Shown: piece after piece, positions 1-64,000 of the stretch
Layout: every line of letters starts with the position of its first letter
How positions within the stretch are numbered: position 1 is the first letter of the stretch
Virus record (IMG/VR): IMGVR_UViG_3300045988_135095
Strand: one strand, 5' to 3'
Length of the DNA: 64,000 nucleotides
Origin: a virus
Notes under the pieces: generated by a model
The model's input: the letters and a program-made list of their open reading frames with translations, nothing else
The model's database searches: none
What the model was told of the DNA's origin: nothing
Translations under genes and position numbers: made by a program

Positions 1-54
1 GGAAAGCGTGTAACCGGCAAAACCGGTTCGGGGGTTCGAATCCCCCTCTTTCCG
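1..54 (+). tRNA. 3' portion of a class-II tRNA, probably tRNA-Ser (truncated by window); attL side of the prophage
   Basis: T-arm GGGGG/TTCGAAT/CCCCC at 30-46. Acceptor 3' strand TCTTTCC at 47-53, discriminator G54, no encoded CCA. Long variable arm AACCGG-CAAAA-CCGGTT at 12-28. G73 plus the long arm favour Ser. The window may open inside the anticodon loop (GGA-AA). Confidence 0.7.
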
Positions 55-125
55 CAGAAAACACTGAAAATTAGGTATTTCCAAAACATCGTATTTTATC
101 CAACTAAGTAGAATCCTGCACATTC

Positions 126-178
126 TTGCACATTTTTGCACATTTTTGCACAATTCTGCTTGCAAATAGCTTGCAAAT
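126..178 (+). repeat. Five tandem TTGCA(C/A)A(T/A)T repeats just upstream of the integrase ATG
   Basis: TTGCACATTT occurs at 126-135 and 136-145, TTGCACAATT at 146-155, and TTGCAAAT at 160-167 and 171-178. They could be int promoter/operator or arm-type sites. Confidence 0.5.
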
Positions 179-1436
179 GATAACAACGAAACTATACTTA
201 GATACAAGAGCGGTCAAGGACGGAGAGCCTGCACCGCTCAAAGTTGCCATTACGAAGAAGCGACAGGCAGCTTATATTCCTCTTGGTGTCAAATTGAAAA
301 AGGAACAATGGGATGTCAAGAAACAAAGAATAGTTGATGCACCAAACAAGCAGAGATTGGAAATATTTGTCAAGAACAAATTGGTAGAGATTGAAAATGC
401 TATATTGGAACTGCAGATGAAGGGAGAACTTACTAAACAGACTTCAACGCAGATAAAGAATAAGGTTGTGGCCTATCTAGACCCTGATGTTAAGAAGAAA
501 GACTTATTTATAAATAGGTATATAGAATATATGAATAGTCGTTCAGCACAAAGGACCAAGGAAATATATGCAACCACTTTGAAGAAGATGCGCGATTTCG
601 ATAGCAAGGTAGATACCTACGCTTTTGAAGATATCTCAAAGGATTGGCTGAAAAGGTTGGATGCCGAGTTGGTAAGACAAGGGTTAAAGAAGAACTCCAG
701 GAATATACATTTCAGAAACATACGTGCCGTTTTCAACGATGCTATCGATAATGAGATAACCAGCCATTATCCGATGAGAACATTCGATATAAATCCGGAA
801 CAGACAGAAAAACGTTCTCTTTCTGTAGATGAACTACGTACCTTATTTAATTATAATGTGCAGCCATGGCAGCAGAAGTACCTGGATTATTTCAAGCTTA
901 CATTCTTCTTGATCGGGATAAACCCTGCCGATATTCTTAATTGTACGGATGAGAATGTTGTAGACGGAAGATTACTGTATAGACGAAAGAAGACGGGAAG
1001 ACTGTATAGCATCAGACTGGAACCGGAAGCTATACAGATAATAAATAGGTATAGAGGAAAGACAAAGCTAGTCAATTTCTCAGAGAACATGAGAAACTAC
1101 AAGCAATTTGTGTGCAAGGCAAACAAGGGACTAAAGGCAATAGGCCCTGTCACTAAAGAAAGGAACGAGAAAAAGAAAGCTCATGATTTTCAGAAGGAAT
1201 ATCATACAAAGCATAATCCTCTGTTTGATCATATCTCTCTGTATTGGGCTAGGCATACGTGGGCAACAATAGCCTTCTCCATAGGAATACCCGAAGAAAT
1301 CATTGCCGAAGCATTGGGACATTCCCATGGAAACAGGACAACAGCTATCTATATTGACAAGAGTGTTGCCAATATAGACGCTGCAAATAGAAAAGTATTG
1401 GATTACGTTCTATATAAGGAGCAACCAAAGGACTAA
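177..1436 (+). CDS. int: Tyrosine recombinase / phage integrase (Bacteroidota type)
   Basis: The C-terminal catalytic region contains ARHTWAT and HSHGNRTTAIY (R..HxxR..Y). It lies next to the tRNA. The ATG is at 177; the track start at 126 is TTG. Confidence 0.9.
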   Translation: MITTKLYLDTRAVKDGEPAPLKVAITKKRQAAYIPLGVKLKKEQWDVKKQRIVDAPNKQRLEIFVKNKLVEIENAILELQMKGELTKQTSTQIKNKVVAYLDPDVKKKDLFINRYIEYMNSRSAQRTKEIYATTLKKMRDFDSKVDTYAFEDISKDWLKRLDAELVRQGLKKNSRNIHFRNIRAVFNDAIDNEITSHYPMRTFDINPEQTEKRSLSVDELRTLFNYNVQPWQQKYLDYFKLTFFLIGINPADILNCTDENVVDGRLLYRRKKTGRLYSIRLEPEAIQIINRYRGKTKLVNFSENMRNYKQFVCKANKGLKAIGPVTKERNEKKKAHDFQKEYHTKHNPLFDHISLYWARHTWATIAFSIGIPEEIIAEALGHSHGNRTTAIYIDKSVANIDAANRKVLDYVLYKEQPKD

Positions 1437-1461
1437 CCCTTGGAAGCTCCTTTCGAACCAA

Positions 1462-2409
1462 TTAAATTATCAGACCATTGGCCTTCATGAAGTTAACCAT
1501 TGCCCTGTTCTGTGGCAAAAGAGCAGGGATATCCATTCTGTTAGCCTTATACAAGTTGGTAGCAGAATTATACATATCCCAGGCAGTTACAAACTCCTTA
1601 TCGTGATAGGCCTCCAGCATATCCTCTGTAAAGAGTGTAATCTGTGACTGATTGAGAGGGTAGGTGATATTCTCACGAATAGACTTTCGTGATGTATCTG
1701 CCTTTACTCTGGTAGCAGTCATCAAACCAATGAGCAAGAACATCTGTTCTGCAGTAATGCGTGTCTCCTTCATCTTGGCAATACGCTCACGATCAGTCTC
1801 GATGATGTGCCGGGCATCGACCAGCCATGACTTTAATGTATCAAGCATTGCTGCCACTTCCATACCGGAACCCTTCTTGCCCTTTTCGGAATAGCTGGAC
1901 ATATACAGTTCTGGAGAGAGCATACACTGATTGTGGCAAATCATCACATTCGGACCGAATCCAATCTGAATACCTTTCTGATGGAAGGCTACGGCCACAT
2001 TAGTAGTAGTCTCATCATTATCAAAATCAGTGATACGAATATTGGCATAAACTCGGCGGAGAATATGCGCCTCTACCGCATGCTGACCTTTGACCGCTTC
2101 CACTTGTGGGAGGCGAACCACTCCAGGCGACTGACGGTCTCTGTTCTGTGCTGCAAACATATCATAAACCTCCACATTGTAGCCGAGCTCTGTACACTCA
2201 TCAATGACCTTATTGAAAAGGTCAAAGTGATAGATGCCACGGAGCGGATTTCCGTAAACATCATCCTCACGGTGTGTGCGACTCAACTGTTCGAGAGTGA
2301 TAGCTTGGGTCTTGGCTTTCTCGAAATCAAAGAACTTGTCTTCATTAACTGAAGAAGGAACTGCTACCATATCTTCGGCAGCCTTACTCAAATTTGTTGC
2401 TGTTGTCAT
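1462..2409 (-). CDS. DUF932-like (phage/plasmid-like) protein
   Basis: 315-aa ORF convergent with int. It resembles the DUF932 family common on Bacteroidota conjugative elements; this is from memory, not a search. The conserved leader TTTTAATTGGTT sits upstream at 2410-2440. Confidence 0.6.
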   Translation of the reverse strand: MTTATNLSKAAEDMVAVPSSVNEDKFFDFEKAKTQAITLEQLSRTHREDDVYGNPLRGIYHFDLFNKVIDECTELGYNVEVYDMFAAQNRDRQSPGVVRLPQVEAVKGQHAVEAHILRRVYANIRITDFDNDETTTNVAVAFHQKGIQIGFGPNVMICHNQCMLSPELYMSSYSEKGKKGSGMEVAAMLDTLKSWLVDARHIIETDRERIAKMKETRITAEQMFLLIGLMTATRVKADTSRKSIRENITYPLNQSQITLFTEDMLEAYHDKEFVTAWDMYNSATNLYKANRMDIPALLPQNRAMVNFMKANGLII

Positions 2410-2437
2410 AATCTTTAATATTTTAATTGGTTACAAA

Positions 2438-2686
2438 TTATTTCAATGGAATGCCTGCTTCTTCAAGAAGCTTGATTCTCTCTTCCTTTGTTGCTTTTGT
2501 CAAGTTTGTCTCTTTGACAAAATTCCCGGCAGAGTCTCTTGTTATAAGAAAAACATAGTCGGCATGATTGATCCAGCCTCTCTGACACTCCTCACGATAG
2601 GCATTGGCCTCCTCGTAAGTCTCAAACCCACTCTTTGTGTCATACATTGAATCATCGCGGGTAACATATAAGCTACTAGTCTTCAT
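2438..2686 (-). CDS. Hypothetical protein
   Basis: 82 aa from the ATG at 2686 (the track start at 2698 is TTG). It overlaps the upstream stop by 11 nt and lies in a co-directional operon. Confidence 0.5.
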   Translation of the reverse strand: MKTSSLYVTRDDSMYDTKSGFETYEEANAYREECQRGWINHADYVFLITRDSAGNFVKETNLTKATKEERIKLLEEAGIPLK

Positions 2687-2990
2687 TTTTAATCTCAATT
2701 ATGTACATTAATTCTTTATCTAACACATCCTTCTCTTGAGAAGGAGAATCATACTTATATACAACTGCGTCATCAAGATACATTCTTACCCAATCCATAA
2801 AAATATCCTGTGATACTGAGTTGTCTGTGATATAGGCTGCCAGGAAGAAACCGTTTCGTTCCTGTGCATCACCTAACCCAACTGCACCAAAATGACTTCT
2901 AAAAGTAGTGCCCTGCAACTCGTCGCATGAGTACTGAATCATCATATTCTTCATCATTTCAAAGAATAATGCTACTTTAATAGCTTTCAT
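2676..2990 (-). CDS. Hypothetical protein
   Basis: 104-aa ORF in a co-directional operon. No motif recognised. Confidence 0.5.
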   Translation of the reverse strand: MKAIKVALFFEMMKNMMIQYSCDELQGTTFRSHFGAVGLGDAQERNGFFLAAYITDNSVSQDIFMDWVRMYLDDAVVYKYDSPSQEKDVLDKELMYIIEIKNED

Positions 2991-3107
2991 ATAAGTGACT
3001 TGACCGTGTTGTCGAGGGCTTATTTTATTAATGTTTCATTGCTAAATCTACTATCGCTACGATAAATAGAAAAATTAATCCGTTTATTAAAAGAATGGTA
3101 CCCATAT

Positions 3108-3335
3108 CTACTTAAAATTAAAGAAGTCCTTAATCTGTTTCTTCTCGTCATCGCTGGCATTCAAGATGTCCTTCACTATGAAATCTGCAAGCGGAGCTAA
3201 TACTGTATTCATAGCATCAATCAGTTCTCCCTGCGCTCCAAGTTTAGAAAGAACGCCTGCATATTCACAAAGAAATTCATGGGACGAAATGAATCCCATT
3301 TCATAATTCTTTTTGATTTCCTTAATTTCTTCCAT
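3108..3335 (-). CDS. Hypothetical protein
   Basis: 75-aa ORF lying directly downstream of promoter/leader cassette copy 1. Confidence 0.6.
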   Translation of the reverse strand: MEEIKEIKKNYEMGFISSHEFLCEYAGVLSKLGAQGELIDAMNTVLAPLADFIVKDILNASDDEKKQIKDFFNFK

Positions 3336-3466
3336 CTTTTTAAGATTTTAATTGGTTCAACATAATCTGTGGTTAGTCAAAATAACCACTCTTTCTATAT
3401 GCAAAGATACAAAAAAAATGTGATATATGCAAATATACCACACTTTATTTTAGTTAAAAATACCAA
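3336..3466 (-). promoter_or_regulatory. Promoter/leader cassette, copy 1 (diverged)
   Basis: On the minus strand it carries TATATTTGCATATA (plus 3430-3437) and TATCTTTGCATATAG (plus 3392-3399). Both match the Bacteroidota -7 box TAnnTTTG. The leader ...GAACCAATTAAAATC.. follows, before the ATG. Confidence 0.65.
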
Positions 3467-3491
3467 ATTTAACTCACTGAGTATCAAAGAG

Positions 3492-3698
3492 TTATACGCT
3501 TTTGTAGATACTGCTTAATGTAATGATTTTTGTAGCTTCGCCGACTTTGTCAATCAGATTGGTTACGGCTTCATCCACTTCGCACAAAGCATTATACACA
3601 TCGTTTGGGATATTTCCTGTCTCCAAATCATTACTACTCATTTTCCAAGTTTGGTTTAGCTGCCTTGCAGCATCCACCATTAATTTAATGTCCGTCAT
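3492..3698 (-). CDS. Hypothetical protein
   Basis: 68-aa ORF, 11 nt downstream of the previous stop. Confidence 0.5.
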   Translation of the reverse strand: MTDIKLMVDAARQLNQTWKMSSNDLETGNIPNDVYNALCEVDEAVTNLIDKVGEATKIITLSSIYKSV

Positions 3699-3709
3699 AT
3701 TTCTAAATT

Positions 3710-4090
3710 TTAAATGAATATCCTACTAACTGCCTGGCAGAGCCATCCCATCATATAGCAAGGCTCTTCGTCTTTCAAGTCAATACCTAGTGATTCGCAG
3801 ATATGAGTGACAACATGAAACATTTCGTGTGTGGCAGTATTCACGAACTCATATTCTGATGTGGTCCTGCTAATAGCAACCACACTCTTTCTACCTGCAA
3901 GATTGGAGTAGGTTAGACCTGTGTTCGGCATTCCTCGTAAGCAATGCTCCCTTGCGCTTTCGACTGCCTTTTCTGTGCAGCCTATCTGCACAAGGGAGTT
4001 GCATACCTCATCGGTATCTGATGATTCCAAACCGTAAAACACAAGAACTTTCCAATCGTACTTTTCTAGATATATCTCTTGACTTATCAT
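3710..4090 (-). CDS. Small putative zinc metallopeptidase (HExxH)
   Basis: 126 aa with the motif TATHEMFHVVTH (HExxH). Its ATG overlaps the upstream stop (ATGA). Confidence 0.6.
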   Translation of the reverse strand: MISQEIYLEKYDWKVLVFYGLESSDTDEVCNSLVQIGCTEKAVESAREHCLRGMPNTGLTYSNLAGRKSVVAISRTTSEYEFVNTATHEMFHVVTHICESLGIDLKDEEPCYMMGWLCQAVSRIFI

Positions 4091-4515
4091 AAAATATCAT
4101 CCCATGGAATGCCGATGCCATTATGGTTGCAATCGGCATAGAATCTGTTAAAGATGAAGCCATCCTTCTGATCGGTATCATCAACCATATCTTTCACGAA
4201 CAAAGCCATGTGAGCTTCGTCCTCGATGGAAGACTTATAGAAATCAGCTTTAACCATGTTTGCCACATAAACATGATCATAGCCTACATTATTTTCAAGC
4301 GTCACTCCCTGCTTGGTAAGGATGGATTCAACCTTCTCCTTATCCATATAGTCAACCTCCTCATCCTTTTTGGTGACTGGGTTGTATTTTCTCATCTGAC
4401 TGACTGCCCATTCGCAAGCCTTCTTGTTGAAGTGCCAGCCATTATATCTCAGATATGCTATCATTCCTTCTGGCTTCATATCGTAAGCATCCAAAGGCAT
4501 TCTACATTTTCCCAT
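4087..4515 (-). CDS. Hypothetical protein
   Basis: 142-aa ORF, first gene after the hairpin at 4532-4557. Confidence 0.6.
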   Translation of the reverse strand: MGKCRMPLDAYDMKPEGMIAYLRYNGWHFNKKACEWAVSQMRKYNPVTKKDEEVDYMDKEKVESILTKQGVTLENNVGYDHVYVANMVKADFYKSSIEDEAHMALFVKDMVDDTDQKDGFIFNRFYADCNHNGIGIPWDDIL

Positions 4516-4531
4516 AGCTCTTTCTTTTAAG

Positions 4532-4557
4532 GGTGGCAGGGAAAAATCCCCACCACC
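4532..4557 (-). terminator. Hairpin after the 4568-4807 gene (weak terminator candidate)
   Basis: GGTGG-CA-GGG / CCC-CA-CCACC stem with an A-rich loop. No clear U-tract follows. Confidence 0.35.
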
Positions 4558-4567
4558 GAATTAAACA

Positions 4568-4807
4568 TTAGTAACGTCCACCACCACGGCGACCATAGTA
4601 GCGTCGCTCTCCATAGCGGTCTTCGTCACGCCAATCTTCATCGTCCCACTTGTCACGATAGTCTGGCATCGGCATACGGTTTCCCATACGCTCGCGCTTC
4701 AGACTATCCAGGCACTTCATAACCTTGCCACCTGCTCGAACCATTTCCTCGCAGTTGTCAACAAGCTCATCGAACTTGTTTTCCGTAATTTCTACCATAT
4801 ATCCCAT
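4568..4807 (-). CDS. Small protein with acidic middle and RG/Y-rich C-terminus
   Basis: 79 aa ending ...RYGERRYYGRRGGGRY. Last gene of the orphan cassette. Confidence 0.55.
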   Translation of the reverse strand: MGYMVEITENKFDELVDNCEEMVRAGGKVMKCLDSLKRERMGNRMPMPDYRDKWDDEDWRDEDRYGERRYYGRRGGGRY

Positions 4808-4812
4808 AGCAA

Positions 4813-5334
4813 TTACTTTTTAAAATTGTTACCGCTCAAAGCCTTAGACAGCATGGATTCAATATTGGATAGCGTTCCCTTCATGCCGCTGACCTCTGAT
4901 TTGAGGTTATTGATGTCTTTTTCCTGCTGCTTTTCCTTAGCAATCTGTGGGTTGATTCTAGTGAGCATTTCCTCGCAGGAGCTTATAACTCCATTGTGGT
5001 AATCTACACTTTCCACGACTCCCTTTGAATGTCGCAACATAGCATCAATCTCTGCGCACATAGCTTCTCTGCTGTCACTGACAACAACACCTTCATTGCC
5101 GAAGTTCACTATCTGTGCCGTAGATGGCAGCTTTTCGAAATTGACCTGCTGGTCCTCTACTTGCACCTTAACATCAACGGTCGTCTCCAATGTCGGAGTC
5201 TGTCCTGGCATATAGCTAGGATATTTCTGCTGAGGATTGCTGACCGATATTACTTGACCGATTTTTAGAGTCGGCTTTTCTCCTCCCTTGTCTAAGATGT
5301 AGAAGAGAGAAGACTGTCTTAGTCCTTGAAACAT
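4813..5334 (-). CDS. Hypothetical protein (coiled-coil C-terminus)
   Basis: 173-aa ORF, 5 nt from the next gene. No motif recognised. Confidence 0.6.
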   Translation of the reverse strand: MFQGLRQSSLFYILDKGGEKPTLKIGQVISVSNPQQKYPSYMPGQTPTLETTVDVKVQVEDQQVNFEKLPSTAQIVNFGNEGVVVSDSREAMCAEIDAMLRHSKGVVESVDYHNGVISSCEEMLTRINPQIAKEKQQEKDINNLKSEVSGMKGTLSNIESMLSKALSGNNFKK

Positions 5335-5390
5335 TTTCTTTCTCTTTTAAAGGGGCAGACTTTTCAGTCTGTCCCATAGTTAATACTCTG

Positions 5391-5837
5391 TTAGCCGCCT
5401 GTAGGCTGCTGAAACCCAAGCAGTCGGATAATACCGCTCTTCTTATTGATGTATGCCAAAGCCTCCGTAGTTTCAGAAACGTTAGCTCCCGTCACTGCCT
5501 TTCCCACATGATCAACAACTGGCACCTTTGTTGTGCCGGAAGTAGTTCCGCTAGTGTTAGCAGTTCCGTTAACAGTGGTCGAACCACTATTTGGAGTTAC
5601 GATTGTAACAGGAAGTGTCGCACTTGCAGCGGCAACTCCTTGATGTATCTTCAAGAGTACAATGCACTCGCAAGGCAAAGCATTGTAGTAGCAAGGATTG
5701 ATACCATAATCTACACTAGCATCTGTGACCTGCTGAGCATTTGTCTTCAGCTCATAGATACCGCCTACATCAATAAGTTTGATTTGGTTTCTCTGACCGA
5801 TTGGAATAAATGGATTGAATGGATATAAAGGGAACAT
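5391..5837 (-). CDS. Hypothetical protein with T/S/G-rich linker
   Basis: 148 aa from the ATG at 5837, which is preceded by AAGGAGGTA (plus 5841-5849). The track start at 5864 is less likely. Confidence 0.6.
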   Translation of the reverse strand: MFPLYPFNPFIPIGQRNQIKLIDVGGIYELKTNAQQVTDASVDYGINPCYYNALPCECIVLLKIHQGVAAASATLPVTIVTPNSGSTTVNGTANTSGTTSGTTKVPVVDHVGKAVTGANVSETTEALAYINKKSGIIRLLGFQQPTGG

Positions 5838-5851
5838 AGTTACCTCCTTTC

Positions 5852-6835
5852 CTAACAACCGCATCCTACAGTTGAACGAGAAGCCGCTACATCACCTGCA
5901 TAAGCTCCCATGGCGGCAGCAGTATAAACGTCCTTGTTGAATACTCCGTACTGAGGGTACTGAACACTGATGGTATTAGGCAACTTGCACTTGATGCCAG
6001 CCACCTCTGCCTGCAGCGCAGCCAAAGCTGCATTTACTGGTGTGATAACCTGTGCCTGATAAGCCTGCAAAGCCTGTGTCTGATGCTCGTTGGAAATCTG
6101 AGCAAGCAGGGCACTATTCTTCTCTCTCAAAGCATCGAGCTTATCCTGCATTGCCTGTGTCTGCATCTGATCCAACTTAGCCAAGACAGACTGATTGTTA
6201 GCATCAGCCTTGTCACGGAGCATCAAAGCATTGGCATTTGCCGTATCATTGATGGCGTGGGTCTGCTGACAGATAGACAACTTGAGGTTGCCATCCATTG
6301 CAGTTATGGCGTTATTGGTCTTGCAGCAGCATTCTGCCAACTGAGTAGCGATGGCATTGTTACCCTGCATGATAGCAGTCAAAATCTGATTAGCATTCAT
6401 GCCCATCTGATTGCCGAGGTTGCAAATCTGATGACCTAAGCCATTGATTGCAGCCATGACTGCGTCACTTGATGTGTTGAGGGCTGTAGCCAAGCTCTGA
6501 ACGTCGAAACCATTGCGCTGAACAGCCTGCATGATAACGGCTGTATTGGCATCATTGTTAAGCATTGGCACAACACCGCCCTGTCCGTTAGAACCCATGC
6601 AGCGATTACCTCCGAAGAACCCCATACCATTATTGCCCATAAGGATGAACAAGAGGAGGATTGCAAAGATGTCTTCACCCCAACCATTTCCGTTTCCACG
6701 GTTGTTCAAGAGTGCAATAAGACCTGGGTCAACACCCTGTCTCTGCATGAGTGCAGGAAGCATAGCCAAGATTCCATTAGAGCCTGTGCCGCTTGTGCCG
6801 CTCTCTGGATTGAACACGTAAGTTTTACTTTCCAT
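5852..6835 (-). CDS. G/N/Q/A-rich membrane-anchored protein, C-terminus ..VGCGC
   Basis: 327 aa. Gly/Asn-rich N-terminal part with one hydrophobic helix (IFAILLLFILMG), a Cys cluster ECCCK, and a long Q/A/L coiled-coil-like C-half. First gene after the TAACTTTG promoter. Confidence 0.65.
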   Translation of the reverse strand: MESKTYVFNPESGTSGTGSNGILAMLPALMQRQGVDPGLIALLNNRGNGNGWGEDIFAILLLFILMGNNGMGFFGGNRCMGSNGQGGVVPMLNNDANTAVIMQAVQRNGFDVQSLATALNTSSDAVMAAINGLGHQICNLGNQMGMNANQILTAIMQGNNAIATQLAECCCKTNNAITAMDGNLKLSICQQTHAINDTANANALMLRDKADANNQSVLAKLDQMQTQAMQDKLDALREKNSALLAQISNEHQTQALQAYQAQVITPVNAALAALQAEVAGIKCKLPNTISVQYPQYGVFNKDVYTAAAMGAYAGDVAASRSTVGCGC

Positions 6836-6894
6836 ATCCCGAATTTTTAATTTAACCTTAATATTTAACTAACACTATTTGTAACGTTACGTGT

Positions 6895-6902
6895 GCAAAG
6901 TT
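6895..6902 (-). promoter_or_regulatory. -7 box TAACTTTG for the 4568-6835 cassette
   Basis: Plus-strand CAAAGTTA equals minus-strand TAACTTTG (TAnnTTTG). It lies ~60 nt upstream of the ATG at 6835 and downstream of the lysis terminator. Confidence 0.5.
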
Positions 6903-7030
6903 AGGAAATAGTATGCAAATAGGCTATAACTCTATCATAGTTTCTGTTAATAGCTCTAAATCAGCAGTTTATGGTGATAGTAGGTAGTATCATTTTTTAT
7001 CCTCTTAGAACGATAGAATTTACTTTGCAA

Positions 7031-7066
7031 ACAAAAAGGGCGACCGCTCATCACGAGTAGTCGCCC
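7031..7066 (-). terminator. Rho-independent terminator of the lysis cassette
   Basis: Minus strand GGGCGAC-(15 nt)-GTCGCCC followed by TTTTTGT. It lies 45 nt after the stop at 7112. Confidence 0.75.
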
Positions 7067-7111
7067 TAGTTATCCAAAAATAAATCTTAAAACCTTAATT
7101 AAACAACTTTT

Positions 7112-7711
7112 CTAAGAACATTTCTTTTTCTTCCTTGATATATATAGTAAGTACATAACTATGAGTATAAAGCAGAACCAAAACATCTGCCCCGTTTTTA
7201 AGAATATCTTCTGCATACTTGACAGAGATTTCTCTTTTATAGAAGGAGCGTCAATCTTATAGAACTGAGAGGTACCAATCTTTGATAAGGAGTCACATCT
7301 TTCTCTGTAATATATAAAGCTATCTTTGTATGCTTTATATGTACTGATGGTATCGAGTAGCATTCTTCGTTCCTTTTCAAATAAATAGTGACTCTCGTAA
7401 TGAAAACGATCTTCACCAATCTTATTCCCTTGCGCATCATATCGGGTTGCTGTGCTATCTTTTACATAGCTGCTATCTTTGGTAGATTTTTCTGTTTCTC
7501 GCTTTTGGATATGTTGCCATTGCTCGAAGGCATAAGACAATCGGGTAGTGAAGAGGGAATCGAACTTTTTTTCACTCTGCTTGTCTGTGATGAAGGTTTG
7601 TGTAGTTACTGCTCTAGGAGTGCTGCACCCTAAGACAGAAACAAGCGCAATACCTACCACTAGGGTGATGGTTGCCCATTTCCAAAATCTTATATCATAC
7701 CATTTCATCAT
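7112..7711 (-). CDS. Unimolecular-spanin-like lipoprotein
   Basis: 199 aa. N-terminal signal peptide with lipobox SVLG|C; C-terminal TM helix MFWFCFILIVMYLLYI followed by RKKKK. Its ATG overlaps the endolysin stop (ATGA). Confidence 0.6.
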   Translation of the reverse strand: MMKWYDIRFWKWATITLVVGIALVSVLGCSTPRAVTTQTFITDKQSEKKFDSLFTTRLSYAFEQWQHIQKRETEKSTKDSSYVKDSTATRYDAQGNKIGEDRFHYESHYLFEKERRMLLDTISTYKAYKDSFIYYRERCDSLSKIGTSQFYKIDAPSIKEKSLSSMQKIFLKTGQMFWFCFILIVMYLLYISRKKKKCS

Positions 7712-8244
7712 TTATTCAATTTTAGATTACCATACGTAATGTAGCTAAGTCTGCGAAGCCATCCTTTAAGAAAACCTTTCTGGTCACCGACAGCAATTCT
7801 CTTTAGATAAGCTTTTCTATCTTTCTTGAAGGCTTCGAATAGTCTTTTTCCATTGGATTTATTAATGGCATACAGCGTCTTATTACCGATAATACCATCT
7901 GCTGTGATACCTAATACAAGTTGCAGATGTTTTACCGCTTTGCAGACTCCGCTATTATAAGCGAAGTCTACTAGCATATTGGCTACGCTCTGATCCTGTA
8001 TTTGGTCTGCCTTGCAAGCATTCCAATAGTTCTGCCTAAAAACTCGATGAAAGTCTTCCTCAGTAAGGCGTTTCACGTCTTCTTCGTTAAGAACACCATC
8101 ACCATTCTTGTCGTACCCGACTCTTCTCCAGGTAGCAAGGGTAATGCCATATTTTGTTGGACCGCCCTTATCTTTCTTGTTATTTGTATATTTGTCCGTT
8201 TCCCAACTGAGGATAAACGGAACGAGTTTACTAGAATCAGCCAT
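7708..8244 (-). CDS. Endolysin, GH108-like lysozyme with PG_binding_3-like C-terminus
   Basis: 178 aa. Contains ..SWETDKY..GGPTKYGIT.. (GH108-type N-domain) and ..FLKGWLRRL.. (PG_binding_3-type). An EF-hand-like loop DKNGDGVLNEED is inserted. Confidence 0.85.
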   Translation of the reverse strand: MADSSKLVPFILSWETDKYTNNKKDKGGPTKYGITLATWRRVGYDKNGDGVLNEEDVKRLTEEDFHRVFRQNYWNACKADQIQDQSVANMLVDFAYNSGVCKAVKHLQLVLGITADGIIGNKTLYAINKSNGKRLFEAFKKDRKAYLKRIAVGDQKGFLKGWLRRLSYITYGNLKLNK

Positions 8245-8246
8245 GT

Positions 8247-8345
8247 TTACTTCTCCTCCTCGCTATAATCATTTCTTTGAATAATGCAGCCAAATACAAT
8301 AATGCTTACTATAATAGCTGCCACCATAATAATCGCTAACATCAT
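8247..8345 (-). CDS. 32-aa single-TM peptide between holin and endolysin (holin partner/antiholin candidate)
   Basis: Sequence MMLAIIMVAAIIVSIIVFGCIIQRNDYSEEEK. Its ATG overlaps the holin stop (ATGA) and its stop lies 2 nt before the endolysin ATG. Confidence 0.45.
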   Translation of the reverse strand: MMLAIIMVAAIIVSIIVFGCIIQRNDYSEEEK

Positions 8346-8812
8346 ATCTTTTCCTCCTTTTCCGTGTAATTTAGATAGTCTGACAAATATGGAATCTTCT
8401 CGATAAATTTGAAGCGCATGAGATAATAGAGGAAACTCACTACATACCAAGGAGGGGTACCCTTCTTGAATATCTGTTTCAAGTTCTTCAGAATATTGCA
8501 TCCGTAGAACCACAATACTAGATACGAGATAAAAGAAACACATTGAACGGAACCTTCCATTTGTCCTTTGAATCGCCCGATTGCATATACTGCTGCACAA
8601 AGGACGAAGAACACGGTAGCGTGACCGATGCACACAACTGCTTTCTTCAACTCGAAGTTCTCTCCTTTTGCAATCATGCCACTAAGATAACCGAAAATAA
8701 AGTTGAGGGTGAAGACGATCATAAGCGAAGACAACTCGCCTTCAATCGGTTTAAGATAGGCGAGGAGTGCAAGAACTACGCCTACAACAATATCTTTAAT
8801 TCTATCTGCCAT
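8342..8812 (-). CDS. Holin (Phage_holin_4 / TcdE-like)
   Basis: 156 aa with four hydrophobic helices. First gene of the lysis cassette. Confidence 0.75.
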   Translation of the reverse strand: MADRIKDIVVGVVLALLAYLKPIEGELSSLMIVFTLNFIFGYLSGMIAKGENFELKKAVVCIGHATVFFVLCAAVYAIGRFKGQMEGSVQCVSFISYLVLWFYGCNILKNLKQIFKKGTPPWYVVSFLYYLMRFKFIEKIPYLSDYLNYTEKEEKI

Positions 8813-8819
8813 ACTATAA

Positions 8820-8880
8820 CTATTTGATGATTAAACAATAATGCTGCAAATATACAACAAAATATTTAATCATCAAATAG
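8820..8880 (-). promoter_or_regulatory. Late-type promoter of lysis cassette inside a 16-bp inverted repeat
   Basis: The inverted repeat is CTATTTGATGATTAAA (8820-8835) / TTTAATCATCAAATAG (8865-8880). The minus strand reads TTTG-N19-TATATTTGCAGC, with the -7 box at plus 8847-8854. Confidence 0.6.
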
Positions 8881-9004
8881 ATTCAGCGAAAAAGTGCAAA
8901 ACTTTATGCCTTCATATAAACGAATATATATTTTTGCAGAAAAATTGTATAATATCGCATATAATTTTATCGAAATATTGTATTTTTAAAACCCACGAAA
9001 TAGG

Positions 9005-9047
9005 GGGAATTAAAATCCTTTCCAATGTTTGCAAGATTGGAAAGGAT
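9005..9047 (-). terminator. Terminator after the HTH gene
   Basis: 12-bp stem ATCCTTTCCAAT (9015-9026) / ATTGGAAAGGAT (9036-9047), followed on the minus strand by TTTTAATT. Confidence 0.6.
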
Positions 9048-9068
9048 TGAAAACAAAAAGAGAGGAAA

Positions 9069-9413
9069 TCACTTACCTCTCTTACTCTTAATAAAGTGCA
9101 GAATATCCCACTTCTTCCAATATCTGGTGTGCCCACGCTTCTTGCACTCACCGTTCGGAATGTCGCCCCTAGCAACCATACGATTGAGTGTAGCATCAGA
9201 AACGTGCAGTTTCTCCTTGACTTCCTCGGTAGATAGCATCGGGTTGAGAGCATACGGCAGATAGTTCTCACAAAGGTCTTCTATCTCATCGCTACTCATT
9301 CCGCAAGCAGTTACCTTCTCCCCTCTCTTCTCTTGCTCGTCTGCTCGAAAACAAGAATCCGATAACGATTTTAATAACACTCCCAAGGTGTGATAACCAA
9401 ATAACTTTCCCAT
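9069..9413 (-). CDS. HTH DNA-binding protein (excisionase/AlpA/MerR-like)
   Basis: 114 aa. The segment ..LSTEEVKEKLHVSDATLNRMVARGDIPNG.. resembles excisionase-type HTH domains. Confidence 0.6.
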   Translation of the reverse strand: MGKLFGYHTLGVLLKSLSDSCFRADEQEKRGEKVTACGMSSDEIEDLCENYLPYALNPMLSTEEVKEKLHVSDATLNRMVARGDIPNGECKKRGHTRYWKKWDILHFIKSKRGK

Positions 9414-9417
9414 ATCA

Positions 9418-9969
9418 TTATAATCTAGAGATTAAACTTTGACAGCCCTTGCCTGAGAAATACTTATCGGCAAAACCATATACATAAAATATAATGGTCA
9501 TTACAAGTATTACAGCATTAGCTTCCACCATTTCGTTGGTGGTAAAAACATTCCAGTATACGATATGAATAGCATTTATCCCAAATAGGTAGATGATCAT
9601 CGGAATACGCCATCTGTAGCAGAGCCAAAAGAATCTGCTCGCAATTATAAGTACAAGCGGATGGATGTAAACGGAAAAATAGATAAATGCTGCCGATACC
9701 CAATTCTCCTTAAACCATACGCACATTTCTTTTTCATGAGACGCAAATGTTACCATGCATGCAATATGAAAAAGCATGATAAACAGAGGCATCACTTCAC
9801 AATAATACTTAAACCAAGTGAGTAGCTTTATGCTGTAGCCTCTACCTGCAAGGATAATGACGTTTATCATTTCGCTAACGTCCATGTCCTTAAACATTAC
9901 TCTTGACAACTGTACAACACCGACTGATTGAACTAACCGATGGACTTCATCTTCTTCCTCTTTAGTCAT
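9418..9969 (-). CDS. Multi-pass membrane protein (moron)
   Basis: 183 aa with 4-5 hydrophobic helices. Own TATCTTTG promoter. Confidence 0.6.
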   Translation of the reverse strand: MTKEEEDEVHRLVQSVGVVQLSRVMFKDMDVSEMINVIILAGRGYSIKLLTWFKYYCEVMPLFIMLFHIACMVTFASHEKEMCVWFKENWVSAAFIYFSVYIHPLVLIIASRFFWLCYRWRIPMIIYLFGINAIHIVYWNVFTTNEMVEANAVILVMTIIFYVYGFADKYFSGKGCQSLISRL

Positions 9970-10002
9970 AAGCTATTATATTTTAGTTTATTTAAAAGAT
10001 TG

Positions 10003-10179
10003 ATGCCGCAAAGATACGCATTTTTAAAAGTAAGAAGTCGGCTTTAGGTTAATTTTTGTGTTAAACTTTATAAAAAGTAACAATCTGAAAGTTTTGTTGC
10101 CAAATTCTTGCTACTATATTATCTTTTTTTTGTAACAGAAACATTGCACTTTCAGATTATTTTCGTAACTTTGCGGCAT
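10003..10179. promoter_or_regulatory. Mirrored divergent promoters
   Basis: 11-bp perfect inverted repeat ATGCCGCAAAG (10003-10013) / CTTTGCGGCAT (10169-10179). Each arm contains a -7 box: minus TATCTTTG (plus 10009-10016) and plus TAACTTTG (10166-10173). A T8 run lies between them. Confidence 0.6.
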
Positions 10180-10198
10180 AAATCAAAACATTAAGATT

Positions 10199-10492
10199 AT
10201 GAAAATGAAGATACCATTCAGAGACAGAAGTCAAATGAAGATGAAGGAGAAAATAGTCAATCCTTTGTCTGTTGAGGAGGCTTTAGAGATTAGCAAGGAA
10301 GGCTTTATTCCTATAACTGATAGTTGGGGAAATGATATAAACCATTCTAGCTTCAGCAGGCTTCCATTTGCTGTCAGAATGCCGAAAGGTTTAGTAACAC
10401 AAGCAGAAGAGGAACGAAGGAAACGTAGATATGGCTATCTTAGTGATTTAATTCCATCTTTTCGTGGCTTTGATGCACCATATTTCCCCTGA
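10199..10492 (+). CDS. Hypothetical protein (moron, + strand)
   Basis: 97-aa ORF, 25 nt after the TAACTTTG box and followed by the bidirectional terminator. Confidence 0.5.
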   Translation: MKMKIPFRDRSQMKMKEKIVNPLSVEEALEISKEGFIPITDSWGNDINHSSFSRLPFAVRMPKGLVTQAEEERRKRRYGYLSDLIPSFRGFDAPYFP

Positions 10493-10509
10493 CGGGCGAT
10501 AAAAGAAAT

Positions 10510-10536
10510 AGGCGGTCACCATGTGGTAAACCGCCT
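10510..10536. terminator. Bidirectional terminator
   Basis: Stem AGGCGGT / ACCGCCT between convergent genes, with A-rich and T-rich flanks. Confidence 0.6.
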
Positions 10537-10545
10537 TGTATGTTC

Positions 10546-10872
10546 TTATCCTTCGAGCAAATCAACTATCTGACCATATCCACCTACAGCCATGACAGGA
10601 CAGAGGATCTTCTTGATAAGAATAATATCCTCGGCTTCGATGTCTACGTTCTCTGCATCCTTGCCTATCTTGCAGGCTACCCGATAAGCACGTAGCTTTT
10701 CTTCGCCCGATAGCTGCATATCTTGGCGGTCTATCACTTCGAAGAGTACCTTGCCTACAATATCACCAATAATCTGAGGCTTGTAGGTTTCCTCTCCATT
10801 CTCATTCTTAACTGGTGATACTATCACCTCACCCTTCCAATTTTTGAAGGGAACATTGAAATTCTTTTTCAT
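10546..10872 (-). CDS. Hypothetical protein downstream of tail fibre (possible fibre chaperone)
   Basis: 108-aa ORF. The functional call rests on position only. Confidence 0.5.
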   Translation of the reverse strand: MKKNFNVPFKNWKGEVIVSPVKNENGEETYKPQIIGDIVGKVLFEVIDRQDMQLSGEEKLRAYRVACKIGKDAENVDIEAEDIILIKKILCPVMAVGGYGQIVDLLEG

Positions 10873-10899
10873 ATTTCTTACCTTTTAATAATTATATTG

Positions 10900-13623
10900 C
10901 TATTTCCCTATAAACCAATTTACGTTCCAATTACTACCATCATATATTAATTCTGTTGTCTGGTTTAATGCACCCGAAGTGAAGCTATTTTTACCAACTC
11001 CGTACCAAAACATATTATTAAGTGATGATTTAATAACAAAGTTGTCACCAGTTTGTAAAAACTTATAATATTGACCTCTCTGAGGTTTCGCTGGAAGTGT
11101 AATAGTTACGCCTTTTGTTACTATAACGAAACAATCCATATCCGTTAACTCCATACTTCTATTTATTGTCCTGGTCATCGGTCTAAATCCGGCATACATG
11201 CCATGTTCTGCATATATCGCAAAGTTTCCATATACTTTACTCTGAAAGACTCCGTTATACTTGTTATCTTCGTACTGATACTTATCATTGCACCCTGTTA
11301 CAGAAATACGTATACCTGACTTCAGAGTATCATCATCTGCGGAAAAGCTATCATCTATTAAAAGGTTACTCAATAATGCTGGTAATTGGTAAGTAGTTCG
11401 ATACTCTCCAAGCCAAACCGTCCTTTTTCTTTCCGATTTCCATGTATGCGTATTTGGATTTAAAGTTCTGCTATATTCACGAAACAACATATAGTTATTG
11501 TATAAGGCGAAACCAGGCTCTTCATCATCGTATCCAGATATATATCTGAGACTCGTTTTATCCAACAAGAAACAGCCAAGTGTAGCGCTTGTAGATACCA
11601 TGTGCCCTTCATTGGTAACATAGAATGGAGATTTAGCTGCCGTATCAGCACCAACAAACAACGGAGCATTGGCATTATTCACTTTGCACGCGTCAATCTC
11701 GTAGTTGCCGAAATATCCCACCTTGGTAATTCCATCCTCAGACTTCGCCCAAAGGTGCTTAACCTCAATTTTATCAGCATCAATCAGGCTAGCATTAAGC
11801 TTGCCTCCAATGAACATGGCGGCAGTTTGCCCGTTATTATCAACACGGATTCTATCTCCATACAGCAGCACCTCATCGCTCTTTACCTCGATTCCTGCCT
11901 TTTTCAGACTCGCCTTATCAACAAGGTCACTCTTACGCTCGGTGTATTCAGTAACGACTGCACCCACTTCGATTTTCGGCTTTGTGATGGTCACATTCCA
12001 GCTCGTTACGTCAGTCTGCTTGGCATTTTTCGGGAACTGGAAGTAGAGTTCTTCAGGAAGTCTATCCTTGAATCGGAAATGCCCCCATACCCTCTGCTGC
12101 TTAGACAGCTCTTTGACTTCAACCAAAGCAACATAACCAACTGTCTTTCCGTCACCATCCGCTTCAGTCATCATACCATTCTGCTGTTCTGTGTAGCAAG
12201 TGAACTTGGTGTTTGTTACAGGATAAACGACATACACGCCCATACATTTCGCATCGCCTCTTACCTCGAAACTGATAGTATAATCTGTGTAGAGCTTGAA
12301 GGCGCTGCCTTTTATCCGATAGAATGTATTGTAATCATCGCTACCGCTCGCTGTCAGTTCATAAGCATCACCCACAAGAGTCTTCTGACCCTTCGCAGCA
12401 TAAACATTACCACCTACATCAAGCGTCCTTGAATTATCAATCAAGTTAGCACCGACATAATCATAGTCTTTATCTGATAATGTCCAACCGTTGTAAGTAT
12501 TACCTTCTTCAACCATTGGTCTGCAAATATAGGCTACAATCCTTCCAACTTTATTATTGCAGTATTCCCAAAAATTGAATGCAATATAATCAGATTTTGC
12601 ATCTTTTGTATCAATTACGGTAGTACATAACTGCCATTCGTTGACCTTTTTCGGTTTAAAATTCATAGGGGTAATGTTGGTGGCTCTGACTAAACGCTTT
12701 GCATTTGTCTGCTTGTCTGTATAGATTGCTTCAAGATATAAATTAGCGTTGATGTCATTTGACTTATAATAGCAGGATATTATGTATTTTTTCCCCTTTT
12801 CAATCCTGATGCTTCTTCCACCTTGTGAACCATCCCAATATACACCAATGTAGTGTGAAGTACCATCCGTATCATCAATGACTTTGATGCAGTTAGTTCC
12901 GTTATATCCACTGGTCATTTCAATCCTTGCGGTATTAGATATGATGAAGTCATTGATTTTTCTTTTGAAATCACTGCCCGCAAGCAGATTGCGCCTTGCT
13001 ATTGACTTTTCGCTTACAGACAGGGAGATTTCTCTTGCTGTTTGTTCGATTTCAGACTTTGCCTGAGTCAGTTCGTCTTTTGTTGCAGCACCATCAAGCC
13101 TGTTTGATACCTCTTTAAACTTCGACTTGTAGCTTTTGTTGTCGAATGCTACAATGCCAGTAAATTTTGCCACATTAATCGAAAAAGGAACCTGTGCAAA
13201 ATAGGTAACCCCGTCATAAGCAGCCTGCGCAACCGCATATCCTGACGTCGCGGAAACCACATGATTCACGCCATCAACAACCACGTCATCCTTTGCGATG
13301 ATATTGCCTGATACAGATACCGTGATATATCCGTCCTCCTGCGTTACATAACATTTGCAATTTACGCACATATCATCTCTCGACGAAACGCCAATGCATT
13401 GATTTGAGACATTCTGGTTTCCCTTCATTACCTTTACTTTCGCTGTCTTTGATGTACCAGGAGATACAATTCCGTTATCGTCTGTATCAAAGACAAGCGG
13501 AGCGTCTTCAACAATAATAGAAACGGCATCCTTGCCAGGCTTGCCAGGCTTGCCTTGCGGGCCTGGCGCACCATCCCTTATCGCCGCTATCGTTATCTGA
13601 CCCCTCGCCAATAATGTTGCCAT
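10900..13623 (-). CDS. Tail fibre / receptor-binding protein
   Basis: 907 aa. The N-terminus MATLLARGQITIAAIRDG is shared with the next gene, followed by a short collagen-like run GAPGPQGKPGKPGKDA. It occupies the last structural position. The 3' end is AT-rich. Confidence 0.75.
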   Translation of the reverse strand: MATLLARGQITIAAIRDGAPGPQGKPGKPGKDAVSIIVEDAPLVFDTDDNGIVSPGTSKTAKVKVMKGNQNVSNQCIGVSSRDDMCVNCKCYVTQEDGYITVSVSGNIIAKDDVVVDGVNHVVSATSGYAVAQAAYDGVTYFAQVPFSINVAKFTGIVAFDNKSYKSKFKEVSNRLDGAATKDELTQAKSEIEQTAREISLSVSEKSIARRNLLAGSDFKRKINDFIISNTARIEMTSGYNGTNCIKVIDDTDGTSHYIGVYWDGSQGGRSIRIEKGKKYIISCYYKSNDINANLYLEAIYTDKQTNAKRLVRATNITPMNFKPKKVNEWQLCTTVIDTKDAKSDYIAFNFWEYCNNKVGRIVAYICRPMVEEGNTYNGWTLSDKDYDYVGANLIDNSRTLDVGGNVYAAKGQKTLVGDAYELTASGSDDYNTFYRIKGSAFKLYTDYTISFEVRGDAKCMGVYVVYPVTNTKFTCYTEQQNGMMTEADGDGKTVGYVALVEVKELSKQQRVWGHFRFKDRLPEELYFQFPKNAKQTDVTSWNVTITKPKIEVGAVVTEYTERKSDLVDKASLKKAGIEVKSDEVLLYGDRIRVDNNGQTAAMFIGGKLNASLIDADKIEVKHLWAKSEDGITKVGYFGNYEIDACKVNNANAPLFVGADTAAKSPFYVTNEGHMVSTSATLGCFLLDKTSLRYISGYDDEEPGFALYNNYMLFREYSRTLNPNTHTWKSERKRTVWLGEYRTTYQLPALLSNLLIDDSFSADDDTLKSGIRISVTGCNDKYQYEDNKYNGVFQSKVYGNFAIYAEHGMYAGFRPMTRTINRSMELTDMDCFVIVTKGVTITLPAKPQRGQYYKFLQTGDNFVIKSSLNNMFWYGVGKNSFTSGALNQTTELIYDGSNWNVNWFIGK

Positions 13624-13668
13624 ACACTTTCATCTTTTTAATTAATAAAAAATAAGGGTGAGGTGCCC

Positions 13669-14712
13669 TTATTTTGACACCTCACAAGTAAATGTACCTC
13701 TGCCGCTCACGTCAGTAGCAGCCACCGTGACGTAAGGCTTGGTCGAAGCGTTTACCGCACTTGACGTACCGTTCCAGTTGGTAGCCACACCGCTGGCATT
13801 GTACTTCGTCCATTTGTAGATGTAGTTCGAGGCATGGGTGCTGTCTGCCTTCACCGCTGCACCATCCTCCACTACCTTGCCGTCCTTCCACACACGAGCG
13901 AAAAGCTCGGTCGACTGGGCACCGTTCACGATCTTGTCGCCCGTCAGCGAGTACACCTCCACTACATACGGGTCGCTCGCATCGAAGAACGTGATGATGG
14001 CACTTGCAATATCAGTACCGTCCTTCACCGTACAGCGGAACGTCTGAAAGTTAAGCACGTCATTGGCACGCACATTCAGAGTGCTCACGCCGCCCGAAGT
14101 GCTCACGTTGCCCGATGCCACAGCGCTCCAGGTTCCTGCACTGATATTCAGCACCTCCCAAGTCATAGAAGTCAGAGAAGTGTCCTGCACGTTGCCACGG
14201 AAGAACTTCGCCACGGCACGCAGCGTCTTGCTGTTGTTGGTCGAGTCGAACGTGTTGCCGTCGGGAGTTTCTATCTGCACCGTCTGTAGCGCACCGCCGC
14301 TCTTCGCCAGCGAAATGGTCTTGTAGCCGATACACGTAGTCGTAGCCTTTGTCTCCGGGTCTGTGTATTTGCACGACCACTCGATGTTCTTCACGCTGCC
14401 GTTCTTGGCGATGTTGCTTGTGAGGTTAAGCTGATACGGCTTACCGCTCGCTGGGGTAGCAGCCGCACCATCCACCTTCCACGACCATCCCGTACAAGCC
14501 GAGGTCGGAGCCTGGTCTGAAGCATTGCCAGTCACGTAGACATGAGCTGCGATGACGTTAGGCGCACTTGCCGAATAGTTCGGAGTGTATACACCCGTGT
14601 CGGGAGTGTAAATCTGAGTCTCGCCCTTAGAGCACTGAGTGAAACACTGCACGGCCTTACCGTCATTGAGGTCAACGATAGTAATCTGACCATTAGCTAA
14701 TACTTTTGCCAT
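13669..14712 (-). CDS. Tail fibre-associated protein with Ig-like repeats
   Basis: 347 aa. The N-terminus MAKVLANGQITIVDLNDG is paralogous to the 907-aa fibre. Repeated ..F(R/T)C(T/E)V.. Ig-like modules. GC-rich patch. Confidence 0.7.
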   Translation of the reverse strand: MAKVLANGQITIVDLNDGKAVQCFTQCSKGETQIYTPDTGVYTPNYSASAPNVIAAHVYVTGNASDQAPTSACTGWSWKVDGAAATPASGKPYQLNLTSNIAKNGSVKNIEWSCKYTDPETKATTTCIGYKTISLAKSGGALQTVQIETPDGNTFDSTNNSKTLRAVAKFFRGNVQDTSLTSMTWEVLNISAGTWSAVASGNVSTSGGVSTLNVRANDVLNFQTFRCTVKDGTDIASAIITFFDASDPYVVEVYSLTGDKIVNGAQSTELFARVWKDGKVVEDGAAVKADSTHASNYIYKWTKYNASGVATNWNGTSSAVNASTKPYVTVAATDVSGRGTFTCEVSK

Positions 14713-14736
14713 AATCGTTTGTTTGTTTAAATATTA

Positions 14737-17700
14737 TTATATGTTACTATTAATAGTCTTTGAGTCTGATATGTACACACGACACCCGAATTGAGCCTGC
14801 CTGCTCACATCGTCACGTGTGATAAGACACGAGCGCCCCACGCCCTCATGTAGCCTATTCCACACAGCATCGTCTTCAGCGTCAGCCGACTGTCGCCACC
14901 ACGACCATGAGCCGTTGCTCACGGTGTCGCTTATGTCCTCGCCATTGCGCAGCAGCGTTGCCTTGAGCGTCATTTCGCCCGAGCCGTTTATCATCACCGT
15001 GCCCGTATCGCTCGTTATCATTATCTGATAAGCCACGCCGTCCTCGCCCTTGTCTCCCTTCTCGCCTTTGCTTCCAGATAGAACTTTTTTCCATTGTGTC
15101 GAGCCGTCAGAAGGCTCACCTGTTACGTCCTCCTCTGAATTGGCAACACACACCCAAACGGCATTGTTGTGATTTACTTGGTCGTTCTTATGATAGGTAT
15201 TTCCTTCTACCCAGTCACCTCTATAATTGATGATATTAATAGTACTGCCGTCATCCGAAATCAATTCAAAGTGTGAGGAATTGATTTTCGTTCCACCCTT
15301 CGGTGAAGTCTCGAATACCGACAGAGATACTTCTTTGTTCTCGCCATTTACGCTTTTTGTGATAGTATGCTTGTACTCAGAGATATTAGCATAGCAAACG
15401 ATACGAGGAGCATAGTCGCCAGTTGTCTCAAGGATAATCACGTTCTGCCTGTCCGTCTTGTCGTACTCAAGATTGCTATTACGATGTCTGTTGCCGTCCA
15501 GCACGATTGTGTCGCCCTCAGCAGGGTCTCCCTTTATCTCAACAGGCGCATTCTTCTCTGTATATCCGTCTAAGCCTTCGGAATGCTTGCCAACGACAAT
15601 CCAAGCAAACGCCTGACCATCGTACAATTCAACCTGTACTTCTCTCGTCTGCTCCTTACCAGCTTCGTCAAGATAAGTCTCCGTTTTAGTGCCGTATATC
15701 TTCTCATTTTGCGTAGATACGCCACCATCATGAATAGTACGCCAGTAACTCTTATTACTTGTATCACTATATGCTCCACCAGCCACAATCTCGCCAATAG
15801 TCTGACAGCGCACTTGGTCGCCCTCCTGCCAGTAGTTCATCGTGGCAGTAGTTCCGTTGTCAGCTAAGAGATAGCATTTCCAGCCAGCGCATTCTGCATC
15901 ATCCGCAGTTGTTTCTACCCAAGATATCACACCGTCAGCAGATACCGATTCCTTGACAGGCACAACTTTGATAAGCTTGCTACCAGCTCCAGATAAATAG
16001 ATGTTGCCTCCCGAATAAGACAGCTTGCGTACATCTAATTCGTGGAATATCGCCTTGCCCCAGATGGTTAGGTTGTTCAAGAATGCATGATACTTGCCGT
16101 TCTTCTCCTTCTCAACAGAAAAGCCTTGTTCAGCCGCGTTGTCGTAATCGAAAGACTTGATGGTATTAAACACCGCATCGCCCAACTCCGTAATCATAGC
16201 ATTGTTGCCAAACTTCGCTCCCATCATCAAATCAGCAAGACCTTTGGCAATAAGACCTTTCGCAAATGTGATTAATCCCTGCGCAGTGTCGTTGTGTAGC
16301 TTTGACAAGAAACTAAGGATAGTCTTTCTTGCTGATAGAACATTACTGTCTGTAGGAGGTGTTGAGTCGTTCGTGCCTATTACATAGACGCCACCACCAC
16401 CATTGCCACCACTTATCTGAATGCCGTTTACCGTGATAGAGTCAACCTTATCTTCCAACTTACCCAACCGGCTAGTAGCTGCCTTCTCGCCAACCGTGTA
16501 CTGAGGGTGGTCGTAAGGGATATCCAAAGGTATCTCCATTCCGATGATACGAGAGTTTCGGTAGTGCTTGCCATCCGCGTCCACCTGCGCAAACATATCA
16601 TTAATCAGCTTTACCTGCTCACCGAGAGGATGGTAATCGTATGTTCCATCATTGTAGAACTTATCGCCATCCATCGTGCAGGTGAAGTTTGAGTTGCTGA
16701 TCATGGTTTTCTGATAGTACTGCTTCGCTCTATCGAACAGAGATAACTGAGCAGTAGGGATGAGGTCCGTATCTGTAATTTTGGTTGCGTCCCAGTTGAA
16801 CAGAAAGTACTTATCACCAACCTTTGGGCACATAACGCCATCGGGAAGAGTTCTTCCGTAGGTATCGTTTGCCACAATCTCAAAGTAGTTAACCTTGTCG
16901 ATAACCTTGAAGCTGACATCGAACTCCATACCCATGAGAGCACCGCTAGTGAACTTGATGCCTAAGGTGAGGTTACTCTTTATCCAACTCTCCTTGAAGT
17001 TATTAGTGAAAGAGTCTGTAGAAGTGACCTGCCAAAATGTCTGTGTAGTCTTCGTTCCGTCTTCGTTATCAACGGTGCTATCATAGGTCTTGATACTGCT
17101 GACTACACTTTCCACCTTTGGATATTCCTCCTCAAACATCACGACACCTTCGATAGCCTGCTTGTCGTTCTTCACGACATTCACATTCTCCAGGTAACCA
17201 TTCTTGGCATAGAACCCATCACTATCTACTTCCTTGTTAGGGAGCATGAGGTAATCAGTAGCAACACCATCGGTGGTGACGTCCGCATCGGCACCAGTGA
17301 AATATCCTTTCGGAATATTCCTATCTGAGCCGAATGCGTACAGTCTCGTAATATAAGTTGACTTAGATTCCGAATAGGACATAGACAGAACATTAACATC
17401 CTGCTCGAATGTTGTCTGTCCTTCCATTTCGCAATATCCAAGGTATATAATGGAGCCATCTATCCACCACTCGCAGTTGAGTGCGTCTTCGGAACAGATG
17501 GCGTTGAGAGCATCAAGAATACTGATGGAGCCGTACTCGATCAAGAATCTCTTCTGAACATCGAAAGCCTTGTTGTTGTAAGTAGTGTAGTCAACAGAGA
17601 ACTCCTTGCCATTGTACGTAAGACCTAGCGCCTTTAGGTTGCCGAGTATAACGTTCATGTGTACGCCTACCGTAGTGGTGAGCTTGAATGAAGTTTCGTT

Positions 17701-18003
17701 TACTCCGTGCTGAGGGCGATACTTGCAAAGCTTATTCTTCCAAGACATATAGTAGGCATCCATCTGCATTTCGTAGTCGTAGCCATCACTATCATTGTGC
17801 TTAGGGAAGTATGATGATGTAAGCTCAAAGTAGCCGAAGTCGGGAATCTCTACGGAGTCCCCAATCTCGAAATAGATAGGAGTAGCCGTAGTGAACTTCA
17901 ATATGACGTAATGATGGTCCATAAGCTGATATGACAGCTTAGAACCCTCGCCGAAGTCCTCTAATGTGAAGAATACCTTGTTATTTCTCTTAATCTGAAT
18001 CAT
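14737..18003 (-). CDS. Tail-associated / baseplate hub protein (Tal-like)
   Basis: 1088 aa immediately after the Dit-like gene. C-terminal collagen-like GSKGEKGDKGEDG plus an Ig-like module. Confidence 0.75.
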   Translation of the reverse strand: MIQIKRNNKVFFTLEDFGEGSKLSYQLMDHHYVILKFTTATPIYFEIGDSVEIPDFGYFELTSSYFPKHNDSDGYDYEMQMDAYYMSWKNKLCKYRPQHGVNETSFKLTTTVGVHMNVILGNLKALGLTYNGKEFSVDYTTYNNKAFDVQKRFLIEYGSISILDALNAICSEDALNCEWWIDGSIIYLGYCEMEGQTTFEQDVNVLSMSYSESKSTYITRLYAFGSDRNIPKGYFTGADADVTTDGVATDYLMLPNKEVDSDGFYAKNGYLENVNVVKNDKQAIEGVVMFEEEYPKVESVVSSIKTYDSTVDNEDGTKTTQTFWQVTSTDSFTNNFKESWIKSNLTLGIKFTSGALMGMEFDVSFKVIDKVNYFEIVANDTYGRTLPDGVMCPKVGDKYFLFNWDATKITDTDLIPTAQLSLFDRAKQYYQKTMISNSNFTCTMDGDKFYNDGTYDYHPLGEQVKLINDMFAQVDADGKHYRNSRIIGMEIPLDIPYDHPQYTVGEKAATSRLGKLEDKVDSITVNGIQISGGNGGGGVYVIGTNDSTPPTDSNVLSARKTILSFLSKLHNDTAQGLITFAKGLIAKGLADLMMGAKFGNNAMITELGDAVFNTIKSFDYDNAAEQGFSVEKEKNGKYHAFLNNLTIWGKAIFHELDVRKLSYSGGNIYLSGAGSKLIKVVPVKESVSADGVISWVETTADDAECAGWKCYLLADNGTTATMNYWQEGDQVRCQTIGEIVAGGAYSDTSNKSYWRTIHDGGVSTQNEKIYGTKTETYLDEAGKEQTREVQVELYDGQAFAWIVVGKHSEGLDGYTEKNAPVEIKGDPAEGDTIVLDGNRHRNSNLEYDKTDRQNVIILETTGDYAPRIVCYANISEYKHTITKSVNGENKEVSLSVFETSPKGGTKINSSHFELISDDGSTINIINYRGDWVEGNTYHKNDQVNHNNAVWVCVANSEEDVTGEPSDGSTQWKKVLSGSKGEKGDKGEDGVAYQIMITSDTGTVMINGSGEMTLKATLLRNGEDISDTVSNGSWSWWRQSADAEDDAVWNRLHEGVGRSCLITRDDVSRQAQFGCRVYISDSKTINSNI

Positions 18004-18443
18004 TAGCTTGTATATTTACTTGTTTCACTTCTGTCACTAGGGTCTGGCTCGTTGAGCTTTAGGCTGAACTTTGCCATTTCCCGAATGCACTGACTAAACT
18101 GAGTGCAGGAAAGATAGATGCACCGATACCACACATTAGGCTGGAATCGGGTGCGGATAACCAACTCTCCCTTGGCAAGAACCTCCTCGCAGAACCTAGC
18201 ATAGTTCGTCAAGAACGTATCTGAGTCCTTGGCGGTCATATTGAATGGCAGCGTTATCTCCCTCTCGTCCAACCTTGGATTGTGCTTGATAACCGACTTT
18301 CCGTCCTTTGAGCGATACTTATTGCTGATGAACTCCTTGTTCGGTGCAGGAGTCATGAGCGCACTGAGGGCGGTTTCGTCTAGGAAAATACCCCATGTAA
18401 GGTAGGCATCCATGCCATTGATATAAAGTTGTCCCTTTAGCAT
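18003..18443 (-). CDS. Distal tail protein (Dit)-position protein
   Basis: 146 aa between the tape measure and Tal. Its stop overlaps the Tal start by 1 nt. Confidence 0.55.
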   Translation of the reverse strand: MLKGQLYINGMDAYLTWGIFLDETALSALMTPAPNKEFISNKYRSKDGKSVIKHNPRLDEREITLPFNMTAKDSDTFLTNYARFCEEVLAKGELVIRTRFQPNVWYRCIYLSCTQFSQCIREMAKFSLKLNEPDPSDRSETSKYTS

Positions 18444-18446
18444 AGC

Positions 18447-18463
18447 TATTTAATCATTAAATA
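18447..18463. promoter_or_regulatory. Palindrome TATTTAATCATTAAATA upstream of the Dit gene
   Basis: The same palindrome family occurs at 28961-28971, 57949-57967 and in the 8820-8880 repeat. Confidence 0.45.
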
Positions 18464-18544
18464 ACCTCATAGGCTTCGCTGTGAGCCGCTTTTACCATTG
18501 TTGAGTATAGTTGTAAGGGCTGACTAGCGAAAAGCCTGTAGAGG

Positions 18545-21500
18545 CTAAATATCCTTTAATCTTCTGTTCATATCATCCAGCTTGGTTCCGAAGTCATTAT
18601 AGGTGAGCTTTGAATACTTCACGATGTCTTCGAGGTAGCTGTTTGTCATAATCATCATGTTTCTAATCTCCAATACCGCGCCATTGGTTGAAATTCCGAG
18701 TGTAACGATGCTCTCCATCTGTGATATGGTGGTAGTCATGTTCTGAGCGATGGACTCTCCTGCAATCTGCAGGGCGGTGAAGCGACCATTCAGCTCGTCT
18801 GCGGTATCTTGCCCCATAGATGCCCATCCTCCGCTTGTTGCTGTCTGTGATGAGGATGATGAACCGGTGTAGCCAGTTACCTTTGCCCACTCGTCACGTC
18901 TCTTCAAGCCTTCCTGGACTATATCATCGTAACGCTTGTAGAATGCATCTACATCTTCTTTGGTTAGCTTTCCGTTTTTATCCTTCATAGCCTTTGCCCA
19001 ATCATCGTAGAGTTTCTTCAAGTCTCCATTGATAAGGTCTTCCATACTGAAAGAGAGAAGGGACTTCTGCATCTTTTCTGCGAAATCATCTGCCATTTCG
19101 CTAGCAAAGTCGCTACCATCCTTCTTCATGTCCATGAGGTCCGTCAAAAAGCTATCTCTCATTCCACTGAAGGAAATCTGAGTAAGGTTCTCCTTGAACT
19201 GCTCTGACAACTCTTCCAGCTTGCCCGCTTGGTCTATGTAGTCATTCAACTTCTCTGTCAGACGTCCACCATAGTTACCCTTTCCAGTGTTCTCGATATG
19301 CTCCCAGATGGCAACGTTGCCACGGAGGAGCTTCATTTCCTCTGGACTGAGGGAGAAGAGGTCGCCATTGAAGTCTGATTTGACGTTCTTCTTGATCCAA
19401 TCAATCTCCTCACTACCGAAACCGCTCCAATAACGATTCCATGAGTGGTGCGAACCGTGATAGCTTGCCTGTGCCTTGGCGATGTCGAGGTAGTTCTGAT
19501 TAGTCTCCTGCTGATTCTTGTAGGCTTGCTCGTAGTATGAGGTTGCCTTGGAGCCAAAGGAGTTTTCCATTGCATCAGTCAAATCCTCGATGGATTGCTG
19601 CAAGAGGGTATTTCTGTCTGTCAGTCTTTCGATGGTGTCATTGACTTTCTTTGCATTTCCATCTCCACCGAACAGACTATTGAAACCACCGAATGAAAGC
19701 GTGTTGAGGATATGAGAAACATTGTTCCCGATGCTCTTCAATGGCTTCATAACAATGTCACCCGACAAAGCATCATCAAGGATGCCCGTTACTGCGCCAA
19801 AGACCGTATCCATGAGGTTGCTTATGAGTGTTCCGAAGCCATCTTTCAGAATATCAAGGATGCCGAGTATTGCGGAGATTATTTCTCCTGCCATACCGCT
19901 ATCCCCTAAAGCTTTCGTCAGAGCCTTGGCTGCGTCGCTGTCTTTACCGAGTAACCCTTGGATTCCCTTTGCAAGCGTGTTGGCAACGTCCTTCTGCATG
20001 TTACCTCCGAAAAGCTTGTCAAGTCCTAGAATGGAGTTTCCTATGCCTTTGAGTGACCCCGATGTGAGACCCTGCAAACCATTTTCAAGCTGCTGGAACT
20101 GAGAAACTGCCTTCTGTGCAGATGTCTGTAAGTCTGATGATGCCTTCTGAACTGATGAACCGAACTCCAAAACGTTGTTAGATGCGGTAGCAAGTACGCC
20201 CTGCGCTCTAGAGAGGTTGCTTTCAGCCTTGCTGATACTTGTCTTGTCACCGCTCTTCTTAGCCTTGGCGAGGTCTTCCTGCGCCTTGGTAACGGCTTTC
20301 GTGGCTTCAATCTCTCGCTCTTGTGCGTCAATATAGCCCTGCATGGCTGACTGATAGGAGTTGATATCGTCAGAGACCTTCTTGAAAATGTCACTATCCC
20401 AGACGGTGGCAGAGCCTTGTAACTTGGAGATAAGTTCCTGTATGGTCTTCTGCTCATTAACATCTGTTGTGCTCTTGGAGAGTTCTTGCAGCTTCTCAAT
20501 GGTAGGCTCCAGTTGGTCCTTGAACATAGCTCCGAAGTCTCCGAAGATGCTTCCCCAATCGATGTTCTGTCTGATGGCATTTATCTCGATGGTTTGGAGG
20601 TCCTTCTTTCTCTGCTGCTGAAGAGAGAGCTTTTCGCCTTTCGTCTGAGCCTTGGCAATCTTCTCTTCGTACTCCTCGGCAATGGCTTGCTTCTGCTGAT
20701 AGAGAGAACCATACTCCTTCAAGTAGTCACGCATAGAGGTGAGGGCTTCCCTGTTGACCTCATCAAGCTTCTTGTTATACTCTTGGGTAGCGAGGTCTCT
20801 AGCCTTGGAGAGAGCATTGGACTGAGCAGAGGTAAGGGTTACTTTCTTGCCAGCTTCCTTGTTCTTCTTCTTGAACTCTGCTTCCTGCTTGTCAATCTCG
20901 GCATTGCGCTTAGCATAGTCGTTCTTGATTTGAGCAAGCTTCTTCTCCGTGCCTTCCTGCATCTGAGATATATCGGTGTCGATATTTTCCTGCTGCAGCT
21001 GCTTCAAATCCTCGTTCAGTTCCTCCTGGGCCTTCTTGCGGTCTTCTGCTAGTTTCTTGGCATCGGCGGCTGCTTTCTTGGCTTTGGAAGCGTTCTTCTT
21101 TGCGTTTGCTTCTGCCTCTTCCTTTTCGCGACGCTTCTGCTTAGCATCGTCTTCTGCCTTGGTCTGCTTGGTGTTGGCTGCATTGGTATAATCCCATCCT
21201 CGCTGGGCAATATCGTTGGTTGACATCCATTTGCCATTGACTAGCGCACCTGACTTCTTGTTGTTTGCAAGGTCGCGTGCCAAAGCAGAGAAGTACTTAC
21301 CTAAGCGTCCCAGTTCCGGAATATTCATATTCTGCATCCACGATGGTATCTTGGCATCGAAGTTGACGTGGAAGTTGATGTTGTTCTCGGAATAGTTCTG
21401 CATGAACTCCTTGACACGGTTGTAGAGAACGTGTACATCCTCACCGGCACCCTGGAGTTGTTTCTGCAAAGCGTTTATCCTTCCCTTGGTAGAATCGACC

Positions 21501-23293
21501 TTGTTGCCGAAATCCTCGGTAGCATCTGCCGCCTGATTGATATTATCTGCCTCTTCACTATGCAGTTTTTTTGCAGCTCGAAGCTCATAGAGATAACCAA
21601 TCAATGCCTTCCTGGCATCGCTTGTTTTGTCTCCTGTAAAACCGAAAGTATTAGCAAGCTTTTCAGATTCGGATATCAAAGAAGCTTCCAGCTGATTGTA
21701 TTGTTTCAGATATTTCTGATACTCCTTTGAGTGCTCATTCAAGCCAGCCATCTTCTGTGTTAGGTCATCAAACTGCTTGATAACCGAGTCAGATACGATG
21801 TTCTGTATGCCGACGGCTATACCGCTGCTAGAGGTTCCATAATCCTTCAACTTACCCAAAAGGGCTTGCTGAGCGCTATCAACACGGTTGTTGTATTCTT
21901 CATTAGCCTTGGAGATTGCATTGGCTCTGTTGCGCTCTGTAGCCTCCAGCTTGATTTGCTCGACGAGTTCTTTAGATTTATCTATCTCCTGCTGCTTAAC
22001 ATCCACAAGGTTGCTCTCGTCTTCCTTGATCTTGTCAATAGCAATCCCGTAGTTGTCATAGATGTTTGACAGCTCCTTGATGGTGTCCTTGTAAACCTTG
22101 GAGCCTTCCTTTGCAGTCTTCAGAATGGAGATTAGCGACTCGACCTTGCTTGATGCTTCATTTGCACTCTCGGTAAACTTGGAAGTCTTGGTAGCGGCAT
22201 CCTCAGCGCTATTGCCGAATAGATTGAACATCGTGACTCCAGCTGCTACTGCACCAAGAACCAGACCGAGAACATTTGAAGAAGAGACCAAATTGAACAG
22301 AGCCATGGCATCCTTGGCGGTTGTGATAGACTTCGCTAAAGACAAGAATGCTTTCGCACTCTCCCAAGCTACCTGTGCCTTAGATATTGCTATCATCGTT
22401 ATCACTGCAGCCTTGTATGCTCCATACGCTGCAACAACAGTCATGAGTACCTTGCCTACCGTCTCCCAATTCTCAACAAGGGTGGAAACGACTCCCAATC
22501 CGGTATTGATAACACCCTCCTGGGATTTGCCGAGGTCATTGAACATCTGCTCGATGGCATCCTCAATGTTGCTTATCTGACCGGTAATAGTCTTGGACTG
22601 GGCTTCCATCAAGCCACCGAACTTGCTACCCTCGGCGGTCATACTCTGCATTGCCTGGATGAAGATGTCACTGGTAACCTTGCCTGCCTTGATTTGCTTC
22701 TGTACCTCCTTGATGGCGTTGGTAACGTCAAGCCCCATAACCTTGGCTATCTCATCTGCGATAGGAATACCTCGGTTGAGGAACTGATACAGGTCCATCG
22801 TGTCCATCTTACCCTTGGCGATGGTAGTGCCGTAAAGCATCACAAGGTCTTTAAGGTTCAGACCCATACCTGCTGCAACGTCTCCCAATCCGATAAGCGT
22901 CTTGTTGACATCCTCGGCTGCTACGTTGAACGCAAGAAGCTGCTTGGCTCCCTCTGTAACGTCTTCAACCCCGAAAGGTGTGACGGCTGCCGTGCGGATC
23001 AACTGCTTCATGAGAGCATCAGCTTTCTCCTCAGACTGCAACATCGTCTTGAATGCCATTTCTGTCTGCTGGAACTGACCGCGGACCTGCATCATCTGAT
23101 TGACGAACTTGCCGATGCTCCAACCGCCAATGGCAATGTTCATGCTGTTCTGTATATTCGAGATTACATCGTCAATAGACTTTCCGTCCTTCTCAACCCT
23201 CTCGGCAGTCTGATGAACTGCGTTCTGAATGTCTCGAAAACCGGAAACGACCTTGGCTGTCTCGACTATTGTATCGAATTTAATGCTTGGCAT
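18545..23293 (-). CDS. Tail tape measure protein
   Basis: 1582 aa, the longest ORF. TP901-type core near the N-terminus (..AFKTMLQSEEKADALMKQLIRTAAVTPFGVEDV..), a coiled-coil K/E/A-rich centre, and canonical position. Confidence 0.9.
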   Translation of the reverse strand: MPSIKFDTIVETAKVVSGFRDIQNAVHQTAERVEKDGKSIDDVISNIQNSMNIAIGGWSIGKFVNQMMQVRGQFQQTEMAFKTMLQSEEKADALMKQLIRTAAVTPFGVEDVTEGAKQLLAFNVAAEDVNKTLIGLGDVAAGMGLNLKDLVMLYGTTIAKGKMDTMDLYQFLNRGIPIADEIAKVMGLDVTNAIKEVQKQIKAGKVTSDIFIQAMQSMTAEGSKFGGLMEAQSKTITGQISNIEDAIEQMFNDLGKSQEGVINTGLGVVSTLVENWETVGKVLMTVVAAYGAYKAAVITMIAISKAQVAWESAKAFLSLAKSITTAKDAMALFNLVSSSNVLGLVLGAVAAGVTMFNLFGNSAEDAATKTSKFTESANEASSKVESLISILKTAKEGSKVYKDTIKELSNIYDNYGIAIDKIKEDESNLVDVKQQEIDKSKELVEQIKLEATERNRANAISKANEEYNNRVDSAQQALLGKLKDYGTSSSGIAVGIQNIVSDSVIKQFDDLTQKMAGLNEHSKEYQKYLKQYNQLEASLISESEKLANTFGFTGDKTSDARKALIGYLYELRAAKKLHSEEADNINQAADATEDFGNKVDSTKGRINALQKQLQGAGEDVHVLYNRVKEFMQNYSENNINFHVNFDAKIPSWMQNMNIPELGRLGKYFSALARDLANNKKSGALVNGKWMSTNDIAQRGWDYTNAANTKQTKAEDDAKQKRREKEEAEANAKKNASKAKKAAADAKKLAEDRKKAQEELNEDLKQLQQENIDTDISQMQEGTEKKLAQIKNDYAKRNAEIDKQEAEFKKKNKEAGKKVTLTSAQSNALSKARDLATQEYNKKLDEVNREALTSMRDYLKEYGSLYQQKQAIAEEYEEKIAKAQTKGEKLSLQQQRKKDLQTIEINAIRQNIDWGSIFGDFGAMFKDQLEPTIEKLQELSKSTTDVNEQKTIQELISKLQGSATVWDSDIFKKVSDDINSYQSAMQGYIDAQEREIEATKAVTKAQEDLAKAKKSGDKTSISKAESNLSRAQGVLATASNNVLEFGSSVQKASSDLQTSAQKAVSQFQQLENGLQGLTSGSLKGIGNSILGLDKLFGGNMQKDVANTLAKGIQGLLGKDSDAAKALTKALGDSGMAGEIISAILGILDILKDGFGTLISNLMDTVFGAVTGILDDALSGDIVMKPLKSIGNNVSHILNTLSFGGFNSLFGGDGNAKKVNDTIERLTDRNTLLQQSIEDLTDAMENSFGSKATSYYEQAYKNQQETNQNYLDIAKAQASYHGSHHSWNRYWSGFGSEEIDWIKKNVKSDFNGDLFSLSPEEMKLLRGNVAIWEHIENTGKGNYGGRLTEKLNDYIDQAGKLEELSEQFKENLTQISFSGMRDSFLTDLMDMKKDGSDFASEMADDFAEKMQKSLLSFSMEDLINGDLKKLYDDWAKAMKDKNGKLTKEDVDAFYKRYDDIVQEGLKRRDEWAKVTGYTGSSSSSQTATSGGWASMGQDTADELNGRFTALQIAGESIAQNMTTTISQMESIVTLGISTNGAVLEIRNMMIMTNSYLEDIVKYSKLTYNDFGTKLDDMNRRLKDI

Positions 23294-23404
23294 AATGTTC
23301 TATTTTTCCTTGAATTTATACTCTGTTATAAAGAATCGCCGGGGAAACACCAAATGTGAGTGTTCGATATGGGAACTTTACGTGCGTGCGCAGGAAGACT
23401 TCGG

Positions 23405-24115
23405 TTAAATCTCGGTCTCTGACTCTATCACCGCCTTCATGACCGCCTCCTTGTTGTTGCCATCGATGACCTCTTCCCCTGCTGCCGGTATATGTGCTTT
23501 CTTCCTCTCCTCGTCAGACAGATAGATTGAAGTAATCTTGTCTTTGAGCATGAGAGTCAGGTTGTTATACGATATTCCCCATACCACGTAATCGAAAGTC
23601 CATCCGTATCTTTCGCAAGCGGCATCTATGAGAGTTCCCCATATTGTCTTGCCTCCGAAGATAAAGCTATTCTCCGACTTCTTTGCCGCGTTGACTTTTG
23701 CCATACGCTTCGCTTCTTCTTCCATTCCTGTCTCTTTGGCTATTGTCTGGTATGAGTTAGCCTTAAGGATGATGATGAGGAGAGTGGCTATATCCTCGTT
23801 GGAACATTCTTTGAAGATTAACTCCGTCTGCCTGCTTACGCATTTGGAGTCTAGTATTTCATTCTTTGTGTTGAGTGAGTGATATGCAATCAATCTGCAG
23901 CATGTCTCCCTTTTGGTGTTTGCAACTCGCAATGCTTCCAAGAATGGATCAGCTTGAAGTAACTCTTTGTCTAGCTCCAAGCTATCTACTAACTGCGACG
24001 TTAGGTACATCATGCCCAGTGTAGTAGGGTAGATGTTAACGTGAGCGTGCTCAGTATCAAAGCCTATCGGCATATCTGTGAGCGTATTCGATATAATGAT
24101 TCCTAACTCTTCCAT
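23405..24115 (-). CDS. Tail assembly chaperone-position protein
   Basis: 236 aa from the ATG at 24115. The track start at 24172 would run through the tRNA-like gene. It lies between the major tail and tape measure genes. Confidence 0.55.
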   Translation of the reverse strand: MEELGIIISNTLTDMPIGFDTEHAHVNIYPTTLGMMYLTSQLVDSLELDKELLQADPFLEALRVANTKRETCCRLIAYHSLNTKNEILDSKCVSRQTELIFKECSNEDIATLLIIILKANSYQTIAKETGMEEEAKRMAKVNAAKKSENSFIFGGKTIWGTLIDAACERYGWTFDYVVWGISYNNLTLMLKDKITSIYLSDEERKKAHIPAAGEEVIDGNNKEAVMKAVIESETEI

Positions 24116-24135
24116 ATCACTCGAATTTAAATTGT

Positions 24136-24248
24136 TGGCACCCAAGGCAGGACTCGAACCTGCGACTTTCAACCAGCTTTTGAAGACCCTGGATTTTTTT
24201 GCATGCGACGGACTATTTGGTCTCGCTCTGCCCCTGAGCTACTTGGGT
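24136..24248 (-). tRNA. Aberrant 113-nt tRNA-like gene with encoded CCA; anticodon unassignable
   Basis: On the minus strand: acceptor ACCCAAG/CTTGGGT; D-arm GCTC-AGGGGCA-GAGC; T-arm GCAGG-TTCGAGT-CCTGC; discriminator G plus CCA. There are 61 nt between the D- and T-arms, against ~23 in class I and up to ~39 in class II tRNAs. Confidence 0.6.
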
Positions 24249-24252
24249 AGGT

Positions 24253-24278
24253 TGCCGGCTGATAACCCTCAGTCGGCA
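24253..24278 (-). other. 10-bp hairpin between major tail gene and tRNA-like gene
   Basis: TGCCGGCTGA-TAACCC-TCAGTCGGCA with one G.T pair. No U-tract follows. It could be an attenuator or a processing site. Confidence 0.5.
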
Positions 24279-24298
24279 GAAGGGATATTAGGATATGC

Positions 24299-24880
24299 CT
24301 ATGTCTCTGCGTATGTTTCCGTGATTTCAGCAGGAGGGGTCTCACCATCCTGCGGCTTCTTGAAAGTCAAGGAATACTTTCCACCTGTTCCCTTTGTGGC
24401 AGTAATGACACGCCAGCGGTAAGCACAATAGACTTCCTCACCCTTTGCGTTTGTAGTCTTAGCCACCACGTCACCCTCCGGAATGAGAGCTGCGTGGGTA
24501 TAAGTGATGGAAGCACCTTCTTCTGTTGTATAGCCCTCCTCGGCACCGATGGTGGTATTACCCATGTAAACGCCAGGAAGCTCGGCGTCTTCTGGCTGGA
24601 TAGCCAAACGGTAGTTACCCTCAATGATACCATCAATAGTCTTGAATGGCTGCGACTGGTTCTTCTTGATGAAGAGCTGATATACAGCCTCGTAGGTGGA
24701 CTTCTTTGTCTTGCGGTCAACAATTCCGCCACCTTCCTCAACCTGAGTCATAGTATCGCCTTTCGTTGGAGTAACAGTAGTAGTGCCATCCTTTGGAGTT
24801 GGGAGCTTAGTCCACTCATTCTTTTTGCTACCTACCTCTTGAACGTAGATAGTGCATTTGCCCCATGATGTTACTGACAT
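24299..24880 (-). CDS. Major tail protein (by position)
   Basis: 193 aa, upstream of the chaperone and tape measure genes. Beta-rich composition. Confidence 0.6.
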   Translation of the reverse strand: MSVTSWGKCTIYVQEVGSKKNEWTKLPTPKDGTTTVTPTKGDTMTQVEEGGGIVDRKTKKSTYEAVYQLFIKKNQSQPFKTIDGIIEGNYRLAIQPEDAELPGVYMGNTTIGAEEGYTTEEGASITYTHAALIPEGDVVAKTTNAKGEEVYCAYRWRVITATKGTGGKYSLTFKKPQDGETPPAEITETYAET

Positions 24881-24883
24881 AAT

Positions 24884-25285
24884 TTAATCGTTTATGAGTT
24901 TATATTCAACTTGATTATTTATTACATGTTCTCCCGTGCTTGCTGCATATACCCTCTGCTCAATAGCGTGGGCAACATATTCGCTCGTTCTGAACATTTC
25001 CAAGAGATTCCAAGCCAGTTTGCAGATTTCGTCAACTCTGATAGTGTTCTCCTCGAACTGCCCATCTACATCCTGGTCTTGTATATATATATTTACATTT
25101 ATAATCGCCGTTTGAAGCTGCGTTCCCTCATTAGCCAAGATGGAGATAACGACATCTTCCTTATGAGAATTATGCGGTCTCATCGTCTTTGACAGCTTGC
25201 CATTGACGTTGTTCATGAAACCGCTTTCGTTGATGTACCGGTAAACATCTGTCTTAATTGCTCCGTCTGATTTCATATCTTCCAC
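24884..25285 (-). CDS. Tail completion / neck protein (by position)
   Basis: 133-aa ORF in the connector block. Confidence 0.5.
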   Translation of the reverse strand: MEDMKSDGAIKTDVYRYINESGFMNNVNGKLSKTMRPHNSHKEDVVISILANEGTQLQTAIINVNIYIQDQDVDGQFEENTIRVDEICKLAWNLLEMFRTSEYVAHAIEQRVYAASTGEHVINNQVEYKLIND

Positions 25286-25755
25286 TTGTTTATTTCATTA
25301 ACTGCTGAGTCTATTGCTGTCTTCACACGCTGCTCTACAATGGATGTGGCCCATATCTTCGTTGAAGCGAGGACATCCTTGCTTTCCAAGGCTTCCACCT
25401 CTCCTGCGTATTCCATTCCGGCAACGACAACCAAAGCATAAACCCTGGAATATTCCTTAGCAAGGTCATTGATCATCTTCTTGCCCTTTACAGAGCCGTC
25501 TGTGCCACTGAGAACCTGCGAAAAGGCTGATTCCATATATTTACTTCCCTGCTCGTACACGGCGAAACCTATGGAGCTTCTTAGGTTGCCCGTATGGTCT
25601 ATCCAGCTTTCCTTGGCAGACCTGTTACGGATTCTAACCACAGATTCGTCTCCTAGCTTGCTCAATGCCTTAAGCACATTCTCCTGTATCTTCCTAGCGG
25701 CTCTCTGTAGGAAGGCATCGAGAGCGGAAGCGCTGGTTGTCATTCTTATGCCCAT
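25273..25755 (-). CDS. HK97 gp10-like head-tail joining protein
   Basis: 160 aa. The N-terminal region ..LDAFLQRAARKIQENVLKALSKLGDESV.. resembles the gp10 family. An alternative ATG lies at 25743. Confidence 0.5.
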   Translation of the reverse strand: MGIRMTTSASALDAFLQRAARKIQENVLKALSKLGDESVVRIRNRSAKESWIDHTGNLRSSIGFAVYEQGSKYMESAFSQVLSGTDGSVKGKKMINDLAKEYSRVYALVVVAGMEYAGEVEALESKDVLASTKIWATSIVEQRVKTAIDSAVNEINKWKI

Positions 25756-26081
25756 ATCTTACACTGGAGTTGATAACGATGAAATCCCTTGACCTTGATA
25801 ATTACATCCTCAGCCCCTAAAATTTCTAGCTTGATAAAATCCCCATAAGAGAACTTTTCAATTCCTACGGGCAAGTTATGCACTTCGTAGGAGTAGTAAT
25901 CAATAGAACCGTCAGATGTAACTAACTTGTTGGCCTCGCCAGCAGGAACTACATCGCAAGTGCAGCAGAACTTCCACTCGGTCTTGCCCTGGTGATAATT
26001 TCCATCATCATCTGTATAGCCAGCTACCTTCTGCTGCCGGTATAGCTTTGAGGCATGAAAACTCAATAGACTCATCAGCAA
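25746..26081 (-). CDS. Head closure / adaptor protein (by position)
   Basis: 111-aa ORF that overlaps both neighbours. Confidence 0.5.
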   Translation of the reverse strand: MLMSLLSFHASKLYRQQKVAGYTDDDGNYHQGKTEWKFCCTCDVVPAGEANKLVTSDGSIDYYSYEVHNLPVGIEKFSYGDFIKLEILGAEDVIIKVKGFHRYQLQCKIWA

Positions 26082-26404
26082 TTAATGTAAACTGTCGGCT
26101 TTGGAGTAAGTGAAACCTCCTCCTCGCCGATAGAGTTATATAAACGATTGACTTGAACTAATATAGCCTTTCGCTGGTCTTCCGAGAGAGAACCTATTGA
26201 TTTGTCCGCTTCGGAGAAGCTAACGGCTTGTATGAGAGAAAGCAGACAGTCGGCAAGCGTTCCTTTGTAGGCGTCACTTCTGGAAACGTCACCAGTGAAC
26301 TCTGATTCGATATCGAGGTCACGCTTGATGCAGGCGTTTTCCACGAAACCATAGGGGATAGGTATGTGTACCTCATCCACCAAAGCTTGTCCGACCGTCT
26401 TCAT
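26075..26404 (-). CDS. Head-tail connector protein (by position)
   Basis: 109-aa ORF directly after the capsid gene. Confidence 0.5.
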   Translation of the reverse strand: MKTVGQALVDEVHIPIPYGFVENACIKRDLDIESEFTGDVSRSDAYKGTLADCLLSLIQAVSFSEADKSIGSLSEDQRKAILVQVNRLYNSIGEEEVSLTPKPTVYINC

Positions 26405-26406
26405 GA

Positions 26407-27714
26407 TTACTCCTCAGCTTTAGCTGCGTTATCCTTGAACTCCTTCTTCTTTGTAGGAGGCAGCTCATTGTAGGCGTCAATAACCTCCTTGTCGCTGGCG
26501 TCACTAGGAAGTGTAGCACCAAGAGCGTTGAGAGTTGTGATAGCCTCCGGCTTCTTGTAGGTCACATCAGAGATTGTTACCTTAGCGTCCTCTGTATCTG
26601 CTTTCTCCTTTTCGGTATCAACCGAAACGTCTGGGTCTGCCAGCTTAGTATTAATCTGATAGATTGTATCAACGTCCTCGATGACAGGCAAGCAGTATGC
26701 CTGCACCGCAGTAGTCTCACGCAATGGATCAGTTGTTGAATACTGAGAGATAAGCTTGTAATCAATTTGCTGATAGGTTACACCTGCCACTCTGTTGGTT
26801 GCCTCTGCTACCTGACCGTAAACGAGGGCACCAATCATCTGTGAGCAGACACCGATAATCATATCGTTGTTCCAAGGCTTAACGCTCTTCTTCACACCAT
26901 CATGCTCCAAGCGGACAGTACGGTTGATGATGCGGAATGATACACCGGTCTCGTCCAAGAATGCCTCCTGGAATACGTTGGCAGTAGGAACCGGCAGCTT
27001 TGTGTTGGAGTCATAAGTCTGACCCTTATAGTTGGCAACAAGCTCACGAGCGTCCTGTGCCTTCTTCAGTTCGTCAAACTTAGCCTTACCAATCCAGAAG
27101 ATCAAGATGGTGTTGCCATCATTCGATGCTCGCTCGATACATTCCTTCAAGTCAGCAACGGTAACACCATTATTGACGTTGTTGATACCAAGCTGATTTT
27201 CTGGTAAGTACTGATACGTGATGCGAAGCATCTCATTTGGCTTGTCATCGTCACGAACAGCTACGTAGCCGTTAGAAAGACCATACAGAAGGGCGTACTC
27301 ATTACGCTCATCAACACCGACATTACAAGCTACCGGGTCCTGCGCCAACTTACGGCGAATCTCTGCTGTCTGACCGCCCTGTGCTTCCATGAGTCTGAGA
27401 GTGAGAATATCTGACTCCTTCAAGAATTTCTTCATACCGACTTTTGGCAGTTTGCCGTTGGCGGTTGAAATCTTGTCACGTGACTTCAAAGGAACCGGAG
27501 AATCCACTGCCACGTAGTCAGCAGCTACGTAAGAGGTATCAACTGTGTCGGCTTCCCATTTGTTGTCGGTAGAATAAACGCGGCGGAGAATGGATGTATC
27601 TTTGTGGAGATACGTCATCTCGTTCTTGCGCTTACCGTTAATCTTCTCAATCAATGTCTTCAGGATTGGGAAGAAACTCAAGATATACTTAAGAAATAAA
27701 GAACTCTGTTGCAT
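26407..27714 (-). CDS. Major capsid protein
   Basis: 435 aa following the scaffold and accessory genes. A strong SD AAGGAGGTGA (plus 27718-27727) lies 4 nt before the ATG. Confidence 0.75.
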   Translation of the reverse strand: MQQSSLFLKYILSFFPILKTLIEKINGKRKNEMTYLHKDTSILRRVYSTDNKWEADTVDTSYVAADYVAVDSPVPLKSRDKISTANGKLPKVGMKKFLKESDILTLRLMEAQGGQTAEIRRKLAQDPVACNVGVDERNEYALLYGLSNGYVAVRDDDKPNEMLRITYQYLPENQLGINNVNNGVTVADLKECIERASNDGNTILIFWIGKAKFDELKKAQDARELVANYKGQTYDSNTKLPVPTANVFQEAFLDETGVSFRIINRTVRLEHDGVKKSVKPWNNDMIIGVCSQMIGALVYGQVAEATNRVAGVTYQQIDYKLISQYSTTDPLRETTAVQAYCLPVIEDVDTIYQINTKLADPDVSVDTEKEKADTEDAKVTISDVTYKKPEAITTLNALGATLPSDASDKEVIDAYNELPPTKKKEFKDNAAKAEE

Positions 27715-27725
27715 AAATCACCTCC

Positions 27726-28118
27726 TTAACCGATTGCATCGTGTCCCCACTGAAGAGTAGGAACGGCTGTTTTCAAAGCTGCCTTAATCGTATCGACAGG
27801 ATAAGGGACAGCCTTATCATTAGCCTCACCTGCCGTCATAACACCTACATGAGGGGTATCTGCCGGAGCTGTTGTCATACAGATGCCAACATACTCGTGG
27901 CTCGCTGGCAAAGAAGCATAAGCCCCACCTGTTACAGGCATTGGCTTGTACTCGCCAGACGTAGTGTCACGAATGATAATGTGTCCGCACTGGATGAACT
28001 CTCCAGAGAAACCTGTCAAGTCAAGAACGACACCACCCATGATGCCATTCACGTAATTTCTGATGATTACAGACTCCTTGCCTGAATCATACGTTTCTGT
28101 CTTGCTTACGCCATACAT
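27726..28118 (-). CDS. Head accessory/decoration-position protein
   Basis: 130 aa between the scaffold and the capsid. The call rests on position only. Confidence 0.45.
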   Translation of the reverse strand: MYGVSKTETYDSGKESVIIRNYVNGIMGGVVLDLTGFSGEFIQCGHIIIRDTTSGEYKPMPVTGGAYASLPASHEYVGICMTTAPADTPHVGVMTAGEANDKAVPYPVDTIKAALKTAVPTLQWGHDAIG

Positions 28119-28137
28119 AACTTTTAAAATTTAAAGA

Positions 28138-28833
28138 TTACATTGTTTCGGCAAGCTCATCAATCTCATTGTCCTTGATAACCTCAACCTCATCCTTCTT
28201 AGGCTTTCTCTGAGCCGCAGGAGCACCAAGTTTTCCGAGACCTTCGTTAGCACGCTCTTGATCGATAGCTGCCAAGTCCTCCACAACACCATCGTAGAAA
28301 TCATCGAACTCAGATTCGTTCTCGAACTTCATCTTGTCGAAATTCTTCAAGATAGTCTTTCCGAACGTACCTTTGTCCTTAAGGAGTGCCTTCAGCTTAG
28401 AACGGCGGCCATCATTCTCACGCTCTGACTTCAAACCGAGGATTTCGGTCTGCAAGGCTTTGTTCTGAGTAATGAGTGCCTGCGCCCATGCTGGGACCTG
28501 CTCATCTTTCTCTCTCTTCTGTTTGCGGATTGGTTTCTTGTTGCCGGCAGGGTCATCATCATCGTCATCGACCTCGTCGTCATCCAAGTCTTGACTATCC
28601 TTAAAACTCTGGATAGTACGCTGCGCAGTCTTTTGCGCAATCTTAAGATAAGGAAGAACCGCATTGACCTGCTTTTCAATCTCTGCGTTTACATCCTCGT
28701 CTGAGGCTTCTTCATCGAGTTCTAAGTTATTGGCAACATCGGCAGCAATACCCTCTAACTCCTCTCTACTGAACCCCAACGCCTTTGATTTGGGTTTCAG
28801 AATAACTAAAACTTGCTTCGTTCTTTTTTTCAT
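28138..28833 (-). CDS. Scaffolding protein
   Basis: 231 aa from the ATG at 28833. Highly acidic (DDDEVDDDDDD), helical and K/E-rich. Sits upstream of the capsid gene. Confidence 0.65.
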   Translation of the reverse strand: MKKRTKQVLVILKPKSKALGFSREELEGIAADVANNLELDEEASDEDVNAEIEKQVNAVLPYLKIAQKTAQRTIQSFKDSQDLDDDEVDDDDDDPAGNKKPIRKQKREKDEQVPAWAQALITQNKALQTEILGLKSERENDGRRSKLKALLKDKGTFGKTILKNFDKMKFENESEFDDFYDGVVEDLAAIDQERANEGLGKLGAPAAQRKPKKDEVEVIKDNEIDELAETM

Positions 28834-28908
28834 TCTAACTAAATATTTAATTGAACAATAAAATTCAAGAAATATCCCAGTACGAAGCGATAGCAATAAG
28901 TAATGCTG

Positions 28909-28971
28909 CAAAATTATAAAAAAAGTATTTAGTCACCAAATATATTGCAAGGAAATATACTTAATGATTAA
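28909..28971 (-). promoter_or_regulatory. Late-type promoter of the head/tail operon
   Basis: The minus strand reads TTTG-N20-TAATTTTGCAGC, with the -7 box at plus 28909-28916. The palindrome TTAATGATTAA lies at 28961-28971. Confidence 0.55.
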
Positions 28972-28995
28972 ATACTTTATGGTTACATATAAATA

Positions 28996-29460
28996 TTAAT
29001 CTGGATAATTGAGCTTATCCGGTCCAGCTGTGGATAGATATACGGAGAACATATCACATAGCTCTTTTGCTCCTTTTAAGTCGTTGAGCTTGTAATTACC
29101 GCATTCCACTTCCGATGCACCTGGAATCGTCTTTGATAGCGAACAAGCCTTGAAGGCTTCTACTATCATTTCCTTTATGAGCTTTGAAGTCCACGTACCT
29201 TTAAGGATAAGATAGAAACCTGTAAGACATCCCATTGGTCCAAAATACAGAACGGAATTGCTAAGAGGACTATCATTTCGTAGGTAGTCCGCCATCAAAT
29301 GCTCTATTGTGTGCGCGACAGCAGGTGACATCATATCTTTGTTTGGCTTGCACACGCGAATATCGAATGTGGTAGCAGTCTCCATGCCCCATTTATCTAC
29401 TCTCGAAACATAAAGACCTGGCTTCAGTTTCGTATGATCAACTTTAAAACTTGGTATCAT
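28996..29460 (-). CDS. luxS: S-ribosylhomocysteine lyase (AI-2 synthase)
   Basis: 154 aa. Metal-ligand motif HTIEHL and GPMGCLTGFY are both present. The sequence aligns by eye with LuxS over its whole length. Confidence 0.9.
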   Translation of the reverse strand: MIPSFKVDHTKLKPGLYVSRVDKWGMETATTFDIRVCKPNKDMMSPAVAHTIEHLMADYLRNDSPLSNSVLYFGPMGCLTGFYLILKGTWTSKLIKEMIVEAFKACSLSKTIPGASEVECGNYKLNDLKGAKELCDMFSVYLSTAGPDKLNYPD

Positions 29461-30103
29461 TCTCTAATAATTTACAAACAACACTAAATGCCTTTTCGGC
29501 AAGACTATCCCAAAAACCTGCATACTGCTCGGTCTGGTTCGGCTCCAGGGAATTATCGCTAATAACTCGGATGGACGTAAAACCGATACCCTTCTTGTAG
29601 CATACCTGCGCGAGAGCAGCAGACTCCATGTCAATAGCACATACGTTATAAGAATTAGGAAGAAAATCCTTAATCGCCAATACCTGCTCTCTCGTGGTGA
29701 CAAACTTATCTCCCGTAGCTATAGTTCCTAGTCTGAATCTTTCATCCATATCAATCCAGGAGAAATCAGAAGGAAAGACTGCCGGCATACCTTGAACTTG
29801 TCCATTGGCATTCGGTTCGCCGCAATATACATCGTGGTAACAGTACGAATTACCTATTACGACATTACCTGGCTTTAAACCAGCAACGGCAGCACCTGCG
29901 CATCCTACCGAGATAACTCTTGTAACTTTGCTGGACGTATTCGACGAAAGAAATTCTGTCAAGCAAGATGCCGCATTAACCTTGCCAATACCAGACTTGA
30001 TTAAAGCTATGTTTTGAACATTTTTGTAGTCAAGCCAATTCTTTGCAATCCATTCGCTGATAAGGTCATATTCCTTATCCATAGCGGTAACTATGACAAT
30101 CAT
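29444..30103 (-). CDS. mtnN: 5'-methylthioadenosine/S-adenosylhomocysteine nucleosidase
   Basis: 219 aa. Contains N-terminal ..VTAMDKE.., ..SVGCAG.., ..IDMESAALAQV.. and ..IRVISDN.., which are the MTAN catalytic Glu/Asp motifs. It overlaps luxS by 17 nt. Confidence 0.9.
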   Translation of the reverse strand: MIVIVTAMDKEYDLISEWIAKNWLDYKNVQNIALIKSGIGKVNAASCLTEFLSSNTSSKVTRVISVGCAGAAVAGLKPGNVVIGNSYCYHDVYCGEPNANGQVQGMPAVFPSDFSWIDMDERFRLGTIATGDKFVTTREQVLAIKDFLPNSYNVCAIDMESAALAQVCYKKGIGFTSIRVISDNSLEPNQTEQYAGFWDSLAEKAFSVVCKLLENDTKF

Positions 30104-30399
30104 TGCGCACCTCCTTTCGTTAGCTTAAGCTTCTTACAACGATTGTAAATAGCGTTTTCGTCCACTCCAATCTTGGTAGCAATGGCTTTTACCGGGTACT
30201 TGCCATACATTCTGCGAATGATGAAATCCTCATCAGCTGTAAACACGTGGCTCTTGCTGATACCCATTTCCTTCATCTTTCGATGGATGGCCCAATAATT
30301 ACGATTGAGCTTCTTTGCAATCTCCGTTGTCGTCATCACCAAAGCATTAACCTTGATGAACTCAATCTCTTCTGCACTAAAATGTTTTCCTCTACTCAT
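30100..30399 (-). CDS. Tandem-HTH DNA-binding protein
   Basis: 99 aa made of two ~45-aa repeats: F(S/T)A(E/D)E..FI....(E/K)IA.K(L/I)....I..(K/R).K. Confidence 0.55.
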   Translation of the reverse strand: MSRGKHFSAEEIEFIKVNALVMTTTEIAKKLNRNYWAIHRKMKEMGISKSHVFTADEDFIIRRMYGKYPVKAIATKIGVDENAIYNRCKKLKLTKGGAQ

Positions 30400-30584
30400 T
30401 ATTTAATATTTGGGTTCATTAAGCCGCCCAAGGCTTTCCTTCTCTTTCTGTTATATCTTCTGTTTGCAGCAATCCTTTCAGCGTTCTCTTTACGATAGAC
30501 TTCCATTCTTGCCAATAAATGTTCCTTATGCTCCTGGTAGTACCTTCTATGGTATTCCCGGATATCCTCCTCACTTCTCGCCAT
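30399..30584 (-). CDS. Hypothetical basic protein
   Basis: 61-aa ORF whose stop abuts the next ATG. Confidence 0.5.
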   Translation of the reverse strand: MARSEEDIREYHRRYYQEHKEHLLARMEVYRKENAERIAANRRYNRKRRKALGGLMNPNIK

Positions 30585-30813
30585 GTACCTTGTCTTTTAT
30601 TAGCTCGTACAACGATGGACTAAGTGTACTCCAACGACCATTCTCATCTTTTACAAGATAGAATCCATCAGGAACATAGAACTCTCGATTTCTCAATCTA
30701 ACTATCAATGTTTGTTTAGTGCAGTCTCCGCTGACAGTCTTTACTAACTCTGAAACGTCCGGGCATTTCCATAATTCTTGGATGTTCTCGGAAGATACTT
30801 TAATTGCAATCAT
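30571..30813 (-). CDS. Hypothetical protein
   Basis: 80 aa from the ATG at 30813, 1 nt after the ASCH stop. The longer track ORF would overlap the ASCH gene by 128 nt. Confidence 0.45.
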   Translation of the reverse strand: MIAIKVSSENIQELWKCPDVSELVKTVSGDCTKQTLIVRLRNREFYVPDGFYLVKDENGRWSTLSPSLYELIKDKVHGEK

Positions 30814-30814
30814 A

Positions 30815-31165
30815 TCACTTAAACTTAATGATGAAAAACTCATGATCCAACCACTTGCCTGGGCAAAGACCTTTCTTCGGTTTACCGATGGTGATACTCT
30901 CAATCTCCTTCTCAATTCGTGGACTATACTTGCGGTAGCCATTGATGAAGAGGACGTGAGTATAAGGTTTATATTCCAGCTTGCCTATCACGCGACAATA
31001 ACCGCCAAACTCATCGAAAAGCACCTCACCGCTTTCTGCTTGTTGGTTTACCAGTCTGGAAGCCCAATATGATTTTATTTTCCGATATTCCTCAGTCTTC
31101 TCGCCAGTCACAATCTTATCAAACCATTCCTTGCTGACGGTGAGCACCAATACTTTCTTTTCCAT
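30815..31165 (-). CDS. ASCH domain protein
   Basis: 116 aa. The N-terminus KKVLVLTVSKEWFDKIVTGEKTEEYR is typical of ASCH/PUA-like proteins. Confidence 0.6.
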   Translation of the reverse strand: MEKKVLVLTVSKEWFDKIVTGEKTEEYRKIKSYWASRLVNQQAESGEVLFDEFGGYCRVIGKLEYKPYTHVLFINGYRKYSPRIEKEIESITIGKPKKGLCPGKWLDHEFFIIKFK

Positions 31166-31171
31166 ACGCTG

Positions 31172-31405
31172 CTACTTCTTTTTATTACAAGGACAACTAC
31201 TAGCGTGAATAATAACGCAAGCTCCATGTTCCCTGCCCACAAACAGGTAGTCATGCCCTTTCTTGGTGAATATTTTTATATTAAACTCTTCTTTTTCGTG
31301 TGGAGTTCCTAAGCTGAAAGAAACTCTAAAACCTATTACGCCTATAATGAAAATCAAAACGAGCAAACCGTATGACTTGGCTAAGTCTAAAATCTTTTTC
31401 TTCAT
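31172..31405 (-). CDS. Small membrane protein
   Basis: 77 aa with one TM helix (LLVLIFIIGVIGF). The junction upstream reads TAGCGTATG. Confidence 0.5.
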   Translation of the reverse strand: MKKKILDLAKSYGLLVLIFIIGVIGFRVSFSLGTPHEKEEFNIKIFTKKGHDYLFVGREHGACVIIHASSCPCNKKK

Positions 31406-31408
31406 ACG

Positions 31409-31792
31409 CTACTTCTCATCGAATTTGTTGCCAACGACTATGAATTTACCTAATGAAAGATAATAACCTAACGGTTTTTCATAAATCTTTCCATTAGCAT
31501 GTGTGAGGTAATACCCACTTAACTCTTCCGACCATACAATTTCTGATGGAATAAAAGGATAATTCTTGATAACATCATGTTCGTACAATTCATTGCCCTT
31601 ACCGTCTGCCAGTTCACAGGACTGGCAGACGGTAGAAGGGTCAACTTCATAAGTGATATTTCTGTTCAACATACTTTCTTCCTGACGATTTTCGATGATG
31701 TAGGTGTTACCACATTCGGCATAAAAGTAACCTTCTACCCACTTACCATTGTCAAGACGTTTTGCTTTAAACTTGATATTTCCTACTTTCAT
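31409..31792 (-). CDS. YopX-like protein
   Basis: 127 aa. Contains ..KFKAKRLDNGKWVEGYF.., ..VDPSTVCQ.. and ..GNELYEHDV..; the C-terminus is VGNKFDEK. Confidence 0.65.
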   Translation of the reverse strand: MKVGNIKFKAKRLDNGKWVEGYFYAECGNTYIIENRQEESMLNRNITYEVDPSTVCQSCELADGKGNELYEHDVIKNYPFIPSEIVWSEELSGYYLTHANGKIYEKPLGYYLSLGKFIVVGNKFDEK

Positions 31793-31795
31793 AAG

Positions 31796-32050
31796 CTATT
31801 CATATAAAATTGTTATTCTTTTACTTTTATCTACCTTCAATATAGATTCTTTTGCTTTATCGATAGAAGAAAACAAATACTCCGGGCGAAGGTTATATGC
31901 ACCATAATCCCAATAATGGATAAGTCCAAATAACAACGAATGTCTCTTATCTACACGATAAGCATATATTGGTTCATCCCAAGAATCGTAATGTATGCCT
32001 TTAACAGCCTTGCTTTTACGATACATATCTACTATTCTATAGGTTGCCAT
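31796..32050 (-). CDS. Hypothetical protein
   Basis: 84-aa ORF, tightly packed with its neighbours. Confidence 0.5.
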   Translation of the reverse strand: MATYRIVDMYRKSKAVKGIHYDSWDEPIYAYRVDKRHSLLFGLIHYWDYGAYNLRPEYLFSSIDKAKESILKVDKSKRITILYE

Positions 32051-32052
32051 AA

Positions 32053-32262
32053 CTATTTTGCTTTAACATTATATACTCCATCAATGACCTCCACCTCATA
32101 ACAATCGGGACAATAGTGTTTGCCATCTATCATTTCCCAATCAGAGTAGTCACCAATATCAACTTCTTTGTTACTGAATAGTGCAGAGCAAGTATCTGTA
32201 CCGCCAAATACTCCTCCGCATCTATCGCAAACAATCTGATACATTGTAATCGGTCTATACAT
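32053..32262 (-). CDS. Zinc-ribbon protein
   Basis: 69 aa with CDRCG....CPDC. Confidence 0.55.
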   Translation of the reverse strand: MYRPITMYQIVCDRCGGVFGGTDTCSALFSNKEVDIGDYSDWEMIDGKHYCPDCYEVEVIDGVYNVKAK

Positions 32263-32265
32263 AAG

Positions 32266-32625
32266 CTATTCAACTTTTACACCGAAGGGAGTTCCGTCGG
32301 CAAATGTGAACTTTTTAAAAAGAGCTTCTAAATCACAACCATTGCCTATCACTGTTAAGTTTATTTTTTGATTGATTCCAATAGGAATCATCCATCCAAA
32401 CGGCTGGTGCTTTTGCATCTCCTGCCAGCACTCTTCTTCATCCTTAAATGGGCGGTATTTTTGTTCTGGCTTGATGCGGTAATCATTATAATAAGTTACT
32501 AAATGGTCTAAACTAGCTACGTTAGTATCATACCATTCTCTATTAATTGTTTTATGTTGTATAGTTTTGCCATCTACAATAGCCTGCAGAATAGGCATAA
32601 TTTTTTTAAGATTCTTTATATCCAT
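32266..32625 (-). CDS. Hypothetical protein
   Basis: 119 aa with GGAGGA 7 nt upstream of the ATG. Confidence 0.55.
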   Translation of the reverse strand: MDIKNLKKIMPILQAIVDGKTIQHKTINREWYDTNVASLDHLVTYYNDYRIKPEQKYRPFKDEEECWQEMQKHQPFGWMIPIGINQKINLTVIGNGCDLEALFKKFTFADGTPFGVKVE

Positions 32626-32628
32626 AAT

Positions 32629-32766
32629 TCAATCCTCCAATTCTTTAAGCATTTCATTCAAATTCTTTTTAACTCTCATTAGTGCAGGATAACCTCTATC
32701 AGCATCAATATCTGGAATTTCTAATAAAGAGTCTTTAATTAACTCAATAGCTTTTTCTTTACTCAT
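32629..32766 (-). CDS. Mini-gene (45 aa)
   Basis: Hand translation: MSKEKAIELIKDSLLEIPDIDADRGYPALMRVKKNLNEMLKELED. AAGGAGGGTAAGCA precedes the ATG, and the junction with the upstream mini-gene is an ATGA overlap. Confidence 0.4.
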   Translation of the reverse strand: MSKEKAIELIKDSLLEIPDIDADRGYPALMRVKKNLNEMLKELED

Positions 32767-32939
32767 TGCTTACCCTCCTTTGCCTTTAAGTATCTTCGTT
32801 CAAAACTTTTGAACTGTCTGTTTATAGAATGAGCTTCTTCTTCAAATCCTTCATCTAAAGTACCAGACATAGCCATAAGGGATTCTGTTGCTTGAAAGAA
32901 AGCTTCAAAGTCCTTTTCTGTTACATTCATTTTTGCCAT
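32763..32939 (-). CDS. Mini-gene (58 aa)
   Basis: Hand translation MAKMNVTEKDFEAFF...YLKAKEGKQ. It is preceded by the conserved leader ..GATAGTAAT-ATG. Confidence 0.4.
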   Translation of the reverse strand: MAKMNVTEKDFEAFFQATESLMAMSGTLDEGFEEEAHSINRQFKSFERRYLKAKEGKQ

Positions 32940-32963
32940 ATTACTATCTGATTAGTTAATCTT

Positions 32964-33092
32964 CTACAATAACCCATTTTCAGTGCAAGTGTCAATAGCT
33001 CTAATTGCTATCCAAATCGCTTGCTTCTGTTCATCGTCTGTAAGATTGCTTCTAATCTCACACAACTTTCTTTTTACTTCTGCAGCTTTCAT
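32964..33092 (-). CDS. Mini-gene (42 aa)
   Basis: Hand translation MKAAEVKRKLCEIRSNLTDDEQKQAIWIAIRAIDTCTENGLL. Its ATG overlaps the upstream stop (ATGA). Confidence 0.4.
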   Translation of the reverse strand: MKAAEVKRKLCEIRSNLTDDEQKQAIWIAIRAIDTCTENGLL

Positions 33093-33520
33093 ATTCTCTT
33101 CTTTTTACCACCTGCGAATGCTTGTGTCATGTTTATCGCAGATTTAATATCTTTGTACCTGACACCGCAAACTGTTGCCACATTTTTAATTGCCTCATCC
33201 ATTTTGAATTGCCTTGCCAAAAACTGATTATTCTTTATCAAGTTGACGATTTCTTCTTTCGTGTGAATTCCTTTCCAAAATAGTTCGGTATGACTACCAA
33301 CTCTGTCTTCATCTACAGAGAACGGAACACCATAATTTGTATAAAACTCTCCGTGATGCTTGATGAGATGGCGACCAGGATTCTTTCGGATATTATTTAT
33401 CCAAGTTTCATTATCGCATTCGCACCACATTCCATATTCTGCCGAGGTCAGCACTTTGTCGATGCCGATAGGATAATGACCAGAACACCCATTCGTTCCA
33501 AAATAAATAATCTCTGCCAT
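33089..33520 (-). CDS. Hypothetical protein
   Basis: 143-aa ORF. No motif recognised. Confidence 0.55.
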   Translation of the reverse strand: MAEIIYFGTNGCSGHYPIGIDKVLTSAEYGMWCECDNETWINNIRKNPGRHLIKHHGEFYTNYGVPFSVDEDRVGSHTELFWKGIHTKEEIVNLIKNNQFLARQFKMDEAIKNVATVCGVRYKDIKSAINMTQAFAGGKKKRI

Positions 33521-33573
33521 ATTCTCTCTTCTTTTTACCCTCTCCCTTTTACAGGAGAGGGTGGTTAGTTACT

Positions 33574-33837
33574 CTATCTCCAAGCGTAAATTGCTGTATA
33601 ATTACCTTTGCACCCAGTATCAAGGTTATGGGAATAATAATACTTAACAGCAGCGCAATCAAATCTCCAATTGTGCTTTGCAATTAATGTGTAAACTTCA
33701 CTATCTCTTGTAGCGCGCCCCTTTTCATCGAATAATGCCAAATAGAGAGGGTCATTATCATCACATCTATATGGGTCAAACGGCTTAATGAAGTTACCAT
33801 CTTTATCAAAGCAGTCTTTAATTTTCATTTTCTTCAT
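33574..33837 (-). CDS. Hypothetical protein
   Basis: 87-aa ORF preceded by a hairpin/leader unit. Confidence 0.55.
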   Translation of the reverse strand: MKKMKIKDCFDKDGNFIKPFDPYRCDDNDPLYLALFDEKGRATRDSEVYTLIAKHNWRFDCAAVKYYYSHNLDTGCKGNYTAIYAWR

Positions 33838-33852
33838 ATTACTATCTATTTA

Positions 33853-33869
33853 TATCCTCATAGAGGATA
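33853..33869 (-). repeat. Intercistronic hairpin + conserved leader unit
   Basis: The minus strand reads TATCCTC-TAT-GAGGATA, then TAAATAGATAGTAAT-ATG. Confidence 0.6.
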
Positions 33870-33874
33870 ATTAG

Positions 33875-34363
33875 TTAATCTTTTTTCGGCTTAATACCCC
33901 ATGCAAGGCATCCAAATCTAACATCAGTACTAATGTTTGAGCCATCAAAAACTCTCTCTTCTCCTCCAATAGACGTTAGGGTAATACCTATAGGCAATGA
34001 AGGGTAGAGATATAGCGGAATCAAACGAAGTCCAAGAGTATTTTTCTCTTTGGAAACCTTCTTATCAAATTCCTCCTTTGTAAGGTGTCCCTTGTCTAAT
34101 TCAGATTGTAAACAAGAAATTTCTTCCTCAATATCTTCTTCGGATTGCCAACTTCCAAAATGTAAAGCCTTACACTGACTTTCCGTAAGAGCATTCCAAT
34201 CAATGTCTTTCTTAAATTGTTCTTGAACTTTTTGCCAAGCATTATTGAGACTTTCCTTTTTAAATTCTTCGTCCCACTTTTTATATACTTGGATACACGC
34301 AATTTGATTTGCGAGCCATTTCAAAGTATTACTAACTTTGTCTTCTAATGAAATTTGTTCCAT
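33875..34363 (-). CDS. Hypothetical protein
   Basis: 162-aa ORF preceded by a hairpin/leader unit. Confidence 0.55.
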   Translation of the reverse strand: MEQISLEDKVSNTLKWLANQIACIQVYKKWDEEFKKESLNNAWQKVQEQFKKDIDWNALTESQCKALHFGSWQSEEDIEEEISCLQSELDKGHLTKEEFDKKVSKEKNTLGLRLIPLYLYPSLPIGITLTSIGGEERVFDGSNISTDVRFGCLAWGIKPKKD

Positions 34364-34379
34364 ATTACTTTATATTATA

Positions 34380-34392
34380 ATCCTATAAGGAT
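34380..34392 (-). repeat. Intercistronic hairpin + leader unit
   Basis: ATCCT-TAT-AGGAT, then TATAATATAAAGTAAT-ATG. Confidence 0.55.
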
Positions 34393-34401
34393 GTTTAGTT
34401 A

Positions 34402-34617
34402 CTAAAGCTCATCAAACTCTTTCTGAAGTCTCTGTTTTGTTTCATTCAGAAGCTGCTTGAATTTGGTTTTAAACTCTTCATCACACTCTGAAAGCTCATA
34501 AATAGCATCAGCAAGACTACTACGCATTGATTTTGGAGACATATTTAAGAGTTCATTTACTTTAGGAATTAAACTCTTTGCTAAGATATTTGCTCTTTCT
34601 AATTTTTCTGTATTCAT
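34402..34617 (-). CDS. Hypothetical protein
   Basis: 71-aa helical ORF. Confidence 0.5.
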   Translation of the reverse strand: MNTEKLERANILAKSLIPKVNELLNMSPKSMRSSLADAIYELSECDEEFKTKFKQLLNETKQRLQKEFDEL

Positions 34618-34633
34618 ATTACTATCTATTTAT

Positions 34634-34647
34634 ATCCTTTGCAGGAT
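34634..34647 (-). repeat. Intercistronic hairpin + leader unit
   Basis: ATCCT-GCAA-AGGAT (GNRA loop), then ATAAATAGATAGTAAT-ATG. Confidence 0.6.
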
Positions 34648-34649
34648 GG

Positions 34650-34988
34650 TTAATCAATCTTCTTGATACTATCAATTTCCATACTCCATAGTACAAGCTC
34701 TCTATTGGAGCGAGTGCCATCTTTTTTAGCAGGGTTGATTCTTACATCAATCTCGCCATTATAGCCACCGTAACCTCGGTCTGGAACAATGCTTTTAATC
34801 CAACAAACATCACATCTGGAACAGCTAACTTTGTCGCCAACCTTGTATGGAAGACTTTCGATGTAATCATTTACGTAAGAACAAATCTCATCGTTAGCAT
34901 CATTGATAATGCTTCGTTGTTTGTCAACCTTTACTTTTAATTCTTCTTTTGTCATATCTTTAAAATTATGTCCGAAGACGTTAAACAT
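34650..34988 (-). CDS. Hypothetical protein
   Basis: 112-aa ORF. Confidence 0.55.
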   Translation of the reverse strand: MFNVFGHNFKDMTKEELKVKVDKQRSIINDANDEICSYVNDYIESLPYKVGDKVSCSRCDVCWIKSIVPDRGYGGYNGEIDVRINPAKKDGTRSNRELVLWSMEIDSIKKID

Positions 34989-35157
34989 TTAACAATACTC
35001 TTTTGAGCTTTATTCGCAAATTCTCTTTTAACTCTTTAGCTTCACTCCAAGGTGTATATGTTGTGGTATAAAAATTATAACTACGTTCATCTACACAATG
35101 TAAGCCTGTTATGAGTAATTCTAACTCTTCGTTTGATAATACAACATTTTTATCCAT
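34981..35157 (-). CDS. Mini-gene (58 aa)
   Basis: Hand translation MDKNVVLSNEELELLITGLHCVDERSYNFYTTTYTPWSEAKELKENLRIKLKRVLLNV. It overlaps the next ATG by 8 nt. Confidence 0.4.
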   Translation of the reverse strand: MDKNVVLSNEELELLITGLHCVDERSYNFYTTTYTPWSEAKELKENLRIKLKRVLLNV

Positions 35158-35171
35158 ACTTCTATTATTTA

Positions 35172-35184
35172 TGCCCCGAAGGCA
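35172..35184 (-). repeat. Intercistronic hairpin (UUCG-type) + leader unit
   Basis: The minus strand reads TGCC-TTCGG-GGCA, then TAAATAATAGAAGT-ATG. Confidence 0.55.
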
Positions 35185-35185
35185 A

Positions 35186-35686
35186 TTAATAATTGCGTAT
35201 TATCTCAACTTTCCACTCCTTAGAAGAGAACTTCTTTTTGAGGTTTTTAATTAAACTCTCGATCTCTTGAAGAGATTCAAAGGCATTAACTAAATCACCT
35301 ACTTGATACCAATAGTCCCATCTGTCTGGTTGTTCGTCTTTCTCCTTTTGAGTGAGAGGTCTGACAAACTCCCCTTTGATGGATTTATACTCATTCGGAA
35401 TTTCAATCCCTCCCAAATATCCTCCTACAGAACTATTACCACACACATTGCTTACATTAATATACAATTTTGCGTAATAATGTATTGCTCCACCACAAAG
35501 ACCACAAAAAGAACTAATTTCGATATTCATGAGTCTTTTTTTGTCTTTAGTATAGCTACCCATAGTTGTATATGTTTTACCAGAGAGATTAAACTGAAAT
35601 CCTTCTCCAATATTCTGAGGAATAGCCCCAGTTATCTTAGATATATCAAATCCATTTTCTATTCGTAAATAGCTGTTTGTATTCAT
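35186..35686 (-). CDS. Hypothetical protein
   Basis: 166-aa ORF. Confidence 0.55.
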   Translation of the reverse strand: MNTNSYLRIENGFDISKITGAIPQNIGEGFQFNLSGKTYTTMGSYTKDKKRLMNIEISSFCGLCGGAIHYYAKLYINVSNVCGNSSVGGYLGGIEIPNEYKSIKGEFVRPLTQKEKDEQPDRWDYWYQVGDLVNAFESLQEIESLIKNLKKKFSSKEWKVEIIRNY

Positions 35687-35702
35687 ACGCTTTGCTTCTT
35701 AT

Positions 35703-35712
35703 GCCCGAAGGC
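35703..35712 (-). repeat. Intercistronic hairpin (UUCG tetraloop)
   Basis: The minus strand reads GCC-TTCG-GGC, then ATAAGAAGCAAAGCGT-ATG. Confidence 0.5.
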
Positions 35713-35720
35713 GTTATAAA

Positions 35721-35987
35721 CTAATGTGAAAAAATATTTTTATCACCTAAATCTTTTAATGCTATATCCTTACACTTTTGGCAAAGAAATTTGTTTCCCA
35801 TGCCTTTGTCAAAACACGCTAAAGAAATAAAATCTTCTGGTTGGAATTTGTGCCCACAGCAAAAGCAAGTCTTTTGTACTGACAAATTAGAACTCTCACG
35901 CAACTCTTTAAAATGTGCAAACGTCCCAAAGTAGTGTCCTTTTTCACACCCTACAGCTTTGTAGACTTTCTTAATTATTACTTCCAT
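35721..35987 (-). CDS. Cys-rich (zinc-finger-like) protein
   Basis: 88 aa with ..CEKGH..CFCCGH..CQKC.. Confidence 0.55.
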   Translation of the reverse strand: MEVIIKKVYKAVGCEKGHYFGTFAHFKELRESSNLSVQKTCFCCGHKFQPEDFISLACFDKGMGNKFLCQKCKDIALKDLGDKNIFSH

Positions 35988-35989
35988 AC

Positions 35990-36385
35990 CTACACCTCCA
36001 TTTCGTGATTAATACATAGACCAAAGAGAAGGTGCTGGAGTTCGTGGATATAATGTATCTCCATTATAAAGATTCTGTTAATAGCAACGTATATATTTTC
36101 GCTAAGCTCTATTGTTAAGCGAATATTGTTAACGTTTTTCTCAAAGAATTTCTCATATAATTTCTCCCATCCATTCTTCTTTAAAATCTCAGGAGTGAGA
36201 GGAATCGGACGAATAGCATTATTACTAATAGAGTATGTTGTACTACTATCGTTTAACATGACTACCTTAAGAAAGCCACCACTCAATGAAGATATTACTT
36301 TGAATATTTTATCTTTAGCAAATTGAAGTGCTGACTCCTTTACCATCACCAAATCACCTGGTATATATTCTAATTTATTATCCAT
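35990..36385 (-). CDS. Hypothetical protein
   Basis: 131-aa ORF, 2 nt from the next gene. Confidence 0.55.
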   Translation of the reverse strand: MDNKLEYIPGDLVMVKESALQFAKDKIFKVISSLSGGFLKVVMLNDSSTTYSISNNAIRPIPLTPEILKKNGWEKLYEKFFEKNVNNIRLTIELSENIYVAINRIFIMEIHYIHELQHLLFGLCINHEMEV

Positions 36386-36390
36386 ACGCT

Positions 36391-36555
36391 TTACTTTTCA
36401 AATAACACGAATTTCCCATTTTCAATACCGATTGATTTAATACCTTTCGTACAATATTCAGTATCTCCGTGAGGGTTAATAACATATTCTCTTTTTATAC
36501 AAACATCGCTTTCTGGCTTTGTTAGCAATATTTCTGTTAATTCTTTTGCTTTCAT
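36391..36555 (-). CDS. Mini-gene (54 aa)
   Basis: Hand translation MKAKELTEILLTKPESDVCIKREYVINPHGDTEYCTKGIKSIGIENGKFVLFEK. The junction downstream reads TAAAGCGTATG. Confidence 0.4.
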   Translation of the reverse strand: MKAKELTEILLTKPESDVCIKREYVINPHGDTEYCTKGIKSIGIENGKFVLFEK

Positions 36556-36586
36556 ATTATTATCTATTTATGCCCGATGTCGTTAA

Positions 36587-36754
36587 TCAATATCGTTTAA
36601 AGAAACCTTTTCCGTATCTCTTGGAATTCTTACTAACTTTCTTTTTCCATTTTATACAGATAGGGCACTCATTTGGATTTCTATCGATATCACAATGACT
36701 ATGCACTTCTCCTTTTCCTGGTATTTTATGAATACATGTACTATGTGGACACAT
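36587..36754 (-). CDS. Mini-gene (55 aa), Cys/His-rich
   Basis: Hand translation MCPHSTCIHKIPGKGEVHSHCDIDRNPNECPICIKWKKKVSKNSKRYGKGFFKRY. Confidence 0.4.
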   Translation of the reverse strand: MCPHSTCIHKIPGKGEVHSHCDIDRNPNECPICIKWKKKVSKNSKRYGKGFFKRY

Positions 36755-36759
36755 ACGCT

Positions 36760-36990
36760 TTACTTTTTACGATGATTAAACTTTTTTATGGCGTCCCTCT
36801 TAGAAGCAGCCATAATCTTAACACCCTTGATTGTAAACTCATGCTGTGCCTTTGGCTGACACTTCTGTTTGTCAGAAGGAATGTTGCCTTTCGGAACATT
36901 GAATCTAATACGTGGAAGACCAAAAGGAAAATCACTCATTTGGTATTCCATTTCAGTTTTCATACCAATTATTGATAGTAGTCCATTCAT
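36760..36990 (-). CDS. Hypothetical protein
   Basis: 76-aa ORF with the TAAAGCGTATG junction downstream. Confidence 0.5.
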   Translation of the reverse strand: MNGLLSIIGMKTEMEYQMSDFPFGLPRIRFNVPKGNIPSDKQKCQPKAQHEFTIKGVKIMAASKRDAIKKFNHRKK

Positions 36991-37205
36991 AATCTACCCT
37001 TTCTTTTTCTAAGTTCTAACATTCTCCTAGTTCTACGGCTTTCCTTGCCACTAGGAGGAATGCCACCAAGCTTTACTTCTGGGATTTCATAATTCATATA
37101 GTTGGAAGCTTCTTCATTGAGCGCCTTAACTACTTCTTTAATCAAGGCTTCTTTAAGTGATACACCAGTTGGTGTTACAATTATCTTTGCATCGTCTCTA
37201 ATCAT
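36987..37205 (-). CDS. Hypothetical protein
   Basis: 72-aa ORF with ATGA overlaps on both sides. Confidence 0.5.
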   Translation of the reverse strand: MIRDDAKIIVTPTGVSLKEALIKEVVKALNEEASNYMNYEIPEVKLGGIPPSGKESRRTRRMLELRKRKGRL

Positions 37206-38194
37206 TGCTCACCTCCTTCCCAATCATCAGTCGTTCCTAGTAGATGTGCTGTCTCTTCGTTGTAAGGGATACAATACATCCATAAATCTCCTACACATAA
37301 ATACTTACCACTCTGCGTGTAATCAATTTCTTTTCGTGTAAGACGAGCAAAGAAATCAGCTTCCCAAGTATCATCCTTAGAATTTCGACAAAGCACCTTA
37401 TCAAAAGGTTTAAACTCGACCTTTGGCTTCAAGTCCACAATCATTTTATGCTCACTATCCCAGCGTTTGCCTTCCTTTGCGAGAGCATCAAAGAGTTGCT
37501 GCTTTTCCGAGTCCGTGGCAAATCTTTTAATACGACTTATACGACTAAAAAATTCGCCTTCTACTTGGTTGATATATATATACTCATTACGCATATAAGC
37601 ATGATAATATATCTTTCTAGTTAAACTAATTCCTCTGACAAGAACTATTGTACCCGAATCAGATATTACTATATCTCCCTCCTTGAACTCAGGCTGAGTC
37701 TTCTCAACCTTCAAACTCTCACGGTTCAACTTTCCGCCCAAACGTTCCTCGATGGTGTTGATGTAGGTCTGAGCTTCTTCTTTGTTTGCTTTGTAGAACT
37801 CGGATGTTAGCATGTAGTCTTCATTCTCTTCAAAGTTCACTATACTACCCCCTTCTTCCCATAGATAATTCTTACCATGGAAAGTTTTGTAGGTATCATT
37901 TTCAAACCCTTCGAAGATAATATGTACATTTCCATCTTTGTTAACTAGAATGTCTCCTTTCTTCCATGCGAACTTAGACCAGTATCGCATTTCTTTAGAT
38001 GGGAACAATAGAGGTTCTGCTTCTGCATGATTAAAGTACTTGCCATCATTATAGAAAGAAGATGATTCAGCATGGTGATTTACACTACTATTATAGTATC
38101 TTCGCTGCATATGCTTGAAGTATATACATCTCCAAATAAGGGAGACCACAACTTCGTATTTTAAGATTTTCGCTAAATTAATATTCTTTTCCAT
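37202..38194 (-). CDS. Hypothetical protein with three short beta-rich repeats
   Basis: 330 aa. Repeated K(G/E)D(I/K)(L/V)...... modules: KKGDILVNKDGNVHII, KEGDIVISDSGTIVLV and KPFDKVLCRNSKDD. Confidence 0.6.
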   Translation of the reverse strand: MEKNINLAKILKYEVVVSLIWRCIYFKHMQRRYYNSSVNHHAESSSFYNDGKYFNHAEAEPLLFPSKEMRYWSKFAWKKGDILVNKDGNVHIIFEGFENDTYKTFHGKNYLWEEGGSIVNFEENEDYMLTSEFYKANKEEAQTYINTIEERLGGKLNRESLKVEKTQPEFKEGDIVISDSGTIVLVRGISLTRKIYYHAYMRNEYIYINQVEGEFFSRISRIKRFATDSEKQQLFDALAKEGKRWDSEHKMIVDLKPKVEFKPFDKVLCRNSKDDTWEADFFARLTRKEIDYTQSGKYLCVGDLWMYCIPYNEETAHLLGTTDDWEGGEQ

Positions 38195-38198
38195 ATCA

Positions 38199-38400
38199 TT
38201 AATTTCTCATTATGTGACACTTAATAACCTTATGAACCGCATTTGGCTGAGATTCATTAAAACTATTAATGAACTGACGTTCCATTTCCTTTGGGAAGAT
38301 GGGCTTTGTCGGCTTCCTCATAGTGAGGACGGCTTGAATCTTTGCCCCCCCCATCCAAAGTAAGCAGACATCTGCGAGTAATCATTTCTCCAAACATCAT
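38199..38400 (-). pseudogene. Small gene split by a C8/G8 homopolymer (frameshifted or slippage-dependent)
   Basis: The ATG at 38400 opens a 46-codon frame. A second frame (51 codons) starts at the ATG abutting the G8 run and ends at 38199. The span is 202 nt, so one G fewer would give a single 66-aa ORF filling the gap. Confidence 0.4.
38345..38352. repeat. Poly-C(8) tract
   Basis: CCCCCCCC at 38345-38352. It is the only G/C homopolymer of this length that I noticed in the window. Confidence 0.8.
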
Positions 38401-38404
38401 ATCC

Positions 38405-38644
38405 TTATCCGTTTACATAGTTGATAACGTGCTCCTGGGCTTGCTCATGCAAGTTGTCGAAAGCGTTTTCTATAACTTTTGCTACCTGCTGTCCGTTCAG
38501 ATTGTTTAGCATTTCGCCAACAACTTTTACCTGATGTTCTATAGGTAAAGAACAGAACTCTTCAACAAGGAAGCTTTTCTGATGGTTTTCAGACATATCG
38601 TGAAATAAGTCTGATAAATCTACGTTTGCTTTATATACTGACAT
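38405..38644 (-). CDS. Hypothetical protein
   Basis: 79-aa ORF. Confidence 0.55.
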   Translation of the reverse strand: MSVYKANVDLSDLFHDMSENHQKSFLVEEFCSLPIEHQVKVVGEMLNNLNGQQVAKVIENAFDNLHEQAQEHVINYVNG

Positions 38645-38648
38645 ACTC

Positions 38649-39155
38649 TTAATCGAAAATATGATGGTTCAACTTTCTCTTTCTGAGGTTTCTCTTAATC
38701 ACTTCCATATCCTTGTGGTCGTTAGTGTGGTCCGCAAGAAGCTTGATGATTTCATAGATGTCATTTGCGTTATCCTCCAGGTTGGCGCAAATGCTCTCGT
38801 CACCGAAGAAACTCTTATTAAAGGGTTTCAAATGGAAGTAGTACTTTTTGGCTGCATCCTGCATCTGAGTGTAGTGCATCTTCTGCTCTTGCTTGTACTG
38901 AACGCTTAACAGCCTAAACATGCCCTGTTCATCTTTGATGAGCTGATCCAATACATCTGTTACCATTGCAATCAAGCAGCCATTGACCTGCAGGCGTTGA
39001 ATAATCTTTTCCTGCTTCAAGCCAGATGTTACACCAAGCTCTGAGAGTGTAACCTTCAAATCGTTTACTGTAACTTTCTCTTTTCCCATTGTCTTACATT
39101 TAATTGTCAAACCATAAACCTGCATATCTCCATTCCCAATGAAGGCAAGTGTCAT
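38649..39155 (-). CDS. Hypothetical protein (start uncertain)
   Basis: 168-aa ORF with alternative ATGs at 39125 and 39089. A hairpin AAGGCAAG (39141-39148) / CTTGCCTT (39162-39169) encloses the first ATG. Confidence 0.5.
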   Translation of the reverse strand: MTLAFIGNGDMQVYGLTIKCKTMGKEKVTVNDLKVTLSELGVTSGLKQEKIIQRLQVNGCLIAMVTDVLDQLIKDEQGMFRLLSVQYKQEQKMHYTQMQDAAKKYYFHLKPFNKSFFGDESICANLEDNANDIYEIIKLLADHTNDHKDMEVIKRNLRKRKLNHHIFD

Positions 39156-39221
39156 TAGGCTTCTTGCCTTTACTATAGCATATCTCGGAAGCTATACAAT
39201 TACTACATATATGCTTCATAA

Positions 39222-39602
39222 TCATGGAAGTTTTGATATCATATAATCTAACTCCTTATCTGTAATATCCAGATTGTTCTTACGCTTGAACTTGATGATA
39301 GCATCAATTCCGACCTCGCCTTCAACCAACTGGTAGATGGCATCCTTATCAAATCCCTTGTCTAGAACCTTGATAAGCTCCATTCCCAAATCATGGATTT
39401 TCTGCTGAAACTCCTTTTTGAGGTCTGCGTTAATTCGCTCTAAAGCTTCTGCTTTCTGACTAAATCCGCATCCTCCCTCAATGGCGAAGTCGTTATTGAT
39501 GTTCTGACACATCTGGTCAATGTCCTTGCTACCGAAGAACTGAGCGAAATAGGTATCGCCCTTCAAGGACTGTAGAATATCGATTTCTTCTTGCTTTGTC
39601 AT
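39222..39602 (-). CDS. Hypothetical protein
   Basis: 126-aa ORF. Confidence 0.55.
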   Translation of the reverse strand: MTKQEEIDILQSLKGDTYFAQFFGSKDIDQMCQNINNDFAIEGGCGFSQKAEALERINADLKKEFQQKIHDLGMELIKVLDKGFDKDAIYQLVEGEVGIDAIIKFKRKNNLDITDKELDYMISKLP

Positions 39603-39619
39603 AACTAATCCTCCTTTCT

Positions 39620-40036
39620 TTATTTATCAAATTCTTCACGCAACTCAATAAGTTTGTTTGTGAAATAAACCATAGTTTCTTTCAAAAGTGAAACCATGTC
39701 TTTGTGATTGAGTATGTCGCCAACCGCTGTGTAGTACTTAAGATTATCGTTCGCCTCAATAAGGTCAAATTCTCCACAGCTTGCCACATTGGTGTTGAAA
39801 GACTCTTCCTGGAAGAAGCCATTTTTTTTCTGGTAACGAATCACCAGGCTTCTGTTTCTTTCGACTCCTTTTAAATTCAAACAAACGTTAAGTGACTTAA
39901 AACCAAAATCGATATATTCTACCTCCCAATCAGGACAAACTGAAATTACATTAATAATCTTAATCTTGGCTGACTCAAGTGTATTCTTGATGTTCTTTCT
40001 AACCTCTTCCTTCTTTGTTTCAACTGAATTGTTCAT
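39620..40036 (-). CDS. Hypothetical protein (first gene after cassette copy 2)
   Basis: 138-aa ORF whose ATG directly follows the conserved leader. Confidence 0.6.
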   Translation of the reverse strand: MNNSVETKKEEVRKNIKNTLESAKIKIINVISVCPDWEVEYIDFGFKSLNVCLNLKGVERNRSLVIRYQKKNGFFQEESFNTNVASCGEFDLIEANDNLKYYTAVGDILNHKDMVSLLKETMVYFTNKLIELREEFDK

Positions 40037-40179
40037 AATCTTTTATAATTTTAATTGGTTCAACTTATAAGGTAGGCTCTGAATAGTCAAAAGTACTACC
40101 TTTATCTATATGCAAAGGTACGAAAATTTTCTGATATATGCAAATATACCAATGATTATTTTAGTTAAAAATACTAAAA
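40037..40179 (-). promoter_or_regulatory. Promoter/leader cassette, copy 2
   Basis: The minus strand reads TATATTTGCATATA (plus 40141-40148) ...22 nt... TACCTTTGCATATAG (plus 40113-40120). This is followed by AAAGGTAGTACTTTT and the leader GTTGAACCAATTAAAATTATAAAAGATT-ATG. Confidence 0.7.
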
Positions 40180-40205
40180 CCATTAAATATATGCGAATAT
40201 ATCCG

Positions 40206-40213
40206 TAATTTTG
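40206..40213 (+). promoter_or_regulatory. -7 box TAATTTTG for the portal operon
   Basis: A TAnnTTTG match 22 nt upstream of the portal ATG, divergent from cassette copy 2. Confidence 0.5.
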
Positions 40214-40235
40214 CCAAATCAAAACTTCGAAGATT

Positions 40236-41651
40236 ATGATAGATTTTAATGAACTTTTTAAAAGAAATGACGTTGGCAGCATCATAGGAGAGCTGAAACA
40301 ACGCGTGTTGGATATTCCACTTTGGAGTACCCTGTTATCTGAGTATGAGCCTATGCTACATGAAATCGTAAACGACCACGTTGGCAGACAGGACAGAACT
40401 CTTGATGACGGAATTGTAGAAAAGGCAGCTAGATTGCCTGTCGGATTGGAGAAGCTTCTTACACGAAGAATCTCTGAGTTCACAATGGCTATACCGGTCA
40501 AGCGTGTATATACGTATGATCAGGCTGACGAGGAACTGAAGACGATTGTGCGTGCCATCGAGAAAATCTACACCTGTGCACACATTGATGCCGTGAACAT
40601 GCACAGAGCAAAGTGCTATTACGCCTCTTGTCAGATGTTTACACTTTGGTACACGCAGAAGAAGCCTAACAAGCTCTACGGGTTCAACAGTCAGTACAAA
40701 CTGAAATGCAAGACATTCTCTCCAATGGACGGAGTTGACATCTATCCTTACTTTGATGAGTATGACGACTTGCTTGCTCTGTCATTCGAGTATAAGCGTA
40801 AGGTTACTGACACAGAGCACACCTTCTTCGAGACCTATACCGCAGACCATCATTACAAGTGGGACCTGTCTTCAGACGACGAAGAGTCCGGATGGAATTT
40901 GGTGGATGATAATGAGATTTCTATCGACAAGATTCCAGCCGTGTTCTGGTACCGGCACAAGCCATGCTGGGAAGGATTGAAACCTATCCGTGAGAATATC
41001 GAGTACACCATTTCCCGAAACAGCGATGTTGTGGCATACAATTCCGCTCCTGTCTTGAAGATTGCCGGTGCCATCGTTGGAATGGAGCGAAAGGGAGAGA
41101 GCAAGAGGGTGTATAGAGTCAGCGAAGACGGCGATGTTAGCTACGTGTCTTGGCAGCAGGCTATCGAGGCTCTTAAGTATCACGTTGACACTCTCGTCAA
41201 GCTTTTCTTCATGCAGTCTCAGATGCCGGACATCAGTTTCGAGAATATGAAGAGCCTTGGCAATATCGGCTATGATTCAAGAAAGACACTCCTCATGGAT
41301 GCCCATCTTAAGATAGGAGAGGAGACTGGTGCCTGGATTGAAGGCTTCGAGAGAGAGGCCAACGTCATAAAGGCGTTCCTTTCCAAGATGAACACGAAAT
41401 GGGCAGCTAGAATGGATGAGATTACTGTAGAGCACATTATCACTCCATTCATCCAGGAGGATGAGAATACCCAGATTGACAAATGGCTTAAGGCTAACGG
41501 CAACAAGCCTCTCGTCAGCCAGAAGGAATCTATTCAGCGTGCCGGTCTTTCCGATGATCCTGACAAGACTTTCAACGAGATTCAAGGAGAAGAGGAAGTA
41601 GAGGCCACAAGAACAGCAGCTTCTATGCCTAACTTATTCTCGGAGGAATAG
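40236..41651 (+). CDS. Portal protein (SPP1 gp6-like)
   Basis: 471 aa followed by a MuF-like gene. Overall resemblance to SPP1-type portals, judged by eye. Confidence 0.8.
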   Translation: MIDFNELFKRNDVGSIIGELKQRVLDIPLWSTLLSEYEPMLHEIVNDHVGRQDRTLDDGIVEKAARLPVGLEKLLTRRISEFTMAIPVKRVYTYDQADEELKTIVRAIEKIYTCAHIDAVNMHRAKCYYASCQMFTLWYTQKKPNKLYGFNSQYKLKCKTFSPMDGVDIYPYFDEYDDLLALSFEYKRKVTDTEHTFFETYTADHHYKWDLSSDDEESGWNLVDDNEISIDKIPAVFWYRHKPCWEGLKPIRENIEYTISRNSDVVAYNSAPVLKIAGAIVGMERKGESKRVYRVSEDGDVSYVSWQQAIEALKYHVDTLVKLFFMQSQMPDISFENMKSLGNIGYDSRKTLLMDAHLKIGEETGAWIEGFEREANVIKAFLSKMNTKWAARMDEITVEHIITPFIQEDENTQIDKWLKANGNKPLVSQKESIQRAGLSDDPDKTFNEIQGEEEVEATRTAASMPNLFSEE

Positions 41652-41653
41652 CC

Positions 41654-41848
41654 ATGAGAAAGAAGAAGGAAGAAGAGAAACTGCACTTTTGCCGTGAATG
41701 TGCTCATGCTACTGACTTTCATAGTATGAGCCTTAAAGGTCAGCCTATCCTAGCCAAATGCCCATATCAAGAATGGAGCGTTCTTCTCAACTGGGATTGC
41801 TGCCAACACTTTAAAATGAAATTGTATGAAAAAGCCAAAACTGCCTAA
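41654..41848 (+). CDS. Small Cys-rich protein
   Basis: 64 aa with CRECAH...CPYQEW...WDCCQHF, lying between the portal and MuF genes. Confidence 0.5.
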   Translation: MRKKKEEEKLHFCRECAHATDFHSMSLKGQPILAKCPYQEWSVLLNWDCCQHFKMKLYEKAKTA

Positions 41849-43208
41849 TCAGAAAAAGGCATATAAAGACCTTGGCAAGAGACTGAACGCTTATACCCGG
41901 AAAATCATTTCCATATATGAGACTCTTGCCAAGGAGTCCGCTAAAATCGCCACCTCCACCGACTTCGATGGGGATGGCGAGTTCTCTTTTGATGATTACC
42001 CTAGAACAGAAAGGAAGGTAAACGCCTTGTTGGATTACTATTCAAACAATATGCAGGCCTTGGTCTATAATGGCATATCGGACGAATGGAAGAATAGTAA
42101 CACCCTGCAGGACCTACTTGCCAAAAGGGTAATCGGCACCTTTACTAGGAAGATAGCGGACGCAAAGCAGAAAGCTTACTTTGAGCACAACAACGCGGCA
42201 AAGAAGGCTTTCATGGAGAGAAAGATTAAAGGTCTAGGTCTTTCAGAAAGAATATGGAACCAGAGAGCTGATGTAAAGGAGGCTCTGGAGAAATCTCTGT
42301 CTGTCGGCATAGAGAAGGGTATGAGTGCTGTTAAACTCAGCAAGAAGGTCAGCAAGTACCTTAATGATTATCCATCACTTGCCAAAGACTATAAGAAGAA
42401 ATACGGCAAAGCCATAACTATTCAGAACTGCGAGTACAGAAGCGTTCGCCTGGCACGTAACGAGATAAACATGGCCTACCGTTCTGCCGAGCAAGAAAGA
42501 TGGGCAAGGATGGACTACATTAAAGGCAAGGAAATAAAGACTACCAACAACCCAAGTCATAAGCACGATATGTGTGATTTGCTTGCAGGTGTCTATCCGA
42601 GTTATTTTCCTTGGGTTGGTTGGCACGTAAATTGTATGTGCTATGCCATCCCGGTAATAATGAGCGAGAAAGAGTATTGGAGTGGGAAACAGCCAAGCAA
42701 TGCTATGCCTAAGAACTTCACAAATTGGGTGAATGACAATAAAGACAAGGTGAAGCAATCATCCTATATCACCCAATACGCTCGCTCTGAAAGGTCACAA
42801 AGGCAAGTTCGAATAGCTGCACAGAACTCACCAGAGGTGAGGGAAAGACTTCGAGAATTCATTAATGAGACAATGCAAACAAAATTTAAAGAGGTAGAGC
42901 TACCAGACGGTCAAACGGCTAGAAGGCTTTATCTCAATAATAATAATGAGGAATTTGTGGTAGGACGAAATTTCTTTTCTGAAACGATGGCAAAGAATAT
43001 TAGAAATAGAAGACTTAGCGAAACAATACAAATTGCAGCCGATGTAAACGAATGGTTTCCTACAGCAACATTTGACAGGATTGAGGAAGGTAACCATCAT
43101 GATTTTCAGTTCAAAGTATTCCATGCTACTTATCAAGGAAAACGAATAGAATGTAAGGCTAAACTTACAAGTGAAAATATCCTTTATACTATGAGATTAC
43201 TAAACTAA
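41826..43208 (+). CDS. Head morphogenesis protein (MuF / SPP1 gp7-like) with C-terminal extension
   Basis: 460 aa. MuF-type core ..SVRLARNEINMAYRSAEQERW..HKHDMCD.. A further ~150 aa of unassigned sequence follows it. Confidence 0.8.
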   Translation: MKKPKLPNQKKAYKDLGKRLNAYTRKIISIYETLAKESAKIATSTDFDGDGEFSFDDYPRTERKVNALLDYYSNNMQALVYNGISDEWKNSNTLQDLLAKRVIGTFTRKIADAKQKAYFEHNNAAKKAFMERKIKGLGLSERIWNQRADVKEALEKSLSVGIEKGMSAVKLSKKVSKYLNDYPSLAKDYKKKYGKAITIQNCEYRSVRLARNEINMAYRSAEQERWARMDYIKGKEIKTTNNPSHKHDMCDLLAGVYPSYFPWVGWHVNCMCYAIPVIMSEKEYWSGKQPSNAMPKNFTNWVNDNKDKVKQSSYITQYARSERSQRQVRIAAQNSPEVRERLREFINETMQTKFKEVELPDGQTARRLYLNNNNEEFVVGRNFFSETMAKNIRNRRLSETIQIAADVNEWFPTATFDRIEEGNHHDFQFKVFHATYQGKRIECKAKLTSENILYTMRLLN

Positions 43209-43215
43209 AAAAACA

Positions 43216-43281
43216 AGGGATTGGAAACCCTCCCGAAGTCTGCATCCGAAGACCGACGTGTGAGAGGTCTATCCAATCCCT
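43216..43281. terminator. Long structured bidirectional terminator
   Basis: Outer stem AGGGATTGGA (43216-43225) / TCCAATCCCT (43272-43281). The interior carries two CTTCGG (UUCG) motifs on the minus strand. An A7 run lies upstream and a T-rich run downstream. It sits between convergent operons. Confidence 0.7.
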
Positions 43282-43361
43282 ATTTATCTTTTTCCTTCAC
43301 CGCTGCAAAGGTAATATTTTATTTTGGAAAATCCAAATCTTTTCTTGGAATTTTAATTGGT

Positions 43362-44066
43362 TCAAGCCCTCGTTGGTGCATTTAATGTCTTATAAGCATC
43401 AAAAGCTAATGTGCTCACGTGCTCACTGATGGTGGTGGAGATTGTCATAATGTCTCCCATAAGGAGCATCGTCTCGCCCTTTCCGACCTCTGTAATGAGA
43501 TTCAAAAGGCAGTTGATTTCATCCTTAAGCGTCTCGGCTTTCTTCATCAGCGGTGTTGGCGGCTCGACCTTGACCTCTTTCTTCTTCTCGCCAGATTGAG
43601 AAGCAATACACTTCTCAACAGCCTTCGGCACTCTCGGCTTCGGGAGGTTGCAGATGATGTTCTTCTCCTTCAATGCGAGAAGCCAGCGTCTGCCTCGCTC
43701 CGTCCAAAGAGGTCTTCTTGTGTACTTGCCCTTGATGACGTGTGTAGTCACCTCAGTTAGCTGATAGGTGGAGTAGGGACTTGTCAGCATCCACTCATAA
43801 CCCTGGTTGAACGCAAGGCCAACCTCCTTCAGCTCTTCGTACAGCTTCTGTGCGCTGCTCATGCCCAACTCCTTCGCCATCTGCGTAGTGGAATAGACAC
43901 CCTTTGTCATGTCGCACTTCTGCACTCTCTTGAAGCACTCATCGATTCTCTCCTGGAGATCACCGGTGATTTCCTTCTGTCTTGTTAACCACTCCTGGTC
44001 CTTTTTAAATTCGACCAGCATTTCCTTTGCGAACTCTTTCAAGCTCATATCTGCATTTGTTGCCAT
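43362..44066 (-). CDS. KilAC-domain (antirepressor C-terminal-like) protein
   Basis: 234 aa from the ATG at 44066 (the track TTG is at 44084). The segment ..YSTTQMAKELGMSSAQKLYEELKEVGLAFNQGYEWMLTSPY.. resembles the KilA-C/ANT domain. Confidence 0.6.
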   Translation of the reverse strand: MATNADMSLKEFAKEMLVEFKKDQEWLTRQKEITGDLQERIDECFKRVQKCDMTKGVYSTTQMAKELGMSSAQKLYEELKEVGLAFNQGYEWMLTSPYSTYQLTEVTTHVIKGKYTRRPLWTERGRRWLLALKEKNIICNLPKPRVPKAVEKCIASQSGEKKKEVKVEPPTPLMKKAETLKDEINCLLNLITEVGKGETMLLMGDIMTISTTISEHVSTLAFDAYKTLNAPTRA

Positions 44067-44193
44067 AAGAATCTGTTTAAGCAACCATCGAGCTCATTTA
44101 ATAAAGAAGGGCAGCCGCTCATTACGCCCTCAGATTCACCTCTGCTAGCGTCCCAGCTTCGGCAGGTCGTAACAATGCAGTTGCCCTATTTAG

Positions 44194-44250
44194 TAGGCTC
44201 TTAGACAAAATTACTACCTTTATCCTATATGCAAAGGTACGAAAATTTTG
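44194..44250 (-). promoter_or_regulatory. Promoter cassette, partial copy (single -7 box)
   Basis: The minus strand reads TACCTTTGCATATAGGATAAAGGTAGTAATTTTG.., with the -7 box at plus 44232-44239. It lies upstream of the KilAC gene. Confidence 0.55.
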
Positions 44251-44277
44251 TCAGATTACCAAATCTTTTAACCTAAA

Positions 44278-46026
44278 TTACGAATTTAATTTGTTGGAAA
44301 TCAGAGAGTTAGATTTGAGGTAAGCGATAAACTTATCAAGCATTCTTGACGTTCGCTCTCTAATATCCGTTTCTGTAAAATCTGTCAACGTCTGTGACAG
44401 CATTCGTAATTCGTGTATCTTAGTTCCAATCCTCTCGCCTGTGGATTTGAACTCACCATTATAATACTTAATCTTGTCAGCAAATCTGTAATCGGATGCC
44501 CGAATATTAACTCTTCGCTCCAATACCGATTTGTTTCCCAACATTTCAAGAACCTCGTCACTCGACAATCCACCTTCCTTGACTTGTCTGTTCCTTGGGA
44601 AGATGTGCTCAATGTCATATGTTGCGTCAAGAGGAAGCAATTCCTGGCTATCGAAAGAGAATGCCCACCACACAATCATCGACTTCGTAATCGCACGAGT
44701 GTTTGAAAAACTGAAGTTGGTAAATTGCGAACGGAACAATTCCTCTTGGAATAGATAGTTCTCGAAAGCAATCTCTTTGTTCTCTATGATATTCACCATC
44801 TCATTGAATACCGGTGCTCGCAAGGCTGTTATTCCTGGGTTGCTGATAGCATATGCCCAAATAAAGCCTATCAAACGATTCAAGAACAAATAGAACTTCT
44901 CGTTGTCTAGCATATTCTCAGCATTCTTATAGTGCATGAAATATACTGATACGATATATGTCCATAAACTGTTAGGCGCATAATTCAATACAAACAAGCG
45001 CTTTAGTACATCCACGGAAAAACGATCTTCGTTCTGAGAATATACATCTTTCCAGAAGTCCGCAAGCAAGACTAGATTCTCTAAAGTCTGCTCTCGTCGA
45101 AGTAGAACATATCCATCTTTCTCATAGAACTTACGAAGTCCTTCTGTCATAGAACTACGATTAGTCAGCAATGCCCTCTCGTAGTACATATAGCGTGTAA
45201 ACAACTCATCCAAAGGTGTTCCACGATATGGGTGGAATATTTTTGTAACGAGTTCGTCAAGCTCTTTCCATGTAGTGATAAACTCTTCCTTCTTTCCGAT
45301 GGATGAGTAGAACTTATAGAGCTGTGCCTTGAAGATGTCTGAGTCAGACAATGGCTTACCTCTATCATTAAGCGTCGAGAATATCCTAAGAGCAGTATCT
45401 TGCGATTCTGCCTCTATTGGAAGTAGCACACAGTTATTGAGTATGCGAGCTGGATATAATGCAAAGAAAGAAGGATATTCTTCAATGAATTTTCCTATCT
45501 TGTCTTGAAAGTATCTGAAGTTGGCAGCATACCGGCTTTTCCCTTCTGATGTTCCTTTCCGGAGTATATCCATAAACTCTTCCTTGTCGTTATCAGTTGC
45601 AACCTCCGAATTTATCTTCAAGTCGTTTGGATCATACTCTCCGAACTCATTTGCTCTCCAAATGCACTTTTCTATGTCCTCTCGCATCTTGATAGAACGA
45701 TTGTCTTTCATGTGCTCCAGGCGATTGTAGAAAGCTCGCAGTAAGAGAAGCAAGGTCGTAAGACGCTGCTGACCGTCAATGATTTCAAGTTTCCCTTCGT
45801 CATTACGGAATGTTACTATAGGACCGAGAAAGTAACTCTCTGAAGAATCGAAGCTGTCGCAGTTGTTATTCGGGAATGAAAAGGAAAATAAGTCTTCCCA
45901 TAAGACCTTACATTCGTCTTCTCCCCAAGCATACGGACGCTGATAATCAGGAATCAAGAACGTAGCTTTTTTATCTTGAAAAAGATACTTTACGTTCTTT
46001 TGATCTACTATAAGCTTTGATGACAT
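44278..46026 (-). CDS. GmrSD-family type IV (modification-dependent) restriction endonuclease (DUF262 + DUF1524)
   Basis: 582 aa. N-terminal ..IPDYQRPYAW.. and ..IIDGQQRLTTL.. (DUF262). C-terminal His-Me finger ..YDIEHIFPRN..LGNKSVLERRVN.. (DUF1524). Confidence 0.85.
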   Translation of the reverse strand: MSSKLIVDQKNVKYLFQDKKATFLIPDYQRPYAWGEDECKVLWEDLFSFSFPNNNCDSFDSSESYFLGPIVTFRNDEGKLEIIDGQQRLTTLLLLLRAFYNRLEHMKDNRSIKMREDIEKCIWRANEFGEYDPNDLKINSEVATDNDKEEFMDILRKGTSEGKSRYAANFRYFQDKIGKFIEEYPSFFALYPARILNNCVLLPIEAESQDTALRIFSTLNDRGKPLSDSDIFKAQLYKFYSSIGKKEEFITTWKELDELVTKIFHPYRGTPLDELFTRYMYYERALLTNRSSMTEGLRKFYEKDGYVLLRREQTLENLVLLADFWKDVYSQNEDRFSVDVLKRLFVLNYAPNSLWTYIVSVYFMHYKNAENMLDNEKFYLFLNRLIGFIWAYAISNPGITALRAPVFNEMVNIIENKEIAFENYLFQEELFRSQFTNFSFSNTRAITKSMIVWWAFSFDSQELLPLDATYDIEHIFPRNRQVKEGGLSSDEVLEMLGNKSVLERRVNIRASDYRFADKIKYYNGEFKSTGERIGTKIHELRMLSQTLTDFTETDIRERTSRMLDKFIAYLKSNSLISNKLNS

Positions 46027-46038
46027 AGCAATTACATT

Positions 46039-46335
46039 CTACTTTTCATCAAACTCACCTTTCTCATCAAGATAGCGTACAGCTGCTTTCACGATAAACG
46101 AGAATCCTCTGAGTACAAAAGAACCTACCAGGCAAAGCAATGAGTCAATAACGTAGCCAAATGCCTGTACGCCACTAATACTTGAACTTTCATATCCATA
46201 ACCGCCAGAAGTATTCAAGGCGTTTATCCAAGTTATAATTGAAACTATTATGGCTATAAATGAAACAACAGCTAAAATGTTCGAGATAGTTCCAAGATGG
46301 TTTCCTACCTGTGGAACAAATTTTCTATTTCCCAT
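46039..46335 (-). CDS. Small membrane protein upstream of GmrSD
   Basis: 98 aa with two hydrophobic helices, 12 nt from the GmrSD ATG. Confidence 0.55.
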   Translation of the reverse strand: MGNRKFVPQVGNHLGTISNILAVVSFIAIIVSIITWINALNTSGGYGYESSSISGVQAFGYVIDSLLCLVGSFVLRGFSFIVKAAVRYLDEKGEFDEK

Positions 46336-46408
46336 ATGATGCGCCCGTCATGCCGGTAGCTAAGCTTTAGTTAATAATCCGTCTGTCAGATTAATAACGC
46401 ATCATATG
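46333..46408 (-). promoter_or_regulatory. 11-bp inverted repeat sequestering the start codon of the membrane-protein gene
   Basis: CATATGATGCG (46333-46343, which includes the ATG) pairs with CGCATCATATG (46398-46408). A nested imperfect repeat TTAATAATC/GATTAATAA lies inside. Confidence 0.5.
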
Positions 46409-46436
46409 GTACTTTATTGTGTTGAACCAAAAAAAT

Positions 46437-47000
46437 CTAAATTTTTTTGAGTGCCTTTTCTCGCCCTGCATTCAGCTGGCGGTACTCATAGAAGTCTTTG
46501 TAGTGCTCGACCTTACCGTAAAGCTTCGGGTGGTCCATCATATCGTTCAGCATTTCTTTACTAAACTCGGTGAATCCAAAATTATAGCCACTCTCACCAC
46601 CTTGTATAGCACCACTTCCATGTGTTCGAGATGGCACGTATTGATATGTGAGACTTATTCCTCCCTCAGATGTATATTTTGCAAGCTGATAGGATAGAAA
46701 CTTTCCATCCTTTCTTACTATGTAGCCATGTAACTGATTTATAGCAATAACACGATAGCCTAGTTTCTTAATTTCCTCCAGTCTGTTTTTCATAAGCAAA
46801 GAACTCCATTCCGACACATATAAAGGCTTTCTAACGTTCACGTCGTGAAAGTTCTGAATGAACACATCAAGCTTTTCACAATCCCAATCTCTTGGATAAG
46901 TTATGTTGACACATCTTCGCAAGTCTCTTTTGTAATTAATCAGGACGAAAGTTTCTGTCTTAGACTCATACTTTCTTTTTAGCTTAACCTCTAACTCCAT
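46437..47000 (-). CDS. Hypothetical protein
   Basis: 187-aa ORF. No motif recognised. Confidence 0.55.
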   Translation of the reverse strand: MELEVKLKRKYESKTETFVLINYKRDLRRCVNITYPRDWDCEKLDVFIQNFHDVNVRKPLYVSEWSSLLMKNRLEEIKKLGYRVIAINQLHGYIVRKDGKFLSYQLAKYTSEGGISLTYQYVPSRTHGSGAIQGGESGYNFGFTEFSKEMLNDMMDHPKLYGKVEHYKDFYEYRQLNAGREKALKKI

Positions 47001-47002
47001 AG

Positions 47003-47158
47003 TTATTTCTTCTTGAATTTATAGTTTGGGCAGCTTCTCTTGTTTCCCATCACAAGCAGTACCGGGAACAGCAGACCGTGCCTGCAACCATTTCCGTGCT
47101 CGTCAGCAGCCTCGCAAGAGAAGCAGCCGTAATACTCGTTAATATTTAATGCTGCCAT
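47003..47158 (-). CDS. Mini-gene (51 aa), Cys-rich
   Basis: Hand translation MAALNINEYYGCFSCEAADEHGNGCRHGLLFPVLLVMGNKRSCPNYKFKKK. TAATG overlap with the ligase stop. Confidence 0.4.
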   Translation of the reverse strand: MAALNINEYYGCFSCEAADEHGNGCRHGLLFPVLLVMGNKRSCPNYKFKKK

Positions 47159-47952
47159 TATTCGTAATCCCTAATGTTCAACAATACTGGAAATCTCGGT
47201 ACTCCAGCGTCAGAATACCCTTGATGCTGAACAGTCGCCGCCATACCTATCAACTCGTCCTTATCGGCTAAGTATTGAGCTCTGAGTGACCTTGAACCTA
47301 CCGGGCGGGCACAGAACTCGTACTCTCCACACTTCAGTTTGAATATAGCGGTACCTGCATCATTGCCCTCCGCTTCCAAAACATCGACCACCTTGAACTC
47401 TGTCGTGTCGAACGATTTCAGCTTCATAAGGTCATTGCTTCTGCCCTCGGTATATGTTCCATCTGCATTTCTGATAATGGCACCCTCGTAACCGGTAGAA
47501 ACGAATATCTTGTGCCATCGCTTGATGTCCTTCTCTGAATGGGCAACGAAAGTCTGCGTAAGGTACACCGGTCCGTTTGGATCAATGGAAGCAAACTCCT
47601 CCTGCAGAACTTTCCATCTGGCAGAAAAGCTTCCCGGAATCTGTGCATCGTAGATAACCATGCGTAGCTTGTCGGTCATAGAAGAACGGCACTTGACGGC
47701 AGAGCATATCTGTTGGAAGGTCAATTCCTGATGGTTGTATATCTCCCCATCCAGAGGAAGCATACCGCGGTGTTTCTCTCCCCAAGCCTTAATCTGAGGA
47801 ACATCATATTCCTTGCCACCTCTCGATGTGAGGTGAATCTCTCCGTCTTCTCCTTCATGAAGGATGCAACGAACTCCATCGTACTTAGGCTGGACGAAGC
47901 AAGGAAATTTCGTCTGTGACGGATAATATCTTGTTGCAAGCATTGGTTTCAT
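47158..47952 (-). CDS. lig: ATP-dependent DNA ligase (minimal phage type)
   Basis: 264 aa. Motif I KYDGVR, motif III LDGEIY, motif IV EGAIIR, motif V LMKLK. Confidence 0.85.
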   Translation of the reverse strand: MKPMLATRYYPSQTKFPCFVQPKYDGVRCILHEGEDGEIHLTSRGGKEYDVPQIKAWGEKHRGMLPLDGEIYNHQELTFQQICSAVKCRSSMTDKLRMVIYDAQIPGSFSARWKVLQEEFASIDPNGPVYLTQTFVAHSEKDIKRWHKIFVSTGYEGAIIRNADGTYTEGRSNDLMKLKSFDTTEFKVVDVLEAEGNDAGTAIFKLKCGEYEFCARPVGSRSLRAQYLADKDELIGMAATVQHQGYSDAGVPRFPVLLNIRDYE

Positions 47953-47955
47953 ACG

Positions 47956-48096
47956 CTACTTAATATCTGAGGTTATTTTAATTCTCAATGGAGTACCATT
48001 CACTCTGTGCGTGACGAAAGACTCCAGGTCCGTATAGAAGCTACTATAGCACTCTACACTAGAGCTTTCTACTTCAATGGTGATAATCTTTTTCAT
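47956..48096 (-). CDS. Mini-gene (46 aa)
   Basis: Hand translation MKKIITIEVESSSVECYSSFYTDLESFVTHRVNGTPLRIKITSDIK. ATGA overlap upstream and a TAGCGTATG junction downstream. Confidence 0.35.
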   Translation of the reverse strand: MKKIITIEVESSSVECYSSFYTDLESFVTHRVNGTPLRIKITSDIK

Positions 48097-48311
48097 AGCC
48101 ATTTCCCGTATCTTCTATGAATCTCATCGTAAATGTAGGCTCCGCTCGTATGCGAAGCACTGAACATTAAGATGATGTCGTTATCTACCTTAATCTGATT
48201 TGTCCTGACAACCTTATCGTTCTTGACGTGGTCGCAATAGACCGTGTTACAGGAGTGATATAGGCGCATTGTGCGCCCATATCTGTCTGTTCCTATATTC
48301 TCTTTGTACAT
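48093..48311 (-). CDS. Hypothetical protein
   Basis: 72-aa ORF. Confidence 0.5.
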   Translation of the reverse strand: MYKENIGTDRYGRTMRLYHSCNTVYCDHVKNDKVVRTNQIKVDNDIILMFSASHTSGAYIYDEIHRRYGKWL

Positions 48312-48313
48312 GG

Positions 48314-48520
48314 CTAGTCCTCCAAATCTACATCAAAAGCAGCTTCAATAACATCCTTGATGTCCTCTGTGTAACCGCAAATTCCGTTGTACTCCAGCCA
48401 ATGATCCAGCAACTCCGTGTTAGTCATTTCGGCTACTTCACTCTCACTATACTCTGCCTCTTCTACGAGGTACTTCATCAAATCATTCTTATCCATATTA
48501 CTTGATTTTATTGATGTCAC
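48314..48520 (-). CDS. Hypothetical acidic protein
   Basis: 68-aa ORF. Confidence 0.5.
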   Translation of the reverse strand: MTSIKSSNMDKNDLMKYLVEEAEYSESEVAEMTNTELLDHWLEYNGICGYTEDIKDVIEAAFDVDLED

Positions 48521-48770
48521 AAACTAATACATTACCTACTATAACGTCTCTGATACCTGCAATATTCACAAGCATCGTGGCGTTCTCGTTCTGAGGAAGG
48601 TCGTAAACCTTGCCTTCCTCATTAACTACCATTACCTGCGACTTGCTGAGTCGGACCAACTCAATGTGTCCACCAACAAATCCTCTCAACTCCTCCAATG
48701 AGAAATCCGTTCCGTTGGATGGCTCCACATTCTTCTGGGCACCATCCGTGAATATTACTGTTGACAACAT
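48498..48770 (-). CDS. DUF3846-like protein
   Basis: 90 aa. ..LEELRGFVGGHIELVRL....VVNEEGKVYDLPQNENA.. resembles DUF3846; this is from memory. Confidence 0.5.
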   Translation of the reverse strand: MLSTVIFTDGAQKNVEPSNGTDFSLEELRGFVGGHIELVRLSKSQVMVVNEEGKVYDLPQNENATMLVNIAGIRDVIVGNVLVCDINKIK

Positions 48771-48916
48771 AGGCTAATCATTCTCTTTGCGTTGTTAATA
48801 GAATAAGTCGGTGTCTTGCCGTCGATATAGACGTATCTCTGACCGAACATATCCTCAAAAACCTGTATAATGTGCTTCTTGTATTTAAGAAGCTTTGTTT
48901 CAAAAAGACCACTCAT
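48755..48916 (-). CDS. Mini-gene (53 aa)
   Basis: Hand translation MSGLFETKLLKYKKHIIQVFEDMFGQRYVYIDGKTPTYSINNAKRMISLCCQQ. TAGGAGGAACTGTC precedes the ATG. Confidence 0.4.
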   Translation of the reverse strand: MSGLFETKLLKYKKHIIQVFEDMFGQRYVYIDGKTPTYSINNAKRMISLCCQQ

Positions 48917-48934
48917 GACAGTTCCTCCTATATA

Positions 48935-49138
48935 TTAAGCGATTTCAAACTTCTGTGTAGGATTGTTCTTCTGCAAGCGAGCAAGAACATCGTCCTGTGA
49001 CTTCTCGTTTCCGAAAGCCATATACTCTGTAGGTTTTGTATCTCTCTCACCATTTTTCTTGAATGAATAGATGAGAGCAAATTTAGAAATGTAAACTCTT
49101 CCGTTTTTTACATTCTCTTTTTCAAGTAACTGTTTCAT
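48935..49138 (-). CDS. Hypothetical protein
   Basis: 67 aa from the ATG at 49138, which directly follows the short leader GTTGAACCAATTAAAAATAAAGATT. Confidence 0.5.
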   Translation of the reverse strand: MKQLLEKENVKNGRVYISKFALIYSFKKNGERDTKPTEYMAFGNEKSQDDVLARLQKNNPTQKFEIA

Positions 49139-49178
49139 AATCTTTATTTTTAATTGGTTCAACGTCTGTTTTTGCTAT

Positions 49179-49430
49179 TTAAGCGATGGTGGTCTCGTAC
49201 AACTTCTTGGTTGCCTCGAACACCTTTTCTCCCTGGAACATTCCGCAGTCTGCACTCTCGAAGCCCCAGTCCTCTGCGTCTCCGTCAAATATACCATATG
49301 CTGAAACTCGGAACAATGTAGGTGCAACTGAAACTACATTGATTGCCATCTTGCCAGATGCTATTCTCATAAGCTCTGAAACCTCATTAACTGTCATTTC
49401 ATCAAAGCGAGCATAAACTAAATTCTTCAT
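49179..49430 (-). CDS. Hypothetical protein (first gene after cassette copy 3)
   Basis: 83 aa from the ATG at 49430, which directly follows the conserved leader. Confidence 0.5.
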   Translation of the reverse strand: MKNLVYARFDEMTVNEVSELMRIASGKMAINVVSVAPTLFRVSAYGIFDGDAEDWGFESADCGMFQGEKVFEATKKLYETTIA

Positions 49431-49572
49431 AATCTTTATAATTTTAATTGGTTCAACTTGCAAGGTAGCTCCTGTATATCCAAAAGTACTACCTTTTATC
49501 TATATGCAAAGGTACGAAAATTTTCTGATATATGCAAATATACTAACGATTATTTTAGTTAAAAATACTAAA
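49431..49572 (-). promoter_or_regulatory. Promoter/leader cassette, copy 3
   Basis: Near-identical to copy 2. -7 boxes at plus 49535-49542 (TATATTTG) and 49507-49514 (TACCTTTG). Confidence 0.7.
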
Positions 49573-49652
49573 TTATAATGCGCTGGTAATCAAATAGTTA
49601 AGGCGCCTACTCTCACGAGCAAACGCCTAGCTAACATGGTTTTAAAAAGAAA

Positions 49653-51131
49653 TTACAAGAAACCGCCACGTCGGAGCTGTGCATCGGTAGCATTGTTAAG
49701 CCACTCCTCGCACTTCTCTATGATGCCCGTACAAGCGTCCGGCGCATCATCGTGGGCGTTATATCCTTCCTTTCTGTAGGATTTCATATCGTGGGCGAAC
49801 TCCGGCCACAACTGTTCCCAATTAGAAGGGAAGACTAGTTTATTGTTTACCTCGCTGGAGCGAGTGAATATTCTAATCTGTTTGTTCTTCGATTGCGTGA
49901 ACGTTACGAACTGGGTAATTCTGTTTCCGTGTTCCCTTGTTATGCGCTCGACATTGCGGGCGTAAGAGCGTCCACCATTGTTACTTTCAACGAAACACAC
50001 GTCTGTCTGATTGCGCTTAACCATATTGGCTTGCGCTGGTTCCGTGTATTCCATCGGTCGCTTAGTGTATAGAACATCGGTAACATAGTAGCCGTCATCG
50101 TGTGCATCGAAGCATATAGAGCAAAGGAAGTCGAAACCGGTATCTGCCGAGTCTGTGTAGTTGCCAATCATTCTTGCATACCTTCTGTCCGGCAGCTCAT
50201 CGTATGTTCTGAAGGCATGGTACATAAGACCTTCCATAGGGGTAGGGTTCTGCATGTACTGTGTCTCAAATACGAACTCGCTGGCATGCTTGATTTTATA
50301 CAGCTCCTCCAGCGTATGCTTCCACGGCCACAAGGCTCGCTCCTTTCCGTCCTCGTCTGTCTGTATTACCGGGAGGGAAACAACCTTCCACTCATTCGGC
50401 TCAATCTCTTGAAGGTAACCGCACAAGTCGTGCTCGTGCAACCTCTGCATGACGATGATAATTGGCGTATGACGTGAGTTTACACGGTTACGGATGGTTG
50501 TCTCGAAACGTCTGTTGATAGACTCTCTGACGTTATCGGACAAAGCATCGTCCGGTCGTAAAGGGTCATCGATAACTATGGCTCCCGAAAAGTGACCGGG
50601 GTTGAACGTAGCCATGAACTTATCCATGTTCTTTATGTCTTCTTCGGTCCAGTCTGGCTGACCTGCACCAAAACCTGTGATCTGACCCAAGGTAGATGTA
50701 GCATACTCACCACCACCTGCCGTTGTGCTCCATTTTGATCTTGTGTTATCGTTCTTTCTGATTTTGACATTCGGAAATAGTGTTTGAAAATATGTAGAAG
50801 TTATCGTGTCCTTGACTGCCATTGAGTTGTCCTGGACGAGACTTCCGGAATAAGATATATGAAGAAACTTTGAAGCAGGGTTCAGCGCAAGACCATATGC
50901 GATAAACATCTGTGAACACAAGAGTGTCTTTCCATAACGAGGGCTGATGTTGATAATCAGCTTGTTAGTCTTTCCCCTTATCACATCCATGAGCGCATCA
51001 CATATAATCCTGTGATGTTCGCCTATTACATACTCACGTCGAGCAGTATAGGCGAACATCTTAGTAGTGAATTGCAGCAGGGACGATGCCACTAACTGCT
51101 TATGAAGAAAACGTTGTTTCTCAAAGTCCAT
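49653..51131 (-). CDS. terL: Terminase large subunit
   Basis: 492 aa. Walker A ..SPRYGKT.., Walker B ..AIVIDDP.., and a C-terminal nuclease-type region. Confidence 0.9.
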   Translation of the reverse strand: MDFEKQRFLHKQLVASSLLQFTTKMFAYTARREYVIGEHHRIICDALMDVIRGKTNKLIINISPRYGKTLLCSQMFIAYGLALNPASKFLHISYSGSLVQDNSMAVKDTITSTYFQTLFPNVKIRKNDNTRSKWSTTAGGGEYATSTLGQITGFGAGQPDWTEEDIKNMDKFMATFNPGHFSGAIVIDDPLRPDDALSDNVRESINRRFETTIRNRVNSRHTPIIIVMQRLHEHDLCGYLQEIEPNEWKVVSLPVIQTDEDGKERALWPWKHTLEELYKIKHASEFVFETQYMQNPTPMEGLMYHAFRTYDELPDRRYARMIGNYTDSADTGFDFLCSICFDAHDDGYYVTDVLYTKRPMEYTEPAQANMVKRNQTDVCFVESNNGGRSYARNVERITREHGNRITQFVTFTQSKNKQIRIFTRSSEVNNKLVFPSNWEQLWPEFAHDMKSYRKEGYNAHDDAPDACTGIIEKCEEWLNNATDAQLRRGGFL

Positions 51132-51657
51132 TTATCTTCTGTAATTCTTTAATATCATCCAAGGACAGCTTAGGGAACTTGAAGTCCTCGCCATCCTTGC
51201 CGGTTACTTCTTGAATATGCTTATCTGCCAATCCGTTGAGCCTTGCAACAATACTGGAATCAAACTGATGAAGCATGGCGCCATCAATTTGCTGAGCCAT
51301 CACGACATTCTCAATCTGTGTTATCACCTGCTCAAAGCCTGGTCTCTTAAGATTACCTCTCTTGAAATCCGCCCATTTCTGAACGATGCCACAGAAAGCA
51401 CAAAATCCGACAAGGGTATAGGCTCTTCTGAAAACCCTTACCTCTTGTCTCATGGAATTTGTGGATTTGCCGCTGCCGCCTGCAATGGAGTTGCTACCAG
51501 TCTTTTGCTGCCAAGGGTCATTTTCAACATCATCACAGTAAGCTACAAACTTATCCCATAATTCCTGAGAAGACTTAATCTTGTATGGTCTTCCAACAGG
51601 ATTGGGGATTCTATGTACGAAAGACTTTACTTTCGGCTGTGATGATTCATCTGTCAT
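51121..51657 (-). CDS. terS: Terminase small subunit
   Basis: 178 aa overlapping terL. The N-terminal segment ..GRPYKIKSSQELWDKFVAYCD.. is typical of small terminases. Confidence 0.65.
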   Translation of the reverse strand: MTDESSQPKVKSFVHRIPNPVGRPYKIKSSQELWDKFVAYCDDVENDPWQQKTGSNSIAGGSGKSTNSMRQEVRVFRRAYTLVGFCAFCGIVQKWADFKRGNLKRPGFEQVITQIENVVMAQQIDGAMLHQFDSSIVARLNGLADKHIQEVTGKDGEDFKFPKLSLDDIKELQKINGL

Positions 51658-52271
51658 GGTTTCTTAACTTTTACTAGTTTACCGCAAGCGGAACAATTAT
51701 ACTCATAATACTCTGAAGGCTTGACCTGGATATTCTCCTCAACGCCCTTCATTTCCTCCTTGAACTTCTGGTCCTTCTGGGCTTCCGTTACGACCTTCTT
51801 AGCCGTATGGTTAGTCTCAGCCTTGGAAGGTGCGGCCGCAGGTTTCTGTTCCTTTGGCTTAGCGTTGAGTCCAAGCATACCGGCAATGCTCTCATCGAAA
51901 GCAAACTGAATGCTGTTAGGATCACCGAGATAGGAGAGCTCCTTGCGAAGCTTCTTCTCGTTCCAAGTGGCAAACTCGGACGTCTTGTCATCAGCGATTC
52001 TATACTGCTTAATCTGCTCATCAGTCAGATAGTCAACACGGATGCATGGAACCTTATCCATTCCCAATGCCTTAGCAGCCTTATACACACCGTTACCGGT
52101 TACAATCACGTTGTTCTTATCAACGGAAATAGGCTGAGTGATGCCGAAATCCTTGATGGACTGCATGATTGCCTGTACTGCCGTCTCGTCGGTCTTGTGC
52201 GAACCGTCATGAGGCACGATACTGTCAATAGGTAACTCAATTACCTTGTCATTAATCTTAATCTCTTCCAT
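51654..52271 (-). CDS. ParB/Srx-fold protein 4 (degenerate GxxR box) with C-terminal CxxC
   Basis: 205 aa. ..VIVTGNGVYKAAKALG.. occupies the place of the DGxxR box. The C-terminus is ..YNCSACGKLVKV.. The ATGA overlaps terS. Confidence 0.65.
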   Translation of the reverse strand: MEEIKINDKVIELPIDSIVPHDGSHKTDETAVQAIMQSIKDFGITQPISVDKNNVIVTGNGVYKAAKALGMDKVPCIRVDYLTDEQIKQYRIADDKTSEFATWNEKKLRKELSYLGDPNSIQFAFDESIAGMLGLNAKPKEQKPAAAPSKAETNHTAKKVVTEAQKDQKFKEEMKGVEENIQVKPSEYYEYNCSACGKLVKVKKP

Positions 52272-52276
52272 ACCTG

Positions 52277-52912
52277 TTAATCCTCAATTTCTATTGTTTC
52301 CATATTTCCGCAATATGGGCAAACGACCTTCATATAATGTGAACCGTCCTCGCGCTCTTTGAGAACGAACAAATCCTTGGCAGGGTCCTCCTCCTCATCA
52401 TCTGAAGAAGCTTCCTCGCTTTCGCCAGCCTCTTCATTGGATGGAGCCTCGAAGTTCTCCTCATCAACCTGAGAATAGTCATCCTGGAAGCCACCATACT
52501 CTTCTGCCTGCTGATTGATGCTGTCGAGGGAGAAGTTGAGCATCTGGTTGATATCCTCAAAGAAGAATGCCTGCATATCGGTAGGAACCTCCATGTTGCG
52601 CAATTCCTCCAAAAGCTGGTCTTCATCAAAGGAAGATTTCTCTGCCAGCTTGTTATCGAGGATGCGGTACTTCTTTGCCATTTCGTCGTCCATATCCGAG
52701 TAAACGACAGGAACGAACTCCATACCCAACTGGTAAGCGGCCACGTATCTTGTGTGACCGGCAATGATTACACCTGCCTTATCAACGAGGATAGGCTTAA
52801 CGAATCCAAAACGCTTGATACTCTCCTTCGTAGGCTCAACCGCATTCGTGTTGTCACGAGGGTTGTCATAGTAAGGAAAGATTTCACTGAGCTTAACTGA
52901 CTTTACTTTCAT
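52277..52912 (-). CDS. ParB/Srx-fold protein 3 with acidic linker and C-terminal zinc ribbon
   Basis: 211 aa. ..VIIAGHTRYVAAYQLG.., an acidic tract SEEASSDDEEED, and a C-terminal CPYCG. Confidence 0.7.
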   Translation of the reverse strand: MKVKSVKLSEIFPYYDNPRDNTNAVEPTKESIKRFGFVKPILVDKAGVIIAGHTRYVAAYQLGMEFVPVVYSDMDDEMAKKYRILDNKLAEKSSFDEDQLLEELRNMEVPTDMQAFFFEDINQMLNFSLDSINQQAEEYGGFQDDYSQVDEENFEAPSNEEAGESEEASSDDEEEDPAKDLFVLKEREDGSHYMKVVCPYCGNMETIEIED

Positions 52913-53571
52913 TTCTTATCCTCCTTCTTCTTGGCTGTCTCTCTTGCTACGCGTCTCTCGTCGACAACCTTTTCGATAGCCGCATTATACTTATAGCTCT
53001 TGAAAATCTTGGCGAAACCGGTAACATACTTAAGTTTTACAAGCTCTTTCTGCTCCAGACCTACCTTTTCGCAAATCTCACGCTCAGATACACCATCTCT
53101 GAGCATATTGAAGACGATGTTTACCATTCCATCTACAGAGTGACTTCCACGGGCACGATTATGTCTTACGGTTGATGCCATACGCTGGTCGATGTCCTTG
53201 TCTAGAACTACGATAGGCAGCTTTCCGCCACATCGCTCATTGATGTCCGCAAACTTGCGAATAACGAGGTTTCTGTGGAAACCGTCGATGATTACATACT
53301 TCTGCAGCTTCTCGTCCCAAATGGTAACGATAGGCATAGTGTAACCGTCTTCCCTCACGGATGTATAGAGAAGACGCATTTCCTTATCTGCCACATGGTT
53401 AGGGTTGTAGTTGTTGGCTACAACCATATCCTTGTCAACCCAAAGCACGCAATCTACAGGGTTGACTTTCTCTGGAGATAAGGAACTGATATACTTTCTG
53501 AGGTCGTTCAAAAACTGCACCTTATCCTTGGCAGCATCAAACTCCTTCTTGATGTTCTCTTGAAGATTCAT
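52909..53571 (-). CDS. IbrB-like ParB/Srx-fold protein 2
   Basis: 220 aa. ..VIIDGFHRNLV.. and ..VRHNRARGSH.. It overlaps the PP-loop ATPase gene by 35 nt. Confidence 0.75.
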   Translation of the reverse strand: MNLQENIKKEFDAAKDKVQFLNDLRKYISSLSPEKVNPVDCVLWVDKDMVVANNYNPNHVADKEMRLLYTSVREDGYTMPIVTIWDEKLQKYVIIDGFHRNLVIRKFADINERCGGKLPIVVLDKDIDQRMASTVRHNRARGSHSVDGMVNIVFNMLRDGVSEREICEKVGLEQKELVKLKYVTGFAKIFKSYKYNAAIEKVVDERRVARETAKKKEDKK

Positions 53572-54730
53572 ATTCCTTATTAGCTTTTTCTATTTTAACA
53601 TAATTGTCGCTCAAATACTGACGCAAAGAACGCTCTACGCTCTGAATGCGCTTCATTCCGAAATCTTCCGCAATGACGCAGACAGCGCTGGTATAACCAA
53701 TCTGATGTATTACGTAATCAATACACTCCTGGCAATGCCCGGCTTTAGCTACATTCCTCTTCTTGGCAGAACGGTAGCCTTTCTTGATAGTCTCCGCATT
53801 CTTCTTGTCTTCACAAAGATTGTCTGCGAGATAATCAACGTATTCATCCCAATCCTTGAAATAAGGTGGCAAATTGTAGCAGTATGTTGCTATTTCGTTA
53901 AATACGTGTACAGACGTATTGACGTTTGCAACTCTTCGTACCAACTTGTCGTAGAACCATGGATCCACTTCCTTAATGAAACCTAAGTCGTGGATAGCCT
54001 GCTCATGGATGAGGGAACTTACTCGGCACGCTCTGAGTGGCTTCTGCGTGAACTGATAGTTATAAAGCTTACAGTACGGAAGCTTGTTGCTGAAGATGTA
54101 ATACCATACATCATAAACCTTCCAATCCCAAATAGGGTAGAGCACCAGACTTCTCGGTGTGCCGTCTTTATAATATCCGCCACCACCTCCCCACGTAATA
54201 CCTGGAAGGCACTCACCTCTAGTAAGACCCGACAATCGTGCCGGCGACTCCTCGATACGGACACCACCTAAAGTTAGGTAGTCTTTGCCGAAGAGCATTC
54301 TGTGTACCTGATCAAGGGTCTTGGAGAAATACTGATTGTGCGGAATCTCCAAATCACCATATGAATCTGGTTCCTTCTCACGAATCCACTTTTCTCCTGG
54401 CCCCCATACATTGAACCATTCTCCCTTTGAGGCATTCCATTCCTGGAAGTATGACTGAATCCAATACGGCTCAACCCACGGCAAGTGCATGATGTATCGT
54501 ATGTACTCGATAGTCATTGGAGTCTCTGCCTCTTGGTCTAGGAAGAGGACGGGAATCTTTTCAATTCCCATCTCCTTCATAACCTCGTGCGCAAGGTTGA
54601 GAACCACGGTAGAGTCCTTTCCTCCCGACATCGTCACGACAATCTTACGCTTACCATAAAACTCCCGAAAGATGTATCTGAATCTTTCAAGAGCTGCCTC
54701 ATAAACGTTTTTGTCACTGTAAAATATCAT
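53537..54730 (-). CDS. IbrA-like PAPS-reductase-family PP-loop ATPase
   Basis: 397 aa. PP-loop ..VVTMSGGKDSTVV.. plus a long C-terminal domain as in IbrA/DUF3440-type proteins. Confidence 0.85.
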   Translation of the reverse strand: MIFYSDKNVYEAALERFRYIFREFYGKRKIVVTMSGGKDSTVVLNLAHEVMKEMGIEKIPVLFLDQEAETPMTIEYIRYIMHLPWVEPYWIQSYFQEWNASKGEWFNVWGPGEKWIREKEPDSYGDLEIPHNQYFSKTLDQVHRMLFGKDYLTLGGVRIEESPARLSGLTRGECLPGITWGGGGGYYKDGTPRSLVLYPIWDWKVYDVWYYIFSNKLPYCKLYNYQFTQKPLRACRVSSLIHEQAIHDLGFIKEVDPWFYDKLVRRVANVNTSVHVFNEIATYCYNLPPYFKDWDEYVDYLADNLCEDKKNAETIKKGYRSAKKRNVAKAGHCQECIDYVIHQIGYTSAVCVIAEDFGMKRIQSVERSLRQYLSDNYVKIEKANKEYESSREHQEGV

Positions 54731-55182
54731 TTCTTTCTATTGTTTAATAATACCTTGTCGCTGGAATTACTGAAATGGGTGTCAAGGTAATTCTTAAGCC
54801 TACCCATCATTTCATTATTGTTGTGGCCGCGAGCGGCATTGTGCATGATTGTTGCATATCTCAACTTCTCTTCGTCGAAGTCAACGAAGCATACAGGAAC
54901 CATCTCATATCCGATGACGCAGGCGGCGCGGTATCTGTTCTCTCCGTCAACAATCTGCATCGTCGAGCGGTTGACAACGATAGGCTGAGTAAATCCGAAA
55001 TAGAGCAACGATTTGATGAGAAGGTCGAAGCTGTCTGCATCATGCGTGTTAGGGTTATAGTCATTCGGATAAATGTCATCAACCTTGACGTATTCAATAT
55101 GCAACGGCTTCACCTGCTCAACCTCGATATTGTCCTTTGCCAATTTCAAGGCTAGATTTTCCTTAGAGTTTTTTGTATTCAT
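54727..55182 (-). CDS. ParB/Srx-fold protein 1
   Basis: 151 aa. ..QIVDGENRYRAACVIG.. and ..MHNAARGHN.. Confidence 0.7.
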   Translation of the reverse strand: MNTKNSKENLALKLAKDNIEVEQVKPLHIEYVKVDDIYPNDYNPNTHDADSFDLLIKSLLYFGFTQPIVVNRSTMQIVDGENRYRAACVIGYEMVPVCFVDFDEEKLRYATIMHNAARGHNNNEMMGRLKNYLDTHFSNSSDKVLLNNRKK

Positions 55183-55897
55183 CGAGAAATTCCTTGTTTA
55201 CGATTTCCTTAACCCAATCCTTGCTTGACTTAGCCAAATAAGGATTCTTGAACTCACTCTCCCAATCTACAGACTCAACATCAAACTGGTTGTCGTAGGT
55301 CTTACTGTTTCTAGGAATGCCACCTACGGCGCCTGGATTGTTGAACGTGCTTCTGTATGCACCGAAATGCTGAACCAGACCGGGAACGATAGCGTAAAGG
55401 TCGATACCCTTTGCTTGAAGGTATGCCTTAAGGCGCGAATCATCATAACGTGTCTGATCATCCGTCATCTTGTTTGAAGTTTCAACAAAGTCCTTGGCTA
55501 GGTCATTTGGATATACGCTAGCCTGCAGCCAGAAATTAGTCTTTGTAGAAATAACGTGCTTGCCCTTTGCGTAACAATCAGTATAGTCACCATTTGTTGG
55601 ATTGTAGAAACTGATAACGTTGTTTTCGGGAGCAAAAGAGAGAATATGTAAAATCTTGGCAAGAATGTTGCGGTCAAAGGTAATGTCATCGTGAATAACC
55701 ATGCGATGGGTTCCTTCCGCTACCTCTTGCGTCAACGCTTGGGAATAATTGTCCCAAAGACCCTTACCTCGGTCCATAGAGATACTGACAGGAATGCCAT
55801 AAGGCTTCGTGCTAGTCTCTATCAACTTCTTAAGGTATTTGCCCTCACGTTCTCGCTTCGGAACGTTGAGGATGATAATCTGAGAGAGTTTAATCAT
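55163..55897 (-). CDS. GT-A-type glycosyltransferase-like protein (GT25-like N-terminus)
   Basis: 244 aa. ..IIILNVPKREREGKYLKKL.. resembles GT25 starts. ..VIHDDITF.. is a possible DxD motif. Weak assignment. Confidence 0.5.
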   Translation of the reverse strand: MIKLSQIIILNVPKREREGKYLKKLIETSTKPYGIPVSISMDRGKGLWDNYSQALTQEVAEGTHRMVIHDDITFDRNILAKILHILSFAPENNVISFYNPTNGDYTDCYAKGKHVISTKTNFWLQASVYPNDLAKDFVETSNKMTDDQTRYDDSRLKAYLQAKGIDLYAIVPGLVQHFGAYRSTFNNPGAVGGIPRNSKTYDNQFDVESVDWESEFKNPYLAKSSKDWVKEIVNKEFLDEYKKL

Positions 55898-55905
55898 ATG
55901 CGTAA

Positions 55906-56565
55906 TTATTTAGTTACTGTCCATTCTCCACCTCGCTTGGCAATCTTGCTGATGGCTACTGCCAAACGGTTTCTGTTCATATCGCTACCATAGAAAACCT
56001 TACCTGCGTCATAGGCTGCTTGGGCAACAAGTCCTTGACCCATGAAGAAGTCTGTGATAGAACTGAACGGAACATCCTTACAAATCTTGAACACCGCATC
56101 CCATTCATCCATACCCTGGAGCCCCCAGTCTTCTGCCTGCTTGGTGCCTTGGATAATCCAGCACTTGCAATCTGGCTTATGATAATAGGTGTTCTCGTAG
56201 ATTTTTACATGAGGAAACAGCGATTCTACCATAGGAACCAATTGGTTCTTGTTTCGATAGAAGCACTCGACGAATAGTCTGTCCGGGTTAATCTGCTCGA
56301 TGCACCTCTTGATGTGGGCAACGAACTCGTCAAAATTATCAACCGGGCATTGCTTCTCCGCCTTAGTATAATACGCTTTGAGGACGCCTTTACTTCCTGC
56401 CGGGTCGATGAATACGCAATCGGCATTCTTCGAAAACTCCGGAAGCCCCAAAGTAATATCGGCAATGGTAATCTTGCTACCATTGCCTAAACTGTAAATC
56501 TCGCCTTCTGTGATGGGGTATTTATCAATACTGCCATCATAACGCAAACCTTTCTGTGATGTCAT
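55906..56565 (-). CDS. Beta-class N6/N4-DNA-methyltransferase-fold protein with DPPY replaced by DPAG
   Basis: 219 aa from the ATG at 56565. The C-terminal SAM motif ..DFFMGQGLVAQAAYDAGKVFYGSDMNRNRLAVAISKI.. is present. The N-terminal motif IV position reads ..VFIDPAGSKG.. Confidence 0.6.
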   Translation of the reverse strand: MTSQKGLRYDGSIDKYPITEGEIYSLGNGSKITIADITLGLPEFSKNADCVFIDPAGSKGVLKAYYTKAEKQCPVDNFDEFVAHIKRCIEQINPDRLFVECFYRNKNQLVPMVESLFPHVKIYENTYYHKPDCKCWIIQGTKQAEDWGLQGMDEWDAVFKICKDVPFSSITDFFMGQGLVAQAAYDAGKVFYGSDMNRNRLAVAISKIAKRGGEWTVTK

Positions 56566-57104
56566 ACGCAATTTACTATTAAATAATTGTGATACTCTGA
56601 TACGTTTTCTTCACCAAAAAGACTGCACAAGACCTTCTTTGAATAGAAAAAATGTCTGAACTCCACATCACACTTCTCATAAGTGACCGGATGATATTTC
56701 TCCTTGTAGAACATCAAGAACTTGCGAGCCTTGCACTGCGATATTGCCAGAACGGCATAACGGGAAAGATAAGATGGGGAACCGAACAATGCTACGATAT
56801 TCTCGAAATTCCTGCAATCTAAACTCTTTCCGTCGAAAGGCTCACATACAACCCTATCCTTATAGGCTGGGTATTTGTTAGTGAACTGCTCCAACATTCC
56901 TTTACTAGGATCAATTCCTAGATATTCCTGTGGGTCGATTTTTGCAATCTCTGTCAGCAAGCCGGTACCACATCCGATGTCTAGGATTGAACCGCTGAGA
57001 GGTGGGAGCATTTGCCCCACCTCACGGTTCTCAACGAGACTCATTTCATCACGAAACAAAGTGTCGTACTTACTTGCTATTTTATCATACTGGGAATAAT
57101 TCAT
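56562..57104 (-). CDS. Class I SAM-dependent methyltransferase (small)
   Basis: 180 aa. Motif I ..ILDIGCGTGLL.. and post-I ..YLGIDPS.. Confidence 0.8.
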   Translation of the reverse strand: MNYSQYDKIASKYDTLFRDEMSLVENREVGQMLPPLSGSILDIGCGTGLLTEIAKIDPQEYLGIDPSKGMLEQFTNKYPAYKDRVVCEPFDGKSLDCRNFENIVALFGSPSYLSRYAVLAISQCKARKFLMFYKEKYHPVTYEKCDVEFRHFFYSKKVLCSLFGEENVSEYHNYLIVNCV

Positions 57105-57930
57105 TTTCTACTGTTGCCTGTTGCCAGGTGATTTTTTTACTTGAAATGGTTACGAAATTCTTGTGATTGTATATGTTACAATTCGGGAACATCGATTTCA
57201 ACTGCATTCTGTCATAGGTGAAATGGTGCATTTCCTCGAACTCTGCAGGGGTGTAGTCATCCTTGTAGAACATAAGGCAATAATCCAAACCACTCTCGCC
57301 CAGTTTGCGGAGATACTGAGGCATGAAGTAGGAAGCGGTACCGAAAAGAGCAACCACAACGCTGTCTGCCGACATCCATTTCTTTATCGCCTCCTCAAAA
57401 GAAATAGTAGAACATCTTCGGAAAAAACCAGAGGTCTTCTCCCTGAACTGCTTGATTGCTTTCTTGCTAGGATCAACTCCATAATACATTTCCGGCTTTA
57501 TCTTGGTGAAAGCGACGAAGTCTCCGTTTCCGATGCCTGCCTCGAAAAATCTTCTGTCCTTGAACGTGAACATGATAGATTTTGCCATCACGTCCATTTC
57601 CTGATTCGAATAGATTCGCGGTACCGGCCACTCCAGGAAGTCGAACTCGTTGAAAACCTTCTGTCTGTTCAAAATCCAAGTAGTCTCGAATGGGTCACCC
57701 ATCGTCCAATACTTGTAACCATCAATGTAAAGGTAAGGGAAATTATACTTCCCCCATCTTTCATGGACTCCATTGTCTCGCTGTGCGCTGACGAAGTAAT
57801 AGAACTCGTCGTTTGTCAATGCGCACTTGTCTCTGTGAATGTACTCATGAGGAACGTCTATCATTGAAGTGGCCCATTGCCACTTACAACGCTTGATGAA
57901 CTCTCTGAGCTTACTGTAATCGTATTCCAT
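57085..57930 (-). CDS. Two-domain protein: N-terminal phage domain (..WQWATSM..PHEY..) + degenerate SAM-MTase paralogue
   Basis: 281 aa. The C-half parallels the 180-aa MTase: FFEAGIGNGDF / ILDIGCGTGLL, YYGVDPSKKAIKQF / YLGIDPSKGMLEQF, VVALFGTASYF / IVALFGSPSYL. Confidence 0.6.
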   Translation of the reverse strand: MEYDYSKLREFIKRCKWQWATSMIDVPHEYIHRDKCALTNDEFYYFVSAQRDNGVHERWGKYNFPYLYIDGYKYWTMGDPFETTWILNRQKVFNEFDFLEWPVPRIYSNQEMDVMAKSIMFTFKDRRFFEAGIGNGDFVAFTKIKPEMYYGVDPSKKAIKQFREKTSGFFRRCSTISFEEAIKKWMSADSVVVALFGTASYFMPQYLRKLGESGLDYCLMFYKDDYTPAEFEEMHHFTYDRMQLKSMFPNCNIYNHKNFVTISSKKITWQQATVENELFPV

Positions 57931-57935
57931 CGCTG

Positions 57936-57967
57936 CAAATTTAATAAAATATTTAATGATTAAATAT
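57936..57967 (-). promoter_or_regulatory. Late-type promoter abutting the modification/terminase operon
   Basis: The minus strand reads TAAATTTGCAGCG-ATG; the -7 box (plus 57936-57943) is only 5 nt from the start codon. The 19-bp palindrome ATATTTAATGATTAAATAT lies at 57949-57967. Confidence 0.5.
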
Positions 57968-58022
57968 CTAAAATCTAAAATTAACTATATTTTAACATAA
58001 AATTGTGCATATATGCGGCTTG

Positions 58023-58128
58023 GATAGTCAAAAACACCGCAAAATAGGCTCTTCTCATACGCAAAGGTACGAAAAAATCTCGATATATGCAAATATATCA
58101 AACGGAAATTTTAGCCAAAAATACTAAA
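58023..58128 (-). promoter_or_regulatory. Promoter cassette, copy 4 (no conserved leader)
   Basis: -7 boxes TATATTTG (plus 58090-58097) and TACCTTTG (plus 58062-58069), flanked by the GATAGTCAAAAA and AAAAATACTAAAAA blocks. Confidence 0.6.
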
Positions 58129-58130
58129 AA

Positions 58131-59402
58131 TTACGCCGTTCTACTAGCCCTGTTTGGGAGCCTGGATTCTATCTGCCACAGATTATCTTTGATAAGCTTC
58201 AGAATGGTATCGTGAAAAGCGGAATTGATGTTTCCGTGGCCCTGGCATTGAACAACGGTAACATCGGCTAAGTTTACCTCGATTGTCTCCATACGCTGCC
58301 CGTTTACCTTGGCAGAAAGTATGAGGCAGTTCGGCTTTCTGTTCACATCGTAATAACGATTCCTAAATACACAGTGCCCCATTTCCTTGCCCTCTTCAAA
58401 GAACTCCTGGACGGACTTAAGAACCTGTATGTCTATGGCGCCATCCTTTATGTCAATGTCAAAGAACTGCTTTCTTCTGTCAACATATACATTAGCCATT
58501 GCTTCTGCCTTTTTCTTATTCTCCTCTTCGGCTTTAGCAGCTTGCTCCAGATATCTGAGTTGCATTTTCTCTTCCGCAATCAGACGCAGCTTAGTCATTC
58601 TGTCCTCCATTTTCTTTTTCTTGTTGTCTGCTGCCTTTAGCCACTTGTCGTGCGCCTCACGAAGATTCTCCGGGCAAACTATAGAAGGGTTACGTACATC
58701 TTTCTTAAGATACATAATACTGTCGAGCATATCCCACCACAAGCTATCGTAAATATAAGAAGCCTTTCCGTGTCTGACAACAATCTTGACGGCAGACATT
58801 TTTTCTCTGTCGAAGACAGCTTCATGGTACTTACACACCTTCCACATATCAATATCACGTCTCATGAGAGTTTCATTGTATGGGTTAGCATTGACGGAAC
58901 GGAAGATTTCGTCACACAGAATCTTTTCCCCGAAGTCTCTGAGAGCATATTTATACTTGCCTTGGACTGAAGCGTAATATACTCCATCGAATCCAATATC
59001 ACGAGGATCACCCAAGAAACTCCATACAGTATGCGTTCTTACTTCCAACTTTCCGAAAGCAGAAAAAGCATCTTCTATATATCCGCTGGTTCGCTGCCTG
59101 GCAAGGAAAACATATTCCCCATCTTTCAACCATTGCTGCATACACTCCTTGAAGTAAATCTTCTCCTTAATCATCTTGTGGAACCGGAACTTCGCTCTTA
59201 CCTGAAAGTATCTGAGGACCTGCCATCCCTTGAATGTGCATACTAGATAGAAACACCCTCTTGAAAATCTGTCACCATACTTGTAGGCATCATCTTCAGA
59301 GATGCAAGTCTTGATGGCCCACTCACGCTGTTTGTCTGATAACTCCGGAATTCTGTCCGAGAGTTTTACAACTTTACGTTCTGTCTTATTTCTTGGCTTC
59401 AT
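58131..59402 (-). CDS. PcfJ-like protein
   Basis: 423 aa. The C-terminal ..EEGKEMGHCVFRNRYY.. motif and the pairing with a PcfK-like gene match Bacteroidota mobile elements. Confidence 0.65.
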   Translation of the reverse strand: MKPRNKTERKVVKLSDRIPELSDKQREWAIKTCISEDDAYKYGDRFSRGCFYLVCTFKGWQVLRYFQVRAKFRFHKMIKEKIYFKECMQQWLKDGEYVFLARQRTSGYIEDAFSAFGKLEVRTHTVWSFLGDPRDIGFDGVYYASVQGKYKYALRDFGEKILCDEIFRSVNANPYNETLMRRDIDMWKVCKYHEAVFDREKMSAVKIVVRHGKASYIYDSLWWDMLDSIMYLKKDVRNPSIVCPENLREAHDKWLKAADNKKKKMEDRMTKLRLIAEEKMQLRYLEQAAKAEEENKKKAEAMANVYVDRRKQFFDIDIKDGAIDIQVLKSVQEFFEEGKEMGHCVFRNRYYDVNRKPNCLILSAKVNGQRMETIEVNLADVTVVQCQGHGNINSAFHDTILKLIKDNLWQIESRLPNRASRTA

Positions 59403-59412
59403 AACTCACATA

Positions 59413-59847
59413 TTAAAAATCAAACAAACTCAACTGACCAATCTCAGCATCTTTCTTTCTCTGAGCCTCGGCTTTCTTCTTCAAGCGCTCCTTCTCAGCG
59501 GACTCCTTCTTCTGGAGTTCGATGATTTTGGCTTGCTTGAATTCCTCCTCAGCCTTCTTCTCCAGATTCTCCTTGGTCTGGTCTGAGAGATTTGTAACAA
59601 TGGTGCAATTCTGATTCTTGGTGAATGAAACTTCTTCTTCATTATAATAGTGAATTGCAATTCCATAAATCTCATCATCGTCAAACCCCTGTCTTCCGGA
59701 TTTCTTGACCTCTGAGATAATAAAGTCGCAGCAGTCATCGATATTCTTGCCAGGCTTGGCGTAATCCTTTGCGAACAATTCATCCTCTGCTGCACGCTTG
59801 TCAAGATATGCCTTGATTATCTTCTTGAATGTTTCTGATCCTTTCAT
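59413..59847 (-). CDS. PcfK-like protein (family that includes AcrIIA9-type anti-CRISPRs)
   Basis: 144 aa. N-terminus MKGSETFKKIIKAYLDKRAAEDELFAKDYAKPGKNIDDC. ..DDEIYGIAIHYYNEEE.. C-terminus ..QLSLFDF. Confidence 0.7.
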   Translation of the reverse strand: MKGSETFKKIIKAYLDKRAAEDELFAKDYAKPGKNIDDCCDFIISEVKKSGRQGFDDDEIYGIAIHYYNEEEVSFTKNQNCTIVTNLSDQTKENLEKKAEEEFKQAKIIELQKKESAEKERLKKKAEAQRKKDAEIGQLSLFDF

Positions 59848-60046
59848 AACCTTTCCATTTTTTGAAACCTATAGGCTTGTCTCTAAAACCCTTACGGAAT
59901 GCTTCTCTCATAGAGATGCAAATGAAATCTACGCTGCATTGTGCCAAGCCCGTACAAAACGCACAATCCTCGCAATCATCCATTGGTTCCGCTACGTACA
60001 CGATGCCGTTAATGACTATCGCCGCTTTCTCCTTGAAGACTGCCAT
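59801..60046 (-). CDS. Small Cys-rich protein
   Basis: 81 aa. ..INGIVYVAEPMDDCEDCAFC.. It overlaps pcfK by 47 nt. Confidence 0.4.
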   Translation of the reverse strand: MAVFKEKAAIVINGIVYVAEPMDDCEDCAFCTGLAQCSVDFICISMREAFRKGFRDKPIGFKKWKGYERIRNIQEDNQGIS

Positions 60047-60197
60047 TCCTTTTCGCCAGCAAAGCCTTTGACCTTATTAATCTTCTAGCCAAATCAAAGT
60101 CTTTGGGCCTTGTGGATTTTTCATTAATAAAAGCTGCTGCTTTTTCTAGAACACTAAGCAGTTCTCTGAACTCAGTCTTCGTTGTCTTCACTTCCAT
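60009..60197 (-). CDS. Hypothetical protein
   Basis: 62 aa. The ATG sits in an AAAGCGTATG context. It overlaps the next gene by 38 nt. Confidence 0.4.
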   Translation of the reverse strand: MEVKTTKTEFRELLSVLEKAAAFINEKSTRPKDFDLARRLIRSKALLAKRNGSLQGESGDSH

Positions 60198-60366
60198 ACG
60201 CTTTCTGTGCCGTTATAATTCTACAACCGGTGTAATCGTCGGCAGAAAGGACAATCTCACCATTCTTAACCTTTTCTCTAATCATGGAGCAAGCATCCGT
60301 ATTTGATTCTGCCTCTACGGTTATTGTCTTACTCAAAGTTTCTTGAATGCAAACGTCATATTTCAT
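60172..60366 (-). CDS. Hypothetical protein
   Basis: 64-aa ORF. Confidence 0.45.
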   Translation of the reverse strand: MKYDVCIQETLSKTITVEAESNTDACSMIREKVKNGEIVLSADDYTGCRIITAQKAYGSEDNED

Positions 60367-60367
60367 A

Positions 60368-60580
60368 TTATGTTACCTCCCATGTTTCAATGTTAAACTC
60401 GTAGCTTTTACCACTACATTGGCTCTGCCCGATATTGCGCAAATCTTTAAGTTGCTCTTCCGAAGCTCCATTAGCCTCGGCTGTTGCGTAGCATTTCTGA
60501 AGGCTGTCGGCTACTCTAAGCAATTCGCCGCTTCCCTTTGTATGCCAGGCATCTTCTTTATAAATCAGATATACCTTCAT
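60368..60580 (-). CDS. Hypothetical protein
   Basis: 70-aa ORF, 1-2 nt from its neighbours. Confidence 0.5.
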   Translation of the reverse strand: MKVYLIYKEDAWHTKGSGELLRVADSLQKCYATAEANGASEEQLKDLRNIGQSQCSGKSYEFNIETWEVT

Positions 60581-60582
60581 AA

Positions 60583-60825
60583 TTAAATCTCTTTAAAATG
60601 AACACTAGTTCTATCTTTACGTTCACTTGCAAGGCAAGCTAAATCTTCGCAAGTTATCTCGACGTCATCGCGATGAACGTTTGGAATACATACAATACAA
60701 TTTGGACAACTCCCTCGTTTTGCCACAACACAATTAATGCCATTGATAGAAAGCTTTTGACCGATAGGGAAGTCTGCTTCTATACTAGACTTTTTTACAT
60801 TGATGATATCTTTGTTCTCATCCAT
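60583..60825 (-). CDS. Small Cys-rich protein
   Basis: 80 aa from the ATG at 60825, preceded by AAAGGAGGATTAATC. ..INGINCVVAKRGSCPNCIVC.. Confidence 0.5.
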   Translation of the reverse strand: MDENKDIINVKKSSIEADFPIGQKLSINGINCVVAKRGSCPNCIVCIPNVHRDDVEITCEDLACLASERKDRTSVHFKEI

Positions 60826-60827
60826 GA

Positions 60828-60941
60828 TTAATCCTCCTTTTCTTTTAAGTAACGAAGGTATAACTGACAGTTGTCGCAATCAGAATTGCATCTATAACTG
60901 TACTCGTTGGCGCAAGCCATAAATAATTCACTTCTTTTCAT
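60828..60941 (-). CDS. Mini-gene (37 aa), Cys-rich
   Basis: Hand translation MKRSELFMACANEYSYRCNSDCDNCQLYLRYLKEKED. Low confidence. Confidence 0.3.
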   Translation of the reverse strand: MKRSELFMACANEYSYRCNSDCDNCQLYLRYLKEKED

Positions 60942-60956
60942 AATGGTGTAAAATTA

Positions 60957-61001
60957 AAGGTCGGGTGCCGTCTTTCCGAGCTGTCGCAAAATAAAGAATA
61001 T
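60957..61001 (-). repeat. 5'-leader repeat R2, copy a
   Basis: AAAGGTCGGGTGCCGTCTTTCCGAGCTGTCGCAAAATAAAGAATA, compared with copy b at 61809-61851. Confidence 0.5.
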
Positions 61002-61089
61002 CAAACATTGTTTTGTTATTTAATCCCGACCATTGATTAACGATGATTTTTACTTAATTCTACATGTTTCACCTCCAATCTTATTAAGT

Positions 61090-61491
61090 TTAACTTCCAT
61101 ATCCTGTAAATCTGCCAACAGCGGAACTTCTTGTCTCGTTGCACACCGAGCCTGGCTTAAGATAGTACTTGTAATGCGTACTTCTCTCCAACCTCTTACT
61201 CCAGCAGAAACCGAAAGCATCGAACTCCTTGCCGCACCATTCATGTGCGTAGTAATATTCGTTAGCATGTACCTTTTGCTCCTTGCTGAGCTGAAAGAAC
61301 AATGCACGATACTTGTTGGCCTCTGTTGGATTCTCCTTAAAATCCTTCTCAATCTGCTTACGCTCCTCGGTATATTCAGCCAATTTCTGCTGGTATTCCT
61401 CCTCGCTATCGCACAGATAATAATCTGTGTCTGTCCAATGACTATCCCAATAGGAATTGGAAGACTGATGTATATGATAAATATTTTTCAT
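61090..61491 (-). CDS. Hypothetical protein
   Basis: 133-aa ORF with an ATGA overlap with the upstream gene. Confidence 0.55.
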   Translation of the reverse strand: MKNIYHIHQSSNSYWDSHWTDTDYYLCDSEEEYQQKLAEYTEERKQIEKDFKENPTEANKYRALFFQLSKEQKVHANEYYYAHEWCGKEFDAFGFCWSKRLERSTHYKYYLKPGSVCNETRSSAVGRFTGYGS

Positions 61492-61793
61492 TTCTTTTTA
61501 TCCTTTCTATAAAGGAAGAATGCGTCACCTTGCCAGCCGAAGTTCCTGGACTCACATTTTGCAAGTATATGTGTATCTGTCTCGATGAGCACATCTTCAT
61601 ATTTGTCTAACTCAGTTTGTGTATCTGATGTATCTTCTCCATAATCCCATTGAAGCATAAATTCCAATATTTCATTATGGTCACCGACACAATCCAGTCT
61701 GCAAACATACTCGTAATCCCTAATATCTCCAGAACAGCTCTGATGCTGCGGGGAAATCTCTACGATAAGAGATAAGTAATCGTAATCTTTCAT
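61488..61793 (-). CDS. Hypothetical acidic protein
   Basis: 101-aa ORF directly after R2 copy b. Confidence 0.55.
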   Translation of the reverse strand: MKDYDYLSLIVEISPQHQSCSGDIRDYEYVCRLDCVGDHNEILEFMLQWDYGEDTSDTQTELDKYEDVLIETDTHILAKCESRNFGWQGDAFFLYRKDKKK

Positions 61794-61808
61794 ATTATTT
61801 ATATCTTA

Positions 61809-61851
61809 AAAGGTAGGCTGCCGTCTTTCCGGCTGCCAGATAAGAATAAGG
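61809..61851 (-). repeat. 5'-leader repeat R2, copy b
   Basis: AAAGGTAGGCTGCCGTCTTTCCGGCTGCCAGATAAGAATAAGG. The minus strand contains the GCCG-GAAAGA-CGGC hairpin. Confidence 0.5.
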
Positions 61852-61893
61852 TATCTAACTTGTGGGTGTCCTTAATACCCAAATCGTTAAACC

Positions 61894-62232
61894 TTACTTT
61901 TGCCTACCTTTATAATAAGTATATAAATCCATCATACTATTGTAGAACCACTGCCATGCGACAATCTCCTTCTGCTCTTTAGTAATATCCAGGGCATCAG
62001 TAATCATCTTTCTGCGCCAGTTTATCAGTCTGTCACATGACTGGATGATTCTTGCAATCATCACATGGGCGACATTCTCCATCATTACCGCCTCGCCATT
62101 TACCATCTTCAGGGCGTACTTTTCTGCAGCATCGTGCCAAAGGTTGTAGGCTACAGAATCATTATTGAGCATCAGATAGAGTTCTTCCATGTCTGCCGTT
62201 CTCGTGTATTGTACCATTTCCTTTACCAACAT
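61894..62232 (-). CDS. Hypothetical protein
   Basis: 112-aa ORF. Confidence 0.55.
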   Translation of the reverse strand: MLVKEMVQYTRTADMEELYLMLNNDSVAYNLWHDAAEKYALKMVNGEAVMMENVAHVMIARIIQSCDRLINWRRKMITDALDITKEQKEIVAWQWFYNSMMDLYTYYKGRQK

Positions 62233-62234
62233 AG

Positions 62235-62660
62235 CTAGCCCTCCAATTTGTCTATATACTCTTTTCTTGCCTCTGTGAACACCTTGGCTTTGCGCTCGTC
62301 CGAAAGAAACTCTTTGATAGAGAATCCCAATGCGATAATACCATTCTCAAATTCCCATGTATATCCGCATTCATGGTTGCCAAACTCATAGATGAGAGCA
62401 TCCTTTAAATTCTCATCATTTGAATAGAACTCCTCGTCCTCCTTTACTGAACGCTCGGAAAACTCGATGAACAAATGCTCATCCTCTTTTAGGCAATAGA
62501 CTCCACAGCCTAAGGAAGAAATCTTCTTTAAGTCTTCCTCGCTGGTTGAGAGTCCCCACTCAGCCATCATTTCCTCAAACTGTTTGTCTCCAAAGGCAGC
62601 TTTCATCGGGAGCTTGTTGAACTCCTTTTGTTGCTTGGCTTTATAATCTACGTATTTCAT
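62235..62660 (-). CDS. Hypothetical protein
   Basis: 141-aa ORF. Confidence 0.55.
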   Translation of the reverse strand: MKYVDYKAKQQKEFNKLPMKAAFGDKQFEEMMAEWGLSTSEEDLKKISSLGCGVYCLKEDEHLFIEFSERSVKEDEEFYSNDENLKDALIYEFGNHECGYTWEFENGIIALGFSIKEFLSDERKAKVFTEARKEYIDKLEG

Positions 62661-62800
62661 AACTCGTTTAATTTATACGCTTGGCAAGCATTGTCCCCAC
62701 AATGAGGGTTCTCGGAAAAATCACAAGATCCATATCCATAAATGTCCTCGTGAAGGAACAATGCACAGTTGCCACAACACTTGTTTATATTCTTACACAT
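62657..62800 (-). CDS. Mini-gene (47 aa), Cys-rich
   Basis: Hand translation MCKNINKCCGNCALFLHEDIYGYGSCDFSENPHCGDNACQAYKLNEL. ATGA overlap downstream. Confidence 0.35.
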   Translation of the reverse strand: MCKNINKCCGNCALFLHEDIYGYGSCDFSENPHCGDNACQAYKLNEL

Positions 62801-63090
62801 ATTCCCTGGTCAACACCTCCTCTGTTATAATAGCGGCTACACTTAAAGCCAAGGCTGGTCAGCCAATCCGTAATAGCTGGATGGAGTTTGTATGGAGCAT
62901 AACAGTCTCTCCACCAATCCTTGCTATCTGGGTCTGGAATTTTCCAATCATATGAAAAGTGTGCTGCGCCACCGATTAAAGCGTGATCATATCGCATCAA
63001 GTACTTCTTGATATAAGCAAGAAGCTTTTCCTTGTTTTCCTCTGTGAGTTGAGAAACTCTAGCTGCTCTGATTTCTTCAATTAACCCCAT
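62785..63090 (-). CDS. Hypothetical protein
   Basis: 101 aa. AGGAGGTACGGTC precedes the ATG. Confidence 0.5.
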   Translation of the reverse strand: MGLIEEIRAARVSQLTEENKEKLLAYIKKYLMRYDHALIGGAAHFSYDWKIPDPDSKDWWRDCYAPYKLHPAITDWLTSLGFKCSRYYNRGGVDQGICVRI

Positions 63091-63103
63091 GACCGTACCT
63101 CCT

Positions 63104-63283
63104 TTACATAATGCCCTCCTTCATCAAGAGCTTATACTCTTCCATGCTGTCCCCAACGTGGCCATACAAGCAACCGTCCTCGACGTTCTTCCAATACTCT
63201 TGTTGGGTGGAATATGCCGCCATACTGGCGACTACGACCACGTAGCCCAATGATTTAATAAGATTGAAATTTGAATTTCTCAT
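63104..63283 (-). CDS. Mini-gene (59 aa), one hydrophobic helix
   Basis: Hand translation MRNSNFNLIKSLGYVVVVASMAAYSTQQEYWKNVEDGCLYGHVGDSMEEYKLLMKEGIM. Confidence 0.4.
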   Translation of the reverse strand: MRNSNFNLIKSLGYVVVVASMAAYSTQQEYWKNVEDGCLYGHVGDSMEEYKLLMKEGIM

Positions 63284-63314
63284 AATTATTCCCTTTCTAT
63301 GAATTTTAATTGGT

Positions 63315-63710
63315 TTATATTTTACTAATCTGAAGCGACATTCTGGTTAAAATCATCTTGTCGATTTCTTCGAGGCAACTGTGCTCATCGAGCGTCCTCA
63401 AATCATCTATTGAATCGAGATATTCTTTCACGGTCTCGAAAGAACAATAGCTGCTCCCGTACTTACGGAAGTACTCTTCCTCTATGAATCTGACCAGCAT
63501 ATACTGCTTGCGAAGCATGTCGAAATATGGATTATCTCTGTAATTGCCCAAATTGTGGTCTGGTCTAAGATTTTCCTCAATCTCTCCAAAAGCCCTGAAA
63601 ACTTTATCCGTCGAAAGGCATACGACCGCACACTCTCTGAAATGTTTCTGCAACTGTTCCTTTTTAGAGGAGGTCAAACTGCTAGTTTCAATATATCCTA
63701 ACTTCTTCAT
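63315..63710 (-). CDS. Hypothetical protein (first gene after cassette copy 5)
   Basis: 131-aa ORF whose ATG directly follows the conserved leader. Confidence 0.55.
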   Translation of the reverse strand: MKKLGYIETSSLTSSKKEQLQKHFRECAVVCLSTDKVFRAFGEIEENLRPDHNLGNYRDNPYFDMLRKQYMLVRFIEEEYFRKYGSSYCSFETVKEYLDSIDDLRTLDEHSCLEEIDKMILTRMSLQISKI

Positions 63711-63853
63711 AATCTTTATAAATTTAATTGGTTCAACTTGTAAGATAGGCTCTGAATAGTCAAAAGTACTACCTTTTATCTATATGCAAAGGTACTAAAA
63801 TTTTCTGATATATGCAAATTTACCAACGATTATTTTAGTTAAAAATACTAAAT
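63711..63853 (-). promoter_or_regulatory. Promoter/leader cassette, copy 5
   Basis: Near-identical to copies 2 and 3. -7 boxes at plus 63815-63822 (TAAATTTG) and 63787-63794 (TACCTTTG). Confidence 0.7.
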
Positions 63854-63879
63854 CATAGTACTTTATAACTATCTGATTA

Positions 63880-64000
63880 TCAGAATGGTGCATCTGCTTC
63901 TTCTGGTTTTTCGAAAGGCACCTGTACATCTTCGTTGATTAAATTCGTCTTGAAAAAATTTGTCGTATTTTTGTTGAATCCCATAAAAAATTTGAATGTT
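63880..64000 (-). CDS. C-terminal fragment of a possible SSB-like protein (window-truncated)
   Basis: The open frame ends ..VPFEKPEEADAPF*. An acidic tip ending in PF is typical of bacterial/phage SSB tails. This is the only evidence. Confidence 0.3.
   Translation of the reverse strand, partial: TFKFFMGFNKNTTNFFKTNLINEDVQVPFEKPEEADAPF

What the first reader, a model, noticed from the sequence alone, without database searches (positions are those of the whole stretch)
24136..24248. 113-nt tRNA-like gene with perfect acceptor/D/T arms and encoded CCA but ~22-38 extra nucleotides in the anticodon region
Minus-strand sequence: ACCCAAG-TA-GCTC-AGGGGCA-GAGC-[61 nt]-GCAGG-TTCGAGT-CCTGC-CTTGGGT-G-CCA. 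U8, A14, G18G19, the T54-loop consensus and the 7-bp acceptor stem are all canonical, so this is clearly tRNA-derived. The 61-nt middle section cannot form a standard anticodon arm plus variable region. I can draw three alternative folds:
- AGACC/GGTCT closing a 30-nt A-rich loop (AAATAGTCCGTCGCATGCAAAAAAATCCAG), followed by a 20-nt variable arm. This is an intron-like picture.
- CCAG/CTGG plus T-A, presenting the textbook loop CTTCAAA (anticodon UCA, opal-suppressor/Sec-like) at plus 24179-24185. It requires a 32-nt insertion after the D-arm.
- TTCAA/TTGAA with loop AAGCTGG.

The gene sits between the major tail gene and the chaperone gene, preceded by a 10-bp hairpin. Short intervening sequences in bacterial or phage tRNAs are not a known feature, and suppressor tRNAs are known in Bacteroidota phages that recode stop codons.
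Basis: partly seen in the sequence, partly recalled or inferred. Interest (0 to 1): 0.7.

Follow-up and report, generated by a model that had tools for sequence, protein, structure and literature searches.

The report
Non-decoding tRNA-like RNA, phage tail operon
A conserved 113-nt RNA in a gut Bacteroidota prophage keeps the upper half of a tRNA, but a small pseudoknot replaces its anticodon arm, so it is not an intron-containing or suppressor tRNA; most likely it is a tRNA-shaped cutting signal, or a small stable RNA, inside the tail-gene messenger.

Summary
Minus strand 24248-24136 has a perfect 7-bp acceptor stem, D arm, T arm and GCCA, with 61 nt where about 21 are expected. The element is not chance and not decay. 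It occurs in 281 fetched loci, always between the tail-tube gene and the tail-chaperone gene.

The interpretation does not hold. Comparison of homologues shows two helices in the 61 nt:
- S1 (GAGACC/GGTCTT).
- A 4-bp helix joining the 3' end of S1's loop (CCAG) to CUGG downstream.

Both helices covary. The second has five complementary forms (CCAG/CUGG, CCAC/GUGG, CCUC/GAGG, CCGC/GCGG, CCAU/AUGG). Their a-b-a'-b' order makes them a pseudoknot or alternating helices.

The "CCA" that ARAGORN -i reads as a Trp anticodon is part of this helix and changes between relatives. The "CUUCAAA" loop is not conserved. The phage uses all three stop codons as stops.

Related phages carry other tRNA-like forms in the same slot:
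- 60-nt forms with no anticodon arm.
- A form with a GUAA-capped stub in its place.
- A degenerate 73-nt form.
- A normal tRNA(CAU).

Only the acceptor/D/T half is conserved. My best explanation, which is inferred, is a tRNA-like RNase P/RNase Z processing site in the late mRNA. I class it as a new variant of a known kind.

The parts
24299..24880 (-). Upstream gene, probable major tail (tube) protein; stop codon TAG at 24301-24299
   Evidence: It lies after the head and connector genes and before the chaperone and tape measure genes. AlphaFold model pLDDT 80. The top Foldseek PDB hits are tail-tube proteins (Sf11, lambda gpV, 80alpha) at a weak E of 0.01-0.1. No Pfam or PDB sequence hit.
24253..24278 (-). 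Conserved hairpin (9-10 bp, loop GGGTTA) ending 4 nt before the tRNA-like 5' end; no U-tract follows it
   Evidence: Sequence. It is present in all expanded-type relatives, with A-U / G-C / A.C variation at one pair. The scan found no terminator-like site here.
24136..24248 (-). The whole tRNA-like element (113 nt, including the encoded GCCA)
24242..24248 (-). Acceptor stem, 5' strand ACCCAAG (A1-U72); N-1 is U
   Evidence: Pairs with 24146-24140. Three of the 7 pairs show double-sided changes across relatives. N-1 is U in 258 of 281 loci.
24225..24239 (-). D arm, GCTC-AGGGGCA-GAGC (preceded by U8 A9 at 24241-24240)
   Evidence: The stem is invariant in all relatives. The loop varies (AGGGGCA, AGGGGAA, AGTTGGGA, AGTTGGTTA and others), and GG is kept in all expanded-type relatives.
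24219..24224 (-). S1, 5' strand GAGACC (occupies the place of the anticodon stem)
   Evidence: Pairs with 24188-24183. Five of the 6 pairs have compensatory changes. There are at least 8 distinct stem versions.
24193..24218 (-). L1, 26-nt loop AAATAGTCCGTCGCATGCAAAAAAAT; poorly conserved, its A-run varies in length between close relatives, and it ends in a conserved AAAU
24189..24192 (-). PK helix, 5' strand CCAG (the 'CCA' that ARAGORN -i reads as a Trp anticodon)
   Evidence: Always 4/4 complementary to 24176-24173. Five complementary forms exist among relatives. RNAalifold recovered the helix on an unsupervised alignment.
24183..24188 (-). S1, 3' strand GGTCTT
24177..24182 (-).
   Evidence: Length 0-8 nt and A-rich in relatives. 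Not conserved as an anticodon loop.
24173..24176 (-). PK helix, 3' strand CTGG
24164..24172 (-). 9-nt linker TTGAAAGTC to the T arm
   Evidence: Conserved as TTGARAGWC in most relatives.
24147..24163 (-). T arm, GCAGG-TTCGAGT-CCTGC
   Evidence: Relatives show G-C to G.U and to A-U changes in the first pair.
24136..24146 (-). Acceptor 3' strand CTTGGGT, discriminator G73 (24139) and encoded CCA (24138-24136)
   Evidence: CCA is encoded only in the window's clade (230 loci). Other clades have GCTA, ACAT, GCAT, GCAA or ACTA.
23405..24115 (-). Downstream gene (tail assembly chaperone position); its ATG at 24115 lies 20 nt after the encoded CCA
   Evidence: A homologue lies less than 200 nt downstream of the element in 188/188 loci.
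18545..23293 (-). Tape measure protein gene (context)
   Evidence: phrog_9959, E 1e-189.

Best explanation
ANATOMY (shown). The element is a tRNA-derived structured RNA. It keeps a complete tRNA upper half: a 7-bp acceptor stem, U8/A9, a D arm with GG, and a T arm with UUCGAGU. The anticodon arm is replaced by two covarying helices:
- S1, 6 bp, directly after the D stem, closing a 30-nt loop.
- A 4-bp helix between the last four loop nucleotides (CCAG) and CUGG, which lies 6 nt downstream of S1.

Their order along the sequence is a-b-a'-b'. So they form an H-type pseudoknot with an A-rich third loop, or two alternating conformers. The element has no conserved anticodon and cannot decode.

FUNCTION (inferred). 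The element is transcribed as part of the late structural operon, between the abundant tail-tube gene and the low-copy chaperone and tape measure genes. The host tRNA-processing enzymes recognise it through the acceptor/T/D 'elbow'.
1. RNase P cuts at its 5' end.
2. RNase Z, or RNase E plus exonucleases in the CCA-encoding clade, cuts at its 3' end.
3. This splits the polycistronic mRNA in two.
4. The upstream tail-tube mRNA then ends a few nucleotides after a stable hairpin.
5. The downstream mRNA starts with a 5'-monophosphate and a leader of 1-24 nt.
6. The two halves can therefore have different stability and translation.

A small, stable tRNA-like RNA is released as a by-product and may have a role of its own. 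The pseudoknot keeps the RNA compact and tRNA-sized while excluding it from translation.
For: Structure:
- 98.5% of cells are paired on a condensed alignment of 16 distinct variants. Eleven pairs show double-sided changes. None of 500 shuffles reaches this, and slid controls give 29-51% paired.
- There are 13 S1/PK combinations, and PK is 4/4 complementary in all but one lineage.
- There are five PK forms.
- RNAalifold on an unsupervised MAFFT alignment recovers the acceptor, D and T stems and the CCAN/NUGG helix.
- Cloverleaf plus S1 is -26.9 kcal/mol. The PK duplex adds about -5.5, which together matches the nested MFE of -31.9.

Only the upper half is conserved:
- The upper half is 78-94% identical between phages whose flanking genes are 68-76% identical. 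The middle is 52-82% identical.
- In the same slot, L215 and L334-336 have about 60-nt forms with a 7-10-nt linker in place of the anticodon arm.
- L331-333 has a 3-bp stem with a GUAA loop there.
- L325/326 has a degenerate 73-nt form.
- All of these have different but fully complementary acceptor stems.
- The Prevotella-phage clade has a regular tRNA(CAU) scoring 52-59 bits with a covarying anticodon stem.
- The Rfam tRNA model matches the expanded relatives at 42-47 bits by skipping the middle.

Fixed position in cis:
- 184/184 and 188/188 loci have the same neighbours.
- Every tail-tube homologue locus examined, down to 39% amino-acid identity, has a tRNA or tRNA-like element in this slot.
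- There is no room for a promoter. I saw no Bacteroidota-type TAnnTTTG motif by eye in the 150 nt upstream, and there is no terminator.
- N-1 is U in 258/281 loci. From my own knowledge, U is the residue bacterial RNase P prefers at this position.
- The start codon of the downstream gene lies 1-24 nt after N73. In L405-408 it starts one nucleotide after N73.

Established knowledge (my own):
- RNase P, RNase Z and the CCA-adding enzyme need only the acceptor/T (and elbow) half of a tRNA.
- mascRNA, a processed tRNA-like RNA without a conserved anticodon loop, is described in PMC9976931.
- Plant mitochondrial t-elements that form mRNA ends are described in PMC1920247 (abstract).
Against: - There is no transcript or cleavage data. 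The function is inferred from anatomy and synteny only.
- The upstream hairpin is missing in the mini-element lineages (L215, L331). So 'hairpin-protected 3' end' cannot be the universal logic.
- A pure processing signal does not explain why the expanded lineages keep a covarying pseudoknot and the AAAUCC motif. L329 has the motif without the PK partner. That suggests an extra function for the middle domain.
- Loop lengths in some variants are short for a simultaneous H-type fold: L327 has 0-3 nt between S1 and PK3'. The two helices may therefore alternate rather than coexist.
- The register of the S1 3' strand in my condensed alignment was chosen by best fit. That inflates the S1 pairing somewhat.
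- The identification of the upstream gene as the tail tube rests on position and weak fold matches.
Confidence: 0.5

Rival explanations
1. The important product is the released tRNA-like small RNA acting in trans. It could be a decoy or sponge for a host protein that binds the tRNA elbow or acceptor: a tRNA-targeting defence nuclease, a CCA-end-modifying toxin, a modification enzyme or TrpRS. The pseudoknot could present a fixed 'anticodon-codon-like' helix. The position in the tail operon would then only provide late timing.
For: - The pseudoknot and the AAAUCC motif are maintained by selection, which a bare cleavage signal does not need.
- A1-U72, G73, A9 and a CCA triplet resemble part of the bacterial Trp identity set (PMC9976931).
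- GCCA is encoded in the window's clade.
- mascRNA is a precedent for a processed tRNA-like RNA with a trans function.
Against: - Relatives replace the middle domain with nothing, or with a GNRA stub. They also change the triplet to CCU or CCG. No specific anticodon-side ligand is therefore conserved.
- Acceptor pairs 2-5 are C-G, C-G, C-G and A-U, not the G-C pairs of the Trp identity set.
- The strict linkage to one intergenic slot over deep divergence is unusual for a trans-acting gene.
- CCA is not encoded outside one clade.
Confidence: 0.2
2. It is a cis-acting translational or structural element for the chaperone gene. The folded tRNA-like domain sits 1-24 nt upstream of the start codon and sets how the ribosome loads on this Shine-Dalgarno-less mRNA, with or without cleavage.
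For: The distance to the start codon is short and bounded in all lineages. In L405-408 the ATG starts one nucleotide after N73.
Against: - This does not explain why the structure must be specifically tRNA-shaped, with T-loop and D-loop consensus kept in most lineages.
- The spacing varies 20-fold.
- It overlaps largely with the best explanation, because processing would create the short leader.
Confidence: 0.1
3. It is a real tRNA-Trp(CCA) gene interrupted by a 25-nt intervening sequence. The sequence is removed by an unknown phage or host activity, and the product is a class-II-like decoding tRNA.
For: - ARAGORN -i at default thresholds calls tRNA-Trp(CCA) with intron AAATAGTCCGTCGCATGCAAAAAAA. 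It makes the same call in many relatives.
- A1-U72, G73 and A9 fit Trp.
- Other phage tRNA genes with short insertions exist.
Against: - The triplet is CCU in L327 and CCG in L398. ARAGORN gives Arg and Asn for L327 and L329.
- The triplet is 0-5 nt from the stem instead of a fixed 2 nt.
- The triplet and its 3' neighbour covary with a downstream complement.
- Position 37 would be G, C or U.
- The 'variable arm' is not conserved.
- Slot homologues lack any anticodon arm.
- At 25 nt it is far below group I intron size. I could draw no bulge-helix-bulge motif by eye.
- None of the 20 prophage ORFs scanned against Pfam hit an RNA ligase or a splicing endonuclease.
Confidence: 0.04
4. It is an opal (UCA) or ochre (UUA) suppressor, or a Sec-like tRNA, used for stop-codon recoding.
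For: The loop-like string CTTCAAA at 24179-24185, and a C/T polymorphism (CTTTAAA) in some relatives.
Against: - The string lies across the S1 3' strand and L3 and is not conserved.
- The flanking 'stem' has mismatches.
- All three stop codons terminate late ORFs, and ORFs of up to 1582 aa are intact in the standard code.
- It has no 8/5 acceptor/T architecture and no 6-bp D stem, which Sec tRNAs have.
- The C/T change keeps a U.G pair in an alternative helix.
Confidence: 0.01
5. It is a decaying tRNA pseudogene with no function.
For: Default tRNA finders reject it. The A-run length is polymorphic.
Against: - The upper half is more conserved than the neighbouring coding DNA.
- There are compensatory changes in all helices.
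- The element persists in one slot across phages whose tail-tube proteins are as little as 39% identical.
Confidence: 0.03

Closest known systems
mascRNA / MALAT1 (and MEN-beta) tRNA-like 3'-end processing elements of mammals
   Same: It is a tRNA-like cloverleaf embedded in a longer transcript. It has no conserved anticodon loop and is not aminoacylated. RNase P and RNase Z recognise it, so cleavage both forms the end of the upstream RNA and releases a small tRNA-like RNA (PMC9976931; mechanism from my own knowledge). The 60-nt mini forms in L215 and L331-336 are of mascRNA size.
   Different: The setting is bacterial and phage, between two protein-coding genes of an operon. The upstream 3' end would be protected by a plain hairpin where one is present, not a triple helix. 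The window's version carries a pseudoknot instead of a short anticodon stem. Cleavage has not been shown here.
Plant mitochondrial t-elements and the mitochondrial tRNA punctuation model
   Same: tRNA-like structures or tRNAs between coding regions define mRNA 5' and 3' ends through RNase P/Z (PMC1920247 abstract; punctuation model from my own knowledge). A degenerate anticodon region is tolerated.
   Different: Those are organellar systems. Here the element occupies a single fixed slot in a phage late operon and has a conserved pseudoknot variant.
Bacterial tRNA-mRNA co-transcripts and RNase P cleavage within operon mRNAs (e.g. the thrU-tyrU-glyT-thrT-tufB operon; intercistronic RNase P sites in tna, his, rbs)
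   Same: Host tRNA-processing enzymes cut polycistronic transcripts and uncouple the stability of the cistrons (my own knowledge). The Prevotella-phage clade, with a genuine tRNA(CAU) in the slot, is exactly this situation.
   Different: In the window the tRNA has lost its decoding parts, yet it is retained.
Plant-virus 3' tRNA-like structures (TYMV, TMV and BMV types) and tmRNA
   Same: These are tRNA mimics that combine an acceptor/T-arm module with pseudoknots. They are recognised by RNase P and the CCA-adding enzyme (my own knowledge; a related paper is listed).
   Different: In viral TLSs the pseudoknot builds the acceptor arm. In tmRNA the pseudoknots flank a tag ORF and there is no D stem. 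Here the acceptor, D and T arms are ordinary and the pseudoknot replaces the anticodon arm. ARAGORN's tmRNA mode finds nothing.
Phage P1/P7 C4 and satellite P4 CI RNAs; T4 'species 1 and 2' RNAs
   Different: They are antisense or immunity regulators, or lie in tRNA clusters. None is known at a tail-tube/chaperone junction, and none has this architecture.
Bacterial Y-RNA-like YrlA (tRNA-like module)
   Same: It is a non-coding RNA with T-arm and D-arm mimicry.
   Different: In YrlA the RNA ends lie in the Ro-binding stem, not in an acceptor stem. There was no Rfam YrlA hit on the element.

Membership tests
Canonical decoding tRNA | 7-bp acceptor stem, U8, D arm with G18G19, T arm with the T-loop consensus | tested here: met
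   The stems covary.
Canonical decoding tRNA | 5-bp anticodon stem closing a 7-nt loop with U33, a purine at 37, and an anticodon conserved among orthologues | tested here: not met
   S1 closes a loop of 18-34 nt. The candidate triplet varies (CCA, CCU, CCG), its spacing to the stem is 0-5 nt, and it is paired to a downstream partner. Slot homologues lack the arm altogether.
Canonical decoding tRNA | Recognised by tRNA finders or the Rfam tRNA model at curated thresholds | tested here: not met
   For the window: ARAGORN default finds none, Rfam at gathering thresholds finds none, and the tRNA model gives 14 bits against a cut-off of 29. Relatives reach 42-47 bits only because the model skips the middle.
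Intron-containing tRNA (bacterial group I type) | A self-splicing group I intron (about 200 nt or more, P1-P9 core) in the anticodon loop | tested here: not met
   The extra sequence is 25-40 nt. There is no Rfam intron hit.
Intron-containing tRNA (archaeal/eukaryal endonuclease type) | A bulge-helix-bulge motif at the exon-intron junctions, and the same mature tRNA after excision in all orthologues | tested here: not met
   ARAGORN -i gives Trp, Arg or Asn, with different junctions, in orthologues. I could draw no BHB motif by inspection; I did not run a dedicated BHB search. The host is a Bacteroidota-type lysogen, judging from the integrase domains.
Suppressor / Sec tRNA | A conserved anticodon loop with UCA (or UUA/CUA); for Sec, an 8/5 acceptor/T architecture and a long D stem; recoded genes in the genome | tested here: not met
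   CTTCAAA is not conserved. The architecture is 7/5 with a 4-bp D stem. TAA, TAG and TGA are all used as stops, and long ORFs are intact.
tmRNA | A tRNA-like domain plus a tag reading frame and pseudoknots | tested here: not met
   ARAGORN -m finds nothing. L1 is 14-30 nt, and I saw no tag reading frame in it.
tRNA-like processing element (mascRNA / t-element kind) | The acceptor/T/D upper half is conserved while the anticodon domain is dispensable or free to vary | tested here: met
tRNA-like processing element (mascRNA / t-element kind) | Embedded in a longer transcript between functional units | tested here: inconclusive
   The position is fixed between two co-oriented genes. The gaps are 50 nt upstream and 20 nt downstream. 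No terminator was detected. I saw no Bacteroidota-type promoter motif by eye; the promoter scan used is sigma-70-type and does not cover it. There are no transcript data.
tRNA-like processing element (mascRNA / t-element kind) | Actual cleavage by RNase P at +1 and by RNase Z/E at the 3' end | not testable with these tools
   The only indirect evidence is U at N-1 in 258/281 loci and an intact acceptor/T stack.
H-type RNA pseudoknot | Two helices in a-b-a'-b' order, each supported by covariation | tested here: met
   S1 has 5 of 6 pairs, and PK has 2 of 4 pairs, with double-sided changes. There are five PK forms. PK was recovered independently by RNAalifold.
H-type RNA pseudoknot | Connecting loops long enough for both helices to form at once | tested here: inconclusive
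   In the window L1 is 26 nt, L2 is 0 nt and L3 is 6 nt for a 6-bp S1, which is plausible. L327 has 0-3 nt for L3, which is doubtful. No 3D modelling was done.
Bacterial tRNA-Trp (as the evolutionary source) | G73, A1-U72, G2-C71 to G5-C68, A9, C34C35A36 (PMC9976931) | tested here: inconclusive
   A1-U72, G73, A9 and a CCA triplet are present. Pairs 2-5 are C-G, C-G, C-G and A-U. No normal-length tRNA with the same T arm and acceptor stem was found in IMG/VR.

The most novel reading that the evidence does not exclude
The element may not be merely a cleavage signal. After RNase P/Z release it would be a stable tRNA-shaped RNA whose pseudo-anticodon is permanently paired to a built-in 'codon'. 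S1 stacked on the 4-bp CCAN/NUGG helix would have about the length of an anticodon arm bound to mRNA. Phages would use it late in infection as a molecular decoy or ligand for a host tRNA-binding factor, for example a tRNA-directed defence nuclease or toxin, or a ribosomal tRNA site. The mini forms in sister phages would be stripped-down versions of the same decoy.
Probability: 0.12. Interest if true: 0.85.

Novelty: new variant of a known kind. Interest (0 to 1): 0.6.

Why it matters
tRNA-like elements that punctuate transcripts are textbook for mitochondria and for MALAT1. I know of no described family of non-decoding tRNA-like elements fixed at one junction of a phage structural operon, and seven full-text literature searches found none.

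This family is abundant in human-gut viromes. It occurs in more than 100 IMG/VR contigs and many ENA and Logan assemblies. It also forms a natural series:
- a genuine tRNA;
- a degenerate tRNA;
- a form without an anticodon arm;
- a GNRA-capped stub;
- a pseudoknot-expanded form.

That series shows which half of a tRNA the selective pressure acts on.

If the processing model is right, it gives a simple, testable way in which Bacteroidota siphophages set the tube:chaperone:tape-measure expression ratio. These hosts largely lack Shine-Dalgarno-based control.

There is also a practical point for annotation. Intron-aware tRNA finders will mislabel these elements as intron-containing tRNA-Trp, tRNA-Arg or tRNA-Asn, and that could seed false claims of tRNA introns or recoding.

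Tried and rejected
- Default ARAGORN and Rfam gathering scans of the window found nothing.
- The Rfam E-value scan of 24000-24400 gave only weak chance-level hits. DABA-DC-AT on the opposite strand over the hairpin scored 19.5 bits against a cut-off of 56. tRNA scored 14 bits.
- The single-sequence MFE is not better than shuffles (z = -0.64), and it mis-folds the D arm. It is uninformative because of the pseudoknot.
- The phage GenBank collection holds only one relative, at 70% identity and unannotated.
- Species-representative genomes gave 3 loci. One is a Prevotella vespertina prophage. One, from Thermodesulfobacteriota, is irrelevant.
- P0104 as a query against IMG/VR found nothing.
- A search for a normal-length tRNA with the same T arm and acceptor stem, as a possible parent gene, found nothing in IMG/VR.
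- The tail-tube profile has no PDB sequence match and no Pfam match.
- MAFFT mis-aligns the variable middle. I therefore used anchor-based segmentation and a condensed equal-length alignment.
It is absent in L327 and L328 and mismatched in L218.
- A link between this element and the '[hairpin]-ACAGCAA' insertions in other phage tRNAs was considered. I found no sequence or positional homology, so I dropped it.
- Seven literature searches found no description of this element.
Full report
1. THE OBSERVATION

The minus strand of 24248-24136 reads ACCCAAG-TA-GCTC-AGGGGCA-GAGC-[61 nt]-GCAGG-TTCGAGT-CCTGC-CTTGGGT-G-CCA, exactly as reported. Standard detectors miss it:
- ARAGORN in its default mode finds no tRNA in the whole window.
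- Rfam at gathering thresholds finds nothing.
- The Rfam tRNA model gives only a 14-bit partial match.

ARAGORN with intron search, run in the sandbox, calls a tRNA-Trp(CCA) of 88 nt plus a 25-nt 'intron' (AAATAGTCCGTCGCATGCAAAAAAA) after position 32, with a long 'variable arm'.

A 9-10-bp hairpin (24278-24253) ends 4 nt before position +1.

The neighbouring genes are these:
- 24299-24880. Its predicted structure best matches phage tail-tube proteins, though weakly.
- 23405-24115, in the chaperone position.
- The tape measure gene.

The window is a temperate Bacteroidota-type phage:
- Positions 1-57 are the 3' part of a host class-II tRNA.
- An integrase with Arm-DNA-bind_5 and Phage_int_SAM_5 domains follows directly.

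2. IT IS A CONSERVED ELEMENT AT A FIXED PLACE

The 3' 28-mer occurs in 104 IMG/VR contigs, and all of them carry the whole element. I found further copies through tail-tube protein relatives in IMG/VR, ENA, Logan, GTDB genomes and metagenomes. In total 281 fetched loci have it.

Wherever enough DNA is present, a tail-tube homologue ends less than 200 nt upstream (184/184 loci). A chaperone homologue starts less than 200 nt downstream (188/188 loci).

Between phages whose flanking genes are 68-76% identical in DNA, the acceptor/D/T half of the element is 78-94% identical. The 61-nt middle is only 52-82% identical.

3. WHAT THE MIDDLE REALLY IS

I segmented all variants by fixed anchors: the end of the D stem, the last YCC before the 3' strand, and the start of the T stem. 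This gives one common plan:
- S1 5' strand: the 6 nt right after GAGC.
- L1: 14-30 nt, poorly conserved. Its A-run varies from A6 to A10 among near-identical phages, and it ends in AAAU.
- A 4-nt strand, CCAG.
- 0-5 nt.
- S1 3' strand.
- L3: an A-rich connector of 0-8 nt.
- A 4-nt strand, CUGG.
- A 9-nt linker, TTGARAGWC.
- The T arm.

S1 exists in at least eight versions:
- GAGACC/GGTCTT
- GAGGCC/GGCCTT
- GAGGTC/GACCTT
- AAGGTC/GACCTT
- AAGGCC/GGCCTT
- ATGGTC/GACCAT
- TTCCC/GGGAA
- a 9-bp stem in L329

The 4-nt strands are perfectly complementary in every lineage but L329. They occur in five forms: CCAG/CUGG, CCAC/GUGG, CCUC/GAGG, CCGC/GCGG and CCAU/AUGG.

Covariation statistics support both helices. 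On a condensed, gap-free alignment of 16 distinct variants:
- 98.5% of cells pair.
- 11 of 26 pairs show changes on both sides, including 5 of 6 in S1 and 2 of 4 in PK.
- None of 500 shuffles reaches these values.
- Sliding the partners by 1-3 columns drops pairing to 29-51%.

One caveat applies. The S1 3' register was picked by best fit. The PK strands were not.

RNAalifold gives an independent check. On an unsupervised MAFFT alignment of 12 diverse full-length sequences it predicts the acceptor, D and T stems, and it picks the CCAN/NUGG helix as the only nested helix in the middle.

S1 and PK interleave in the order a-b-a'-b'. Together they form an H-type pseudoknot, or two alternating conformers. 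For the window, cloverleaf plus S1 is -26.9 kcal/mol, and the PK duplex adds about -5.5. That equals the best nested fold of -31.9.

4. WHY IT IS NOT A DECODING TRNA

- The 'anticodon' that ARAGORN reads is the PK 5' strand.
  - It is CCA, CCU or CCG in different relatives.
  - It sits 0-5 nt from the stem.
  - Its 3' neighbour covaries with the base before NGG.
  - ARAGORN accordingly assigns Trp, Arg or Asn to orthologues.
It is not conserved.
- The third proposed fold (TTCAA/TTGAA) is missing in L327 and L328 and mismatched in L218.
- The late genes use TAA (14), TAG (5) and TGA (4) as stops, and ORFs of up to 1582 codons are intact. Nothing calls for a suppressor.
- The extra 25-40 nt is far too short for a group I intron.
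- I could draw no bulge-helix-bulge motif.
- No RNA ligase or splicing endonuclease appeared among the 20 prophage ORFs scanned against Pfam.

5. WHAT SISTER PHAGES HAVE IN THE SAME SLOT

This is the most informative result. More distant tail-tube relatives, at 58-39% amino-acid identity, have one of the following between the same two genes.

(i) About 60-nt elements with acceptor, D and T arms but only a 7-10-nt linker in place of the anticodon arm:
   - L215: GCCCACG TA GCTC AGAGGTA GAGT TATAAAA GAGG TTCGAGT CCTC A CGTGGGC
   - L334-336: ACCCGTG ... GAGC GTGTAAGGTC GGCGG ...

(ii) An element whose anticodon arm is a 3-bp stem capped by GUAA (L331-333).

(iii) A 73-nt degenerate cloverleaf with T loop UCCGAGU, which no detector accepts (L325/326).

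(iv) In a clade of Prevotella phages and prophages, including P. vespertina A2879, a normal-looking tRNA(CAU). Rfam scores it 52-59 bits, and its anticodon stem covaries while the CAU is conserved.

(v) Other expanded or odd forms: L192, with the same D and T arms but another acceptor stem and middle, and L194, with an 8-nt anticodon loop.

The acceptor stems differ between these lineages but are always complementary. So the slot has held a tRNA-shaped RNA throughout the divergence of this phage group. Only the acceptor/T/D upper half is under constant selection.

6. MECHANISM

The upper half of a tRNA is what RNase P, RNase Z and the CCA-adding enzyme recognise (established knowledge, my own).

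The element lies inside the late operon:
- It is 50 nt after the tail-tube stop codon and 20 nt before the chaperone start codon.
- No terminator was detected.
- By eye I saw no Bacteroidota-type promoter motif in the 150 nt upstream. The promoter scan used is sigma-70-type and does not cover such promoters.

The residue before +1 is U in 258 of 281 loci.

I therefore think the element works as a tRNA-like processing site:
1. RNase P cuts at 24248/24249. The tail-tube mRNA then ends just after the conserved hairpin.
2. RNase Z, or RNase E plus trimming where CCA is encoded, cuts after G73/CCA.
3. The chaperone and tape-measure mRNA then starts with a 5'-monophosphate and a short leader.
4. The two halves acquire different stabilities and translation rates. 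This matches the very different amounts of tube protein and of chaperone or tape measure that a virion needs.

These steps are inferred. None is shown.

Two observations fit the model. The leader length is bounded at 1-24 nt. In L405-408 the start codon begins one nucleotide after N73, so cleavage there would give an almost leaderless mRNA.

Three observations do not fit a bare cleavage signal:
- The mini lineages lack the upstream hairpin.
- The expanded lineages preserve a pseudoknot and the AAAUCC motif.
- L329 keeps AAAUCCA without a PK partner.

The middle domain may therefore serve the released RNA (stability, exclusion from translation, or a trans function). That is my main rival explanation.

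7. COMPARISON WITH KNOWN SYSTEMS

The element works most like three things:
- mascRNA/MALAT1, a processed tRNA-like RNA without a conserved anticodon loop that is not aminoacylated (PMC9976931).
- Plant mitochondrial t-elements (PMC1920247).
- Bacterial tRNA-mRNA co-transcripts.

It resembles plant-virus TLSs and tmRNA in combining tRNA mimicry with pseudoknots. But here the pseudoknot replaces the anticodon arm, not the acceptor arm, and there is no tag ORF.

It fails the defining tests for a decoding tRNA, an intron-containing tRNA, a suppressor or Sec tRNA, a tmRNA and YrlA (see the membership table).

It may descend from a tRNA-Trp, since it has A1-U72, G73, A9 and CCA. But pairs 2-5 do not match the Trp identity set, and no parent gene was found.

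Seven full-text searches found no description of such elements.

8. VERDICT

- The interpretation as an intron-bearing or suppressor tRNA is not supported.
- The element is a real, selected, non-decoding tRNA-like RNA with a covariation-supported pseudoknot. It belongs to a previously undescribed series of tRNA-like elements fixed at the tail-tube/chaperone junction of a group of gut and oral Bacteroidota siphophages.
- The function as an RNase P/Z punctuation site is the best-supported inference, at about 0.5. A trans-acting role for the released RNA is the main alternative.
- Novelty: a new variant of a known kind.
- Interest: 0.6.

Noticed in passing
L261 2120-2236 and 2242-2355; also L222, L223, L235, L238, L239, L249, L255, L274, L294, L299, L304, L308, L320 (IMG/VR contigs unrelated to the window): Many phage contigs have tRNA arrays in which several tRNAs each carry an insertion of about 45 nt with a common plan: [6-8-bp hairpin]-(A/T)AC(A/T)GCAA-(A/T-rich, about 10 nt). 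In several tRNAs (Asn GUU, Thr GGU, Ile GAU, Pro UGG) the insertion sits inside the 5' strand of the anticodon stem, between nt 28 and 29. The anticodon loop stays canonical, and pairs 27-28/42-43 stay complementary. The Rfam tRNA model still scores about 45 bits. Plain ARAGORN misses them. I saw no bulge-helix-bulge motif, and there is no Rfam ribozyme hit. This looks like an undescribed class of short intervening or mobile sequences in phage tRNA genes, and it deserves its own study.
   Followed up: partly
window 1-57 and 119-1436: The window starts inside a host class-II tRNA gene (variable arm GTAACCGGCAAAACCGGTTC, T arm GGGGG-TTCGAAT-CCCCC, acceptor 3' strand TCTTTCC, G73). Three TTGCACA(T/A)TTT repeats follow at 119-150, then a tyrosine integrase gene (126-1436; Arm-DNA-bind_5, Phage_int_SAM_5). 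This is probably the attL end of a prophage integrated at a tRNA (Ser-like) gene.
   Followed up: partly
window 28996-29460 (-) and 29444-30103 (-): The prophage encodes LuxS (PF02664, E 3.6e-48) next to a PNP_UDP_1 phosphorylase (Pfs/MTA-SAH nucleosidase-like, E 2.4e-31). These are the two enzymes of AI-2 synthesis. They lie just upstream of the head genes.
   Followed up: no
window 44278-46026 (-), 47158-47952 (-), 53537-54730 (-), 58131-59402 (-): Accessory genes in the prophage: a GmrSD-type restriction endonuclease, a small ATP-dependent DNA ligase (264 aa), a PAPS-reductase/DUF3440 protein and a PcfJ-like protein.
   Followed up: no
window 24193-24218 (-) and the homologous position in L001-L185: The A-run in loop L1 differs in length (A6 to A10, or GCATGAAAAT / GCATAAAAAT) among otherwise nearly identical phages. 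This looks like slippage in an unconstrained loop, or possibly a tunable spacer of the pseudoknot.
   Followed up: partly
window 24263-24290 (-): The conserved CCCTT(C) just upstream of the hairpin is complementary to GAGGG, which spans the end of the hairpin's 5' strand and its loop. Lineages with CCTT have GAGG (L221, L327). This may be a second small pseudoknot or an alternative pairing in front of the tRNA-like element.
   Followed up: no
L405-L408, about 1905-1915: In this lineage the chaperone start codon begins one nucleotide after the discriminator base of the tRNA-like element (…CTTGGGC-G-C-ATGAATGAATTAGGA…). Cleavage at the 3' end of the element would therefore leave an almost leaderless mRNA.
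   Followed up: partly
L192 2063-2171; L194 2064-2136: Within the Prevotella-phage clade, one contig has a 110-nt expanded tRNA-like element. Its D and T arms are identical to those of the window's element, but its acceptor stem and middle differ (it has duplicated GCTAC motifs). In L192 a different gene follows the element. Another contig has a tRNA with an 8-nt anticodon loop (CTCATAAA).
   Followed up: no
L187-L214 (tRNA at e.g. L189 2079-2150): The slot tRNA(CAU) of the Prevotella-phage clade has a C1.A72 mismatch, as bacterial initiator tRNA does, but it lacks the three G-C pairs of the initiator anticodon stem. Its identity (initiator-like, elongator Met or Ile2) is unclear.
   Followed up: no
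L329 1826-1921: This variant has a 9-bp stem, no PK 3' partner, and a loop made of three ATYCCNCA-like repeats (ATTCCTCA ATCCTCCA AAATCCA). The C/U-rich single-stranded loop is reminiscent of an sRNA seed or an anti-Shine-Dalgarno-like sequence.
   Followed up: no

Follow-up and report, generated by a model that had tools for sequence, protein, structure and literature searches.

Pfs clears S-adenosylhomocysteine (SAH), the product inhibitor of SAM methyltransferases, and LuxS converts S-ribosylhomocysteine to homocysteine and DPD, the precursor of AI-2. What a phage gains from carrying both enzymes is the question raised by the stretch of viral DNA analyzed here (64,000 nucleotides of IMG/VR record IMGVR_UViG_3300045988_135095, hereafter the window), in which an MTAN gene of the mtnN/pfs type (29444..30103, minus strand, 219 aa) is followed by luxS, the gene of S-ribosylhomocysteine lyase (28996..29460, minus strand, 154 aa). 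Chromosomal mtnN-luxS has been reported among the core genes of Segatella genomes (10.64898/2026.07.27.740950), the host genus identified below, and the phage copy is thus redundant on paper. Both genes begin with ATG in the ORF list and overlap by 17 nt (29444-29460), the luxS start lying within the 3' end of the MTAN gene. This is the overlap given by an earlier reading of the letters alone (the sequence-only reading), which had also judged both ORFs to be full length with intact catalytic motifs. The translations bear this out, with AMDKEY, IDMESAA and RVISDN in MTAN and HTIEHL and GPMGCLTGFY in LuxS.

The 219-aa protein matched Pfam PF01048 (E=2.4e-31, 109 bits against a cut-off of 25) and TIGR01704 (81.7 bits, over the cut-off of 73.8). 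Its score of 115 bits against NF004079 falls under a stricter cut-off of 169, because the protein is divergent and has a shorter N-terminal hairpin. The best sequence match among solved MTAN structures reached 1e-21, and the C-terminal motifs aligned with those of PDB 4qez, 6po4 and 1zos. An AlphaFold2 model (pLDDT 93.0, pTM 0.91) predicts that the protein has the MTAN fold, the best 50 Foldseek matches in the PDB all being MTAN/futalosine hydrolases (E values to 2e-19, query-normalised TM 0.71-0.83). M8, E11, F134, M159, E160, R179, S182 and D183 are conserved in alignments A2 and A3, where E11, E160, D183, M8, F134, M159 and R179 are invariant or near-invariant; we take these seven positions to be the equivalents of E. 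coli Glu12, Glu174, Asp197, Met9, Phe151, Met173 and Arg193. E. coli Ser76, in the ribose/water site, is replaced by Cys68 (VGCAGA). Since Cys or Val also occupies this position in cellular Bacteroidales MTAN homologues (A2), Cys68 appears to be a subfamily trait and no mark of inactivation. Placed as in Bacteroidota operons directly upstream of luxS, which it overlaps, the gene has a context that fits SAH as substrate. A PADLOC 'PN-superfamily' match, under which MTAN would be a PNP-fold anti-phage effector, was rejected at only 18.9 bits (E=1e-4) over 60 residues.

The assignment of LuxS is similarly supported by Pfam PF02664 (E=3.6e-48, 163.6 bits, cut-off 27) and the NCBIfam equivalog NF002604 (165.8 bits, cut-off 158), and B. 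subtilis LuxS structures were matched by sequence at up to 1.7e-24. H50, E53, H54, C78 and C120 are invariant in 27 homologues (alignment A1). The putative metal ligands H50 and H54 (HTIEH) and C120 (ECGN) align with motifs of PDB 1j98/1ie0 and presumably correspond to the B. subtilis ligands His54, His58 and Cys126, while C78 (GPMGC) and E53 (HTIEH) are assumed to be the counterparts of the catalytic acid/base pair Cys84 and Glu57. All predicted active-site residues of the phage LuxS are present.

The pair is phage-borne, as had been expected, and does not belong to host DNA beyond the prophage. The major capsid gene (26407-27714) lies to one side of the cassette and the portal (40236-41651) and TerL (49653-51131) genes lie on the other. 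A tyrosine integrase (177..1436, plus strand; PHROG 1 integrase, 8e-28) marks the element as a temperate phage or prophage and adjoins, on the attachment-site side, the 3' portion of a tRNA gene (1..57, plus strand) that was read directly from the letters. A tRNA scan of the 64-kb window detected none, since this left-end tRNA is truncated. In a 124-kb contig (L285), an identical integrase adjoins a full tRNA-Ser(GGA) and Segatella-like host genes, and the IspH of that flank shares 98% identity with one named Segatella copri. The nearest cultured TerL is that of Bacteroides fragilis phages, at 49% identity. From these sequence features, the window is identified as a prophage integrated at tRNA-Ser in a member of the Segatella copri complex.

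Upstream of MTAN lies the gene of a 99-aa HTH regulator (30100..30399, minus strand; PHROG 323 'transcriptional regulator', 3.4e-21), which overlaps the MTAN start by ATGA, an arrangement of translational coupling, and keeps this place upstream of the cassette in all family members examined. A strong Shine-Dalgarno motif, AAGGAGGTG, precedes the MTAN start; the motif is absent from most genes of the window. Scans for sigma-70 promoters and intrinsic terminators in 28000-31500 gave counts no better than shuffles, as is expected with a Bacteroidota host, and the TTTG/TAnnTTTG motif was searched for instead. This pattern scan returned a Bacteroidetes-type promoter-like motif (-33 TTTG / -7 TAnnTTTG) at 28905..28944 on the minus strand, ending TTTGCAGC and sitting in the ~160 nt that separate luxS from the scaffold gene, and further motifs of the type at ~8877 and 43337. 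The nearest upstream of the cassette is a double promoter-like element at 40081..40144 (minus strand); the ~60-nt element of 40144 is repeated (63818, 58119, 49538, 44263, 40144 and 3433), and no other paired -33/-7 motif was found by the scan on the minus strand between 40116 and 28940. The element at 40081..40144 is probably the start of an ~11-kb same-strand block that ends with mtnN-luxS. The earlier placement of the pair as the final genes of a long same-strand block, followed by a promoter before the head genes, accords with these motif matches, on which the predicted operon and promoters rest.

Purifying selection on both genes is strong, with a pooled dN/dS of 0.037 for MTAN and 0.075 for LuxS, the value for the capsid gene being 0.094 (40-57 distinct alleles). 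Flanked by phage hallmark genes on both sides, conserved in related viruses and under purifying selection, mtnN-luxS is a viral auxiliary metabolic gene (AMG) pair.

The gene order mtnN>luxS is that of Bacteroidota chromosomes, the order in Bacillota being luxS>mtnN, and the phage MTAN gives its higher scores with MTANs of Bacteroidota (on average 127 vs 77 bits), with which it shares Cys/Val where E. coli has Ser76, as well as the motif YHDV(Y/W)CG...GQVQG. The Bacteroidales operon described by Kennedy et al. 2026 (10.64898/2026.07.27.740950) has the same two enzymes, with mtnN ahead of luxS and both on a single strand; unlike it, the phage pair overlaps, sits in a phage block and has no adjoining yfhO. 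The comparison with host copies proposed in the sequence-only reading finds the phage proteins divergent, at ~46% (LuxS) and ~36% (MTAN) identity to cellular Bacteroidota homologues, and a recent capture from the host is rejected on these values. In a rough NJ tree, viral LuxS, including that of the window family, groups apart from the sampled cellular clades, which suggests long retention in viruses; unlike chromosomal copies, the phage LuxS falls with viral LuxS and not with cellular Bacteroidota. Among the matches listed from a search of 185,579 species (one genome per species), cellular LuxS stayed at or below 53% identity, and the 80 cellular LuxS loci listed lacked homologues of all 42 proteins of the window phage used as queries.

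The prophage is common, relatives of the window LuxS being encoded on 130 IMG/VR stretches. The 80 that were kept are at least 94% identical, and every one of them (80/80) has the order HTH-MTAN-LuxS-scaffold-MCP. Across the wider family, the locus is modular. LuxS is present in every member examined, and MTAN may be present, missing or exchanged between alleles, so that HTH-MTAN-LuxS (the window, L001-4, L177 and others) occurs beside HTH-LuxS (L005-8, L188, L219 and others). In distant members a SAM synthetase, MetK, has been added at the same locus, giving MetK-HTH-LuxS (L289-291, L243) and MetK-HTH-MTAN-LuxS (L292-293). MTAN never occurs without LuxS in this family, and LuxS often occurs without MTAN. 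Three enzymes of the activated methyl cycle at one locus suggest that the cycle itself is the selected function, and the MTAN/MetK pattern favors support of SAM and the methyl cycle over AI-2 signaling.

We therefore consider it probable, though well short of certain, that mtnN-luxS is a phage auxiliary metabolic cassette for the activated methyl cycle that boosts SAM recycling during phage growth. MTAN would irreversibly split SAH into adenine and S-ribosylhomocysteine, and probably also cuts MTA and 5'-deoxyadenosine. LuxS would then split S-ribosylhomocysteine into homocysteine and DPD, and the host would re-methylate homocysteine to methionine and re-activate it to SAM, a last step that the phage MetK may take over in some relatives. 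HTH, mtnN and luxS appear as distal, translationally coupled genes of the long same-strand block, a place which suggests that the cassette is probably expressed in lytic development and is not a lysogenic-conversion moron. The likely gain for a phage in a Segatella copri-complex host would be that SAM is kept up, SAH stays low, methionine is regenerated and adenine is salvaged, with DPD/AI-2 as a presumably unavoidable by-product. We infer the timing of expression, the activity of the enzymes and the SAM-dependent process that would benefit.

A candidate SAM consumer is present in the window itself. The gene at 56562..57104 (minus strand) has a SAM-dependent methyltransferase fold by its matches to Methyltransf_25/12/11 (1e-7), PHROG 4752 and PDB class I methyltransferases (1.5e-5), and is the only methyltransferase confirmed in the window from sequence matches. 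The three MTase-fold enzymes counted earlier are thereby reduced to one confirmed case, and comparison of 55163-55897, 55906-56571 and 57085-57930 with Pfam, PHROGs and the PDB turned up no methyltransferase. The one exception, a faint PADLOC mad2 match in 55906-56571, would continue the profile of its neighbor at 56562-57104. Neither Pfam DNA-methyltransferase families nor radical-SAM enzymes were found in the window by ORF scans and precomputed Pfam hits. The proposal that the pair relieves SAH inhibition of phage methyltransferases consequently survives in part. Of the functions considered, one in SAH/SAM metabolism has the best support, strengthened by the relatives with MetK. However, many relatives carry LuxS only, an enzyme unable to clear SAH, and relief of SAH inhibition does not by itself account for the cassette; as the LuxS-only relatives show, SAH removal is not an invariant step of the locus.

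Sulfur or nucleotide scavenging is an unlikely alternative function, in which MTAN would supply adenine for phage DNA and clear MTA and 5'-deoxyadenosine, and homocysteine from LuxS would be passed to cysteine or sulfide. Kieft et al. 2021 class mtnN and luxS as AMGs that funnel organosulfur to homocysteine and sulfide (10.1101/2021.01.05.425418), and other viral contigs do have MTAN without LuxS. The distribution in the window family is the reverse, as described above, and the locus has gained as its third gene MetK, which turns methionine into SAM, rather than an enzyme of transsulfuration or nucleotide salvage. A PAPS-reductase-like gene in the window (53537-54730) would suit scavenging; however, its DUF3440/ParB-neighbor architecture and weak BrxP/DndC-type matches suggest that the protein probably does not serve sulfate assimilation.

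Manipulation of quorum signaling, which the sequence-only reading had raised, would make DPD/AI-2 the selected product, steering the lysis-lysogeny decision, neighboring lysogens or other gut bacteria to the host's favor. LuxS, the DPD-forming step, is indeed the sole component constant throughout the family, and its separation from the sampled cellular clades in the rough NJ tree also fits such a role. LuxS-containing Bacteroidales are reported to make AI-2 (10.64898/2026.07.27.740950), and AI-2 to influence the lysogeny-lysis switch of bacteriophage T1 (PMC6737242). Nonetheless, we regard this explanation as distinctly unlikely. No LuxP/LsrB/dCACHE-type receptor domain was found in the scanned ORFs or precomputed Pfam hits, a result that leaves the absence of a receptor unproven given the many small window ORFs without a detectable domain. 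The pair lies inside a long lytic-type block without its own promoter, and MetK at the same locus in relatives is a metabolic pointer. The study of Bacteroidales AI-2 (10.64898/2026.07.27.740950) reports mtnN-luxS in Segatella genomes, saw no response to AI-2 in the Bacteroidaceae that it tested, and puts Bacteroidales with luxS at 5-33% of gut bacteria. With a host genus that already makes AI-2 and so many other carriers, AI-2 of phage origin would inform little. Known phage quorum-sensing genes include the agr genes of phiCDHM1 (Clostridioides), LuxR-type receptors and VqmA of VP882, as cited in PMC7790227. They share with the window a phage gene product that yields an autoinducer precursor. 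However, systems of the phiCDHM1/VP882 type have a dedicated signal-processing or receptor part, whereas no receptor was found in the scanned ORFs of the window, whose LuxS is a core metabolic enzyme with the signal as by-product.

Two further, non-exclusive readings have a slim chance of being correct: (a) that selection acts on DPD/AI-2 itself, which in guts rich in Prevotella would serve as a public signal driven by the phage, and (b) that phages are vehicles of sahH replacement. Both are suggested by the constancy of LuxS at the locus and by the position of viral LuxS apart from the sampled cellular ones. Kennedy et al. infer 'numerous independent replacements' of sahH by mtnN-luxS across Bacteroidota (10.64898/2026.07.27.740950), and temperate Bacteroidales phages with mtnN>luxS might be the carriers of such replacements. 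The last explanation, that the pair is host chromosomal DNA without a phage role, brought in by misassembly, a prophage boundary or cargo, could appeal to the integrated state of the window and to the bacterial look of one or more luxS-mtnN scaffolds filed in GenBank as 'UNVERIFIED Bacteriophage sp.', but is effectively refuted by synteny. The pair lies ~29 kb into the element, with a phage regulator on one side and the scaffold/capsid genes on the other, and this position recurs in divergent relatives and in over 80 independent viral contigs. Both genes are, moreover, under strong purifying selection, and cellular LuxS reaches at most 53% identity among the matches listed.

The novelty implied earlier for the pair was overstated. 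Kieft et al. 2021 (10.1101/2021.01.05.425418) catalogued viral AMGs of organosulfur metabolism and the activated methyl cycle (metK, mtnN, luxS, ahcY and dcm), found metK, mtnN and luxS under purifying selection in human-gut viruses, with Prevotella spp. among the inferred hosts of gut viruses that encode metK, luxS or mtnN, and named 'luxS and mtnN' as connected AMGs on single viral genomes. Viral luxS and mtnN, their co-occurrence and an adjacent pair are thus already on record, the last in the available part of Table S1, where genes 133 and 134 of a rumen viral contig are mtnN and luxS, respectively, and metK and dcm are also present. The window pair is a further case of this known phenomenon: the enzymes are the same, and those of Kieft et al. 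likewise come from uncultivated human-gut viruses and are under purifying selection as in the window family. Their catalogue is framed around sulfide production, whereas the window cassette is read here as support of the methyl cycle, and the accessible parts of that study do not describe the present S. copri prophage family, its fixed HTH-[MetK]-[MTAN]-LuxS locus, the constancy of LuxS or the replacement of MTAN alleles.

Our searches of PHROGs, which has no family for MTAN or LuxS, and of the GenBank phage collection agree with the narrower statement that the pair is absent from characterized (cultured) phages. The suggested survey of phage databases found pairs in the IMG/VR family and in the adjacent genes of the available Table S1 excerpt, and none that we accept as phage-borne in the GenBank phage collection. 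Candidates from the latter were rejected: the UNVERIFIED fecal scaffold MT835487 looks bacterial, its flanking ORFs resembling by eye a glycoside hydrolase of family 1 and a membrane protein of the AzlC type; a second such scaffold, MT835691, encodes ordinary cellular-type proteins of 234 and 163 aa; and in the 'phage' records of Staphylococcus, Listeria and Enterococcus the two genes are split between records, at ~30% identity.

Another phage enzyme acting on SAM is the T3 SAM lyase, which destroys SAM to disable restriction. It resembles the window cassette in that the phage manipulates the host SAM pool, but is opposite in direction and purpose, as the cassette would regenerate SAM precursors and remove SAH. 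Segatella copri can be the dominant bacterium of non-Westernised gut communities. With an active cassette, lysogens undergoing induction would reshape their SAM/SAH/homocysteine metabolism and give off additional DPD/AI-2 in this very abundant gut lineage. As viral mtnN, luxS and metK have already been published as AMGs, the window family refines that picture without overturning it. Its modular locus offers a natural experiment (LuxS alone, with MTAN, with MetK, and with both) on which step of the methyl cycle limits phage replication. In luxS/AI-2 surveys of Bacteroidales, divergent prophage copies may be counted as chromosomal genes or missed beside them.

The ORF listing contains mtnN and luxS exactly as described in the sequence-only reading: mtnN (29444–30103, minus strand) encodes 219 aa, luxS (28996–29460, minus strand) encodes 154 aa, and the two reading frames share 17 nt. 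The downstream product is assigned as S-ribosylhomocysteine lyase (LuxS) from its matches to Pfam PF02664 (E = 3.6e-48), to the NCBIfam equivalog NF002604 (above the curated cut-off), and to B. subtilis LuxS structures (1.7e-24), and its metal-binding and catalytic residues (H50, E53, H54, C78, and C120) do not vary across a 27-sequence alignment. The upstream product is an MTA/SAH nucleosidase (MTAN), which matches PF01048 (E = 2.4e-31), exceeds the cut-off of TIGR01704, and falls below that of the stricter profile NF004079. A total of 35 solved MTAN or futalosine-hydrolase sequences match it at E ≤ 1e-8 (best 1e-21), and all 50 of the best PDB neighbours of its AlphaFold2 model (pLDDT 93) belong to these two enzyme types. 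Equivalents of E. coli Met9, Glu12, Phe151, Met173, Glu174, Arg193, Ser196, and Asp197 are kept. The position of Ser76 is occupied by Cys, a subfamily trait, since cellular Bacteroidales homologues also carry Cys or Val there.

The window is the integrated form of a temperate siphovirus-like phage. It opens with the 3' portion of a tRNA gene (1–57), which is followed by a tyrosine integrase gene (177–1436). An identical integrase in a 124-kb metagenome contig (L285) adjoins a complete tRNA-Ser(GGA) gene (9791–9879 of L285) and ordinary bacterial genes, among them an IspH gene whose product shares 98% identity with a protein named Segatella copri and 91% with one named "uncultured Prevotella sp.". 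Because the window start cuts the tRNA gene and the equivalent site in L285 is tRNA-Ser(GGA) beside Segatella copri-like genes, the window represents the left-hand portion of a prophage in its integrated state. A Bacteroidales host fits the closest cultured TerL (B. fragilis phages, 49% identity), the A/T-rich leaders and absence of a Shine-Dalgarno motif from most genes, the promoter-like motifs of the -33 TTTG / -7 TAnnTTTG type, and the PcfJ-like and PcfK-like genes. The latter lie in the early region (58131–59847, minus strand) and are typical of Bacteroides conjugative transposons. Structural and packaging genes flank the pair on either side, with scaffold, capsid, tail, and lysis genes at 1.4–28.9 kb, portal and head-morphogenesis genes at 40.2–43.2 kb, and TerS and TerL at 49.6–51.7 kb. 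Given the synteny and conservation of the pair, host-DNA contamination can effectively be dismissed as its source.

Upstream, a 99-aa HTH regulator gene (30100–30399, minus strand) overlaps mtnN by ATGA, and a strong AAGGAGGTG motif precedes mtnN. Given these two features and the 17-nt overlap, HTH, mtnN, and luxS are predicted to be translationally coupled. A gap of ~160 nt separates luxS from the scaffold gene, whose start codon is most likely the ATG at 28833, in which case the product would match orthologues of 229–231 aa. The gap holds a paired -33/-7 motif at 28940 ending in TTTGCAGC, a type that recurs at ~8877 and ~43337. The nearest same-strand paired motif upstream of the pair, at 40144/40116, is one copy of a ~60-nt element, TTTGCATATATCAGAAAATTTTCGTACCTTTGCATATAGATAAAAGGTAGTACTTTTG, present six times on the minus strand (~63818, 58119, 49538, 44263, 40144, and 3433), each copy containing two overlapping Bacteroidetes-type -33/-7 promoter motifs and most (63818, 49538, 40144, and 3433) preceding a leader that ends in TTGAACCAATTAA. 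The element probably marks early/middle promoters or operators of the phage. Since a paired motif follows luxS and the nearest upstream one lies at 40144/40116, the earlier placement of the pair at the end of a long early/middle block, with the head-gene promoter next in line, appears reasonable as far as motif matches indicate.

The cassette is widespread. A relative of the window LuxS is encoded in 130 IMG/VR stretches (tblastn, E ≤ 1e-3), and in the best 80 of them LuxS is 94–100% identical and the order HTH-MTAN-LuxS-scaffold-MCP (major capsid protein) is kept without exception. Low dN/dS values (mtnN 0.037, luxS 0.075, capsid gene 0.094; pooled Nei-Gojobori, 40–57 distinct alleles), which are indicative because allele pairs are not phylogenetically independent, show that both genes are kept by selection. 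Across L001–L088, L177, L221, and L264 (IMG/VR relatives), MTAN behaves as a replaceable module. Where HTH (≥86%), LuxS (≥94%), and capsid (≥91%) stay close to the window, all three mostly at ≥96%, MTAN identity is 97–100%, ~88%, or 64%. Where LuxS drops to 85%, the accompanying MTAN allele is 57% identical, and LuxS at 76% is paired with MTAN at 87–95%. Such swapped and re-assorted alleles point to recombination at gene boundaries.

Most informative is the pattern across the family. LuxS occupies the same position in every relative examined, all of which were found through LuxS, so that members lacking it fall outside the sample. In syntenic relatives capsid identity drops alongside LuxS identity, from ~97% (LuxS 100%) to 82–86% (73%), ~78% (62–64%), and 70–76% (54%). 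The locus carries LuxS alone in L005–8, L188, L251, and the L172/L219/L223/L235 group, and MTAN plus LuxS in the window, L001–4, the L177 group, L221, and L264. In the distant members L243 and L289–L293, a full-length SAM synthetase gene (MetK, 396–398 aa) lies directly upstream, giving MetK-HTH-LuxS (L243, L289–291) or MetK-HTH-MTAN-LuxS (L292–293). MetK, MTAN, and LuxS all act in the activated methyl cycle, and the gathering of these three enzymes at one phage locus argues that selection acts on this cycle, meaning the supply of SAM together with removal of SAH and recovery of homocysteine/methionine. The earlier proposal that the pair relieves SAH inhibition stands in so far as a methyl-cycle function is best supported; SAH relief alone is too narrow, since LuxS-only phages exist and SAH is not a substrate of LuxS. 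The constant requirement seems to be regeneration of homocysteine, hence of methionine and SAM, with MTAN and MetK as optional reinforcements.

The observation is therefore confirmed and its interpretation partly supported. We consider it fairly probable that the cassette would be expressed in the lytic cycle and sustain the activated methyl cycle, with DPD/AI-2 produced as a by-product. The weak points of this explanation are the host's own mtnN-luxS copies, which are core genes of Segatella genomes (Kennedy et al., 2026, 10.64898/2026.07.27.740950), and the single confirmed SAM methyltransferase. Three MTase-fold enzymes had been claimed, of which only 56562–57104 (minus strand) held up, and profile searches of the window found no DNA methyltransferase or radical-SAM family. 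This gene and its downstream neighbour (55906–56571, minus strand) match consecutive parts (294–338 and 342–441) of PADLOC mad2, each weakly (E ~ 1e-4); the neighbour may be a split C-terminal half, or both genes may form a split or two-subunit methyltransferase. A role in sulfur or adenine scavenging fits the framework of Kieft et al. (2021) and accords less well with MetK recruitment, and we regard it as unlikely. That the phage manipulates AI-2 signalling, as previously suggested, is quite improbable as the selected role: LuxS is present in every family member examined, but the idea lacks a receptor (none among the ORFs scanned), a private signal, and a responsive host. Kennedy et al. (2026) report that LuxS-containing Bacteroidales make AI-2 and that the Bacteroidaceae tested do not respond to it.

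This kind of element is already known, since viral AMGs (auxiliary metabolic genes) have been reported to include metK, mtnN, and luxS, which are under purifying selection and together with cysD, cysH, and dcm make up ~97% of such AMGs in human samples (Kieft et al., 2021, 10.1101/2021.01.05.425418). The same study reports "luxS and mtnN" together on single viral genomes and Prevotella spp. among inferred hosts of gut viruses encoding metK, luxS, or mtnN, and its Table S1 lists a viral contig with adjacent mtnN and luxS (genes 133 and 134). Phage LuxS also appears in a 2026 digester study (PMC13644194). In agreement with the sequence-only reading, neither PHROGs, where no family matches MTAN or LuxS, nor the GenBank phage collection, whose matches are unverified scaffolds or host-like DNA, yielded a cultured or characterised phage that carries both genes. 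In one of these (L288, MT835487.1 31533–45997, "UNVERIFIED: Bacteriophage sp."), luxS-mtnN lies between ORFs resembling, by eye, a glycoside hydrolase of family 1 and a membrane protein of AzlC type; this scaffold is probably bacterial DNA that entered a virome assembly, a reason for care in AMG surveys. What is new here is a prevalent S. copri-complex prophage family with a fixed modular locus, LuxS throughout, MTAN allele replacement, and MetK variants. The cassette is a well-documented addition to a known class, of moderate interest, mainly because it is prevalent in a gut lineage of importance and because its modular locus makes the function experimentally tractable.

As for origin, the phage pair resembles the chromosomal operon of Bacteroidota, in which mtnN immediately precedes a co-oriented luxS; in Bacillota luxS comes first. 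Both proteins are divergent from cellular copies. MTAN gives clearly higher scores with Bacteroidota MTANs (mean 127 vs 77 bits; ~36% identity), and LuxS is roughly equidistant from all phyla (~46%). In a scan of 185,579 species, each represented by a single genome, LuxS identity reached at most 53% among the best 80 cellular loci kept, and homologues of 42 queried phage proteins occurred in none of these 80. A rough NJ tree without bootstraps, in which long-branch effects are possible, placed the family LuxS sequences in one clade nested in a larger IMG/VR viral group, mostly apart from the cellular Bacteroidota and Bacillota clades. The most economical reading is that a Bacteroidota-type cassette was acquired long ago and has since persisted in phages and recombined between them. 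sahH is reported to have been replaced by mtnN-luxS many times in Bacteroidota, in a study that does not mention phages (Kennedy et al., 2026). Six cellular loci (L097, L098, L101, L116, L121, and L134), from Bacteroidaceae/Prevotellaceae MAGs, several of ruminant gut origin, carry a LuxS that aligns with residues 1–132 of the phage protein only (46–50% identity), clusters away from the main Bacteroidota clade in the same rough tree, and has no adjacent MTAN, unlike the usual mtnN>luxS operon.

Two further window genes deserve mention. An IbrA-like PAPS-reductase/DUF3440 protein (53537–54730), whose N-terminal part weakly matches BrxP and DndC, is surrounded by four separate ParB_N-domain proteins (51654–52271, 52277–52912, 52909–53571, and 54727–55182); AMG surveys would likely record it under "cysH", yet its features are more those of a DNA-modification or partition-type module. 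A GmrSD-family (DUF262/DUF1524) type IV restriction-like gene (44278–46026, minus strand), whose product matches the PADLOC HEC-06, Orf5, and SspE-like profiles (up to 9e-39), probably serves in defence against other phages.
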